Positions 1 through 25,202 of a stretch of DNA of 25,202 nucleotides are shown here, piece by piece. The stretch is from Bacillota bacterium (GTDB lineage: Bacteria; Bacillota; Clostridia; Lachnospirales; Anaerotignaceae). Numbering within the stretch: the first letter of the stretch is position 1; the number at the start of each line of letters is the position of its first letter. Under the pieces are notes generated by a model. It worked only from the letters and a program-made list of their open reading frames with translations, was not told the DNA's origin and searched no databases. Where the stretch lies: positions 1-25,202 of the forward strand of contig JAFYQL010000173.1 of assembly GCA_017547125.1 (NCBI GenBank), given 5' to 3'. A program made the translations under genes and the position numbers.

Positions 1-120
1 ATGCATGGCTTAAAGCTTGCTGATGTTAACATCAACAGAAAGATGCTTGCTGAACTCGCAGTAAACGATATGGCAGCATTCACAAAGCTTGCTGAAACAG
101 CAAAGGCTAAATTAAACTAA
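1..120 (+). CDS. rplT: 50S ribosomal protein L20, 3' end (5' truncated by window)
   Basis: Frame 1 reads [39 protein letters not shown], the typical L20 C-terminus (NRKMLAxLAV). Not in the ORF track. Confidence 0.95.
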
Positions 121-162
121 TTTGTTCATTTAAACAGTTTTATTGATTAGGAGGAAATAACC

Positions 163-426
163 GTGGCAAATATCAAATCTGCTAAAAAAAGAGTTAAAGT
201 TATAGCTAAGAAAACACTTCTTAACAAAATGGTAAAATCAAGCACAAAGACAGCTATGAAGAAAGTAGTAGTAGCAGTTGAAGCTGGTAACAAAGAAGCA
301 GCTCAGGTTGCACTTAAAGGTGCTATCTCAGCTATCGACGGAGCATACGCTAAAGGCATTTTCCACAAAAATGCAGCAGCTAGAAAGAAATCAAGCCTTA
401 CAAAGATGGTAAACAACATCCAGTAA
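163..426 (+). CDS. rpsT: 30S ribosomal protein S20
   Basis: MANIKSAKKR N-terminus and HKNAAARKKS motif; AGGAGG SD at 149-154 before the GTG. Confidence 0.97.
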   Translation: MANIKSAKKRVKVIAKKTLLNKMVKSSTKTAMKKVVVAVEAGNKEAAQVALKGAISAIDGAYAKGIFHKNAAARKKSSLTKMVNNIQ

Positions 427-442
427 GTTTAACTTAAAACTT

Positions 443-480
443 AAAGACCTTTCACATTGGTGAAGGGTCTTTTTTATTTT
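443..480 (+). terminator. Intrinsic terminator after rpsT
   Basis: AAAGACCTTTCAC-attg-GTGAAGGGTCTTT hairpin followed by a T-run. Confidence 0.85.
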
Positions 481-494
481 CATATTCTGCACAC

Positions 495-529
495 AAAAAA
501 AGACGAAACCAACCGTTTCGTCTTTTTTT
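495..529. terminator. Bidirectional intrinsic terminator, ends the minus-strand lipoprotein gene
   Basis: Perfect inverted repeat AAAAAAAGACGAAAC-caacc-GTTTCGTCTTTTTTT, 3 nt beyond the stop at 533. Confidence 0.85.
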
Positions 530-532
530 ATA

Positions 533-1018
533 TCAATATATAACTTCGCCCGGAACAAGTATAAGGTCTGCGCCGTCTGTGATTTTAACACCTTTGAATG
601 TTTCTTCTGTTTCATCGTCAAATGTTATGTTTATTTCCCAGTCGGTATCATCAGGAAGGTTTGATGATGTAAGTGTTACAGGAATCATATATCCGCTTGC
701 CCATATTTTTTCAAGAGGTATAACAGACCACTGACTGTTTTCTTCAGGTTTTATCTGGAGGGCCACTATGTCCTGGCCTATGTCGTTGCCTATGCTAAAT
801 GAGATTCTTTCTTCAACAGCTTCTTCCTCTATTTCCTCTTTTAATTCTTCTTTTTCAACCTTTGGCTCTTCTTTTACTTCTTTCTGCTCTTCAATCTCTT
901 CGGAAACAGAAACAGAAGGCTCTGTGTTATCTTTTTTGCATGCGGAAAAACTAAGCACCATAAATGTGGCTATTATCGCTACAAGTATTATTAAAATACG
1001 TTTTAAACCTTTTTTCAT
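533..1018 (-). CDS. Uncharacterised lipoprotein (signal peptide II, Glu/Lys-rich linker, ~90 aa C-terminal domain)
   Basis: MKKGLKR + hydrophobic stretch + lipobox-like FSAC. ATG at 1018 preferred over GTG at 1027 because of the AAAGGTG SD spacing. Confidence 0.75.
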   Translation of the reverse strand: MKKGLKRILIILVAIIATFMVLSFSACKKDNTEPSVSVSEEIEEQKEVKEEPKVEKEELKEEIEEEAVEERISFSIGNDIGQDIVALQIKPEENSQWSVIPLEKIWASGYMIPVTLTSSNLPDDTDWEINITFDDETEETFKGVKITDGADLILVPGEVIY

Positions 1019-1055
1019 ACAAATCACACCTTTCGCGTGGATATTTTATACTCTA

Positions 1056-1084
1056 ATTTTAATCTTTAGCGGCTCAAAAATCAA
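1056..1084 (-). promoter_or_regulatory. Putative sigma-A promoter of the lipoprotein gene
   Basis: Minus strand TTGATT-N17-TAAAAT; AT-rich region, so a chance match is possible. Confidence 0.5.
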
Positions 1085-1253
1085 TAATTTTAAGATAACT
1101 GAAAGAATTGTATAGTGACAAAAGTCGCAAAAAACTGCAATTTTTTTGTTATATGGGGCGGTTTTTCTTGACACAAAAGAAAATTAGTAAAACTAACTAA
1201 AAATCCGTTAAAAAATAAAAAAAATGGAAGAAATTATAATTAAAGTTGGCGAA

Positions 1254-1282
1254 TTGAATGATTTAGTATTTTAATGTATGAT
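1254..1282 (+). promoter_or_regulatory. Putative sigma-A promoter of the atp operon
   Basis: TTGAAT (1254-1259)-N17-TATGAT (1277-1282), ~80 nt upstream of atpB. Confidence 0.6.
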
Positions 1283-1363
1283 ATAAGATGTAGAAGAATA
1301 CAAACGCACGAGATTTGCGGAAAAACGTGCAAAAAAAGTATATGAAATAAGGAGGGGAAAGGA

Positions 1364-2059
1364 ATGGTAGAAAAATTTTCGCATGAACTGTTAGAAATGC
1401 TGACATGCGAAACCGTATTTACTGTTGGAAACATTGCTGTTTCTGAATCCACTGTTGTAACCTGGATTATTATGGCTATTATGGTGCTGATAGCTATTTT
1501 GGTTACAAGAGATCTCAAAGTGGAAAATCCAAGCAGACGACAGGTGATTGTTGAACAGGCTGTTGTTTCTTTACAGGGTATTGTAAGAAGCGGTCTTGGA
1601 AAATCAGGAGAAAGATACACATACTATATGGCAACTGTTCTTCTGTATCTTGGTCTTGCAAATACCATTGGTCTTTTTGGTATGAAACCACCTACAAAAG
1701 ACCTTAATGTAACAGTAGGCTTATCAATAATGAGTATCTGCTTAATCGAGTTTGCCGGTGTTCGTGCCAAAGGGCTTAAAAAATGGGCAAAGGGCTTTAT
1801 GGAACCGGTAGCCGTTGTAGCACCTATCAATGTTCTTGAAATTTTCATTAAACCGGTTTCATTATGTATGCGACTTTTTGGTAACATTCTTGGTGCTTTT
1901 ACCGTTATGGAAATGGTAAAAATAGTAATGCCGGCAGTTGTTCCGGTAGCATTTGGTCTTTATTTTGATATTTTCGATGGTTTGTTACAGGCGTACATTT
2001 TCGTATTCTTAACATCATTGTTTATCGGAGAAGCAACAGAAACAGAAGAGGAAGAATAA
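1364..2059 (+). CDS. atpB: F0F1 ATP synthase subunit a
   Basis: PPTKDLNVT, SLCMRLFGNI (conserved Arg) and LQAYIFVFLT motifs; AAGGAGG SD. Confidence 0.96.
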   Translation: MVEKFSHELLEMLTCETVFTVGNIAVSESTVVTWIIMAIMVLIAILVTRDLKVENPSRRQVIVEQAVVSLQGIVRSGLGKSGERYTYYMATVLLYLGLANTIGLFGMKPPTKDLNVTVGLSIMSICLIEFAGVRAKGLKKWAKGFMEPVAVVAPINVLEIFIKPVSLCMRLFGNILGAFTVMEMVKIVMPAVVPVAFGLYFDIFDGLLQAYIFVFLTSLFIGEATETEEEE

Positions 2060-2082
2060 TAGTATAAAGGAGATTAAAAATT

Positions 2083-2310
2083 ATGAGTAGTTATCTTTTA
2101 GGTTTTGGCGCGGCGATCGCAGTTTTCACAGGTATTGGTGCAGGTATTGGTATTGCTATGGCAACAAGCAAAGCAGTTGAATCAGTAGCAAGACAGCCTG
2201 AAGCAGATGGTAAAATCACAAAACTTTTACTTCTTGGTGCAGCTCTTGCAGAAGCAACAGCTATCTATGGTTTCGTTATCGCTGTATTAATTATCTTATT
2301 ATTAAAATAA
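2083..2310 (+). CDS. atpE: F0F1 ATP synthase subunit c
   Basis: GxGxGxG helix, ARQPEA loop, ALAEATAIY with the ion-binding Glu. Confidence 0.97.
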   Translation: MSSYLLGFGAAIAVFTGIGAGIGIAMATSKAVESVARQPEADGKITKLLLLGAALAEATAIYGFVIAVLIILLLK

Positions 2311-2322
2311 TCGGAGGTAAAT

Positions 2323-2808
2323 ATGCTTAGATTAGACATTAATCTGGTGTTTACCATTCTTAACGTTTTGATACTCTACTTCCTTATGAAGAAGTTTTTG
2401 TTCAAACCTGTTAATGGTGTTATCGCCAAAAGAGAAGAAGAAATTCAGAAAAAACTTTCAGAGGCAGAAGTGGCAAAACAGCAGGCTGCAAGAGTAAATG
2501 AAGAATGTGCAGCAGCGGTTGAAAGCGCAAAAGAAGAAGCTGAAGCCATTATTGCTGAAGCAAAAAATAAAGGCAGAATGGAATACGAACGTATTTTAAG
2601 CACTGCAAATGAAGATGCTGCAAAGAGAATGCAGAAGGCAGAAGAAATGATTGCTGAAGAAAAAGAAAAATCTTTACGCAATATGGAAAAAGAAATCGAA
2701 GCTCTTGTTATGACAGCGGCTGCAAAGGTTGTTGGCGAAAATGTTTCAGTTGAAAGCAACAAGAGTTTTTATGATGAATTTATTGCAGAAATGGGTGAAG
2801 ACAAGTGA
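2323..2808 (+). CDS. atpF: F0F1 ATP synthase subunit b
   Basis: N-terminal TM helix followed by FLFKPV and a long charged Ala/Glu/Lys helical region; GGAGG SD. Confidence 0.93.
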   Translation: MLRLDINLVFTILNVLILYFLMKKFLFKPVNGVIAKREEEIQKKLSEAEVAKQQAARVNEECAAAVESAKEEAEAIIAEAKNKGRMEYERILSTANEDAAKRMQKAEEMIAEEKEKSLRNMEKEIEALVMTAAAKVVGENVSVESNKSFYDEFIAEMGEDK

Positions 2809-4652
2809 TACAGTCAGCAAATGATAATGCAAAGGTAATGGAGCAGCTGTCAGTATCCGATTTACTCCCACAGTTAGAAGAAGCATTACGTGCAAAAAGT
2901 AAGCTTTCAGATTTAAAAGTGGAGATTATCTGCGTTGTTCCTCCTGATGAAGAACAGCTTGAAAAAATAAAAGCTTTTATAAAGAAAAAATATGAAACAG
3001 ACAATTTTGAAGTTGTTGTCAAGGAAGACAAGAGCCTTGTCGGCGGCTTTGTAATCCGTATTGGCAACGAAGAATATGACTGGAGTATGAAGGGCAGACT
3101 TCAGAAAATTCAGCAGAACATGGTTGACAGAGCCCAGACAAAAAATGCTGAAGAAACTGAAGGAATTATCTCAATACTTAAAACAGAAATTGAAGAATCT
3201 GTTTTTGATACAAGCAAAAAAGAAGTTGGTTTTGTTACATACGTTGGTGACGGTATTGCTACAATCCAGGGTATTGAACACGCAATGTACGGCGAAATCA
3301 TCATCTTTGATACAGGCGTAAGAGGCATGGTACAGGATATCAGAAGAAACGAAATTGGTGTTATCCTTTTTGGCCGTGACGCAGGCATCAAAGAAGGCAC
3401 AAGAGTTATCAGAACAGAAAAAATGGCAGGTGTGCCTGTAGGCGAAGAATTCCTTGGAAGAGTTGTTAATGCACTTGGTGACCCTATTGACGGCAAGGGT
3501 GCAGTTACAGCTTTTGGTTACAGACCTATCGAAAACAGAGCCCCTGGTATTATTGACAGAAAAGCAGTTACTGTTCCTATGGAAACAGGTATTATAGCCA
3601 TTGACTCAATGTTCCCTATCGGCCGAGGCCAGAGAGAACTTATCATTGGTAACCGTCAGACAGGTAAAACAAGTATCGCTATGGAAGCTATCTTAAACCA
3701 GAAGGGCAAAGGCGTAATCTGTGTTTATGTAGCTATTGGTCAGAAAGCATCAAGTGTTGCAAAACAGGTTCGTATGCTTGAAGAAAACGGCGCACTTGAC
3801 TACACAATTGTTGTATCTGCTCTTGCAAGTGATACTGCATCACTTCAGTACATTGCTCCTTATGCAGGTACATCAATGGCAGAATACTTTATGTATCAGG
3901 GCAAGGACGTTCTTATTGTTTATGACGACCTTTCAAAGCATGCGGTTGCATACAGGGCCCTTTCACTCTTGCTTGAACGTTCTCCGGGACGTGAAGCTTA
4001 TCCTGGTGACGTATTCTACCTTCACTCAAGACTTCTTGAAAGAAGTGCAAGACTTGCTCCTGAGGCGGGCGGAGGCTCAATCACAGCCCTTCCTATTATC
4101 GAAACTCAGGCAAGTGACGTATCAGCATATATCCCTACAAACGTAATTTCTATTACAGACGGTCAGATATATCTTGAAAGCTCATTGTTCTTTGCAGGCC
4201 AGAGACCTGCTGTAAACGTAGGTTTATCAGTATCACGAGTTGGTGGTAATGCACAGACAAAGGCAATGAAAAAAGCAGCCGGAAGTATCCGTATTGACCT
4301 TGCTCAGTACAGAGAAATGGAAATTTTCACACAGTTCAGTTCTGAACTTGATGATGCAACAAAAGAACAGTTGGTTTATGGCCAGGGCCTTATGGAATTA
4401 TTAAAACAGCCTTTGGCAAGACCACTTTCACTTGCTGAACAGGTAATTACACTTTGCGCAGCAAACAAGAAATTGTTCCTTGATGTTCCAAAGAACAAAA
4501 TCAAACCTTTCCAGATGTATATGCTGGAATATGTTAAAGAAAACTATAGCGAAATCATTCGTGAACTGCAGGAAGAAAAGGTTCTTACAGAAGACCTTAC
4601 AGAAAATATCATCAAAGCAGTTGAGGATGCAAAGAAATGTTATCTGAAATAA
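2805..4652 (+). CDS. atpA: F0F1 ATP synthase subunit alpha with N-terminally fused delta (OSCP) C-terminal domain
   Basis: aa ~37-104 match the delta CTD (EDKSLVGGFVIRIGNEEYDWSMKGRL). From aa ~117 it is alpha (VGDGIA, PIGRGQRELIIG, PGREAYPGDVFYLHSRLLER). GTG overlaps the atpF stop (GTGA); one uninterrupted 615 aa frame. Confidence 0.93.
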   Translation: MIQSANDNAKVMEQLSVSDLLPQLEEALRAKSKLSDLKVEIICVVPPDEEQLEKIKAFIKKKYETDNFEVVVKEDKSLVGGFVIRIGNEEYDWSMKGRLQKIQQNMVDRAQTKNAEETEGIISILKTEIEESVFDTSKKEVGFVTYVGDGIATIQGIEHAMYGEIIIFDTGVRGMVQDIRRNEIGVILFGRDAGIKEGTRVIRTEKMAGVPVGEEFLGRVVNALGDPIDGKGAVTAFGYRPIENRAPGIIDRKAVTVPMETGIIAIDSMFPIGRGQRELIIGNRQTGKTSIAMEAILNQKGKGVICVYVAIGQKASSVAKQVRMLEENGALDYTIVVSALASDTASLQYIAPYAGTSMAEYFMYQGKDVLIVYDDLSKHAVAYRALSLLLERSPGREAYPGDVFYLHSRLLERSARLAPEAGGGSITALPIIETQASDVSAYIPTNVISITDGQIYLESSLFFAGQRPAVNVGLSVSRVGGNAQTKAMKKAAGSIRIDLAQYREMEIFTQFSSELDDATKEQLVYGQGLMELLKQPLARPLSLAEQVITLCAANKKLFLDVPKNKIKPFQMYMLEYVKENYSEIIRELQEEKVLTEDLTENIIKAVEDAKKCYLK

Positions 4653-4675
4653 CAGGTGACAGAAAGGTATAAGTT

Positions 4676-6944
<2,269 letters not shown>

Positions 6945-6950
6945 TGCCGT

Positions 6951-7364
6951 ATGAGTACGTTTGAACTGAGCGTAATTGCAACAAACCGCACTTTTTATAA
7001 GGGAATTTGCAGGCAGGTAGTGGTTTCTTCTACCGATGGTTTATTGGGTATTATGGCAAACCATGAACGTGCTGTTGTGGCTATTGTTGAAGGTGAAACT
7101 CGTATTCAGCTGGAAGATGGAGAATGGATTACTGCAGTTACAGGCATTGGATATGTGCAGATTCAGGACAACAAAGTGCTTATAATAGTGGACTTTGCAG
7201 AAAAACCTGAAGAAGTTGACGAAAGAATGGCACAGCAGGCTTTGGAAGAAGCGCAGGAAGAAATGCGACAGAAGCAAAGTCTTATGGAATTTCATATTTC
7301 ACAGGCCAAAATGGCACGAGCTATGGCTAGACTTTCAGTTAAGAAAAAGTATAGCGGTTTTTAA
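6951..7364 (+). CDS. atpC: F0F1 ATP synthase subunit epsilon
   Basis: GLLGIMANH beta-sandwich motif, C-terminal helical hairpin (ARAMARL), last gene of the operon. Confidence 0.95.
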   Translation: MSTFELSVIATNRTFYKGICRQVVVSSTDGLLGIMANHERAVVAIVEGETRIQLEDGEWITAVTGIGYVQIQDNKVLIIVDFAEKPEEVDERMAQQALEEAQEEMRQKQSLMEFHISQAKMARAMARLSVKKKYSGF

Positions 7365-7387
7365 TAGTGTTGATAAAATACTATATA

Positions 7388-7426
7388 AACAAAAAGACGA
7401 TGTTGAAGGCATCGTCTTTTTTGTTT
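7388..7426 (+). terminator. Intrinsic terminator of the atp operon
   Basis: AAACAAAAAGACGATG-ttgaagg-CATCGTCTTTTTTGTTT. Confidence 0.88.
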
Positions 7427-7447
7427 GCAAAATAAGCTGAAAATGTG

Positions 7448-7476
7448 GTAAAGCGACATGCCATGCAGGAATAGTA
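7448..7476 (+). promoter_or_regulatory. Possible sporulation sigma (SigF/SigG-like) promoter
   Basis: GTAAA-N15-GGAATAGTA resembles the GnATA-N15-GGnAnAmTA type consensus; imperfect match. Confidence 0.3.
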
Positions 7477-7497
7477 TATCTTGGAGGTGTTTTGTAT

Positions 7498-8253
7498 ATG
7501 AGGATACATAAAAAACTGCCTGTTATTATTTCTGTGGCTGCGGTGCTTCTTATGGGTGCTGCAAAGCCTGCGGCAATGAAGGTTTTTTCTTCCTTTGCAG
7601 AGGCGGAAAGGAAACTGCCGATTTACTGCGTGGAAACGGAAGAAAAGAATGTTGCCATAAGTTTTGATGCTGCGTGGGGTGCAGATGATACCGATGAGCT
7701 TTTGAAAATACTGAGAGAAAATGATGTGAAGACTACGTTTTTTATGTGTGGATACTGGGTGGATGACTATCCCGAAGAGGTAAAGAAAATAGCCGAAGAA
7801 GGTCACGATTTGGGCAATCATTCGGCAACACATCCGCATATGAGTCAGCTGAGCAAACAACAGATAAAAGACGAACTTATGAAGACGGAAGAAAAGGTTT
7901 TTAATCTTACAGGATATGATATGGATTTGTTCAGACCGCCCTTTGGAGAATACAACAACAATGTTATTGAGGCGGCAGAAGAATGCGGGTACTATACTGT
8001 GCAGTGGGATGTTGATAGCCTTGACTGGAAAAAGCTTGGAGTGGAGCACGAAATAAACCAGGTGCTTAATCATAAGCATCTTGGAAACGGCTCAATTATA
8101 CTTTTCCATAATGATGCGGAGTATACACCGCAGGCGCTTGATACCATAATAAAAGGCTTGAAAGAAAAAGGCTTTGAAATAGTGCCGATAAGTGAACTTA
8201 TCATACGGGAAAACTATTGTATAGACCACGAAGGAAGGCAGAAAAGCAACTGA
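7498..8253 (+). CDS. pdaB: Polysaccharide deacetylase, sporulation PdaB-like (CE4/NodB domain)
   Basis: N-terminal TM/signal; ISFDAAWG, TFFMCGYW, GNHSATHPHM, FRPPFGEYN, WDVDSLDW and GSIILFHND motifs; GGAGGT SD 9 nt before ATG 7498. The pdaB symbol is tentative. Confidence 0.85.
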   Translation: MRIHKKLPVIISVAAVLLMGAAKPAAMKVFSSFAEAERKLPIYCVETEEKNVAISFDAAWGADDTDELLKILRENDVKTTFFMCGYWVDDYPEEVKKIAEEGHDLGNHSATHPHMSQLSKQQIKDELMKTEEKVFNLTGYDMDLFRPPFGEYNNNVIEAAEECGYYTVQWDVDSLDWKKLGVEHEINQVLNHKHLGNGSIILFHNDAEYTPQALDTIIKGLKEKGFEIVPISELIIRENYCIDHEGRQKSN

Positions 8254-8264
8254 AAAAGAGACTT

Positions 8265-8300
8265 AAAAGCCCTTGAAGTGAGACTTCAGGGGTTTTGATT
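8265..8300 (+). terminator. Intrinsic terminator after the deacetylase
   Basis: AAAAGCCCTTGAAGT-gag-ACTTCAGGGGTTTT with GU pairs and T-rich tail. Confidence 0.7.
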
Positions 8301-8387
8301 TTACATAAAAAGTAAGTTATATACTAGCGAAAAGAAAATATGGTAATTTTGTAACTTTTCAACTGACTTTTTTGGATACTATGCGCA

Positions 8388-8416
8388 TTGAAGAAAAACG
8401 CACAATATACTATAAT
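8388..8416 (+). promoter_or_regulatory. Sigma-A promoter of PFOR-1
   Basis: TTGAAG (8388-8393)-N17-TATAAT (8411-8416). Confidence 0.8.
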
Positions 8417-8461
8417 ATTATTCTGGGTGAAATAGAAATAAACAATAAAGGAGAATGTAAT

Positions 8462-11400
8462 ATGTCTAAAATTATGAAAACAATGGACGGTAACGAAGCA
8501 GCTGCATACGCATCCTACGCGTTTACAGAAGTTGCTGGTATTTTCCCAATTACACCATCATCACCAATGGCTGAAAAGACAGATGATTGGGCCGCAAACG
8601 GCAAAAAGAACATCTTTGGACAGCCTGTAAAAGTTATTGAAATGCAGTCAGAAGCAGGTGCTGCAGGTACAGTACACGGCTCACTTGCATCAGGTGCACT
8701 CACAACTACATATACAGCAAGCCAGGGTCTTCTTCTTATGATCCCTAACATGTACAAAATCGCCGGAGAACTTCTTCCAAGCGTATTCCACGTAAGTGCC
8801 AGAGCACTTGCATCACACGCTCTTTCAATCTTCGGTGACCACAGTGACGTTATGGCTTGCCGTCAGACAGGTTTTGCACTTCTTGCATCAGCATCTGTTC
8901 AGGAAGTTATGGACCTTGGTGCAGTAGCACACTTAAGCACAATCAAAGGCAGAGTTCCTTTCCTTCATTTCTTCGATGGTTTCAGAACATCACACGAAAT
9001 TCAGAAAATCGAATGCCTTGACTTCGATGATCTTGCAAATATGGTAGATATGGATGCAGTTAACTCATTCAAGAGAAATGCGCTTAACCCAGAACACCCT
9101 GTTCTCAGAGGTTCAGCTCAGAACCCTGACATCTTCTTCCAGGCAAGAGAAAGCTGCAACAGATACTACGAAGATATCGTAGGTGTTTGCGAAGACTACA
9201 TGAAACAGATGAGCGCCCTCACAGGCAGAGACTATCAGCTTTTCAACTACTATGGTGCACCAGATGCTGAAAGAGTAGTTGTTGCTATGGGTTCAGTTTG
9301 TGAAGCTCTTGAAGAAACAATTGATTACCTTTGCGCTAAAGGTGAAAAAGTTGGTATGGTTAAAGTTCACCTTTACAGACCATTCTCAGCTAAACACCTT
9401 ATTAACGCAATTCCTGAAACATGCCAGAAGATTGCAGTTCTCGACAGAACAAAAGAACCTGGCGCACTTGGCGAACCACTTTACCAGGATGTATGTACAG
9501 CTATGTTTGAAGCTAAAGTACAGCCTATGGTAATCGGCGGCCGTTATGGTCTTGGTTCAAAAGACGTAACACCAGCACAGCTTATCGCTGTTTACGAAAA
9601 CCTTAAAGCAGACAAGCCTCTTAACCACTTCACAATCGGTATCGTTGACGACGTTACAAAGCTTTCACTCGAAGTTGGCAAAGAAGTTAATGTTACAGAA
9701 GGTGACGGCACAATCAGCTGCAAGTTCTGGGGTCTTGGCTCAGACGGTACAGTAGGTGCTAACAAAAACTCAATCAAAATCATCGGTGACCACACAGATA
9801 TGTATGCTCAGGCTTACTTCGCTTATGACTCAAAGAAATCAGGCGGTGTAACAATGAGTAACCTTCGTTTTGGTAAAAAACCAATCCGTTCAACATACGT
9901 TGTTAAAACAGCAAACTTTGTTGCTTGTCACAAACAGGAATATGTTAACCTTTATGACATGCATTCAGAACTTCTTCCAGGCGGTACATTCCTTCTTAAC
10001 ACAGAATGGACAGCAGAAGAACTTGATGCTAAACTTCCTGCAGCAATGAAGAAATACTTTGCAGAAAACGACATTAAGTTATACATCATCAACGGTACTC
10101 AGATTGCTAAAGAAATTGGTCTTGGCAACAGAGTTAACTCAGTACTTCAGGCTGCATTCTTCAAGCTTACAGGTATCATTCCTATTGAAGAAGCTGTTGG
10201 CTACATGAAGGCTGCTATCAAGAAGAGCTACGGCAAGAAGGGTGACACAATCCTTAACATGAACTATGCTGCTGTTGACCAGGGTGTTGACAAGGCTGTT
10301 CAGGTTGAAATTCCTGCTGCTTGGGCAAATGCTGAAGATACAGCAGTTGCTGAAGAAAGAGAAGTTCCTGAATTTGTTAAGGCAGTAGTTCAGCCTATGA
10401 ATGCTCAGAAGGGTGACTTACTTCCTGTTAGTGCATTTGCCGGCAGAGAAGATGGTACATTCCCAGCAGGTACAGCTGCTTACGAAAAGAGAGGCGTTGC
10501 TGTTGACCTTCCTGAATGGGATGTTACAAAGTGTATTCAGTGTAACCAGTGTGCATATGTATGTCCACACGCTGCTATCAGACCATTCCTTCTTACAGAA
10601 GAAGAAGTTGTAGCAGCTCCAGAAAGCTTTGCAACAAAGAAAGCAATCGGCAAAGGTCTTGAAGCATACCAGTACAGAATGCAGGTATCAGCTTTAGACT
10701 GTCTTGGTTGCGGCAGCTGTGCAGTAGTATGTCCATCAAAAGAAAAAGCACTTGTTATGAAACCAGCAGCTACACAGGAAAACGAAGCAGCTAACTGGGA
10801 TTATGCAATGACACTTTCAGTTAAAGAAAATGTTATGGCTAAAGACAGCGTTAAGGGCAGCCAGTTTGTACAGCCACTTCTTGAATTCTCAGGCGCATGT
10901 GCAGGCTGTGGCGAAACACCATACGCTAAACTTATCACTCAGCTTTTCGGTGACAGAATGTATGTTGCAAATGCTACAGGTTGTTCATCAATCTGGGGCG
11001 GCAGCGCACCTTCAACACCATATACAGTAAACCACAAGGGTCACGGTCCGGCTTGGGCTAACTCACTTTTCGAAGACAACGCAGAATACGGCTTTGGTAT
11101 GGCTATGGGCGTTAAGAAAATGAGAGAAGACCTTAAGGTTAGACTTGAAGAACTTAAAGAAATCCAGGGCTGCAGCATGATGGCTGAAACAGTTGACGCT
11201 TGGATTGACACAATGAAAGACGGTGAAGCTAATAAGTCTGCTACTGCTGACCTTATTACACTTCTTGAAAACTATAACGGCGAAAACGCAGAAGCAAAAG
11301 CAATCGTTGACTATGTTCTTGAAAACAAAGACCAGCTTGCTAAGAAGAGCCAGTGGATCTTTGGCGGTGACGGTTGGGCATATGACATCGGTTACGGCGG

Positions 11401-11995
11401 TCTTGACCACGTACTTGCTTCAGGCGAAGACGTAAACGTATTTGTATTTGACACAGAAGTTTACTCAAATACAGGCGGTCAGGCTTCTAAGGCTACACCA
11501 GCAGGTGCAGTTGCTCAGTTCGCAGCAAGCGGCAAGAGAATCAAGAAGAAAGACCTTGGTATGATGGCTATGAGTTATGGTTATGTATACGTAGCACAGG
11601 TTGCTATGGGCGCTAACCCAGCACAGCTTGTTAAGGCTCTTATCGAAGCTGAAAAATATGATGGTCCATCACTTGTTATCGCTTACGCTCCATGTATCAA
11701 CCACGGTATCAGAGGCGGTATGAGCGGTGCTCAGACAGAAATTAAGAGAGCTGTTGAAGCAGGTTACTGGCATATGTACAGATTCAACCCAGACCTCAAG
11801 AAGGAAGGTAAGAATCCATTTACACTTGACTCAACTCCAGAACCACAGGGCAACTTCCAGGAATTCATCAGAAGCGAAGTTCGTTATACATCACTTATGA
11901 GAACATTCCCAGAAATCGCTGAAGAACTCTTTGCTAAAGCAGAAGAAAATGCTAAAGACAGACTTGAAAGCTACAAGAAACTTGCAGCTCAGTAA
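8462..11995 (+). CDS. nifJ: Pyruvate:ferredoxin (flavodoxin) oxidoreductase, single-chain, housekeeping copy (PFOR-1)
   Basis: MDGNEAAA, PITPSS, two CxxCxxCxxxCP motifs, CAGCGE, GCSSIWGG, GDGWAYDIG, EVYSNTGGQ. True start is ATG 8462 with AAGGAG SD; the track start lies upstream of the promoter. Confidence 0.96.
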   Translation: MSKIMKTMDGNEAAAYASYAFTEVAGIFPITPSSPMAEKTDDWAANGKKNIFGQPVKVIEMQSEAGAAGTVHGSLASGALTTTYTASQGLLLMIPNMYKIAGELLPSVFHVSARALASHALSIFGDHSDVMACRQTGFALLASASVQEVMDLGAVAHLSTIKGRVPFLHFFDGFRTSHEIQKIECLDFDDLANMVDMDAVNSFKRNALNPEHPVLRGSAQNPDIFFQARESCNRYYEDIVGVCEDYMKQMSALTGRDYQLFNYYGAPDAERVVVAMGSVCEALEETIDYLCAKGEKVGMVKVHLYRPFSAKHLINAIPETCQKIAVLDRTKEPGALGEPLYQDVCTAMFEAKVQPMVIGGRYGLGSKDVTPAQLIAVYENLKADKPLNHFTIGIVDDVTKLSLEVGKEVNVTEGDGTISCKFWGLGSDGTVGANKNSIKIIGDHTDMYAQAYFAYDSKKSGGVTMSNLRFGKKPIRSTYVVKTANFVACHKQEYVNLYDMHSELLPGGTFLLNTEWTAEELDAKLPAAMKKYFAENDIKLYIINGTQIAKEIGLGNRVNSVLQAAFFKLTGIIPIEEAVGYMKAAIKKSYGKKGDTILNMNYAAVDQGVDKAVQVEIPAAWANAEDTAVAEEREVPEFVKAVVQPMNAQKGDLLPVSAFAGREDGTFPAGTAAYEKRGVAVDLPEWDVTKCIQCNQCAYVCPHAAIRPFLLTEEEVVAAPESFATKKAIGKGLEAYQYRMQVSALDCLGCGSCAVVCPSKEKALVMKPAATQENEAANWDYAMTLSVKENVMAKDSVKGSQFVQPLLEFSGACAGCGETPYAKLITQLFGDRMYVANATGCSSIWGGSAPSTPYTVNHKGHGPAWANSLFEDNAEYGFGMAMGVKKMREDLKVRLEELKEIQGCSMMAETVDAWIDTMKDGEANKSATADLITLLENYNGENAEAKAIVDYVLENKDQLAKKSQWIFGGDGWAYDIGYGGLDHVLASGEDVNVFVFDTEVYSNTGGQASKATPAGAVAQFAASGKRIKKKDLGMMAMSYGYVYVAQVAMGANPAQLVKALIEAEKYDGPSLVIAYAPCINHGIRGGMSGAQTEIKRAVEAGYWHMYRFNPDLKKEGKNPFTLDSTPEPQGNFQEFIRSEVRYTSLMRTFPEIAEELFAKAEENAKDRLESYKKLAAQ

Positions 11996-12007
11996 TTAAA
12001 AATTAAG

Positions 12008-12034
12008 GCGGTGTCTACGGACACCGCTTTTTTT
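12008..12034 (+). terminator. Intrinsic terminator after PFOR-1
   Basis: GCGGTGTC-tacg-GACACCGC-TTTTTTT. Confidence 0.92.
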
Positions 12035-12035
12035 A

Positions 12036-12064
12036 TTGAAAATATATCTTGTTGTAATTATACT
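12036..12064 (+). promoter_or_regulatory. Putative sigma-A promoter of the PfkB kinase
   Basis: TTGAAA-N17-TATACT. Confidence 0.65.
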
Positions 12065-12097
12065 TAAATAAAGATTATCATTATGGGAGGCGTGATT

Positions 12098-13000
12098 GTG
12101 AAAAAGGTAGATATTATTGGTGCATCTATAGTTGATGTGTTGGTAACACCGGCAGACGAAAGAGTATTTGAGACCGGCTCATATCCCGCTGACAAAATAG
12201 TGATGAGTTATGGCGGCGATGCTTTAAACGAAGCCACAGTATTACATAAACTGGGCGGAGATGTACGTCTTAACACACTTCTTGGTGATGATGAGGCTGG
12301 AAAAGCTGTGCTTCGCCGTATAGAACAAGTGGGTCTTGATACAAAATGTATTCAGATAAAAAATGATATGCGCACAAGCGTGAATGTTGTGCTTGTAAAA
12401 CCGAGCGGTGAAAGATGTTTCCTTACTGACCCGCAGGCAAGCCAAAGAAGACTGCAGATGGAAGATATAGCATTGCCATTTGCTGAAGACACAGAGATTT
12501 TGTGCTTTGCAAGCATATTCGTATTTCCTATGATGAAAACAAAAGAAATGGCTGAAGTTTTCAGAGAGGCCAAAGAGCAGGGGATATTGGTGTGTGCAGA
12601 TATGACAAAGCGGAAAAATGGAGAATGTACTGCAGATGTGGCAGAAGCATTGAAATATGTTGACTATTTATTCCCTAACGATGCAGAGGCTATGCTTCTT
12701 ACAGGAAAAGAAAGTGTTGAAGAGGCTGTTGCGGATTTGATTGATGCGGGAGTAAGCAATGTGGTTATAAAATGCGGAGAAAAGGGTTGTTATATCAGAA
12801 CATCTGAAGAAGAATTCTGGGTGGCGGCAGAAGAAAAGGTTGAGTGCATTGACACCACGGGTGCAGGAGATAGCTTTGTGGGCGGATTTTTATATGCCTT
12901 GTCAAATGATATGAATCTTAAGGAATGTGCCGCAATGGCCAACAGATGTGGTGCAAAGGCTGTTCAGCATATTGGTGCAACAACGTGGATAGCAGAATAA
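12098..13000 (+). CDS. PfkB/ribokinase-family carbohydrate kinase, substrate unknown
   Basis: GGDALNEA N-terminal signature, VIKCGEKG, DTTGAGDSFVGG anion-hole motif. GTG 12098 is 7 nt after GGAGG. Confidence 0.9.
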   Translation: MKKVDIIGASIVDVLVTPADERVFETGSYPADKIVMSYGGDALNEATVLHKLGGDVRLNTLLGDDEAGKAVLRRIEQVGLDTKCIQIKNDMRTSVNVVLVKPSGERCFLTDPQASQRRLQMEDIALPFAEDTEILCFASIFVFPMMKTKEMAEVFREAKEQGILVCADMTKRKNGECTADVAEALKYVDYLFPNDAEAMLLTGKESVEEAVADLIDAGVSNVVIKCGEKGCYIRTSEEEFWVAAEEKVECIDTTGAGDSFVGGFLYALSNDMNLKECAAMANRCGAKAVQHIGATTWIAE

Positions 13001-13027
13001 AAAATGACCTCCTGATATATTGGAGGT
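13001..13027. terminator. Hairpin between convergent pfkB and sigK, T-tail on the minus strand
   Basis: ACCTCC-N9-GGAGGT, followed on the minus strand by CATTTTTT. Confidence 0.45.
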
Positions 13028-13055
13028 ATGTTGCGGAAATATAATTTATATGTAT

Positions 13056-13070
13056 TCGGGCAAAGCCCGA
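13056..13070. terminator. GC-rich hairpin immediately after the sigK stop
   Basis: TCGGGC-aaa-GCCCGA; no clean U-tract, so its role is uncertain. Confidence 0.35.
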
Positions 13071-13745
13071 CTAAGTGAGAAAGGCTTCTTTCAGTTTGGA
13101 AAGGGCCTTTTTTTCGATTCTGGAAACATAAGAGCGGGATATTTTGAGTTTTTTGGCAATTTCCCGTTGAGTAAGCTCGTCGCTTTTTCCAAGGCCGTAG
13201 CGAAGGGTGATTATTTCTTTTTCGCGTTGGGTAAGGCAGTTTTCAATGGCTGAATAAAGCTTTTTGGAATAGATGTTGAGCTCGGCGGTTTCGTCAATGG
13301 TGGTTCCATTTTCAGTTATGGTGTCAAGCAGAGTTATTTCGTTTCCATCTTTATCGGCTGAAAATGGCTCCTGAAGATAAAGCTCAGTTGAAAATCGCTT
13401 TTGCCACCTCAGATACATCAGTATTTCGTTTTCTATGCATTTTGCGGCATAGGTGGCAAGGCGTGCGTTTTTGTGCTCGTCAAAGGAATTTATGGCTTTT
13501 ATGAGTCCTATAGTGCCTATGGATATAAGGTCTTCGGAATCGGCTGATGATGGAAATTTTTTTGCAATGTGTGCACAAAGACGCAGATTGTGTTCTATAA
13601 GTTTGTTGACGGCATCGGCGTCGCCTTTCTTTTTTCTTTCCAGAAGTTCTTTTTCTTCTTTTGCGCTTAAGGCAGGTGGAAATGATGAGGCAGTAAGAAA
13701 AAACACTAAACAAAGTGGAAAAACAATACCCAAAGCATACCTCAT
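13071..13745 (-). CDS. sigK: RNA polymerase sporulation sigma factor SigK (pro-form, uninterrupted)
   Basis: HNLRL, EDLISIGTIGLIKAI, LATYAAKCIENEILM, DKDGNEITLLD and QREIAKKLKISRSYVSRIEKKAL (SigK-type region 4). Start uncertain: TTG 13754, ATG 13745 or TTG 13733 (5 nt after GAGGT). Confidence 0.9.
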   Translation of the reverse strand: MRYALGIVFPLCLVFFLTASSFPPALSAKEEKELLERKKKGDADAVNKLIEHNLRLCAHIAKKFPSSADSEDLISIGTIGLIKAINSFDEHKNARLATYAAKCIENEILMYLRWQKRFSTELYLQEPFSADKDGNEITLLDTITENGTTIDETAELNIYSKKLYSAIENCLTQREKEIITLRYGLGKSDELTQREIAKKLKISRSYVSRIEKKALSKLKEAFLT

Positions 13746-13763
13746 TAAAAGCAAAAGTTAATT

Positions 13764-13791
13764 TATATTATGAAACGACCAGCGGTCTTGT
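13764..13791 (-). promoter_or_regulatory. SigK/SigE-type promoter of sigK
   Basis: Minus strand AC-N17-CATAATATA fits the SigK consensus AC-N17-CATAnnnTA; a CATA just upstream could act as a SigE-type -35. Confidence 0.55.
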
Positions 13792-13803
13792 GTATGTACA
13801 TAT

Positions 13804-13836
13804 AAAAAGAGACACGGAAATTTTCCGTATCTCTTT
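13804..13836 (-). terminator. Intrinsic terminator of the T-box operon
   Basis: Minus strand AAAGAGATACGGAA-aat-TTCCGTGTCTCTTTTT; one pair is a U-G wobble only on the minus strand. Confidence 0.85.
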
Positions 13837-13850
13837 GTTTTTGAGGAGAA

Positions 13851-16800
13851 TTATAATTCTTCCATATGTTTATATTTTTCGTATCTTGTGCCTGAGTCTT
13901 CTTTTGCAGCCTTGAAAAGAGTTTCTGCATATTCAGGGAAAGTACGTTTTAATGCAGAGTATCTTGTTTCGCCGTCAAGGAATTCTTCGTAGTCCATAGT
14001 TGGCTTTTTGCTATCCACTGTAAGTGGTTTTTCTGCATTAGGGTTGTAGCGGTAAAGTGTCCAGTAGCCTGAATCGACTGCACGTTTCATTTCGTTCTGT
14101 ACGTTGCTCATGCCAGCTTTGATGCCGTGTGTTACACAAGGTGTGTATGCAACGATAACAGATGGGCCTTTGTGCTGTTCAGCCTCGTGAAGAGCCTTGA
14201 TAAGCTGATTTGGGTCTGCACCCATAGCAACCTGTGCCACATATACATTTCCGTATGTCTGGAAAATGGCGCCAAGCTCTTTCTTACGGCTTCTCTTGCC
14301 GGCTGAAGCAAACTGTGCTACTGCGCCGAGAGGAGTTGCCTTTGAGCTCTGTCCGCCTGTATTTGAGTAAACTTCAGTATCTACAACAAATACGTTGATG
14401 TCTTCGCCGGATGCAACTACGTGGTCAAGACCGCCAAAGCCGATGTCATATGCCCAGCCGTCGCCGCCGAACATCCAGAAGCATTTTTTGGCAAGCTGAT
14501 CTTTTCTTTCAAGTATCTTTTTTGCAAGAGGAGAAGCTACTGCTTCAAGCTCAGCAATAAGTTCATCTGTTGCCTGACGTGAAGCATCAAAGTTGTCAAA
14601 TGCATCAAGCCAGAGTTTAGCAGCTTCACTGCCGGTTTCAGCCATATATTCTTCTACAAGGGCTTTCTGTGCAAGTCTCTGCTGTTTTACTGAAAGGAAC
14701 ATACCAAGTTCAAGCTCGGCATTGTTTTCGAAAAGTGAGTTTGTCCATGCAGGGCCAAAGCCACGTTTGTTTGTTGTGTAAGGAATGCCAGGCATTGGTG
14801 AGCCCCAGGCCTGTGAACAACCTGTTGCGTTTGCCCAGTAAACTCTGTCGCCAAAAAGCTGAGTAAGAAGCTTGGCATATGGTGTTTCGCCGCAGCCTGC
14901 ACAAGCAGCACTGAACTCAATAAGAGGCTGGCGGAACTGGCTGCCTTTGATGCTATATACATTGAAAAGGTCGCCTTTGTCAGAAATTGTGAGACCATAG
15001 TTCCAAAGCTTCTTGCTTTCTTCTGTAAGGTTGGCATCTTCCATAGTGATTGCATTTTCCTTTGCAGGGCAGCAAGCTACACAGCTGCCGCAACCTGTAC
15101 AGTCAAAGCTTGAAATCTGCATTGTAAAGTGAAGTCCTTTGGCTGCAGCACCCATAGCAGGAACTGTTTCAAAGCCTTCAGGAGCATTTGCTTTTTCTTC
15201 GTCGTTTAAGAGATATGGACGGATAACTGCGTGCGGACAAACGAGAGCACACTTGTTGCACTGGATACATTTTGAAGCATCCCATACAGGAACTTTGAGT
15301 GCGATACCACGTTTTTCAAATGCAGTAAGACCCATATCAATACGTCCGTCTTCATAGTTTTTGAATGCACTTACAGGAAGGTCATCGCCTTTCTGTCTGT
15401 TGATAGGCTGAAGAAGGTTTTTAACAACGTCAGGAAGATTGTTGTCAGCAGCAGCTTCACCGCTTTCAGCCTGTGCCCATGAAGAAGGAACATTAACCTT
15501 AACAAGCTCTGTAGCGCCTGCATCAATTGCCGCAACGTTTCTTGCAATAACGTCATCGCCTTTTGCGAAGTATGTTTTGCGGGTAGCATCTTTAATCATT
15601 CCAAGAGCGTCTTCAGTAGGAATAACCTGCATGAGAGCAAAGAATGATGCCTGAAGTACTGTGTTTGTGTGACTGCCAAGGCCTAAATCCTGAGCAATCT
15701 TGTTTGCATCTATCATGTAGAACTGAATGTTCTTTTCTGCAATCTGTTTTCTTACCTTCGCAGGAATATGGTCTTCAAGTTCGCTTTCTTTCCAGCTGCA
15801 GTTAAGAAGGAATGTTCCGCCTTCAACTATTTCGTCAATGATATCATACTGTGTTATGTAACTCTGGTTGTGGCATGCAACAAAGTCAGCCTGTTTTACA
15901 TAGTATGAGCTTGTGATTGGCTTGTCGCTGAAACGAAGGTGTGATTTTGTAACACCAAATGATTTTTTGGCATCATATTCAAAATAAGCCTGAGCAAATT
16001 TGTCTGTGTTGTCGTTGATGATACGAACTGTGTTGTGGTTTGCACCAACAGTGCCGTCACCGCCAAGACCCCAGAATTTGCATCTTACAAGGCCGTTTGT
16101 ATTTTCTGTATAAGGCTTTAATGGTAATGAAAGATGAGTAACGTCATCGTTGATACCGATAGTAAAGCTTCGGATTGGGTTTGGAGAAGCAAGGTTTTCA
16201 AATACAGCCGCAATCTGTGATGGGTCTGTATCCTTTGAACTTAAACCGTAGCGTCCGCCGATAACCTTGATCTGACGGTCGTTATTCATAAGTACAGAGC
16301 AGATATCTTCAAATAATGGTTCGCCTGCGCTGCCCATAGCCTTGCATCTGTCAAGAACGGCAATTCTTTCAACAGTTTCAGGAAGAGCCTGAAGGAAATG
16401 CTTTGCAGAGAAAGGTCTGTATAAGTGTACCTGAAGGAAGCCAACCTTTTTGCCTTCGTTAACAAGTTTTTCTGTAACATCACAGATAACACCGCTGGCT
16501 GAACCCATAGCGATAACCACATCAGTTGCATCAGGTGCACCATAGTAGTTGAATGTATGGTATTCACGGCCTGTGATTTTTGAAATTTCTCCAAGATATT
16601 TTTCAACGATATCAGGAAGGTTGTTGTAGAATGTGTTGTTTGCTTCTCTAACCTGGAAGTACACGTCACCGTTCTGAACAGTGTTACGAAGTGTAGGGTG
16701 TTCAGGGTTGAGTGAGCCGTCACGGAATGCTTTTAAAGCATCTTTGTCGATGAGGCTGCCAACTTTATCAAGGTCAGGAAGCTCAATTTTGTTGATTTCG

Positions 16801-17333
16801 TGGCTTGTTCTAAAACCATCAAAGAAGTGCATGAAAGGAATGCGTCCTTCGATAGCACTTAAGTGAGCAACAGGAGCAAGGTCTGCAACTTCCTGTACGC
16901 TGCCTGATGAAATCATAGCAAAGCCTGTCTGACGGCATGCCATAACGTCACTGTGGTCGCCGAAAATACTCATAGCGTGTGTACCAACTGTACGTGATGC
17001 CACATGAAGAACAGCAGGAAGTCTTTCCCCTGCAATTCTGTAAAGCACAGGGACCATAAGCATAAGTCCCTGTGAAGATGTATAAGATGTTGCAAGTGAG
17101 CCAGCCTGAAGAGCACCGTGCACTGCTGTGATAGCGCCTGCTTCAGACTGCATTTCTGTTAATGTTACTGTCTGGCCGAATACATTTGTTCTGCCTTTGG
17201 CTGACCATGCGTCTGTAAGGCCTGCCATAGGAGATGATGGTGTGATTGGGTAAATAGCAGCTACTTCTGTAAATGGATATGCCATATATGCAGCAGCTTC
17301 GTTACCGTCCATTGTTACATATTTTTTGGACAT
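13851..17333 (-). CDS. nifJ: Second single-chain 2-oxoacid:ferredoxin oxidoreductase (NifJ/PFOR family, PFOR-2), substrate possibly not pyruvate
   Basis: All cofactor motifs present (YPITPSS, CIQCNKC..CP, CTGCGSC..CP, CAGCGE, GDGWAYDIG, EVYSNTGGQ). ATG 17333 is 6 nt after GAGGTG. Confidence 0.93.
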   Translation of the reverse strand: MSKKYVTMDGNEAAAYMAYPFTEVAAIYPITPSSPMAGLTDAWSAKGRTNVFGQTVTLTEMQSEAGAITAVHGALQAGSLATSYTSSQGLMLMVPVLYRIAGERLPAVLHVASRTVGTHAMSIFGDHSDVMACRQTGFAMISSGSVQEVADLAPVAHLSAIEGRIPFMHFFDGFRTSHEINKIELPDLDKVGSLIDKDALKAFRDGSLNPEHPTLRNTVQNGDVYFQVREANNTFYNNLPDIVEKYLGEISKITGREYHTFNYYGAPDATDVVIAMGSASGVICDVTEKLVNEGKKVGFLQVHLYRPFSAKHFLQALPETVERIAVLDRCKAMGSAGEPLFEDICSVLMNNDRQIKVIGGRYGLSSKDTDPSQIAAVFENLASPNPIRSFTIGINDDVTHLSLPLKPYTENTNGLVRCKFWGLGGDGTVGANHNTVRIINDNTDKFAQAYFEYDAKKSFGVTKSHLRFSDKPITSSYYVKQADFVACHNQSYITQYDIIDEIVEGGTFLLNCSWKESELEDHIPAKVRKQIAEKNIQFYMIDANKIAQDLGLGSHTNTVLQASFFALMQVIPTEDALGMIKDATRKTYFAKGDDVIARNVAAIDAGATELVKVNVPSSWAQAESGEAAADNNLPDVVKNLLQPINRQKGDDLPVSAFKNYEDGRIDMGLTAFEKRGIALKVPVWDASKCIQCNKCALVCPHAVIRPYLLNDEEKANAPEGFETVPAMGAAAKGLHFTMQISSFDCTGCGSCVACCPAKENAITMEDANLTEESKKLWNYGLTISDKGDLFNVYSIKGSQFRQPLIEFSAACAGCGETPYAKLLTQLFGDRVYWANATGCSQAWGSPMPGIPYTTNKRGFGPAWTNSLFENNAELELGMFLSVKQQRLAQKALVEEYMAETGSEAAKLWLDAFDNFDASRQATDELIAELEAVASPLAKKILERKDQLAKKCFWMFGGDGWAYDIGFGGLDHVVASGEDINVFVVDTEVYSNTGGQSSKATPLGAVAQFASAGKRSRKKELGAIFQTYGNVYVAQVAMGADPNQLIKALHEAEQHKGPSVIVAYTPCVTHGIKAGMSNVQNEMKRAVDSGYWTLYRYNPNAEKPLTVDSKKPTMDYEEFLDGETRYSALKRTFPEYAETLFKAAKEDSGTRYEKYKHMEEL

Positions 17334-17350
17334 GTTTGTCACCTCGTTAA

Positions 17351-19867
17351 TTAGTTGTTGCTTTTTGCTGTGTCAATACCTGCAGCGCCGACTAAACCAA
17401 GCTTGTTGGCATATTCTTCGCGCATCTTATATTTTAACACTTTTCCAGCTGCATTCATAGGGAATGAGTCGACAAAGTCAATGTATTTAGGAACTTTATG
17501 TCTTGCCATGCTTGCGGCGATGTAGTCGTGCATTTCTTCAACTGTCATGCTGCAGCCTTCCTTAAGGATAACGCAGGCCATAGCTTCTTCGCCGTAGCGC
17601 TTGTCAGGAACACCGATAACCTGTACGTCACGTACTGATGGGTGTGTATAGATAAATTCTTCAATTTCTTTTGGATAAATGTTTTCGCCGCCGCGGATAA
17701 TCATATCTTTAAGACGACCTGTGATACGGAATGTACCGTCAGCTTCTCTGCAGGCAAGGTCGCCTGAGTGGAGCCATCCGTCTGCGTCGATAGTGTCACG
17801 GGTTGCTTCAGGCATCTTGTAGTAGCCTTTCATAATGTTGTAACCGCGTGAGCAGAATTCGCCGTTTACGCCGTCAGGAACAACTTCGCCTGTTTCTGGG
17901 TCAATAACCTTACATTCAACGTGTGGGAAGTTATAGCCAACAGTGTTTGTACGAAGATCAAGAGGATCTTCCCAAGCTGACATTGTGCTGCCCGGAGATG
18001 ATTCTGTTTGGCCGTAAACACTTACGATACCTGTCATATTCATTTCGTTAGGGTCTGCAGCACGTCTCATAAGGTCAGGAGGACAGCCGGCGCCGGCCAT
18101 AATACCTGTACGCATGTATGAGAAGTTAGTCTTTCTGTAGTCTTCGTGGTTGAACATAGCTATGAACATAGTAGGCACACCGTTGAAGCAAGTGATTCTT
18201 TCCTGATTGATGCAGGCAAGTGATGATTTTGCTGAGAAGTATGGAAGCGGACAAACTGTTGCACCGTGTGTGAGAGATGCAGTCATTGAAAGTACCATAC
18301 CGAAGCAGTGGAACATAGGAACCTGAATCATCATACGGTCTGCAGTTGAAAGTCCCATTCTGTCACCGATACATTTACCGTTGTTAACTACGTTGTAGTG
18401 TGTAAGCATAACGCCTTTAGGGAAACCTGTTGTACCTGATGTGTACTGCATATTACAAACATCGTCAGGTCTTACCTTTGCTGCCATTCTGTTAAGTTCT
18501 TCAGGGGCAACAAGGTCTGCTCTTTCCATAGCTTCTTCAAATGTGAGGCAGCCAGGCTGCTTGAAGCCAACTGTAATTACATTACGAAGGAATGGAAGGC
18601 GTTTGCAGTGAAGAGGCTTGCCAGGTTTGCTTGTGGCAATTTCAGGACAAAGCTCATTGATAATCTGTTTGTAGTTTGAGTCAAGACAAGACTCAATCAT
18701 AATAAGTGTATGAGTATCTGACTGGCGGAAAAGGTAGTCAGCTTCGTGAATCTTGTATGCTGTGTTTACAGTAACAAGTACGGCACCGATTTTTGTTGTT
18801 GCCCAGAAAGCAATATACCATGCAGGTACGTTTGTTGCCCAAACTGATACCTTATTGCCTGCTTTTACGCCAAGAGAGATAAGTGCTCTTGCAAAGTTAT
18901 CAACGTCTTCACGGAATTCTTCGTATGTACGTACATAGTCAAGTGTTGTGTACTTGAATGCATACTGGTCAGGGAATTCTTCAACCATACGGTCAAGAAC
19001 CTGTGAGAATGTGAGGTTGATAAGTTCGTCTTTTTTCCAAACATACTGGCCTGTGCCGTCGTGGTTAGGATAAAGAACTTTCTTTTTGCCGCGTGTCTTT
19101 TCGAAACGGCTCATATAGTTTACAAAGTGAGGGAAAATAACTTCGTATTCAGGAAGGTCTTCCATCCACTCAATTTTCCATTCAAGAGAAATATAACCGT
19201 CATAGTCGATTGATGAAAGCGCTCTCATCATATCATCGATAGGAAGAGTACCTTCGCCTATAAGGTTGTATGTGTCTTTGTCGTCTGAGTCACGGAAATG
19301 AACGTGTTTTACATAAGCACCAAGGTTTTTGATAGTTGCATCTGCGCTTTCGTTAAAGTCGCGATATGGGTGGTGAATATCCCATAATGCAGCAAGCTGG
19401 TCGCATGCAAAGCTGTCCATAAGTGAACGGAGACGTGATGTGTCAGCATAAATACCGCTTGTTTTTACAAGAATTGTTACGTCTGCATCTTCTGCATCGT
19501 CAAGAAGCTCAGCTATTCTTTCGCGAACGAGGTCTTCGTTTTCGTGAAGAGCAACAACTGTAACGTATGGAACCTGCATCTGTTTTGCAGTCTGAATAAG
19601 TTCTTTGATGGCAGGAACAAAGTTTTCTTCGTTTGAAGAAAGGTCACAGGATGTATCGAAACAAGGAATAGCAAGTTTCTTTTCTCTGAGCTGACGAGAT
19701 GTTGATGCCATATTATATTTGTGGAAAGGGCCACTGCGTTCTGTTAATTCAGGGAATTTTGGAAGGTTATAAACTTCTATGCCGGCAAAATCCATTGTTT
19801 CGCCAATTTCAAGATATTCATCCCAGTTTAAATGAGCCCAGCCTCTGGTTGAAAATGAAAGTTTCAT
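17351..19867 (-). CDS. AMP-forming acyl-CoA synthetase with N-terminal xylose-isomerase-like TIM-barrel domain
   Basis: C-terminal ~560 aa: YTSGTTGFPKG, PMFHCFG, YGQTE, GWLHSGDL, RLKDMIIRGGENIYP, AGKVLK. N-terminal ~255 aa: FAGIEV, WDIHH, KHVHFRD, GEGTLP, YDGYISLEW. Confidence 0.9.
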   Translation of the reverse strand: MKLSFSTRGWAHLNWDEYLEIGETMDFAGIEVYNLPKFPELTERSGPFHKYNMASTSRQLREKKLAIPCFDTSCDLSSNEENFVPAIKELIQTAKQMQVPYVTVVALHENEDLVRERIAELLDDAEDADVTILVKTSGIYADTSRLRSLMDSFACDQLAALWDIHHPYRDFNESADATIKNLGAYVKHVHFRDSDDKDTYNLIGEGTLPIDDMMRALSSIDYDGYISLEWKIEWMEDLPEYEVIFPHFVNYMSRFEKTRGKKKVLYPNHDGTGQYVWKKDELINLTFSQVLDRMVEEFPDQYAFKYTTLDYVRTYEEFREDVDNFARALISLGVKAGNKVSVWATNVPAWYIAFWATTKIGAVLVTVNTAYKIHEADYLFRQSDTHTLIMIESCLDSNYKQIINELCPEIATSKPGKPLHCKRLPFLRNVITVGFKQPGCLTFEEAMERADLVAPEELNRMAAKVRPDDVCNMQYTSGTTGFPKGVMLTHYNVVNNGKCIGDRMGLSTADRMMIQVPMFHCFGMVLSMTASLTHGATVCPLPYFSAKSSLACINQERITCFNGVPTMFIAMFNHEDYRKTNFSYMRTGIMAGAGCPPDLMRRAADPNEMNMTGIVSVYGQTESSPGSTMSAWEDPLDLRTNTVGYNFPHVECKVIDPETGEVVPDGVNGEFCSRGYNIMKGYYKMPEATRDTIDADGWLHSGDLACREADGTFRITGRLKDMIIRGGENIYPKEIEEFIYTHPSVRDVQVIGVPDKRYGEEAMACVILKEGCSMTVEEMHDYIAASMARHKVPKYIDFVDSFPMNAAGKVLKYKMREEYANKLGLVGAAGIDTAKSNN

Positions 19868-21279
19868 TATACCTCAGCCTCCTCGTAAGTAATCTTATTA
19901 AGTGCGTTGATGTAAGCCTGAATACTTGAGCCTACGATGTCAGTTGATGTACCACGGCCTGAGTAAAGTTTGCCATTGGAACGAAGTTTAACTACAGTTT
20001 CGCCCATAGCTTCGCGGCCTTCTGTTACGGAACGAATCTGGAAATCATCAAGTTCATAATGGCAGCCAAGAATGTTTTCGATAGCAAGGAATGCTGAGTC
20101 GATAGGACCGTCGCCAAGTGCAACGCCTTCAAGCATCTGACCATGTTTTTCAAGCTTCATATGAGCCATTGATGATGATGTGTTGCTTGCTGTGATGTTG
20201 TAGCTGTGAAGAACGTATGTTGAAGGAACCTGCATAGCTGCTGAAGCAACGATTGTATCAAGTTCTCTTGTTGTGATAACGTCTTTTCTTGCGGCGATTT
20301 TCTGGAATGCATCCCAAACCTGTGCGCCGTCTTCTTCGCTTAAGTCATAGCCAAGTTTTTCAACTGATTTAAGTACAGTTGACATATTGTCGTGGCTTGT
20401 AAGTGACATATCTTCTGTAATTTCCTGAACACCATTGTCGAATGGTGAGTTTTTGCTTCTTCTTGTTTCGCACATCCATGAAATCTGTTTGATGATGCGG
20501 TTCATTTCAACTGTGCGTACGCTGCAGTTAACTCCGAATGAGTCGCCTTTTGCAGCAAGAAGACGTGAAACGTGAGGAAGTGATACAGTGTTTATTTGAT
20601 ATGCAGCAGCTTTAATTTCTTTTACGCCGTGTTTGATAGCAGCAACTGCACAGGCATCAGCCATAGCAAGTTCGTTTGAACATGAAAGGCCAAGCACTGC
20701 ATCTTTAAGCTCATCAACATTTGCATAAAGTTCATCAATAAATTCGCCAAGTTCGTCAGGAAGCATAGCACCTGTTGCATCGCATACAGTTACTGTTTTT
20801 GCACCTGCATTGATAGCTGATTTGATAACTTGATATAAAAATGCCTTGTCGCTTCTTGTTGCGTCATCTGCAATAAATTCTACGTCGCTTGTTTTTGCGC
20901 AGCAGGCAGCAATTGTATTTTCAATAGCCTTAAGCATAGCTTCAGGCTTTTTGTTGAAAAGGTATTCCATCTGAACTGGGCTTACAGAAGCACGTACCTG
21001 AAGACGAGGATGTTTAGCCTCTTTAAGTGCATTCCAAGTGATGTCGATGCTTTCTTCAGCAAGCTGAACAGGTACTGCTACGATACTGTTTTTTACTGTT
21101 GAAGCAACTGATTTTATACGTAAAGAATCAATCTTAGGCTGTGTGATAGGTTCAAGCTCAATTACAGAAACGTTTAGTTTATCAAGCAGTTTAGGTATTT
21201 CAATCTTTTCTTTGAAAGAAAGAGTAAATTCTTTTCCGGTCTGTTTCATTGTAATGTCACTGATTCTGATCTGGTCCAT
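19867..21279 (-). CDS. LeuA (2-isopropylmalate synthase)-like protein, predicted catalytically inactive, with intact C-terminal regulatory domain
   Basis: LeuA-like EFIADDATRSD and VCDATGAMLP; regulatory domain GDGPIDSA, EGREAMGE, STDIVGSS. The RDGEQ, HxH and GERxGN motifs are absent. ATG 21279 after AAGAGGTG; the track start lies inside the T-box terminator. Confidence 0.85.
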   Translation of the reverse strand: MDQIRISDITMKQTGKEFTLSFKEKIEIPKLLDKLNVSVIELEPITQPKIDSLRIKSVASTVKNSIVAVPVQLAEESIDITWNALKEAKHPRLQVRASVSPVQMEYLFNKKPEAMLKAIENTIAACCAKTSDVEFIADDATRSDKAFLYQVIKSAINAGAKTVTVCDATGAMLPDELGEFIDELYANVDELKDAVLGLSCSNELAMADACAVAAIKHGVKEIKAAAYQINTVSLPHVSRLLAAKGDSFGVNCSVRTVEMNRIIKQISWMCETRRSKNSPFDNGVQEITEDMSLTSHDNMSTVLKSVEKLGYDLSEEDGAQVWDAFQKIAARKDVITTRELDTIVASAAMQVPSTYVLHSYNITASNTSSSMAHMKLEKHGQMLEGVALGDGPIDSAFLAIENILGCHYELDDFQIRSVTEGREAMGETVVKLRSNGKLYSGRGTSTDIVGSSIQAYINALNKITYEEAEV

Positions 21280-21307
21280 TTTGTTACACCTCTTTTTTCT
21301 GAATAAA

Positions 21308-21340
21308 TAAAAAAATCCTTGAAGCATTATGCCTCAAGGA
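21308..21340 (-). terminator. T-box attenuator terminator
   Basis: TCCTTGAGGCA-taa-TGCTTCAAGGA-TTTTTTT, mutually exclusive with the antiterminator. Confidence 0.92.
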
Positions 21341-21590
21341 CGAACAATCAAATTCGCGGTACCACCTTGATTACAGCAGCCTTTCAGCATACTGTCTCTC
21401 TCGGACTCGTAAAAGCCCATAGCCTGTAACGGGGCGACCGTACTCCACTACCCAAATGAAAACATTCTTCGCAGAGTCGACTCAGGAGTGAGACTGCAAT
21501 CTTTCTTCCGTACCGATTTTCACCAGCCATCGGCTCTCTGAAACTTTCGTAAAGATGCATAATTCCGTTATAGTCGTTGTGTTTTTAAAA
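21308..21590 (-). promoter_or_regulatory. T-box riboswitch leader, leucine-specific (CUC specifier)
   Basis: Minus strand shows stem I with AGAGAG bulge and GCTGGTGAAA loop, specifier region CTCACTC (21492-21486), stem II, CCGTTA stem IIA/B, stem III, T-box AAGGTGGTACCGCG (21368-21355) with partner CGTCCTT, and an overlapping terminator. Confidence 0.95.
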
Positions 21591-21598
21591 TTGCATTT

Positions 21599-21628
21599 AG
21601 TATAGCACAAAAAAGGGGAAATAGTCAA
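21599..21628 (-). promoter_or_regulatory. Sigma-A promoter of the T-box operon
   Basis: TTGACT-N18-TATACT with extended -10 TGc, directly upstream of stem I. Confidence 0.8.
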
Positions 21629-21778
21629 ACAAAAAATGGCAAAAATGGTGTATTTTTATAAACACATTAGCCTGAATGCTGAATAAAAATGCATGCAAGA
21701 AATAAGTTGGTTATACAATGCACTTTTTGGTGTGCGGAAAGGATTTGACTCCGTAAAAACAAAGAATACAGGCATAAA

Positions 21779-21808
21779 GAATAATATTATATAAAAAGGT
21801 AAATACTG
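21779..21808 (+). promoter_or_regulatory. SigF/SigG-type promoter of gpr
   Basis: GAATA-N18-AATACTG (equivalently N15-GTAAATACTG); agrees with known forespore control of gpr. Confidence 0.55.
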
Positions 21809-21837
21809 ATGAAAAAAATATTTATGGAGTGATTTTG

Positions 21838-22818
21838 ATGAATAATAATAAGATTACAATAAGAACAGACCTTGCGCTTGAAAACTGCGAAATGCTGAAG
21901 GAAGAGGGGACTTTGTCAGACGGAATAAAGTGCAGAGAAGACAAGACTGATATATACAAAATAACAACCGTCGAAATACTTAATAAAACCGGAAGTGATG
22001 CATTGGGCAGACCTGAAGGACGATACGTTACAATAGAAAGCAATTATCTCAATTTTAATGATGCTACATGCCTGAGTTCAATTGCTGAAAAAACTGCAGA
22101 AATAATAGGAAGTCTTGCAGATTTTGAAACGGCAGAGAGCATACTTGCCGTTGGTCTTGGAAATTGGAATATAACTCCCGATGCATTGGGACCGAAGGTT
22201 ATAGACAAGCTTCTTGTTACAAGGCATATTATGGATACTGTGCCTGAAGAGTTAGAGGGCAATGTACGCAGTCTTTCGGCACTTTCTCCGGGGGTTATGG
22301 GTATAACGGGCATAGAAACCTTTGAAATAATAAAAGGTGTGGCAGATAAGGTAAAGCCGGACGTGATTATTGCCATAGATGCCCTTGCGGCAAGAAACAT
22401 TAGCAGGGTAAACACGACCATACAGCTTAGCGACACAGGTGTTGCTCCTGGTGCAGGTGTGGGCAACAAACGATGCGAGCTCAGTAGAAAAACACTTGGT
22501 ATACCTGTTATTGCTATAGGTGTGCCTACAGTGGTTGATGCTGCAACACTTGTTAACGACACTATGGAAAAGATACTTGGGCAGATGGCTTTTCACTCGG
22601 GAAAAGGCGGAGCAGTATATAAAATGATAGAAGAGATGAATGACGAAGATAAGTATGGGCTTATATGTGAAATGCTTGGTTCACAAGAGGCAAATATGTT
22701 TGTAACGCCAAAGGAAGTTGATCTGGTTATAGAAAGGCTTTCAGGTATAATTTCTGATGCTGTAAACATTGCTGTTCATCCCGGTTTTTCCATAGAAGAT
22801 ACAAGAAAATACAAATAA
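21838..22818 (+). CDS. gpr: GPR endopeptidase (germination protease)
   Basis: RTDLALE, VGLGNWNITPDALGP, IAIDALAAR, GVPTVV, VTPKEVD. ATG 21838 follows GGAGTGA. Confidence 0.95.
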   Translation: MNNNKITIRTDLALENCEMLKEEGTLSDGIKCREDKTDIYKITTVEILNKTGSDALGRPEGRYVTIESNYLNFNDATCLSSIAEKTAEIIGSLADFETAESILAVGLGNWNITPDALGPKVIDKLLVTRHIMDTVPEELEGNVRSLSALSPGVMGITGIETFEIIKGVADKVKPDVIIAIDALAARNISRVNTTIQLSDTGVAPGAGVGNKRCELSRKTLGIPVIAIGVPTVVDAATLVNDTMEKILGQMAFHSGKGGAVYKMIEEMNDEDKYGLICEMLGSQEANMFVTPKEVDLVIERLSGIISDAVNIAVHPGFSIEDTRKYK

Positions 22819-22962
22819 AATGCTATGTTTTGCAGTATTTTTGTTATAACAGGCTGCAAAGGGAAAAGGCTCTGTTATCGGCAAAATAACTTATTTTTTG
22901 TGTATAACGAACAAAAAATTGTTGAAGTTTTTTATAGTGCACTGCAGTAAGGTAAAATAAAC

Positions 22963-22991
22963 TTGACACAATTATTAAAAAGGAATAAAAT
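22963..22991 (+). promoter_or_regulatory. Sigma-A promoter of rny
   Basis: TTGACA-N17-TAAAAT; short hairpin TGGGC-ctat-GCCCA (22999-23012) at the predicted 5' end. Confidence 0.8.
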
Positions 22992-23047
22992 TAACAGGTG
23001 GGCCTATGCCCATTATGAAGTTTTATGAAAAGACAGGAGGAATAACG

Positions 23048-24586
23048 ATGACAGTAATTACTATTGCCGTTGGCATCGTTGCCCTCTTACTTGGCTTAAT
23101 AGTTGGCATTATCTATAGAAAACACATTGCCGAAGCAAAGGTCGGCGTTGCTGAAGACAGAGCTAAAAAAATAGTTGAAGATGCTGAAAAGAATGCAGAA
23201 GCAAGAAAGAAAGAAATTCTGCTTGAAGCTAAGGAAGAGAGCATTAAAACAAAGAACGAACTTGAAAGAGAAGTTAGAGAAAGAAGAAACGAACTTTCAA
23301 GAACAGAAAGAAGACTCGTTCAGAAAGAAGAAACTCTCGATAGAAAAGCTGATTCATTTGAACGCAAAGAAGAACAGATGAATAAGAAAATCGAAGAGTT
23401 AGACAAACAGAAGGAAGAAGTTGAAAAGCTTCATGAAAAGCAGCTTGAAGAACTTGAAAGAATTTCAGGCCTTACAAAAGAAGAAGCAAAGAACTACCTT
23501 CTTGGCAGCATCGAAAACGATGTTAAACACGAAGCTGCTATGATGATTAAAGAAATCGAAGGCAAAGCAAAGCTTGAAGCTGAAAAGAAATCAAGAGAAA
23601 TCGTTGCAAATGCTATTCAGAGATGTGCTGTTGACCACGTTACAGAAACAACAGTTTCAGTTGTACAGCTTCCAAACGACGAAATGAAGGGTAGAATCAT
23701 TGGTCGTGAAGGTAGAAATATCAGAGCCATTGAAACTCAGACAGGTGTTGACCTGATCATCGACGATACTCCGGAAGCGGTTATTATTTCCGGTTTCGAT
23801 CCTGTAAGAAGAGAAATTGCAAGACTTGCTCTTGAAAAGCTTATCGTTGACGGCCGTGTTCATCCATCAAGAATTGAAGAAATGGTTGAAAAGGCAAGAA
23901 AAGAAGTTGAACAGATTATCAGAGACGAAGGAGAAGCTGCTTCATTTGAAACAGGTGTAAATGGTCTTCACCCTGAAATTATCAGACTTTTAGGTAAACT
24001 TAAATACAGAACAAGCTACGGTCAGAATGTACTTAAACATTCTATCGAAGTATCACACCTTGCAGGCCTTATGGCTGCTGAGCTTGGCGTTGATGTTAAC
24101 ATTGCAAAACGTGCAGGTCTCCTTCACGATATCGGCAAGAGCATCGACCACGAAATGGAAGGCTCACACGTTTCTATCGGTGTTGGCATTCTCAAAAAAC
24201 ACAGAGAATCAGAAATCGTTATCAATGCGGTTGAAGCACATCACGGCGACGTTGAACCACAGAGCATTATTGCAGTACTTGTTCAGGCTGCTGACGCAAT
24301 TTCAGCTGCAAGACCAGGCGCAAGAAGAGAAACTCTTGAAAGCTACATAAAACGTCTCCAGAGACTTGAAGAAATCGGTGACAGCTTCAAGGGTGTTGAA
24401 AAGACATTTGCTATCCAGGCAGGTCGTGAACTCAGAATTATCGTTGTTCCTGAAGAAATCACAGATGACGGCCTTACACTTCTTGCAAGAGATATCGCTA
24501 AGAAGATTGAAGATGAACTTGAATATCCAGGTCAGATCAAAGTAAGCCTTGTAAGAGAAACAAGAGCAACAGAATACGCAAAATAA
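23048..24586 (+). CDS. rny: Ribonuclease Y
   Basis: N-terminal TM, coiled coil, KH ([11 protein letters not shown]), HD (LLHDIGK), C-terminal AIQAGRE; AGGAGG SD 7 nt before ATG 23048. Confidence 0.97.
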
Positions 24587-24617
24587 AAAGATGTGGGTTT
24601 TGCCCACATCTTTTTTT
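24586..24617 (+). terminator. Intrinsic terminator after rny
   Basis: AAAAGATGTGGG-ttttg-CCCACATCTTTTTTT. Confidence 0.9.
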
Positions 24618-24696
24618 AGTGTAAAAACAACTGTAAAGAAAAAAGTTTTGTGATAAAATATAAAATAAGAAAGTATGTGAATAGGAGGCGTGTTTT

Positions 24697-25202
24697 ATGA
24701 ATGCCAATGTTATACTTATAGTTTTGATACCGTTTCTTGGAACAATTATAGGTTCCGGATTTGTATTTTTTCTTAAAGGAGAAATGAAACAGGGAGTACA
24801 GAGAGCCCTTACAGGCTTTGCTGCCGGCGTAATGGTTGCGGCATCTGTGTGGAGCCTTATTATTCCGGCCATGGAAGAAAGTGCACATATGGGCAAGCTT
24901 GCATTTATTCCTGCATTTATAGGTGTGTGGGCAGGTTTCCTTTTTCTTCTTGCACTTGATGAATTTGTTCCGCATCTTCATTTGAACAGTCAGTGCCCTG
25001 AAGGCAAGGCGTGTAATCTTGGAAAATCAACAATGATGGTTTTTGCCGTGGCACTGCACAATTTTCCTGAAGGCATGGCAGTTGGTGTAGTTGCAGCGGG
25101 ATGGCTTACAGGAAACGGAGAAATTTCCATAGCGGCGGCACTTGCTCTTTCGCTTGGCATTGCCCTTCAGAATGTGCCGGAAGGCGCTATTATATCTATG
25201 CC
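24697..25202 (+). CDS. ZIP-family (ZupT/GufA-like) metal transporter, 3' truncated by window
   Basis: Translated by hand from ATG 24697 (AGGAGG SD): MNANVILIVLIPFLGT...GFAAGVMVAASVWSLIIPA...HNFPEGMAVG...GIALQNVPEG. Not in the ORF track because the stop is outside the window. Confidence 0.92.
   Translation, partial: MNANVILIVLIPFLGTIIGSGFVFFLKGEMKQGVQRALTGFAAGVMVAASVWSLIIPAMEESAHMGKLAFIPAFIGVWAGFLFLLALDEFVPHLHLNSQCPEGKACNLGKSTMMVFAVALHNFPEGMAVGVVAAGWLTGNGEISIAAALALSLGIALQNVPEGAIISM

Follow-up and report, generated by a model that had tools for sequence, protein, structure and literature searches.

The F-type ATP synthase operon analyzed here carries, between the genes for subunits b and gamma, a single open reading frame that joins the C-terminal domain (CTD) of subunit delta to a complete alpha subunit. 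No other delta gene was found in the genomes that we searched. It is probable, in our assessment, that the frame is a real one-chain gene and supplies the enzyme's only delta, that the three alphas each bring a b-binding CTD to the complex, and that a peptide bond replaces the grip otherwise exerted by the delta N-terminal domain (NTD). Comparison with related fused genes shows that the NTD was removed by an in-frame deletion from a full-length fusion of the same family.

The fused gene and its operon

The window, by which we mean the whole stretch of DNA that was analyzed, comprises 25,202 nt of contig JAFYQL010000173.1 (GCA_017547125.1), read on the forward strand. The host is a gut-type Clostridia bacterium of a Lachnospiraceae-type lineage, and its genome also encodes Rnf. 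ORF calls together with Pfam matches give the gene order atpB-E-F-fusion-G-D-C in the window, with the following features:

1364..2059, + strand: atpB, Fo subunit a, 231 aa (Pfam ATP-synt_A, E 1.1e-41)
2083..2310, + strand: atpE, Fo subunit c, 75 aa (Pfam ATP-synt_C)
2323..2808, + strand: atpF, b subunit, single, 161 aa (Pfam ATP-synt_B, E 1.8e-19)
2805..4652, + strand: delta(deltaN)-alpha fused gene, 615 aa, GTG start (Pfam, TIGRFAM, predicted SD)
4676..5563, + strand: atpG, gamma (Pfam ATP-synt, E 7e-93)
5517..6944, + strand: atpD, beta (Pfam)
6951..7364, + strand: atpC, epsilon (Pfam ATP-synt_DE_N, ATP-synt_DE)

The TTG start of atpD as listed overlaps atpG, and the true start probably lies further downstream. 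The GTG start of the fusion overlaps the stop codon of atpF (GTGA, with the atpF TGA at 2806-2808), has a predicted SD pairing of -7.4 kcal/mol, and is homologous in alignments to the start of full-length fused relatives. The frame at 2805-4652 contains neither a stop nor a frameshift inside delta-alpha. The original prediction that one 615-aa delta-alpha ORF, and no separate atpH, stands between atpF and atpG is confirmed by the Pfam and TIGRFAM matches and by this open frame. A mycobacterial-type b-delta fusion was rejected, as atpF has its own TGA and its product is an ordinary 161-aa b subunit. The C-terminal LYDxF motif of this b subunit is kept in 35 relatives. In an alignment of the c subunit with 1YCE, 3ZK1 and 4BEM, Ile and Ala replace Q32 and S66 of the Na+-binding c subunit of I. 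tartaricus (1YCE), and the c subunit of the window is probably H+-coupled.

The 615-aa protein is composed as follows:

2805..2912, + strand: remnant of the delta NTD, aa 1-36, as indicated by protein and DNA alignments and AF2
2913..3122, + strand: delta (OSCP) CTD, aa 37-106 (Pfam OSCP, AF2)
3123..3155, + strand: linker, aa 107-117, 11 residues (phmmer alignment to 9JC1_I)
3156..4652, + strand: complete F1 alpha, aa 118-615 (TIGR00962, Pfam)

Pfam OSCP (PF00213) aligns aa 32-106 with model positions 98-172 of 172 (E 6.4e-15; 56.1 bits, cut-off 22.3), while model positions 1-97 have no match in the 615-aa protein, that is, the N-terminal helical bundle is missing. With the delta model TIGR01145 the protein reaches 50.5 bits, short of the 57.5 cut-off. 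For alpha, TIGR00962 (atpA) covers aa 118-613 with model positions 4-501 at 729.6 bits (cut-off 484.45); the alpha part also matches Pfam ATP-synt_ab_N, ATP-synt_ab and ATP-synt_ab_C, and it keeps its own N-terminal helix (IISILKTEIEE...). Assignment to the N-ATPase alpha family (TIGR03324) was rejected, as the score of 592.7 bits does not reach the cut-off (750.5). AF2 predicts a beta/alpha fold for the delta CTD with pLDDT 87-90, and two helices, 2-14 and 17-36, for the remnant with pLDDT about 70. Of the earlier proposal that delta is reduced to its CTD, the CTD itself is borne out (aa 37-106); the reduction is not a clean one, a two-helix remnant of the NTD having survived.

A separate atpH elsewhere in the genome, a possibility that the original prediction had raised, was not found. 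No second OSCP match was found in the source MAG, which at 68% completeness may still be missing one, nor in three near-complete genomes with short fusions (G002, G009 and G011, 92-99% complete).

Trimming of the delta N-terminal domain

The nearest relative of the fused gene, P0004 (L100), encodes a 675-aa full-length delta-alpha fusion with an alpha part 90.5% identical to that of the window, and the window protein corresponds to P0004 minus 60 codons within the NTD. The remnant at aa 1-36 retains the start of helix 1, with a net 60 codons absent, and the breakpoints of the loss are ambiguous within about 2859-2912 in a DNA alignment with L100 and L020. By this comparison the 36-aa "leader" is a relic of the delta NTD after an internal in-frame deletion. 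The leader of about 36 aa that had been predicted is thus correct in extent (aa 1-36), and what fails is its reading as a neutral leader. The deletion is evolutionarily recent, since the NTD is still complete in a relative whose alpha is 90.5% identical. With alpha following in the same frame, a deletion can survive only if it keeps that frame, and therefore the open frame says little about whether the remnant is functional.

Hundreds of related fused delta-alpha genes were found in independent assemblies, several of them with other in-frame trims, and the suspicion that similar fusions exist in related Clostridia proved right. They occur widely in Lachnospiraceae and Oscillospiraceae, where the majority are full-length; one cluster of short fusions carries the label Christensenellaceae. 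Among cultured carriers, Firmicutes bacterium AM41-11 (L046) has the short form, whereas Muricoprocola aceti and Caproiciproducens galactitolivorans have the full-length one. In the alpha tree, trimmed forms sit within a mostly full-length fused clade, and no fewer than 7 changes are required to explain the trimmed state, with well-supported branches forcing at least 5 of them. On this tree the NTD has been trimmed at least 5-7 separate times. In a class-wide OSCP census, the best 150 matches listed are all separate full-length deltas, and about 33 of the 212 genomes with a match gave only weak matches. Our literature search found no paper on delta-alpha fusions of Lachnospiraceae. The delta-alpha fusion as such is not new, its architecture having already been published for other species, and it is common, not rare, in the bacterial group of the host.

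Proposed mechanism and rival explanations

In ordinary enzymes, the N-terminal helical bundle of delta is located on the F1 crown, gripping the alpha N-termini, and the delta CTD binds b. With the fused chain intact, as we infer, each of the three alphas would carry a delta CTD at its N-terminus, behind the 36-residue relic of the helical bundle. The peptide bond to alpha would take over the crown grip from the bundle, which would be dispensable once fused to alpha and could be deleted. Docking of the b2 dimer onto the fused CTD would follow the pattern of ordinary enzymes. F1 would then present three equivalent docking sites, not one, with at least one of them occupied, giving one to three stalks, each with its own a-subunit.

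Binding of b by the fused delta is hinted at by a complex prediction. When aa 1-215 were modelled together with b 85-161 in two copies, the prediction score was 0.50, in a range (0.60 or below) that holds 7 of 80 solved complexes and both of the mismatched pairs that pass; the best of three controls scored 0.01. The pass mark is reached by 58 of the 80 solved complexes and by 2 of 110 mismatched pairs. Contact agreement of the runs was at least 98%, with a partner pLDDT of at least 71. Since delta-b complexes have already been solved, the pass may be a memory of known structures.

An assembly or binning artefact, with the deletion or the fused frame absent from the real genome, might be suspected from the fragmentation of the source MAG (218 contigs, 68% complete), but we consider it very improbable: a separate 5403-bp ENA contig of another assembly encodes, in the same operon, a 615-aa protein that is identical bar one substitution, and fused genes, including several with other trims, recur across the independent assemblies described above. 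There is also little reason to favor a single delta-bearing alpha per F1, with free alpha arising by internal initiation or cleavage, a 1:3 ratio of delta to alpha and a single stalk. Among 70 fused relatives, 15 do have an in-frame start near the junction with an SD of -6 kcal/mol or stronger; however, 17 lack any in-frame start in that region, and the ancestral alpha Met at the junction is not conserved across the fusions. In the window, in-frame starts near the junction are limited to M95 and M106, and both lack an SD (predicted pairing of -1.8 and -0.8 kcal/mol, compared with -6 to -11.6 kcal/mol for most real starts in the operon), which makes internal initiation in the window appear unlikely. 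Repeated loss of the NTD would moreover be hard to explain if a lone delta must still grip the crown.

The F-type operon could alternatively be decaying or accessory, its NTD deletion being a recent lesion that is neutral or slightly harmful and is tolerated by virtue of a V/A-type ATPase. The genome encodes a V/A-ATPase subunit I, and because a V/A-type ATPase is present, the F-type enzyme of the window is not necessarily the main ATP synthase. A recent deletion would agree with decay, as would the fast divergence of the remnant (it shares 7/36 residues with L020/P0005, while alpha is 87% identical) and an alpha P-loop that reads GNRQTGKT instead of GDRQTGKT. However, all of the atp genes in the window (8/8) are intact and have SD sites, alpha is 87-90% identical to that of relatives, and the delta CTD aligns with theirs without gaps at 69-73% identity (73% with P0004). 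Other trimmed lineages persist across several species and three genera, and an engineered equivalent is fully active (PMC12229609). This alternative, whether as decay or as an accessory role, is on balance improbable.

We prefer an intact one-chain fusion with three b-binding CTDs. Whether such an enzyme goes further, building two or three b2 stalks with their own a-subunits and raising the number of ions moved per ATP two- to threefold over a one-stalk enzyme, with NTD trimming as an adaptation that clears the crown for use of all three sites, is a more speculative matter, and we are inclined to doubt it. If it were true, ATP synthesis would be open to a fermenter that builds only a small gradient, even when its membrane potential is very low.

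Comparison with known systems

In rotary ATP synthases, c-ring size alone is commonly taken to set how many ions are spent per ATP. Engineering of the PS3 enzyme in 2025 demonstrated that this ratio can also change with how many stalks and a-subunits the enzyme has, and that the delta NTD is what restricts the enzyme to one stalk (PMC12229609). Gut and rumen Clostridia commonly carry natural genes of the engineered design, which have repeatedly been trimmed from full-length fusions; this suggests that evolution may have explored the same design. If it has, this bears on the energy conservation of fermenters that live near the thermodynamic limit. The operons of the window and P0004 form a natural pair, differing mainly by the 60-codon deletion, and are suited to a direct test.

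Among solved structures, the engineered Bacillus PS3 deltaDeltaN-alpha enzyme (PDB 9JC1; Ueno et al., Nat Commun 2025, PMC12229609) comes closest. It ranks first in the PDB by sequence (9JC1_I, E 3.9e-25, a single phmmer alignment spanning the junction) as well as by fold (chains K, I and J of 9JC1). The PS3 construct, delta(105-178)-GSGG-alpha, is functional and binds b2 canonically; it assembled 1-3 stalks, each with an a-subunit, and uses 5.9 H+ per ATP instead of 3.1 (PMC12229609). As in 9JC1, the fused gene of the window joins a delta CTD to a complete alpha by a short linker, here 2 residues longer than the GSGG junction. The engineered enzyme has no free delta, and none was found in the genomes searched here. 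Unlike 9JC1, the gene of the window is natural, carries a 36-aa NTD relic and shares about 30% identity with the construct. Two mechanistic proposals of the original prediction agree with the engineered enzyme: that a covalent link would replace the missing NTD grip, and that alpha3 would carry three delta CTDs and hence offer up to three docking sites or leave two domains idle, in line with the 1-3 stalks of the PS3 fusion.

With one uninterrupted frame and a missing delta NTD, the window gene matches the natural deltaDeltaN-alpha class of PMC12229609 in gene architecture. Natural members were noted there in Acidaminococcus fermentans and in UniProt entries G4Q3K6 and A0A1I2C5T3, as multi-stalk candidates (PMC12229609). 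The Acidaminococcus-type fusions have the same gene architecture, with atpH absent from the operon, a likeness drawn from their published description. The window differs in belonging to Lachnospiraceae-type Clostridia and in having a trimmed form whose origin from a full-length fusion, by an internal deletion, can be followed. Such full-length fusions, found for example in P0004/L100, Roseburia, Agathobacter, Butyrivibrio, Lachnospira, Muricoprocola aceti and Caproiciproducens galactitolivorans, share with the window the gene family, the operon order and a start that overlaps the atpF stop, but they keep a six-helix NTD (OSCP model 9-172) from which the window lacks 60 codons.

Two further systems are instructive. 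In another natural F-type enzyme, a reduced delta NTD accompanies more than one stalk; there, however, delta is free, with a dimerising four-helix NTD, and is not fused to alpha. The mycobacterial b-delta fusion is likewise a covalent delta fusion in the peripheral stalk, with delta present once per enzyme (PMC8617483; PMC5709465), and PMC5709465 reports b-delta fusions only. In the window, by contrast, b is encoded by a separate 161-aa gene and delta is carried on alpha, which predicts three copies of delta per enzyme.

The fused gene and its surroundings

The F-type atp operon is complete within the window, and Pfam searches identify its genes as follows:

1364-2059, +, atpB
2083-2310, +, atpE
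2323-2808, +, atpF, a separate b gene
2805-4652, +, fused delta-alpha ORF (Pfam OSCP and alpha domains, TIGR00962)
4676-5563, +, atpG
to 6944 (longest frame from 5517), +, atpD
6951-7364, +, atpC

The original prediction of an operon without atpH, in which one uninterrupted 615-aa ORF joins the delta C-terminal domain (CTD) to alpha, is borne out. No separate atpH is present in the operon, and ORF 2805-4652 encodes 615 residues free of stops. The Pfam OSCP (delta) match at aa 32-106 covers only model positions 98-172 of 172 (E 6.4e-15) and is followed by three Pfam alpha domains, with the NCBIfam atpA model TIGR00962 aligning aa 118-613 to positions 4-501 (729.6 bits, cut-off 484). The delta equivalog TIGR01145 scores 50.5 bits, under its 57.5 cut-off, which is what half a delta should give. 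The ORF starts with a GTG at 2805 that overlaps the stop of atpF (GTGA), and its predicted Shine-Dalgarno (SD) pairing, -7.4 kcal/mol, lies within the span of values for the remaining atp starts. The same protein, apart from a single Q-to-K change, is encoded on a second contig (5403 bp, ENA assembly ERZ27297789), in the same a/c/b/fusion/gamma arrangement and with the same 4-nt overlap; on the strength of this separate assembly, we take the fused frame and its deletion as real.

The longest atpD frame begins at a TTG, overlapping atpG by 47 nt (5517-5563), with weak SD pairing (-4.3 kcal/mol) and a beta N-domain match from residue 19 on, so a start codon 3' of this TTG is probably the genuine one. 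At the positions of Q32 and S66 in the Na+-binding c of I. tartaricus, the window's c-subunit carries Ile and Ala; measured against the known Na+ motif, this tentatively suggests H+ coupling. Elsewhere in the window's MAG, G000:C94:871-2199 and G000:C208:4336-5513 between them encode a V/A-type ATPase subunit I in a 662-aa frame and two subunits of the Rnf-Nqr family (RnfA/E-like); given the former, the F-type enzyme is not necessarily this genome's sole rotary enzyme. The window also holds a pair of pyruvate:ferredoxin oxidoreductase paralogues, both full-length, that are encoded on opposite strands within 6 kb (8372-11995, +; 13851-17342, -). An 838-aa ORF (17351-19867, -) follows immediately after an HMGL-like/LeuA_dimer gene (19867-21327) and has the unusual combination of a xylose-isomerase-like TIM barrel (AP_endonuc_2, aa 24-233) and an AMP-binding enzyme (aa 292-809).

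Origin of the trimmed fusion

The ~36-aa leader described in the original prediction does precede the delta CTD, but it is not a mere leader. In the alignment of relatives, the first residues of the fusion (..A-N-D-N-A-K-V-M-E-Q-L-S-V-S) match the helix 1 start of full-length delta. The same start is found in P0004, the closest relative found (alpha part 90.5% identical), a 675-aa fused protein with an OSCP match over model positions 9-172. The DNA of the two is collinear through the atpF end, the overlapping start and ~20 codons, past which the window lacks a net 60 codons of P0004, and alignment resumes shortly 5' of the first CTD strand. Judged from these alignments, the leader is thus a relic, the part of the N-terminal bundle that remained after an internal, frame-preserving deletion. 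The exact breakpoints of the deletion are ambiguous, and it may consist of one large and one small gap. In an AlphaFold2 model built with 36 homologues, the relic forms two helices (aa 2-14 and 17-36, pLDDT ~70), and the confidently folded CTD (pLDDT 87-90) is followed by a floppy linker and then the alpha N-terminal helix and beta-barrel. The relic diverges fast: 7 of its 36 residues are identical to P0005 (the 603-aa protein of locus L020), whereas the CTD has 48 of 70 identical and alpha 87%. Its open frame is not in itself evidence of a role, since alpha lies downstream in the same frame and only in-frame deletions survive.

Similar fusions do exist in related Clostridia, as had been supposed. 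With aa 1-135 as query, a word-indexed search yielded 66 fused proteins, the majority 669-679 aa long, the few named ones being from Lachnospiraceae, Coprococcus or Lachnospira. Junction relatives are encoded in 307 stretches of one-genome-per-species contigs, the best 80 coming from Roseburia, Agathobacter, Butyrivibrio, Coprococcus, Lachnospira, Muricoprocola aceti, Caproiciproducens galactitolivorans, Angelakisella and many MAGs. The best 150 matches of an exhaustive HMMER search (aa 1-215, 1.84 billion representatives) include 71 short fusions, 9 full-length fusions that keep the N-terminal domain (NTD) and 5 intermediates, with many fragments among these.

An alpha-only tree of 86 rows (79 of the 80 best loci, six from a genome search, and the window) comprises 55 full-length fusions, 13 trimmed, 7 partly trimmed (Oscillospiraceae), 10 separate-gene rows (Mediterraneibacter and others) and one longer form. 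The separate-gene lineages fall outside a single large group formed by the fused genes. The trimmed state takes at least seven changes, at least five of them forced by well-supported branches; breakpoints differ among trims, and most keep the first few codons. This pattern points to fusion first, followed by repeated NTD loss. Within the window's tight clade (support 100), the window groups with full-length P0004 (support 86) and P0005 has a different, larger deletion, which argues that the window's trim arose recently and probably independently of its neighbour's. Elsewhere on the tree, trimmed lineages persist across several species and three genera.

Several relatives depart from the common forms. 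A 782-aa fused protein of an uncultured Ruminococcaceae (L098:1736-4081, CAJKJS010000056.1), ~100 residues longer than full-length fusions, has two OSCP stretches before alpha, and part of delta may be duplicated. A CTD-only OSCP match (model 97-172) in a 229-aa open frame (G059:C1:633401-633625) marks a trimmed delta, seemingly unfused to alpha. At L004:1207-3231 (G032), placed among the fused genes on the tree, delta and alpha are separate in the same frame with a single TAA between them, which may represent fission or a retained pre-fusion state. Three contigs labelled Bacteroidaceae or Bacteroides (L025, L043, L071) carry Lachnospiraceae/Oscillospiraceae-type fused operons nearly identical to Clostridia ones and are probably mis-binned or mislabelled. 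The alpha P-loop (~3651-3674; fusion aa 283-290) reads GNRQTGKT in the window, P0004 and P0005, with Asn for the usual Asp of GDRQTGKT, which other fused relatives keep.

Delta supply and stalk number

Another atpH in the genome, which the original prediction had proposed to look for, was not found in the window's 68%-complete MAG, where the fusion is the sole OSCP match; nor was a second OSCP gene in three relatives' genomes with short fusions (G002, G009 and G011; 92-99% complete). Free alpha could be made by an internal start within the fused ORF, and 15 of 70 fused relatives have a junction start with a decent SD. However, the only in-frame starts between aa 85 and 135 of the fusion, M95 and M106, pair at -1.8 and -0.8 kcal/mol, compared with -6 to -11.6 kcal/mol for most real starts of the operon, leaving this explanation unsupported here. 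Moreover, in 17 of the 70 the junction lacks any in-frame start codon, and the aligned fused relatives do not conserve the ancestral alpha Met, which argues that internal initiation is not a general feature of fusions.

The delta NTD sits on the F1 crown and binds the alpha N-termini, while the CTD binds b2 (PMC12229609). After removing residues 2-104 from Bacillus PS3 delta, Ueno et al. joined 105-178 via GSGG to alpha; the enzyme was active, bound b2 canonically and had between one and three stalks, with an a-subunit on every stalk and an H+/ATP of 5.9 versus 3.1 (PMC12229609). Its structure, 9JC1, is the best PDB match to fusion aa 1-215 (sequence E 3.9e-25, single alignment across the junction, natural linker two residues longer), and 9JC1 chains are the top three Foldseek matches. 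Carriers of full and of trimmed forms alike conserve the C-terminus of b (LYDxF...G-E/D). When aa 1-215 were modelled in complex with two copies of b 85-161, the score was 0.50 (best of three controls 0.01). Of 80 solved complexes 58 attain the pass mark, as do 2 of 110 mismatches, and scores of 0.60 or less come from only 7 of those 80 plus both passing mismatches. At least 98% of contacts are shared between the runs, with partner pLDDT of at least 71. This weakly supports a predicted contact between the fused CTD and b2, and the score may be memory of known structures, as delta-b complexes are already solved.

Taken together, we consider it likely that the fused chain would remain intact and serve as the only delta of the enzyme, that the covalent delta-alpha link would anchor the stator, and that three equivalent b2 sites would be left on F1. 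That two or three stalks are assembled in vivo seems rather improbable to us.

Relation to known enzymes

The mycobacterial enzyme, in which delta is fused to b, differs from the window, where b is a separate gene, and an N-ATPase is ruled out by a TIGR03324 score below cut-off. The natural F-type enzyme of Chloroflexus aurantiacus, with two stalks and a reduced delta N-domain (PMC12002316), shows that the two features can occur together. The delta-alpha architecture itself is already known: the engineered PS3 enzyme shares it with the window's fusion, and the same study noted it in nature in Acidaminococcus fermentans and two UniProt entries (PMC12229609). New here are the internal deletion that leaves a relic of the delta NTD, the second assembly with the same junction, and the full-length relative, so close in alpha that it forms a natural test pair with the window.

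Follow-up and report, generated by a model that had tools for sequence, protein, structure and literature searches.

Which product would a cell gain by switching on, under leucine shortage, an acyl-CoA ligase, a 2-oxoacid:ferredoxin oxidoreductase and a LeuA relative that has lost its catalytic residues? This question is raised by an operon of the MAG GCA_017547125.1 (68% complete), which lies entirely on the minus strand of contig JAFYQL010000173.1; the whole contig (25,202 nt) is the window analysed here. The need for or use of branched short-chain acids for growth by rumen and gut anaerobes has been known for sixty years, and in the 1960s Allison, Bryant and co-workers reportedly showed by labelling that rumen anaerobes carboxylate isovalerate reductively to leucine. 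That pathway is said to have been defined by labelling and crude carboxylation activity. Judging from sequence, we consider it probable (roughly 0.75) that the locus is a leucine-starvation operon which makes leucine from exogenous isovalerate, as a sequence-only reading of the same DNA had proposed. Every inferential step of that proposal that sequence could address came out as predicted.

Organization of the operon and its leucine T-box

The operon runs in the order promoter-like site, Leu (CUC) T-box, pLeuA, TIM-barrel::acyl-CoA ligase fusion, PFOR-2 and terminator. Domain content, coordinates and gene junctions were re-examined, and the three-gene layout given in the sequence-only reading was borne out in all details. 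The genes do encode an inactive-looking LeuA, a barrel/ligase fusion and a second PFOR; the TAATG stop/start overlap at 19867 between pLeuA and the barrel-ligase gene is real, and 17 nt separate the end of the latter (17351) from the likely ATG of PFOR-2 (17333). The operon holds no leuB, leuC, leuD or ilv gene, as had been noted, and none was found elsewhere on the 25-kb contig either. The single terminator also stood, an intrinsic one (13806..13836, minus strand) with a 14-pair hairpin and a T-run, 15 nt past the PFOR-2 stop. The single promoter claimed with it is the weakest element of the operon. A sigma-70-type site, TTGACT-18 nt-TGnTATACT (21599..21628, minus strand), with 10 of 12 consensus matches and a TG extension, is the best-scoring one in the region and lies ~19 nt upstream of the T-box, but it is a consensus match only, and promoter-like sites in this region are not enriched over shuffled sequence.

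T-boxes act through uncharged cognate tRNA, which pairs with the specifier and stabilises the antiterminator so that transcription proceeds. The leader RNA (21333..21580, minus strand) matched the Rfam model RF00230 over its full length with 99.2 bits (E 4.7e-21), above the curated gathering score of 93. Alignment to the specifier position of the model identified a CUC codon for leucine (21490..21492, minus strand), which is followed by a purine, the A at 21489, and the conserved T-box sequence with UGGN is present as GGUGGUACCGCG. A leader terminator hairpin of 12 pairs with a U-run (21315..21341, minus strand) shares sequence with the antiterminator of the T-box through its 5' arm, making terminator and antiterminator mutually exclusive. 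ARAGORN detected only 13 tRNAs in this 68% complete MAG, tRNA-Leu not among them.

Of 81 regions upstream of pLeuA, 77 contained the T-box core motif, and at least one of the other four had a variant motif. In the orthologous leaders the specifier was always CUC or CUG, which are synonymous leucine codons, while the neighbouring frame was not conserved. Leucine T-box control of the pLeuA/barrel-ligase pair thus persists across pLeuA sequences that range in identity between 86% and 40%.

pLeuA keeps the LeuA fold and regulatory domain without the catalytic residues

The first gene, pLeuA (19867..21279, minus strand), encodes a pseudoenzyme of 470 aa which, according to profile matches, alignment and a structure model, joins an HMGL-like barrel that lacks metal ligands to an intact LeuA_dimer domain. 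Its true start is the ATG at 21279 behind AAGAGGTG, rather than the 21327 given by the ORF finder. Both LeuA domains were recognised (PF00682, 104 bits; PF08502, 102 bits), and the barrel of the model superposes on that of Listeria LeuA 3ewb with a TM of 0.94 and an rmsd of 1.5 Å, so that the predicted fold is intact. The metal and substrate ligands of LeuA are missing: KQTGK stands in place of RDGEQ, and SCSNE in place of HxHND. RDGEQ and HxH are absent from all ~105 pLeuA clusters (50% identity), whereas both are retained by the three true LeuAs that were aligned with them, and the protein misses all NCBIfam LeuA equivalog cut-offs (best 295.9 bits against 532). Within the family conservation is far higher in the C-terminal regulatory domain than in the barrel, which retains the family-specific invariant residues F22, S100, K111, D139 and P174. 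This conservation pattern suggests that pLeuA is probably a leucine sensor.

A conserved TIM barrel is fused to a predicted isovalerate-CoA ligase

The second gene starts with a xylose isomerase-like TIM barrel (aa 1–270; 19058..19867, minus strand), which matched PF01261 with 74.3 bits against a cut-off of 31.1. Its AF2 model (pLDDT 90) resembles UlaE and D-tagatose 3-epimerase with a TM of ~0.73. The Glu-Asp-His-Glu metal site is incomplete: Asp163, His190 and Glu229 are kept, and the first Glu is replaced by Lys134. This position is Lys in most members and Glu in L086, L092 and L095, and all four ligands are kept in distant members. With ~40 invariant residues in the family the barrel is under clear purifying selection, and the word 'degenerate' applied to it in a companion note was therefore an overstatement.

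The remainder of the fusion (aa ~280–838; 17351..19030, minus strand) is an AMP-forming acyl-CoA ligase of the ANL type, with 301 bits to PF00501, 63 bits to PF13193 and, in the translation, the motifs YTSGTTGFPKG and AAGKVLK, the latter with the C-terminal catalytic Lys. The domain is 81–94% identical across all related loci. The domain matched no NCBIfam model above its cut-off (highest score PRK12583, 670 bits against 832), and our search found no characterised close relative, the best PDB match being a fatty-acyl/feruloyl-CoA synthetase with 260 bits. It is the context that predicts isovalerate as the substrate.

PFOR-2 carries an altered substrate pocket

The reaction of the PFOR/VOR family is reversible, and VOR is its known branched-chain member. 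PFOR-2 (13851..17342, minus strand; likely start ATG 17333 after GAGGTG) is a single-chain 2-oxoacid:ferredoxin oxidoreductase with the TPP and three-cluster motifs. All domains are present, and it scored 1685 bits against the equivalog model TIGR02176 (cut-off 911) and 1399 bits to 6cin. Cys812, Cys815 and Cys840 of the cluster motifs align, and Arg114, Thr31, Ile123 and Asn996 are kept. The pocket is altered relative to the pyruvate enzymes, with Ile changed to Ala and Ser to Gln. In alignments to 7plm/1b0p and 6cin, Gln844-Ala845 (codons at 14808..14813, minus strand) adjoins the cluster ligand Cys840 and corresponds to Ser842-Ile843 of the D. africanus enzyme, so that the motif reads GCSQAWG; PFOR-1 and the enzymes of M. 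thermoacetica and D. africanus have GCSSIWG instead. QA recurs in all 23 PFORs that are linked to the module and match the motif pattern; in the other two PFORs of this genome the pair is SI (PFOR-1) and HI (the third PFOR), with the Ile kept in both. The structure paper on the D. africanus enzyme reportedly places Ile843 in the methyl pocket; PFOR-2, having Ala845 there, would lack this mark of a pyruvate-sized pocket, and the pocket would be widened by the change. Characterised single-chain PFORs barely use branched 2-oxoacids and prefer pyruvate (PMC13768988), and in the table of a 2026 review no enzyme of this kind is specific for a branched 2-oxoacid.

The module across related loci and genomes

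We fetched 84 related loci, mainly from herbivore and human gut metagenomes, of which 55 were informative for oxidoreductase linkage. pLeuA and the barrel-ligase gene were adjacent in every locus whose contig continued. An oxidoreductase was linked in 51 of the 55, either PFOR-2 in the operon (28) or a VorB-type OFOR cluster (23); only four had neither, and none of the 84 loci had both. The aminotransferase that had been placed 'elsewhere' is indeed encoded on another contig of the same genome (IlvE, C207), and the genome encodes candidates for all three enzymes of branched-acid reductive carboxylation, with ligase and PFOR-2 in the operon. In some other genomes IlvE lies within the operon: it follows PFOR-2 immediately in L068, follows the ligase in L092 and OFOR gamma in L057, L065 and L081, and in L086 and L088 it comes immediately before pLeuA. 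Ligase, oxidoreductase and IlvE all share one operon in L068 and L092.

A locus of one very common human-gut lineage (L096) has consecutive Leu, Ile and Val T-boxes, each before one acyl-CoA ligase, and the last of them (Val) also precedes the OFOR; in loci of the L055 type, Leu and Ile T-boxes are arranged divergently. The Ile/Val-gated ligases have their top NCBIfam hit in MbcS, which takes 2-methylbutyrate and isobutyrate and uses isovalerate poorly (PMC10026030), so a separate ligase type for isovalerate fits. The comparison supports the view that the scheme proposed for isovalerate is repeated by these sister ligases for the remaining two branched acids.

In an even sample of the class, the module was carried by 79 of 399 genomes, about a fifth. 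leuB, counted when over its cut-off, was found in 9/78 pLeuA-positive versus 200/320 pLeuA-negative genomes; the two genes were complementary inside three genera (g67, g134, g93) and inside one family (f37), and the carriers that also have leuB include genus g121. leuA, leuB and leuCD were not found in the present genome, in which IlvE is present, and this absence is weak evidence because the MAG is only 68% complete. Two congeners lack the module and the operon flanks are not syntenic, so the operon may be mobile or the contig misbinned.

A proposed route from isovalerate to leucine and its alternatives

In the proposed mechanism, uncharged tRNA-Leu would pair with the CUC specifier and stabilise the antiterminator, whereupon the operon would be transcribed. 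The ligase domain would convert isovalerate, ATP and CoA to isovaleryl-CoA. PFOR-2, running in the synthase direction, would join isovaleryl-CoA and CO2 at the expense of reduced ferredoxin to give 4-methyl-2-oxopentanoate, which IlvE would aminate to leucine. This chemistry needs neither the barrel nor the dead LeuA. pLeuA would most likely bind leucine and, in complex with the N-terminal barrel, throttle the ligase, a post-translational layer of feedback on top of the T-box and the weakest step of the scheme. In other lineages a four-subunit VorB-type oxidoreductase would take the place of PFOR-2, and there MbcS-like ligases under Ile/Val T-boxes would feed 2-methylbutyrate and isobutyrate to the same enzyme. 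A more specific idea, which we rate as less likely than not, is that pLeuA has kept only its leucine-binding domain in working order and serves as a detachable allosteric subunit of an enzyme to which it is unrelated, the acyl-CoA ligase, by docking on a sugar-isomerase-type barrel turned adaptor, and that a change of two pocket residues has made a NifJ-type PFOR into a synthase dedicated to 2-oxoisocaproate.

PFOR-2 might also be an ordinary pyruvate enzyme that supplies low-potential reduced ferredoxin (and CO2), with a VorB-type enzyme elsewhere carboxylating isovaleryl-CoA. Its score exceeds the cut-off of the PFOR equivalog model and its carboxylate-binding residues are retained, characterised enzymes of its kind prefer pyruvate, and VorB-like genes occur in the same genome (alpha/beta/gamma on C120, beta/gamma on C137). 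We nevertheless regard this as unlikely: the mutual exclusion of PFOR-2 and VorB-type clusters by the module (0/84 loci) points to replacement rather than to a helper, and pLeuA-ligase-PFOR-2-IlvE operons exist without any VorB nearby. Moreover, the Ile-to-Ala and Ser-to-Gln changes are fixed in 23/23 pattern-matched module PFORs and absent from the two others of this genome, and PFOR-1, 2 kb from the operon, could already reduce ferredoxin.

The invariant residues of both barrels, with three of four metal ligands in the TIM barrel (all four in distant members), could also mean that the TIM barrel and pLeuA act as catalysts and convert a precursor other than isovalerate before CoA activation. 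We give this little credence, as all three pLeuA metal ligands are lost in every member, the pLeuA barrel is much less conserved than the regulatory domain, Lys freely replaces the first metal-binding Glu of the TIM barrel, and ligase, OFOR and IlvE already make a complete route from isovalerate. Least probable of all, in our estimate, is that scavenged isovalerate is turned into isovaleryl-CoA to prime the synthesis of iso-branched membrane fatty acids when leucine, from which this primer normally derives, is short, with leucine not the end product. Activation of branched acids for lipid synthesis has a precedent in MbcS of Staphylococcus aureus, and a Leu T-box would be sensible there, since leucine shortage would starve the primer supply too; yet the obligatory oxidoreductase linkage, the IlvE genes in the same T-box operons and the complementary distribution with leuB would go unexplained, and an oxidoreductase running oxidatively under leucine shortage would destroy the leucine precursor.

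If leucine synthesis from isovalerate is the true function, the module would supply candidate genes for a pathway that has been known since the 1960s from labelling experiments only. Predictions of leucine auxotrophy would then be wrong for thousands of gut genomes without leuABCD, isovalerate cross-feeding would become a predictable trait, and molecular markers would be at hand for branched-acid feed supplementation in ruminants. The module would also show cleanly how a pseudoenzyme can be recruited as a sensor, and it would provide a PFOR whose physiological substrate is not pyruvate. The literature searched yielded neither a published description of the module nor gene assignments for the isovalerate-to-leucine pathway.

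Comparison with known systems

The leader belongs to the same riboswitch class, and follows the same logic, as the T-box(Leu) of ilv-leu and leuA operons in Firmicutes and Geobacter; the T-box of Geobacter leuA, too, responds to tRNA-Leu(GAG), a tRNA that reads CUC and CUU (PMC2700814). In contrast to those operons, the genes controlled here are not those of the isopropylmalate pathway, and the sole LeuA relative is catalytically dead. pLeuA shares its fold and the LeuA_dimer domain with LeuA, both the short bacterial form of Listeria (3ewb) and Neisseria (3rmj) and the enzyme of M. tuberculosis (1sr9/3fig), as well as the motifs GxGPIDA and STDI...AY..A.NK, and differs from LeuA in its replaced catalytic motifs, its failure to reach the equivalog cut-offs and its constant pairing with an acyl-CoA ligase. 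MbcS, the methylbutyryl-CoA synthetase of Staphylococcus aureus, is AMP-forming like the ligase of the window and activates exogenous short branched acids, as the latter is predicted to do. The window's ligase differs in its ANL subfamily (PRK12583/FadD-like) and in the TIM barrel at its N-terminus, whereas MbcS feeds lipid rather than amino acid synthesis (PMC10026030). PFOR-2 has the full single-chain architecture of NifJ-type PFORs (D. africanus 1b0p, M. thermoacetica 6cin) but differs from them by Ala for Ile843 and Gln for Ser842, next to the Cys of the proximal cluster, and by the location of its gene in a Leu T-box operon. With the rumen isovalerate-to-leucine pathway the module shares the predicted chemistry and the habitat; beyond it, the module offers a gene set with a regulator and includes two protein types not foreseen from the biochemistry.

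Leucine T-box operon and its surroundings

The operon lies on the minus strand of contig C160 (25.2 kb), between a sigma factor gene and a germination protease gene. The Rfam model detected a full-length T-box at 21580-21333 (minus strand; 99.2 bits against a gathering score of 93, E 4.7e-21), and the specifier position of the model reads CUC followed by A (21492-21489), indicating a leucine T-box. The leader terminator is a 12-pair hairpin with a U-run at 21341-21315, and the best-matching promoter-like sequence nearby, TTGACT-18-TGnTATACT, is at 21628-21599. The gene for pLeuA, the LeuA-derived protein (19867-21279), starts with the ATG at 21279, preceded by AAGAGGTG; the ORF-finder start at 21327 was rejected, as it falls within the leader terminator. 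The TAA of pLeuA overlaps the ATG of the barrel-ligase gene (17351-19867) as TAATG, 17 nt separate the end of the latter from the likely ATG of PFOR-2 (17333, behind GAGGTG), and a 14-pair hairpin with a T-run follows PFOR-2 at 13836-13806. The promoter (as a consensus match), Leu T-box, TAATG overlap, 17-nt gap and single terminator of the sequence-only reading were all borne out by the Rfam model and by reading of the sequence.

Elsewhere on C160 are PFOR-1, the first PFOR of the contig (8372-11995, plus strand), a PfkB kinase gene and housekeeping genes for ribosomal protein S20, the F-type ATP synthase operon and polysaccharide deacetylase; RNase Y and ZIP transporter genes, like the germination protease gene, lie downstream of the operon. 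The G+C content is 43% in the operon and 40% in the rest of the contig, with no clear transfer signal. In the ATP synthase operon, a 615-aa ORF (2805-4652, plus strand) joins a C-terminal OSCP/delta segment (aa 32-106) to a complete alpha subunit, and a separate delta gene is absent between atpF and atpG.

pLeuA is a folded LeuA without a catalytic centre

pLeuA (470 aa) consists of an HMGL-like barrel and a LeuA_dimer domain and scored below every LeuA equivalog cut-off (296 bits vs 532). Alignment to solved LeuA structures revealed that the metal-binding histidines of HxHND are replaced by serines (SCSNE) and the N-terminal RDGEQ by KQTGK, confirming the inactive-looking LeuA that had been noticed before. 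In the AlphaFold model (pLDDT 89), the barrel superposes on that of Listeria LeuA with a TM of 0.94 and an rmsd of 1.5 A. With the fold kept and the catalytic residues lost, pLeuA is a folded LeuA that lacks the catalytic centre.

A search of 1.8 billion representatives yielded about 105 family clusters at 50% identity (453-497 aa). By sequence the family is a large and old one. Both catalytic motifs are missing in all of the clusters and retained by the true LeuAs in the same alignment. Conservation is far stronger in the C-terminal regulatory domain than in the barrel, and this domain has the motifs GDGPIDA and STDI..AS..AY..ALNK in common with true LeuAs. For mapping leucine-binding residues, no short-form LeuA regulatory domain could be reached in the PDB by sequence search, and the sole match was the CimA regulatory domain 3f6g (26 bits). 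One distant member (about 35% identity; locus L093, 8001-9449, plus strand) has neither T-box nor barrel-ligase: it comes right behind a tRNA gene, with ribosomal and tRNA-modification genes around it, so that the pseudoenzyme may have other partners.

The barrel-ligase and the pocket of PFOR-2

In the barrel-ligase (838 aa), aa 1-270 form a xylose-isomerase-like TIM barrel, which is followed by a complete acyl-CoA ligase of the AMP-forming type. The ligase domain is nearest to the PRK12583/FadD group, yet under all cut-offs, and among solved structures fatty-acyl and feruloyl-CoA synthetases match it best. Three of the four metal ligands of the barrel are kept (Asp163, His190 and Glu229) and Lys134 replaces the first Glu, which is still there in the more distant members L086, L092 and L095. 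About 40 barrel residues are invariant, indicating that the barrel is under selection and not decaying. The barrel was modelled with a pLDDT of 90; fold and Atlas searches turned up nothing but generic 3-epimerases and isomerases of sugars (13-20% identity), the structural matches being 3-epimerases only, and its function is not readable from these matches. In databases, the module proteins are named only 'AMP-binding protein', 'hypothetical protein' or '2-isopropylmalate synthase'.

PFOR-2 (13851-~17333) is a full single-chain PFOR (1685 bits vs 911), 55% identical to PFOR-1. Alignment to the Desulfovibrio africanus and Moorella thermoacetica enzymes revealed that the cluster cysteines, Thr31, Arg114, Ile123 and Asn996 are retained and that Leu121 is changed to Met. 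It also bore out the pocket motif of PFOR-2 picked out from sequence: Gln-Ala takes the place of the Ser/His-Ile found in PFOR-1, in the third PFOR of the genome and in the two solved enzymes (GCSQAWG in PFOR-2 vs GCSSIWG, and GCTHIWG in the third PFOR). Gln-Ala is present in each of the 23 module-linked PFORs that the motif pattern matched. Ile843 of the D. africanus pyruvate complex presumably lines the methyl-group pocket, and Ala at that position would then make room for an isobutyl group. Among the single-chain PFORs listed in a 2026 review of the diversity of these enzymes, none has a branched 2-oxoacid among its good substrates (PMC13768988), which makes the prediction for PFOR-2 unusual for the family. 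The third PFOR of this genome, whose size is roughly 1.8 Mb, is likewise a single-chain paralogue (1180-aa open frame on contig C58, about 1071-4577, minus strand); it shares 51% identity with PFOR-2, keeps the pocket Ile, and has the His of HALSIFGDH changed to Asn.

Conservation and linkage of the module

Scanning one genome per species, we found 286 pLeuA relatives and examined the best 80 of these loci together with four more distant ones. The barrel-ligase gene directly follows pLeuA in every examined locus whose contig continues, with identities of 81-94% for the ligase domain, 59-86% for pLeuA and 57-86% for the barrel, and at least 78 of 81 loci have a T-box core ahead of pLeuA. Conservation of the pair and its T-box thus held across relatives; that of PFOR-2 held in part, as PFOR-2 is in the operon at 28 of 84 loci and a VorB-type oxidoreductase cluster is within the flanks at 23 instead. 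No locus has both (0/84), indicating that the two architectures replace each other. At nine further loci an HTH-cupin ligase is seen and the contig ends before any oxidoreductase, ten have flanks too short to tell, and 14 have neither oxidoreductase, 10 of them with less than 1.2 kb downstream, which leaves four informative. The module is absent from both congeners of the source genome and the flanking genes on C160 were not seen beside it in other loci, which suggests that the operon travels as a cassette.

The transaminase expected elsewhere in the genome was located, IlvE being encoded on contig C207. In related loci, IlvE (over the equivalog cut-off in L092, where scored) or homologues of 55-58% identity are encoded directly after PFOR-2 (L068), directly before pLeuA (L086 and L088), after the ligase (L092) or after the OFOR gamma gene (L057, L065 and L081). 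In L092, a single Leu T-box operon covers every step of the route, with genes for pLeuA, the barrel-ligase, IlvE, a P-loop protein and OFOR delta/alpha/beta/gamma. This small MinD/CbiA/Mrp-like protein is always encoded between the ligases and the VorB-type genes (16673-17383 in L074, 12977-13645 in L092 and 18426-19097 in L096) and may serve in cluster insertion into the oxidoreductase or in its maturation. In L098, the barrel-ligase gene is followed, with stop/start overlap, by genes for a Cys/Met-metabolism PLP enzyme and a homoserine O-succinyl/acetyltransferase (12893-15103, plus strand), an order that places methionine genes in the same operon.

Parallel leucine, isoleucine and valine units

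The specifier of the pLeuA leader is always CUC or CUG and the overlapping frame is not conserved, a synonymous switch as predicted by selection for leucine specificity. Oscillospiraceae-type loci carry a second, divergent T-box with the specifier AUC (Ile), preceding one or two HTH-cupin::acyl-CoA ligases, the MinD/CbiA-like P-loop protein and a VorB-type alpha/beta/gamma oxidoreductase. Locus L096, from a human-gut metagenome, has three consecutive T-boxes, Leu, Ile and Val (82-92 bits, just under the gathering score; E 1e-17 to 1e-19), with one ligase behind each, and the Val unit runs on into ferredoxin and oxidoreductase genes. The public assembly collection has its pLeuA variant in 1147 blocks, and 673 contigs with it were seen, indicating a common lineage. 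The Ile- and Val-unit ligases have MbcS as best match. Isovalerate is a poor substrate of purified MbcS, which does activate 2-methylbutyrate and isobutyrate (PMC10026030); this would explain why the leucine unit uses another type of ligase.

The MbcS-type ligases carry an XRE-type HTH and a cupin fused to the N terminus (L055, 4401-9290, minus strand; L096, 13354-18411, and L098, 3100-5388, both plus strand) and often occur as two tandem paralogues under the Ile and Val T-boxes. With a DNA-binding domain attached, these metabolic ligases may double as transcriptional regulators. L096 further contains a malK-I RNA motif (6738-6916, plus strand; 137 bits) upstream of an ABC-transporter ATPase gene, 2 kb from the module.

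The module mostly occurs where leuB is missing

No leuA, leuB or leuCD was found in the source genome, a MAG with 1.2 Mb assembled, 68% completeness and 39% G+C, so that this absence carries little weight. All that turned up was a Re-citrate-synthase-like gene with isocitrate dehydrogenase, plus genes for a YbhJ-type hydratase and for a 4-hydroxy-2-oxovalerate aldolase. A search for tRNA-Leu(GAG) gave 13 assembled tRNAs in this incomplete MAG, with no tRNA-Leu among them. The Re-citrate-synthase-like product, a 460-aa HMGL-like synthase encoded near isocitrate dehydrogenase with a luxS-like gene in between (contig C32, 132-3227, minus strand), reaches no LeuA, homocitrate or citramalate cut-off, and Re-citrate synthase is its probable identity; with the YbhJ-type hydratase on C141, it looks like an oxidative branch to 2-oxoglutarate.

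In an even set of 399 genomes of the class, pLeuA was present in 79 (63 of 350 high-quality genomes). Excluding the source genome, leuB was over the cut-off in 9 of 78 pLeuA-positive genomes (12%) and in 200 of 320 negative ones (62%). As relatives are not independent, separate contrasts were examined. Carriers and leuB-holders were disjoint within three genera (g67, g134 and g93) and family f37, and whole families were complementary for pLeuA vs leuB (for example, f27, 13/15 vs 3/15; f42, 7/7 vs 1/7; f47, 0/14 vs 14/14). Genus g121 was an exception, with leuB also in 3 of 5 carriers. Among 30 carriers reached via the loci, five had leuB over the cut-off and four more had a weaker leuB-like gene. 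The module is thus mostly found where the isopropylmalate pathway is missing, as expected of an alternative leucine supply.

DISCUSSION

A T-box switches its genes on when the cognate tRNA is uncharged, the reaction of 2-oxoacid:ferredoxin oxidoreductases can run both ways, and leucine formation by carboxylation of isovalerate is known from rumen bacteria. We propose, with a probability of roughly three in four, that the operon serves this carboxylation: the ligase would activate isovalerate, PFOR-2 would yield 4-methyl-2-oxopentanoate, and IlvE would complete leucine. From the conservation pattern, translational coupling and strict co-occurrence, pLeuA is predicted to bind leucine and restrain the ligase, and the barrel to be a docking or coupling element. 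The proposal draws on what can be read from sequence, namely the T-box, operon, lost LeuA residues, architectures, linkages, Leu/Ile/Val parallel, pocket change and leuB pattern. The catabolic direction, from leucine to isovalerate, was rejected, as the T-box induces on amino-acid shortage and AMP-forming ligases conserve no energy in reverse.

Three other readings keep the same genes and give them different work. PFOR-2 could be a helper that reduces ferredoxin, but a helper would hardly be mutually exclusive with VorB-type enzymes or carry a fixed pocket change, and we regard this as unlikely. The barrel and pLeuA could instead be catalytic and act on another precursor; the metal ligands are wholly lost in pLeuA and Glu is exchanged for Lys in the barrel, which makes this unlikely too. 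A role in supplying lipid primers, as for MbcS, leaves the oxidoreductase and IlvE linkage as well as the leuB pattern unexplained, and is similarly improbable. Carboxylation of isovalerate to leucine is the reading we prefer.

Literature searches on isovalerate, 2-methylbutyrate and isobutyrate carboxylation, T-box and ligase themes found no published description of the module, in keeping with the sequence-only reading, which knew of none for the three genes. A Geobacter T-box paper was rejected as a prior description, since it deals with an ordinary leuA T-box (PMC2700814). As far as these searches show, there is no prior account of the gene set, of its control by tRNA sensing, of the LeuA pseudoenzyme as a partner, of the fusion of barrel and ligase or of a PFOR-type enzyme with such a role; the physiology, which is old, and the enzyme classes are already known.

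Follow-up and report, generated by a model that had tools for sequence, protein, structure and literature searches.

A catalytically dead 2-isopropylmalate synthase homologue as a putative leucine sensor beside a T-box-controlled acyl-CoA ligase in Clostridia

The 25,202-nucleotide stretch analysed here (the window) encodes a homologue of 2-isopropylmalate synthase (LeuA, IPMS) that has lost its catalytic centre. This dead homologue, which we term pLeuA, is nevertheless under purifying selection, lies under the control of a leucine T-box, is always found beside an acyl-CoA ligase and is enriched in genomes without LeuB. The case is, in our judgement, evenly balanced for pLeuA being a non-catalytic, leucine-sensing partner of this ligase, which would probably activate isovalerate and thereby serve leucine salvage by reductive carboxylation.

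The gene (19867..21279, minus strand) was examined with Pfam and NCBIfam profiles and an AF2 model. Its coding sequence runs from 21279 to 19870, followed by the stop codon at 19869-19867, and yields a product of 470 aa, the same length as its homologues; open reading frame, strand and coordinates thus agreed with the earlier note. An ATG at 21327 was rejected as the start, since it lies within the terminator loop and the homologues are likewise 470 aa long. The Shine-Dalgarno sequence AAGAGGTG is located 8 nt 5' of the ATG, and the stop codon overlaps the start of the ligase gene (TAATG). The N-terminal TIM barrel (residues ~1-250) matched the Pfam family HMGL-like (PF00682, 1.4e-29) and is followed by the remnant of an accessory domain (residues 251-344) containing a low-confidence loop (272-291). 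The C-terminal regulatory domain (residues 345-470; nt 20247-19870, minus strand) matched LeuA_dimer (PF08502, 4.1e-29) over profile positions 2-130 of 131. The motifs GDGPIDSA (residues 389-396), EGREAMGE (420-427) and STDIVGSS (445-452), which had been described as retained, all lie within this full-length match. The AF2 model reached a pLDDT of 93.3 (51-59 in the loop 272-291), and its barrel superposed on the LeuA N-domains 3ewb, 3eeg and 3rmj with a TM score of 0.92 and an rmsd of 1.5-1.9 Å, while the top Foldseek match of the model was the methylthioalkylmalate synthase of Brassica (6e1j). A search of the AFDB clusters returned LeuA-type clusters only, with no separately named cluster among the matches, and the regulatory domain alone gave no LeuA or CimA match among PDB sequences. 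NCBIfam models of CimA covered only the barrel, whereas those of LeuA extended to the C-terminal domain. None of the NCBIfam LeuA cut-offs was reached: the best model, NF002086, scored 297 bits where 532 are required, and TIGR00973 scored 260 against 598.7. The expectation that automatic pipelines would mislabel the gene as leuA was therefore borne out only in part, as NCBI uses the name 'hypothetical protein' while JGI/IMG calls a fragment '2-isopropylmalate synthase'.

In HMMER alignments to solved LeuA barrels, K12 and Q13 of the segment DITMKQTGK (residues 8-16; 21258-21232) stood opposite the Arg and Asp of RDGEQ, and SCSNE (residues 199-203; 20685-20671) stood opposite HCH(D/N)D; both motifs are located where they had been reported. 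Among the metal ligands, Asp is replaced by Q13 and both His of HxH(N/D)D by S199 and S201. K12 occupies the position of the substrate-polarising Arg (MtR80) and D138 that of the general-base Glu (MtE218). For the MtIPMS substitutions R80A, R80K, K79A, N83A, Y410F and E218A, the tabulated outcomes include destroyed enzymatic activity (PMC10464499, review table). When aligned by MAFFT with three genuine LeuAs, pLeuA further showed a 4-residue deletion at GERAGN and proved to lack a stretch of ~30 residues, and with it the HExGIH subdomain, in agreement with the claim that the G-x-GERxGN and HESGIH segments are missing. At 50% identity the pLeuA family falls into over 100 clusters. Across the 105 representatives compared, both His of the metal site were kept in none and the Asp in 9; the two segments were deleted in the window pLeuA and in 104 of 105 relatives, and the substrate- and metal-site positions of LeuA (12, 13, 94, 96, 138, 199 and 201) proved hypervariable. 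As the changes are seen throughout these representatives, they are not due to chance, and a loss common to all of them is old. To judge from the sequence, the catalytic apparatus of IPMS is gone from pLeuA, and the erased catalytic centre of the earlier note could be upheld with respect to the metal ligands, the Arg and the two segments.

The gene is not in decay. Reading frames are intact in ~78 sampled species from many families and in thousands of metagenome copies, and one cluster at 90% identity alone counts 5,796 members. Comparison of the window with L006, a metagenome-assembly locus whose proteins are 83-87% identical to those of the window, gave only an upper bound of dN/dS because synonymous sites were saturated (pS 0.74). 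Two closer, unsaturated pairs were used instead and yielded values of 0.078 and 0.074, indicating strongly purifying selection (barrel ~0.10, regulatory domain 0.02-0.08). This corroborated the earlier view, drawn from the intact frame and the good Shine-Dalgarno sequence, that pLeuA is no decaying pseudogene. A decaying leuA copy, or else a divergent but still active IPMS, would be compatible with the retained overall LeuA architecture and with the JGI/IMG name. Given the intact frames, a dN/dS of 0.07, the absence of the His pair from every family member and the near-universal loss of two catalytic segments, we regard either as exceedingly improbable.

Conservation is highest in the LeuA_dimer regulatory domain, which holds six of the eight invariant residues of the family. 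Four of the invariant residues (G389, G391, G443 and D447) are placed by the AF2 model just before the N-termini of the two helices of this domain, the site occupied by the leucine carboxylate in MtLeuA (PMC11057210). An isolated LeuA_dimer domain is known to act as an autonomous amino-acid sensor (PMC13381585). In the barrel, F22 and K111 are invariant and family-specific, and the conservation of P98, E105 and Y106 is 90% or higher. The barrel is thus strongly constrained and could have an independent role. One could imagine that it gained a catalytic or substrate-binding activity in this pathway that is new and needs no metal, with an acyl-CoA or 2-oxo acid as a conceivable substrate and with Lys111 and Glu105/Tyr106 as the residues involved. 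These conserved residues and the barrel dN/dS of ~0.1 would be in line with such a function; however, the former substrate and metal site varies freely across the family, the CoA-binding subdomain that caps the active site is deleted, and M-E-Y is not new but inherited from bacterial LeuAs. We therefore consider a new barrel function distinctly unlikely.

pLeuA is the first cistron behind a T-box leader (21333..21580, minus strand; RF00230, E 4.7e-21, 99.2 bits where the gathering score is 93), in which the leucine specifier CUC at 21492-21490, with A as the next base, could be read from the sequence. A consensus scan placed a promoter-like, TG-extended site (TTGACT-18-TATACT; 21599..21628, minus strand) 5' of the leader, a pattern match only, with 10/12 positions in agreement. 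The T-box has a terminator hairpin with a U-run (21315..21341, minus strand), for which the terminator scan found 12 pairs followed by TTTTTTTATTT. A leucine T-box preceded pLeuA in 12 of 22 carrier loci, with the specifier CUC in 11 and CUG in one, while an Rfam search of the pLeuA leaders lacking a T-box gave no match. The CUC specifier also occurred in seven leaders of solitary ligase genes without pLeuA. Neighbouring T-boxes with other specifiers were found as well, namely Ile (AUC) before a cupin-ligase and Phe (UUC) before a PaaK-like ligase; in one locus (L042) the Ile-T-box ligase is followed downstream by a gene for an oxidoreductase alpha subunit.

The second cistron (17351..19867, minus strand) encodes an 838-aa fusion of a xylose-isomerase-like TIM barrel and an AMP-forming acyl-CoA ligase (Pfam AP_endonuc_2, AMP-binding and AMP-binding_C; NCBIfam PRK12583 at 670 bits), whose PDB relatives use diverse acids. 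It is translationally coupled to pLeuA through the TAATG overlap and was found directly 3' of pLeuA in the window and in all 21 other loci (~18 families), so that the close link proposed earlier proved very strong. The third cistron (13851..17342, minus strand) encodes a paralogue of PFOR-type 2-oxoacid:ferredoxin oxidoreductases (PFOR-2; TIGR02176 at 1685 bits), and an intrinsic terminator just past its stop codon (13806..13836, minus strand; 14-pair hairpin and T-run) closes the three-gene operon. PFOR-2 had likewise been suggested as a partner, but it adjoins pLeuA in only 2 of 22 loci, the window and L006, and was rejected as a universal partner. In two further loci (L045 and L047) a class-IV aminotransferase adjoins. 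Full-text searches of the accessible literature yielded no account of the pLeuA family or its operon, and a PFOR review is silent on such an operon.

The association is one-sided: pLeuA always stands beside the ligase, but many genomes contain the ligase without pLeuA. We observed orthologous ligases (57-61% identical) behind the same leucine T-box without pLeuA in many LeuB-positive genomes; a T-box-controlled ligase without the dead LeuA in such genomes is new here. Since these orthologues occur alone, the ligase does not need pLeuA. Only 4 of its 838 residues, one of them in the TIM domain, are fixed differently in carriers and non-carriers, and this comparison gave no signal of a co-adapted pLeuA interface. 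Both observations speak against a sensing partner of the ligase. Alternatively, pLeuA might be a non-sensing scaffold or assembly factor, whose dead barrel and dimerisation domain would do no more than keep the ligase, perhaps along with the oxidoreductase or the aminotransferase, in one assembly and so channel isovaleryl-CoA without ligand-dependent regulation. Constant adjacency and translational coupling would suit a scaffold, as would purifying selection on a barrel whose active-site positions vary freely and the fact that the LeuA regulatory domain doubles as a dimerisation domain (PMC9860122). On the other hand, the best-conserved residues do not form a general surface but the loops before the two helix N-termini, i.e. 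the ligand site of LeuA, ligase orthologues manage without pLeuA, and PFOR-2 is rarely adjacent. Taken together, we consider a mere scaffold unlikely.

Roughly one in five of the Clostridia species sampled carried pLeuA, and the carriers are mostly gut Clostridia without the usual leucine pathway. LeuB was absent from 70 of 78 carrier genomes compared with 38% of non-carriers, and present in 8/78 versus 200/321, respectively (raw counts, uncorrected for kinship). In 74 of the 78 carriers a second LeuA-like match was absent too. The genome of the window, which is 68% complete, contains a BCAT-like gene and five oxidoreductase alpha domains, and no second LeuA_dimer domain was found in it. A strong HMGL-like match on contig C59 was rejected as a true IPMS, as it represents a 4-hydroxy-2-oxovalerate aldolase beside acetaldehyde dehydrogenase. 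With carriers mostly devoid of de novo leucine synthesis, the need is perhaps genome-wide rather than specific to the ligase, and the ligase works elsewhere without pLeuA. Both points would accord with a leucine-responsive regulator of another target, such as a transporter, aminotransferase, oxidoreductase or gene expression, with the ligase as a merely co-regulated neighbour. However, the ligase is the only constant neighbour of pLeuA while the others vary, and no DNA- or RNA-binding domain was detected among the Pfam domains of pLeuA, which makes another target quite improbable in our view.

We return to a leucine-sensing partner of the ligase. The trees of pLeuA and ligase are congruent and compatible with one gain, in keeping with a leuA copy having been captured beside the ligase only once. 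pLeuA would have arisen once from a bacterial short-form 2-isopropylmalate synthase, retaining its barrel fold along with a dimeric regulatory domain that binds amino acids, while losing the ability to bind the catalytic metal together with the subdomain that carries the catalytic His. The leucine T-box would ensure that pLeuA and the TIM-barrel::acyl-CoA ligase are made only when uncharged tRNA-Leu builds up. The ligase would then convert isovalerate into isovaleryl-CoA, a 2-oxoacid:ferredoxin oxidoreductase (here PFOR-2) would reductively carboxylate the latter to 2-oxoisocaproate, and a branched-chain aminotransferase would finally yield leucine. With the ligase as the committed step, pLeuA would sense leucine and provide fast feedback on top of the T-box. 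The ligase substrate, the binding of leucine, the physical contact and the regulation by pLeuA are all elements that we infer. In its fullest form, which we advance tentatively, the proposal holds that pLeuA is the leucine-responsive allosteric subunit of an isovalerate-CoA ligase at the committed step of the isovalerate-to-leucine route. A T-box ligase already in place would have gained a leuA copy as its neighbour in a single capture. This copy would have been stripped of catalysis and kept mainly in Clostridia that abandoned de novo leucine synthesis, so that feedback shifted from the old to the new committed enzyme.

The reductive carboxylation of isovalerate to leucine in rumen bacteria has been known physiologically since the 1960s. 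If our proposal is true, it would assign genes and control logic to this long-known, genetically unassigned route of gut and rumen anaerobes, and would provide a clean bacterial case in which an enzyme was turned into a sensor serving the pathway that took the place of its own. If the gene were labelled 'leuA' from its domains, de novo leucine synthesis would be falsely attributed to species most of which have no LeuB, a matter of consequence where auxotrophy and cross-feeding of gut communities are modelled metabolically.

Among known systems, the bacterial short-form LeuA (EC 2.3.3.13; TIGR00973/NF002086; 3ewb, 3eeg, 3rmj; full-length M. tuberculosis enzyme 1sr9/3fig) shares with pLeuA the fold, the domain order (HMGL-like TIM barrel, accessory region, LeuA_dimer) and the regulatory motifs GxGPxDA and GxGxSxDI. 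pLeuA differs in the replaced metal Asp/His/His, the Arg-to-Lys exchange, the variable general-base Glu position and the deleted GERxGN and HExGIH segments, and it falls below every NCBIfam LeuA cut-off and is encoded with the ligase instead of leuBCD. The leucine T-box regulons of Firmicutes (ilv-leu, leuS; RF00230) have the same leader family and preferred CUC specifier, but here the controlled genes encode a dead LeuA and an acyl-CoA ligase rather than isopropylmalate-pathway enzymes or a tRNA synthetase. Citramalate synthase CimA carries a regulatory domain of the same family, PF08502, which on its own is a specific amino-acid recognition module (PMC13381585). Unlike pLeuA, CimA is catalytic and senses isoleucine. 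The methylthioalkylmalate synthase of Brassica is, like pLeuA, a LeuA descendant with a changed role, but it kept catalysis and lacks the regulatory domain, which is the opposite change. A further parallel is HisZ, an inactive paralogue of histidyl-tRNA synthetase that serves as the regulatory subunit of the short-form ATP phosphoribosyltransferase. Fold and family are unrelated to those of pLeuA, and complex formation and allostery, established for HisZ, are for pLeuA proposed by analogy. The catalytic loss combined with purifying selection that marks a HisZ-like protein was found in pLeuA, which would likewise be an inactive paralogue, derived from an enzyme that serves the same amino acid and kept as the partner of the committed enzyme.

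The gene at 19867-21279 on the reverse strand of the window is an intact open reading frame of 470 codons encoding a homologue of 2-isopropylmalate synthase (IPMS, LeuA), here called dead LeuA. A Shine-Dalgarno sequence (AAGAGGTG) lies 8 nt 5' of its start, and its stop codon shares a nucleotide with the start codon of the following gene (TAATG). An ATG at 21327, the mechanical ORF start, was rejected: it falls in the hairpin loop of the T-box terminator, and close homologues are all 470 aa long. Pfam assigned the barrel to HMGL-like (1.4e-29) and matched the C-terminal regulatory domain, at full length, to LeuA_dimer (4.1e-29). All NCBIfam LeuA models also matched, far under their curated cut-offs (best 297 bits vs 532). 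The AlphaFold model (pLDDT 93.3, low confidence solely at residues 272-291) superposed its barrel on LeuA N-terminal domains at 1.5-1.9 Å, and full-length M. tuberculosis LeuA was also among the top structure matches. The mislabelling as leuA that the earlier note predicted was encountered in JGI/IMG, where a fragment is named '2-isopropylmalate synthase', but not at NCBI, where the family is called 'hypothetical protein'.

HMMER alignments to the LeuA barrels of Listeria, Cytophaga and Neisseria placed SCSNE opposite HCH(D/N)D and K12-Q13 opposite the Arg-Asp of RDGEQ. Furthermore, alignment with three true LeuAs (504-510 aa, distant matches from an exhaustive family search) revealed a deletion of four residues at the GERAGN site and another of about 30 residues that takes out accessory subdomain I, including the HExGIH histidine. 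For the M. tuberculosis enzyme, the outcomes tabulated for R80A, R80K, K79A, N83A, Y410F and E218A include destroyed enzymatic activity (review table, PMC10464499). Because of these motif alignments, both deletions and the substitution outcomes, the observation of an erased catalytic centre made in the earlier note is correct, coordinates included, and it is firmly supported that dead LeuA is a pseudoenzyme as regards IPMS chemistry.

The exhaustive search uncovered a family whose members, 455-490 aa in length, fall into over 100 clusters at 50% identity; true LeuAs came up in it only at about 220 bits. Among 105 full-length representatives, none kept both metal histidines, nine kept the metal Asp, and 104 had both deletions. 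The equivalents of MtLeuA R80, D81, H167, Y169, E218, H285 and H287 (numbering of the structure papers) were hypervariable. In two orthologue pairs whose synonymous sites had not reached saturation, dN/dS was 0.078 and 0.074; in the pair formed by the window and L006, a metagenome-assembly locus with proteins 83-87% identical to those of the window, these sites were saturated. The view that this is not a decaying pseudogene is thus borne out by the dN/dS values and by a large, old, constrained family; selection on dead LeuA is firmly supported, and we regard decay and residual IPMS activity as all but excluded. One alternative would give the barrel a new function centred on family-specific invariant residues. 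Two of the eight invariant residues, F22 and K111, do lie in the barrel; the regulatory domain holds the other six (G389, G391, G443, D447, A459 and N461), and dN/dS in the same two pairs was about 0.10 for the barrel and 0.02-0.08 for the regulatory domain.

Dead LeuA is the first cistron of a reverse-strand operon. A promoter-like site (21628-21599) lies upstream of a T-box leader (21580-21333; RF00230, 99.2 bits) with the leucine specifier CUC at 21492-21490 and a terminator hairpin at 21341-21315. Dead LeuA is followed by a fusion of a xylose-isomerase-like TIM barrel to an acyl-CoA ligase (17351-19867; the ligase), a PFOR-type oxidoreductase (13851-17342; PFOR-2) and a final terminator (13836-13806). 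L006 retains the three genes and the T-box, with entirely different flanks; the downstream sigma-factor gene and the upstream gpr are outside the operon. A T-box precedes dead LeuA in 12 of 22 carrier loci, with the specifier CUC in 11 and CUG, also leucine, in one. Induction of dead LeuA upon leucine starvation is firmly supported. Six further carrier loci (L038, L039, L040, L044, L047 and L056) have another leader in the approximately 250 nt 5' of the dead LeuA start (e.g., L039:560-800; L047:9395-9640, reverse strand). Shared features of these leaders are a promoter, an intrinsic terminator, a 16-nt conserved core (AGYGCTRTTWGTYGTG) and a short ORF, 22-46 codons long and in most cases containing LL or LLL. 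No Rfam family matched them; exact matches to the core were confined to this leader in five genomes, and one-mismatch matches elsewhere were as common as in the control. The element may be an undescribed leucine-responsive attenuator.

The window contains further genes of note. A 615-aa ORF (2805-4652, forward strand) joins the C-terminal segment of OSCP (ATP synthase delta) to a full alpha subunit, and there is no separate delta gene between atpF and atpG. A 232-aa ORF without a Pfam match (7381-8079, reverse strand) separates the ATP synthase operon from PFOR-1. Single-chain PFOR-type paralogues of about 1,170-1,230 aa occur three times, at 8372-11995 (forward) and 13851-17342 (reverse) in the window and on contig C58 of the same genome, besides two separate alpha-subunit genes; the genome is small, with 1.2 Mb assembled at 68% completeness.

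About 78 of 399 scored genomes of the class carry the dead LeuA family (score >455 bits, match of about 462 aa). No second LeuA-like match (E <= 1e-40) was found in 74 of the 78 carriers, and LeuB exceeded its curated cut-off in 8 of 78 carriers vs 200 of 321 other genomes, as counted by hand from tables and uncorrected for kinship, with carriers spanning about 20 families. Enrichment of dead LeuA where the isopropylmalate pathway is missing is thus firmly supported. In the window's own genome, at 68% completeness, LeuB was absent from the matches and no other LeuA was found; a BCAT-like gene was present, as were five oxidoreductase alpha domains.

The earlier note had named the ligase as the probable target and PFOR-2 as a further candidate for binding. 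The ligase fusion lies directly 3' of dead LeuA in all 20 fetched carrier loci (about 18 families; 56-62% identity to the window's ligase) and in L006 (87%), whereas among the 22 loci PFOR-2 comes next only in those of the window and L006. A functional tie between dead LeuA and the ligase is therefore firmly supported. A leucine sensor with a target other than the ligase would have to be reconciled with this adjacency in 21 of 21 other loci. Fixed differences separating the ligases of carriers from those of non-carriers occur at just four positions, which leaves no sign of a co-adapted interface.

The TIM-ligase fusion has a far wider distribution than dead LeuA. Its TIM domain matched in 204 of 399 genomes, many matches being 840-870-aa fusions in non-carriers, and in other genomes a TIM homologue stands alone (about 275 aa). 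At 12 non-carrier loci (L058-L069; e.g., L058:2647-5536), the ligase is 57-61% identical to that of the window and a LeuA-like neighbour is absent; a Leu (CUC) T-box lies directly 5' of the ligase in seven of them, and LeuB is present in 10 of the 12 genomes. One of these loci also contains a TwoAYGGAY RNA (L060:19-177, reverse strand; RF01731, 52.8 bits), unrelated to dead LeuA. Since the ligase is widespread and under Leu T-box control without dead LeuA, the leucine-responsive function centres on it, with dead LeuA as an accessory, which qualifies the idea of a regulatory subunit. In the ligase tree, non-carriers group in a single supported clade (97/93), and one change is thus enough to account for the carrier label; the lineages of carrier loci L054 and L045 are nearest to this clade. 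In the dead LeuA tree, rooted on true LeuAs, L054 and then L045 stand at the base; the genome of L054 retains a true LeuA and LeuB, and the basal dead LeuA copy is already dead. These trees fit one capture of a leuA copy beside a pre-existing T-box-ligase gene. Across 34 ligases, the TIM domain (19043-19867, reverse strand, in the window) has near-invariant K135, T136, W162, E173, D193, E205 and W230, among others, and the usual metal-ligand positions (H165/H166, H188/H190, E229) are not conserved; by sequence, the family's canonical metal site is probably not retained.

In L045 and L047, from unrelated lineages, the immediate neighbour of the dead LeuA-ligase pair is a class-IV (branched-chain-type) aminotransferase gene, ilvE-like and upstream of dead LeuA in the former, directly after the ligase in the latter (4438-5505, reverse strand). 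An Amidohydro_2 (PF04909) gene, from a family that includes reversible non-oxidative decarboxylases, lies upstream of dead LeuA in L041 and L043 and beside the pair in L051 (4746-5561). In other genomes, further ligases behind T-boxes occur near the Leu module (L042:2840-5423, L048:2897-5514 and L048:1182-2818, all reverse; L051:5617-7271, forward): an Ile (AUC) T-box precedes a Cupin_2- or HTH_3-Cupin_2-ligase fusion and a Phe (UUC) T-box a PaaK-like ligase, with an oxidoreductase alpha subunit gene nearby. The common theme, control of the activation of a carboxylic acid by the cognate amino acid, fits reductive carboxylation, a route from such acids to amino acids described in rumen bacteria; isovalerate, 2-methylbutyrate and phenylacetate would fit as sources of Leu, Ile and Phe. 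The arrangement of these ligases points to a series of salvage modules that turn acids into amino acids, each having a sensor-like domain of its own, either N-terminal or separate.

We consider it an even chance that dead LeuA is a leucine-sensing, non-catalytic partner of the ligase, which would catalyze the committed step of an isovalerate-to-leucine salvage route. A scaffold without a sensing role would share the constant pairing with the ligase; against it, the best-conserved residues are in loops that immediately precede two helix N-termini, the ligand site in LeuA. Full-text literature searches found no description of the family or operon. New in this analysis are the LeuB contrast between carriers and other genomes, the wide presence of the ligase without dead LeuA, the tree evidence for a single gain and the alternative leader. 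As for known systems, leucine occupies a dimer-interface pocket of MtLeuA, its carboxylate lying between two helix N-termini (PMC11057210), and the isolated LeuA_dimer domain of CimA is an autonomous, specific amino-acid sensor (PMC13381585).

Follow-up and report, generated by a model that had tools for sequence, protein, structure and literature searches.

Why would an acyl-CoA ligase carry a sugar-isomerase-type TIM barrel at its N-terminus, and what could this barrel be doing with a lysine where the first metal-binding glutamate is expected? The question is raised by a single uninterrupted ORF, 17351-19867 on the minus strand of the window (the whole stretch of 25,202 nucleotides that was analysed). 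An earlier note, made from the letters of this DNA, had called the barrel degenerate and proposed that it may be a non-catalytic sensing or docking module, perhaps the partner of a pseudo-LeuA, or may carry out an unknown isomerisation.

A complete acyl-CoA ligase fused to an isomerase-type barrel

The ORF encodes an 838-aa protein in which an AP_endonuc_2 barrel (residues 1-255) is followed by a tether of about 30 residues and a complete AMP-forming acyl-CoA ligase:

19103..19867, minus strand: N-terminal AP_endonuc_2 (xylose-isomerase-like) TIM barrel, residues 1-255 (Pfam and AF2 model)
19013..19102, minus strand: inter-domain tether, residues 256-285 (low model pLDDT at residues 257-262)
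17354..19012, minus strand: AMP-forming acyl-CoA ligase, residues 286-838 (Pfam; AMP-binding at 17819-18994, AMP-binding_C at 17441-17668)

The barrel matches PF01261 (AP_endonuc_2, Pfam) over residues 24-233 with 74.3 bits against a gathering score of 31.1, and the ligase half matches AMP-binding (PF00501, residues 292-683, 301 bits) and AMP-binding_C (PF13193, residues 734-809, 62.8 bits). All the motifs quoted in the earlier note were found in the translation: ILVKTSG (132-138), WDIHH (162-166), HVHFRD (188-193), ISLEW (226-230) and PMFHCFGMVL (at 517). The same architecture, 823-841 aa in length, occurs in more than 120 protein clusters and in 80 species-level genomes, and the fusion is therefore no assembly artefact. 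The carriers are gut and rumen Clostridia. Our literature search found no paper on the barrel-ligase fusion, on its pairing with a dead LeuA, or on T-box-controlled acyl-CoA ligases.

As far as its motifs tell, the ligase half is intact and AMP-forming. Both ANL domains are present, together with A3 (TSGTTGxPKG), A5 (YGxTE), A7 (GD), A8 (GRxKD) and the A10 lysine, K809, which is invariant in a 37-row alignment. Among 67 full-length homologues the motifs are 85-100% conserved, the flanks of A10 being variable; in 67/67 of them A3, A4 and A5 match the window exactly, and for A7, A8 and A10 the match is almost as complete. Among solved structures, the acyl-CoA and feruloyl-CoA synthetases 8weu/8wev are the best relatives (6e-77). 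The label YngI/ACSF2-like, given to this half previously, is only a loose fit: of 113 ligase models the highest-scoring is the generic NF009233 (PRK12583), with 669.7 bits, under its cut-off of 832 bits.

The full-length AF2 model (pTM 0.62) gives no confident arrangement of barrel and ligase, and pLDDT drops below 50 at residues 257-262 of the tether. The tether sequence is conserved nonetheless, with a mean top-residue frequency of 0.79; the value is 0.86-0.89 for the two ligase parts and 0.72 for the barrel, the lowest of the fusion's three parts. The low conservation and the unconfident packing would both suit a barrel that is a structural passenger, serving solubility or oligomerisation with neither a pocket function nor a specific partner. 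Against this, the barrel is present at full length in all of the more than 80 species, without exception.

A lysine in the metal site of the barrel

The barrel was modelled with a pLDDT of 95.8 as a (beta/alpha)8 fold that superposes on solved family members such as the Art22 isomerase 8z1i (VIA-align Z 27.9, rmsd 2.2 Å, 239 residues). AsbF, UlaE, IolI and MJ1311 score about equally, at Z 25-27, and many members lie at Z 24-27. With the solved AP_endonuc_2 set (MJ1311 3wqo, D-psicose 3-epimerase 2hk0, UlaE 3cqj, IolI 1i60, AsbF 3dx5, Art22 8z1i) the barrel shares the fold over about 240 residues (Z 25-28, rmsd 2.2-2.8 Å) and the Asp, His and second Glu at the ends of strands 6-8. It differs from them in sequence (only 13-20% identity), in the lysine that stands for the first ligand and catalytic glutamate, in its fusion to an acyl-CoA ligase and in the absence of sugar-metabolism genes nearby. 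No specific enzyme type could be assigned, as members from across the superfamily come out tied in both Foldseek and VIA-align. Neither NCBIfam nor the ESM Atlas gave a named subfamily for it, and the closest curated subfamily model in NCBIfam reaches only 46 bits against a cut-off of 305. A further AP_endonuc_2 gene of the same genome (contig C56, between secDF and nrdR) was set aside as unrelated to the subfamily of this barrel (BLASTP E 0.33).

The residues of the metal site are encoded as follows:

19463..19465, minus strand: codon AAA of K135, at the position of the first metal-ligand Glu (alignments)
19379-19381, minus strand: ligand codon D163
19298-19300, minus strand: ligand codon H190
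19292-19294, minus strand: codon of the co-varying R192
19181-19183, minus strand: ligand codon E229

K135 aligns with the glutamate of '..GLEN' in the solved MJ1311 (3wqo), in a column that is Glu in 69/85 homologues and Lys in the query's clade. In the model K135, D163, H190 and E229 lie at or just past the C-terminal ends of the successive strands 131-135, 158-163, 186-191 and 225-228. The ligand register read earlier was thus correct: instead of a complete Glu-Asp-His-Glu set, the barrel has K135-D163-H190-E229.

Lysine at this position is confined to one clade, except for the stand-alone barrel P0151 (37% identical), which keeps K192. P0151 and the stand-alone relatives P0197 and P0173 lie on contigs of only 1-2 kb, whose gene context is uninformative. 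E135K is a derived change of the query's clade, accompanied by K192R and a 4-residue deletion. K135 is invariably paired with R192, and E135 with K192 save in two nested lineages. The lysine is retained in 77/80 loci and is not fixed: within the Lys clade two nested lineages have Glu and one has Tyr, so that residue 135 may matter less than the history proposed here implies. A second ligand has also been lost in 4/77 Lys-type barrels (D163H twice, E229V/Q twice), and all four ligands are kept in 8/8 Glu-type barrels.

At least 97% conservation is found at 67 barrel positions (67 sequences), which cluster at the C-termini of the strands and the loops that follow. This catalytic face is rich in histidine (H165, H166, H188, H190, with D193, E31 and E173). 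As the face remains the best-conserved part of the barrel and a single ligand is altered, the term degenerate is too strong, and the barrel appears remodelled rather than decaying. E135K, K192R and the loop deletion have most likely cost the barrel its divalent metal, with a conserved pocket of positive charge remaining. The earlier note had suggested that the lysine replaces the charge of the metal. The charge book-keeping agrees: the Glu-type pocket would hold E (-1), K192 (+1) and M2+ (+2), and the Lys-type pocket K135 (+1) and R192 (+1). The replacement itself we infer.

Such a pattern bears on two alternatives. In the first, already introduced, the barrel is a passenger and E135K was a near-neutral change in a relaxed domain. 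The toggling of position 135 between Lys, Glu and Tyr is consistent with it. It does not sit well with the concentration of the 67 conserved positions on the active-site face and not in the core only, nor with the retention of K135 in nearly all loci and its coupling to R192, and we regard it as quite improbable. In the second, the barrel is still an enzyme and performs an unrecognised step, for example an enolisation or isomerisation, on the ligase substrate or on a 2-oxoacid product. A metal could be held by D163, H190 and E229 with the extra histidines, or by a K135 carbamylated by CO2 and serving as a long carboxylate; alternatively, K135 could act as a metal-free acid/base. Carbamyl-lysine is a metal ligand in other TIM barrels, such as the amidohydrolases, transcarboxylase 5S and the CT domain of pyruvate carboxylase.

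An active barrel would account equally well for the many invariant His, Asp and Glu residues of the catalytic face, and it would agree with the tolerated reversion to Glu at 135. The family models that come nearest, with weak scores, also fit this view (fructoselysine 3-epimerase, IolO and hydroxypyruvate isomerase), all of them being epimerases or isomerases that act beside a carbonyl. So do the ancestral Glu-type fusions, in which the E-D-H-E set is complete and whose link with the ligase predates any LeuA partner. What argues against it is, first, the identity of the lost residue, which is both metal ligand and catalytic base in the solved ketose 3-epimerases, and second, the loss of another ligand in some Lys-type members. 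Within this clade, moreover, the barrel's rate of evolution exceeds that of the ligase about 2.6-fold, compared to about 1.4-fold in the partnerless Glu-type fusions, in a small comparison confounded by ancestry and saturation. Finally, the conversion of isovalerate via isovaleryl-CoA and 2-oxoisocaproate to leucine, the pathway discussed below, requires no extra chemistry. On balance, an active barrel seems to us unlikely.

A LeuA paralogue encoded directly upstream

The gene preceding the fusion encodes a LeuA-like protein:

19867..21279, minus strand: dead LeuA paralogue, HMGL-like barrel and LeuA_dimer regulatory domain (Pfam, NCBIfam, alignment)

The start is probably M17 of the maximal ORF, since the terminator of the T-box described below overlaps the upstream ATG at 21327, and homologues are 465-475 aa long. 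The protein is built from the same two domains as the solved LeuA enzymes (3ewb, 3eeg, 3rmj), and the regulatory domain at its C-terminus is well conserved. Unlike them, it has neither the Arg-Asp of RDGEQ nor the two histidines of HxH: aligned with 3ewb and 3eeg, RDGEQ reads MKQTG (RD to KQ) and HxH reads SxS. All LeuA equivalog models of NCBIfam score it under their cut-offs. Judged by these substitutions it is catalytically dead, as had been suspected, and we refer to it as pseudo-LeuA.

The pseudo-LeuA gene stands directly upstream of the barrel-ligase gene in 79/80 related loci, and the two overlap at TAATG, which makes it an obligate, translationally coupled neighbour. The order in which the parts came together can be read from the tree. 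Glu-type fusions, and a split form with separate ligase and barrel, occur without any LeuA-like partner, indicating that the barrel's role was bound up with the ligase. Two Glu-type fusions, G005 and G022, already carry the pseudo-LeuA and a leucine T-box, and on the tree they split off immediately outside the Lys clade. E135K thus arose after the fusion had joined the pseudo-LeuA gene and the T-box, and the lysine is not what made the LeuA partnership.

Leucine control and pathway context

The remaining elements of the operon, which reads T-box, pseudo-LeuA, barrel-ligase and PFOR paralogue, are:

21599..21628, minus strand: promoter-like site TTGACT, 18 nt, TG-TATACT, just upstream of the T-box (consensus scan)
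21333..21580, minus strand: T-box leader, specifier read as CUC (Leu) followed by A (RF00230)
21315-21341, minus strand: T-box terminator stem, followed by a T-run
13851..17333, minus strand: PFOR-type single-chain 2-oxoacid:ferredoxin oxidoreductase, third gene of the operon (TIGR02176, 1685 bits)
13806..13836, minus strand: terminator-like hairpin closing the operon, 14-bp stem and T-run

The promoter-like site is weak evidence alone, such sites being no more numerous than the shuffled expectation. The leader matches RF00230 over the full model (1-219) with 99.2 bits against a gathering score of 93. The register of the specifier codon was verified on the UUC T-box upstream of PheS in L013, and the specifier is CUC or CUG in 6/6 T-boxes read (the window and five related loci). 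A T-box lies upstream of the gene pair in 10/14 loci tested; three of the four genomes in which it is absent have leuB. Neighbouring HTH-cupin ligases bear T-boxes for Ile (AUC) and Val (GUC/GUA); a search of the window's own genome, which is 68% complete, yielded no such ligase. The PFOR gene follows the barrel-ligase gene after a 17-nt gap containing the Shine-Dalgarno sequence GAGGTG. It lies downstream of the pair on the same strand in only 11/80 related loci, and was rejected as an obligate partner.

T-boxes induce their operons upon shortage of the amino acid (principle in PMC2494555). In having a leucine T-box the operon is reminiscent of ilv-leu operons. The gene content of the carriers points to leucine supply: leuB is above cut-off in only 3/43 carrier genomes, and leuS was found in 41/43 (any match at E <= 1e-100; 40 above its own cut-off). 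Among 41 sampled relatives 30 have leuB, and both leuA and leuB are missing from the three carriers in this sample. An Aminotran_4 (IlvE-type) gene is present in the genome. A route to leucine by carboxylation of isovalerate, familiar from rumen physiology, is mentioned in PMC7356843 with reference to Allison et al. (1962 and 1966). Given that uncharged tRNA-Leu induces the operon and that its hosts lack the isopropylmalate pathway, isovaleryl-CoA, made from isovalerate, is the most likely product of the ligase.

This context points to leucine supply, and it led us to reject the catabolic role that an analogy with YngI, which lies in a leucine-catabolic operon of B. subtilis, would suggest. 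A wider doubt would be that the operon does not serve the salvage of isovalerate to leucine at all, the ligase activating another acid or working in the direction of leucine degradation. The generic ligase model, scored under its cut-off, the three carrier genomes with leuB and the 4/14 loci without a T-box could be taken in this sense. Induction on leucine shortage would be the wrong logic for catabolism, leuB is missing in 40/43 carrier genomes, and the sister ligases bear Ile and Val T-boxes. AMP-forming ligases are, moreover, effectively irreversible, which speaks against the degradative direction. We consider a purpose other than salvage very unlikely.

How the barrel and the pseudo-LeuA may work together

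That the barrel might be the partner of the pseudo-LeuA was examined by complex prediction, which lent the idea weak support. The predicted pair scored an ipSAE of 0.45 compared to 0.00 for the best of three controls; the runs share at least 50% of contacts, and the partner pLDDT is at least 84. In the calibration the mark was reached by 58/80 solved complexes and 2/110 mismatched pairs, counts that are only rough here because custom alignments were used. At scores of 0.60 or less, only 7/80 solved complexes reach the mark, plus both passing mismatches, so that 0.45 falls in a range where most passes are false unless the pairing was likely beforehand. The weak score is again what a passenger would lead one to expect. 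Against a passenger, the distances of the barrel track those of the pseudo-LeuA beyond what the ligase explains (partial r 0.59 compared to 0.11, confounded by shared ancestry and saturation).

Our preferred explanation, to which we would give a little less than an even chance, is that of an isovalerate-activating ligase for leucine salvage, whose barrel has become a metal-free adaptor or ligand pocket facing the pseudo-LeuA. Uncharged tRNA-Leu would switch the operon on. The ligase would convert isovalerate to isovaleryl-CoA, which would undergo reductive carboxylation to 4-methyl-2-oxopentanoate by a 2-oxoacid:ferredoxin oxidoreductase; transamination by an IlvE-type enzyme would then give leucine. 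A barrel with a full E-D-H-E site was part of the ligase lineage before this lineage entered the leucine regulon, and in the leucine clade it was then remodelled by E135K, K192R and the 4-residue loop deletion; it presumably no longer isomerises anything. The pseudo-LeuA, having kept the leucine-binding regulatory domain, would control the ligase through the tethered barrel.

It is tempting to go further and see in the two remodelled TIM barrels, the metal-less LeuA and the Lys/Arg isomerase-type barrel, a heteromeric allosteric module that imposes direct leucine feedback on the ligase; we think this somewhat unlikely. More speculative still, K135 might be carbamylated by CO2, in which case the pocket could report the availability of CO2 for the carboxylation step.

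Two known systems help to place this proposal. MbcS of Staphylococcus aureus (PMC10026030), compared here by its description, activates exogenous branched short-chain acids to CoA esters at the expense of ATP and so parallels in function what is proposed for the ligase. It differs in preferring 2-methylbutyrate and isobutyrate, isovalerate being a poor substrate, in feeding fatty-acid synthesis and not amino-acid synthesis, and in having, according to the same source, no barrel, LeuA-like partner or T-box. The ATP phosphoribosyltransferase HisZ-HisG(S) (PMC10795190, PMC9437257), in which the dead HisRS paralogue HisZ is the allosteric subunit of HisG, offers a working model for the pseudo-LeuA and the barrel-ligase: a dead paralogue, derived from an enzyme of the same amino-acid system, that controls the first committed enzyme. 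The families are unrelated to those of our pair; for HisZ both binding and allostery have been proven, for our pair they are inferred.

Biological significance

That rumen and gut anaerobes build leucine from isovalerate and CO2 has been known since the 1960s. In the literature searched, we found no paper that assigns genes to the isovalerate-activating step or explains its control. The barrel-ligase and the pseudo-LeuA are a concrete candidate for this step, found in dozens of uncultured Clostridia species without leuB. Isoacid supplementation is practised in ruminant nutrition, and gene markers of isovalerate use would therefore be of practical value. From the perspective of enzymology, the clade offers a dated, natural exchange of Glu for Lys in a metal site, with a compensating Lys to Arg change, in a domain that is still conserved. 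The pair may also be a further instance of an inactive enzyme copy put to new use as a sensor subunit. If the heteromeric module proposed above exists, the ligase would be the first ANL enzyme regulated by a pseudoenzyme, and its reaction would be the committed, controlled step of the isovalerate-to-leucine pathway.

A leucine T-box operon encoding the barrel-ligase

The barrel-ligase gene belongs to a compact operon, which also comprises a T-box, a LeuA-like gene and a PFOR-type gene:

21599-21628: promoter-like site
21333-21580: T-box leader (99.2 bits), its terminator overlapping an upstream ATG of the next ORF
start probably at 21279, minus strand: LeuA-like gene, directly after the T-box leader
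17351-19867, minus strand: barrel-ligase, a single ORF of 838 aa, with a GAGGAGG Shine-Dalgarno and a one-base overlap with the LeuA-like stop codon (TAATG)
barrel-ligase residues 24-233: AP_endonuc_2 domain (Pfam, 74.3 bits)
barrel-ligase residues 292-683: AMP-binding domain (Pfam)
barrel-ligase residues 734-809: AMP-binding_C domain (Pfam)
13851-17333, minus strand: PFOR-type oxidoreductase (GAGGTG), 17 nt after the barrel-ligase
13806-13836: hairpin terminator, operon end

The T-box specifier reads CUC followed by A, i.e. Leu, in a register checked on the T-box of another locus (L013), where UUC is found upstream of PheS. Compared to solved LeuA, the LeuA-like protein has KQ instead of the RD of RDGEQ and SxS instead of the metal-binding HxH, and its best-conserved portion is the C-terminal regulatory domain. 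We refer to it as the dead LeuA, and to its gene and the barrel-ligase gene as the pair. Two full-length PFOR (nifJ-type) paralogues, 8372-11995 (+) and 13851-17342 (-), lie less than 2 kb apart. Since only the latter falls inside the Leu T-box operon, it may be specialised for isovaleryl-CoA / 2-oxoisocaproate. The operon is flanked by genes for a sigma-70-family factor (13071-13754, -), germination protease Gpr (21829-22818, +) and RNase Y (23006-24586, +); these sporulation and housekeeping flanks are not conserved with the pair. Elsewhere in the window, the ATP synthase alpha ORF (2805-4652, +) has in its N-terminal part, at residues 32-106, the C-terminal segment of OSCP (delta subunit) according to Pfam, and is thus a delta-alpha fusion.

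The same three domains were found in more than 120 protein clusters (78-91% identity), and a one-genome-per-species scan returned 80 loci with the fusion, mostly in Clostridia MAGs from ruminant and human gut. In 79 of them the next gene upstream is that of the dead LeuA; the remaining locus is truncated by the end of its contig. At 11 of the 80 loci the pair is followed by a same-strand PFOR gene, and one or two ligases of about 760 aa, with N-terminal HTH_19 and Cupin_2 domains, occur less than 7 kb from the pair at 43. A T-box leader precedes the pair at 10 of 14 loci tested, with CUC or CUG in all six specifiers read, while the HTH-cupin ligases have T-boxes of their own, with AUC (Ile) or GUC/GUA (Val) specifiers. 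Loci with these HTH-cupin features are:

L044:2428-5246
L029:4923-5154
L032:9606-9847
L016:6804-7053 and 9447-9687

With Leu specifiers on the one and Ile or Val specifiers on the others, the pair fills the leucine place in a triad of tRNA-gated enzymes that would activate branched acids. Two loci have peculiarities of their own: at L027:5543-6997 the dead LeuA gene is split into two ORFs (283 and 178 aa) beside an intact barrel-ligase and PFOR, and a Faecousia MAG has a THF riboswitch at L032:3135-3232 (71.4 bits), some 2 kb ahead of its Leu T-box pair.

The first metal ligand of the barrel is a lysine

The earlier note had claimed that Lys replaces the first Glu of the usual E-D-H-E ligand set, and all the motifs it quoted were found, starting at residues 132, 162, 188, 226 and 517. 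The Lys of ILVKTSG is K135, and its codon AAA (19463-19465) is a single transition away from GAA. The observation was confirmed, because K135 falls on the first ligand position by three independent lines of evidence. In a phmmer alignment its counterpart in solved MJ1311 (3wqo) is the Glu at the GLEN strand end. When 1.8 billion representatives were searched and 85 relatives aligned, 69 had Glu in this column, 9 had Lys and 2 had Asp. Finally, in the AlphaFold barrel model (pLDDT 95.8), four successive strands have K135, D163, H190 and E229 at or just past their C-terminal ends. The whole sugar epimerase/isomerase superfamily can be superposed on this model (Z 24-28; top match 8z1i, Z 27.9, rmsd 2.2 A over 239 residues), with no member singled out as nearest.

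The ligase half is complete: in 67 full-length sequences motifs A3, A4 and A5 are invariant and A7, A8 and A10 almost so. Its top curated family is PRK12583, with a score under the model's cut-off. A fixed packing of barrel and ligase cannot be claimed, because the full-length model has a pTM of 0.62 and a low-confidence tether (residues 257-262).

Leucine salvage as the likely context

Among 41 sampled relatives, leuB scored above the curated cut-off in 30, and neither leuB nor a true leuA was found in the three pair carriers of this sample (completeness 68, 81 and 85%). In 43 further carrier genomes leuB was present in 3, against 41 for the control gene leuS. An IlvE-type aminotransferase is encoded in the window's genome. 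Carboxylation of isovalerate to leucine is a known route in rumen bacteria (PMC7356843, citing Allison et al.), and wherever a T-box-regulated gene has a known function, the specifier matches it (PMC2494555). Taken together with the T-boxes and the genome content, the rumen route makes isovalerate activation the most likely job of the ligase. A function unrelated to leucine salvage is very improbable, as it conflicts with both the T-box and the leuB pattern. The nearest characterised functional analogue is S. aureus MbcS, for which isovalerate is a poor substrate; it activates 2-methylbutyrate and isobutyrate, which go into lipid synthesis (PMC10026030).

The fusion is older than its leucine context

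Glu-type fusions (35-55% identity) occur outside the leucine system, with an acyltransferase and a radical SAM gene, with a 2-oxoacid_dh acyltransferase, or alone, and one genome has both halves as adjacent genes in reversed order near DegT and NeuB genes. In this split form (L015:8450-13553, genome G031) a 560-aa ligase precedes a separate 269-aa Glu-type barrel, with an acetyl-xylan-esterase gene on one side and the DegT-aminotransferase and NeuB genes on the other. These neighbours hint at sugar or nonulosonate modification as the ancestral role. No T-box was found at the Glu-type fusion or split loci in non-leucine contexts, and both searchable genomes of this kind have leuA and leuB. The barrel-ligase fusions thus predate the leucine system.

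In the tree, E135K, K192R and a four-residue deletion after the RDS motif co-occur in one large clade. Two related fusions, G005 and G022, have the dead LeuA and the Leu T-box, yet retain E135 and K192, and they branch just outside this clade. The ligand change is therefore younger than the acquisition of the dead LeuA and the riboswitch. K135 is kept at 77 of 80 loci in the Lys clade, with Glu in two nested lineages (L099, L101) and Tyr in one (L091), all three retaining R192. The three leuB-positive carriers are both Glu lineages and one Lys-type locus (L093), and all three lack the T-box. Bin labels of Bacteroidota (L093, L101) and Abditibacteriota (L091) suggest transfer out of Clostridia or mis-binning. 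In four Lys-type barrels a second ligand is also gone (D163H or E229V/Q).

A role for the barrel

Judged by its sequence, the barrel is not decaying despite these losses. Across 67 sequences, 67 barrel positions are at least 97% conserved and cluster on the active-site face (S4-W10, E31, Y33, D71, D75, T136, G138, W162-H166, R169, E173, H188-S194, G204-G206, P209, E229-K231 and W234), and the outer helices are variable. This conserved face, like the coupling of K135 with R192, does not fit a passive structural domain, which we regard as distinctly unlikely, even if toggling between K, E and Y at position 135 would suit it. So would the faster barrel rate: the barrel/ligase ratio is about 2.6x with the dead LeuA versus about 1.4x without, from few and saturation-prone pairs.

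A Glu-type pocket would combine E(-1), K192(+1) and M2+(+2), and K135(+1) with R192(+1) would give the Lys-type pocket an equal net charge without metal, suited to an anion such as a carboxylate or phosphate. Lys and Arg may thus stand in for the metal charge, in agreement with the earlier note, which had proposed a non-catalytic sensing or docking module. The main competing explanation is a barrel that is still catalytically active, with metal held by three ligands and extra histidines, a carbamylated Lys, or Lys as general base. The His-rich conserved face and the enzyme-like ancestral state fit it, and we consider it rather unlikely. We favour a non-catalytic adaptor or ligand pocket, because the salvage route needs no isomerisation and the barrel evolves faster beside the dead LeuA.

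Pairwise distances of barrel and dead LeuA co-vary beyond the ligase (partial r 0.59 vs 0.11; 35 taxa with shared history), which is suggestive of a contact between them. Complex prediction for the two gave an ipSAE of 0.45, against 0.00 for the best of three controls; runs share at least 50% of contacts, and partner pLDDT is at least 84. In calibration, 58 of 80 solved complexes and 2 of 110 mismatched pairs attained the mark; those that did so at 0.60 or under were only 7 of the solved complexes and both passing mismatches. These counts are only approximate here since custom alignments were used. The prediction weakly supports a contact. In our working model the dead LeuA would sense leucine via its conserved regulatory domain and influence the ligase by way of the tethered barrel, in analogy to HisZ and HisG (PMC10795190, PMC9437257).

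Our literature search found no paper on the barrel-ligase fusion, its dead LeuA partner or T-box-controlled acyl-CoA ligases. The components belong to established classes (ANL ligases, AP_endonuc_2 barrels and pseudoenzyme partners). The present analysis adds a map of conservation across the barrel, the contrast between leuB and leuS in 43 carriers and the complex prediction with controls, together with the reversions, the second-ligand losses and an order of events in which the partner preceded E135K with K192R.
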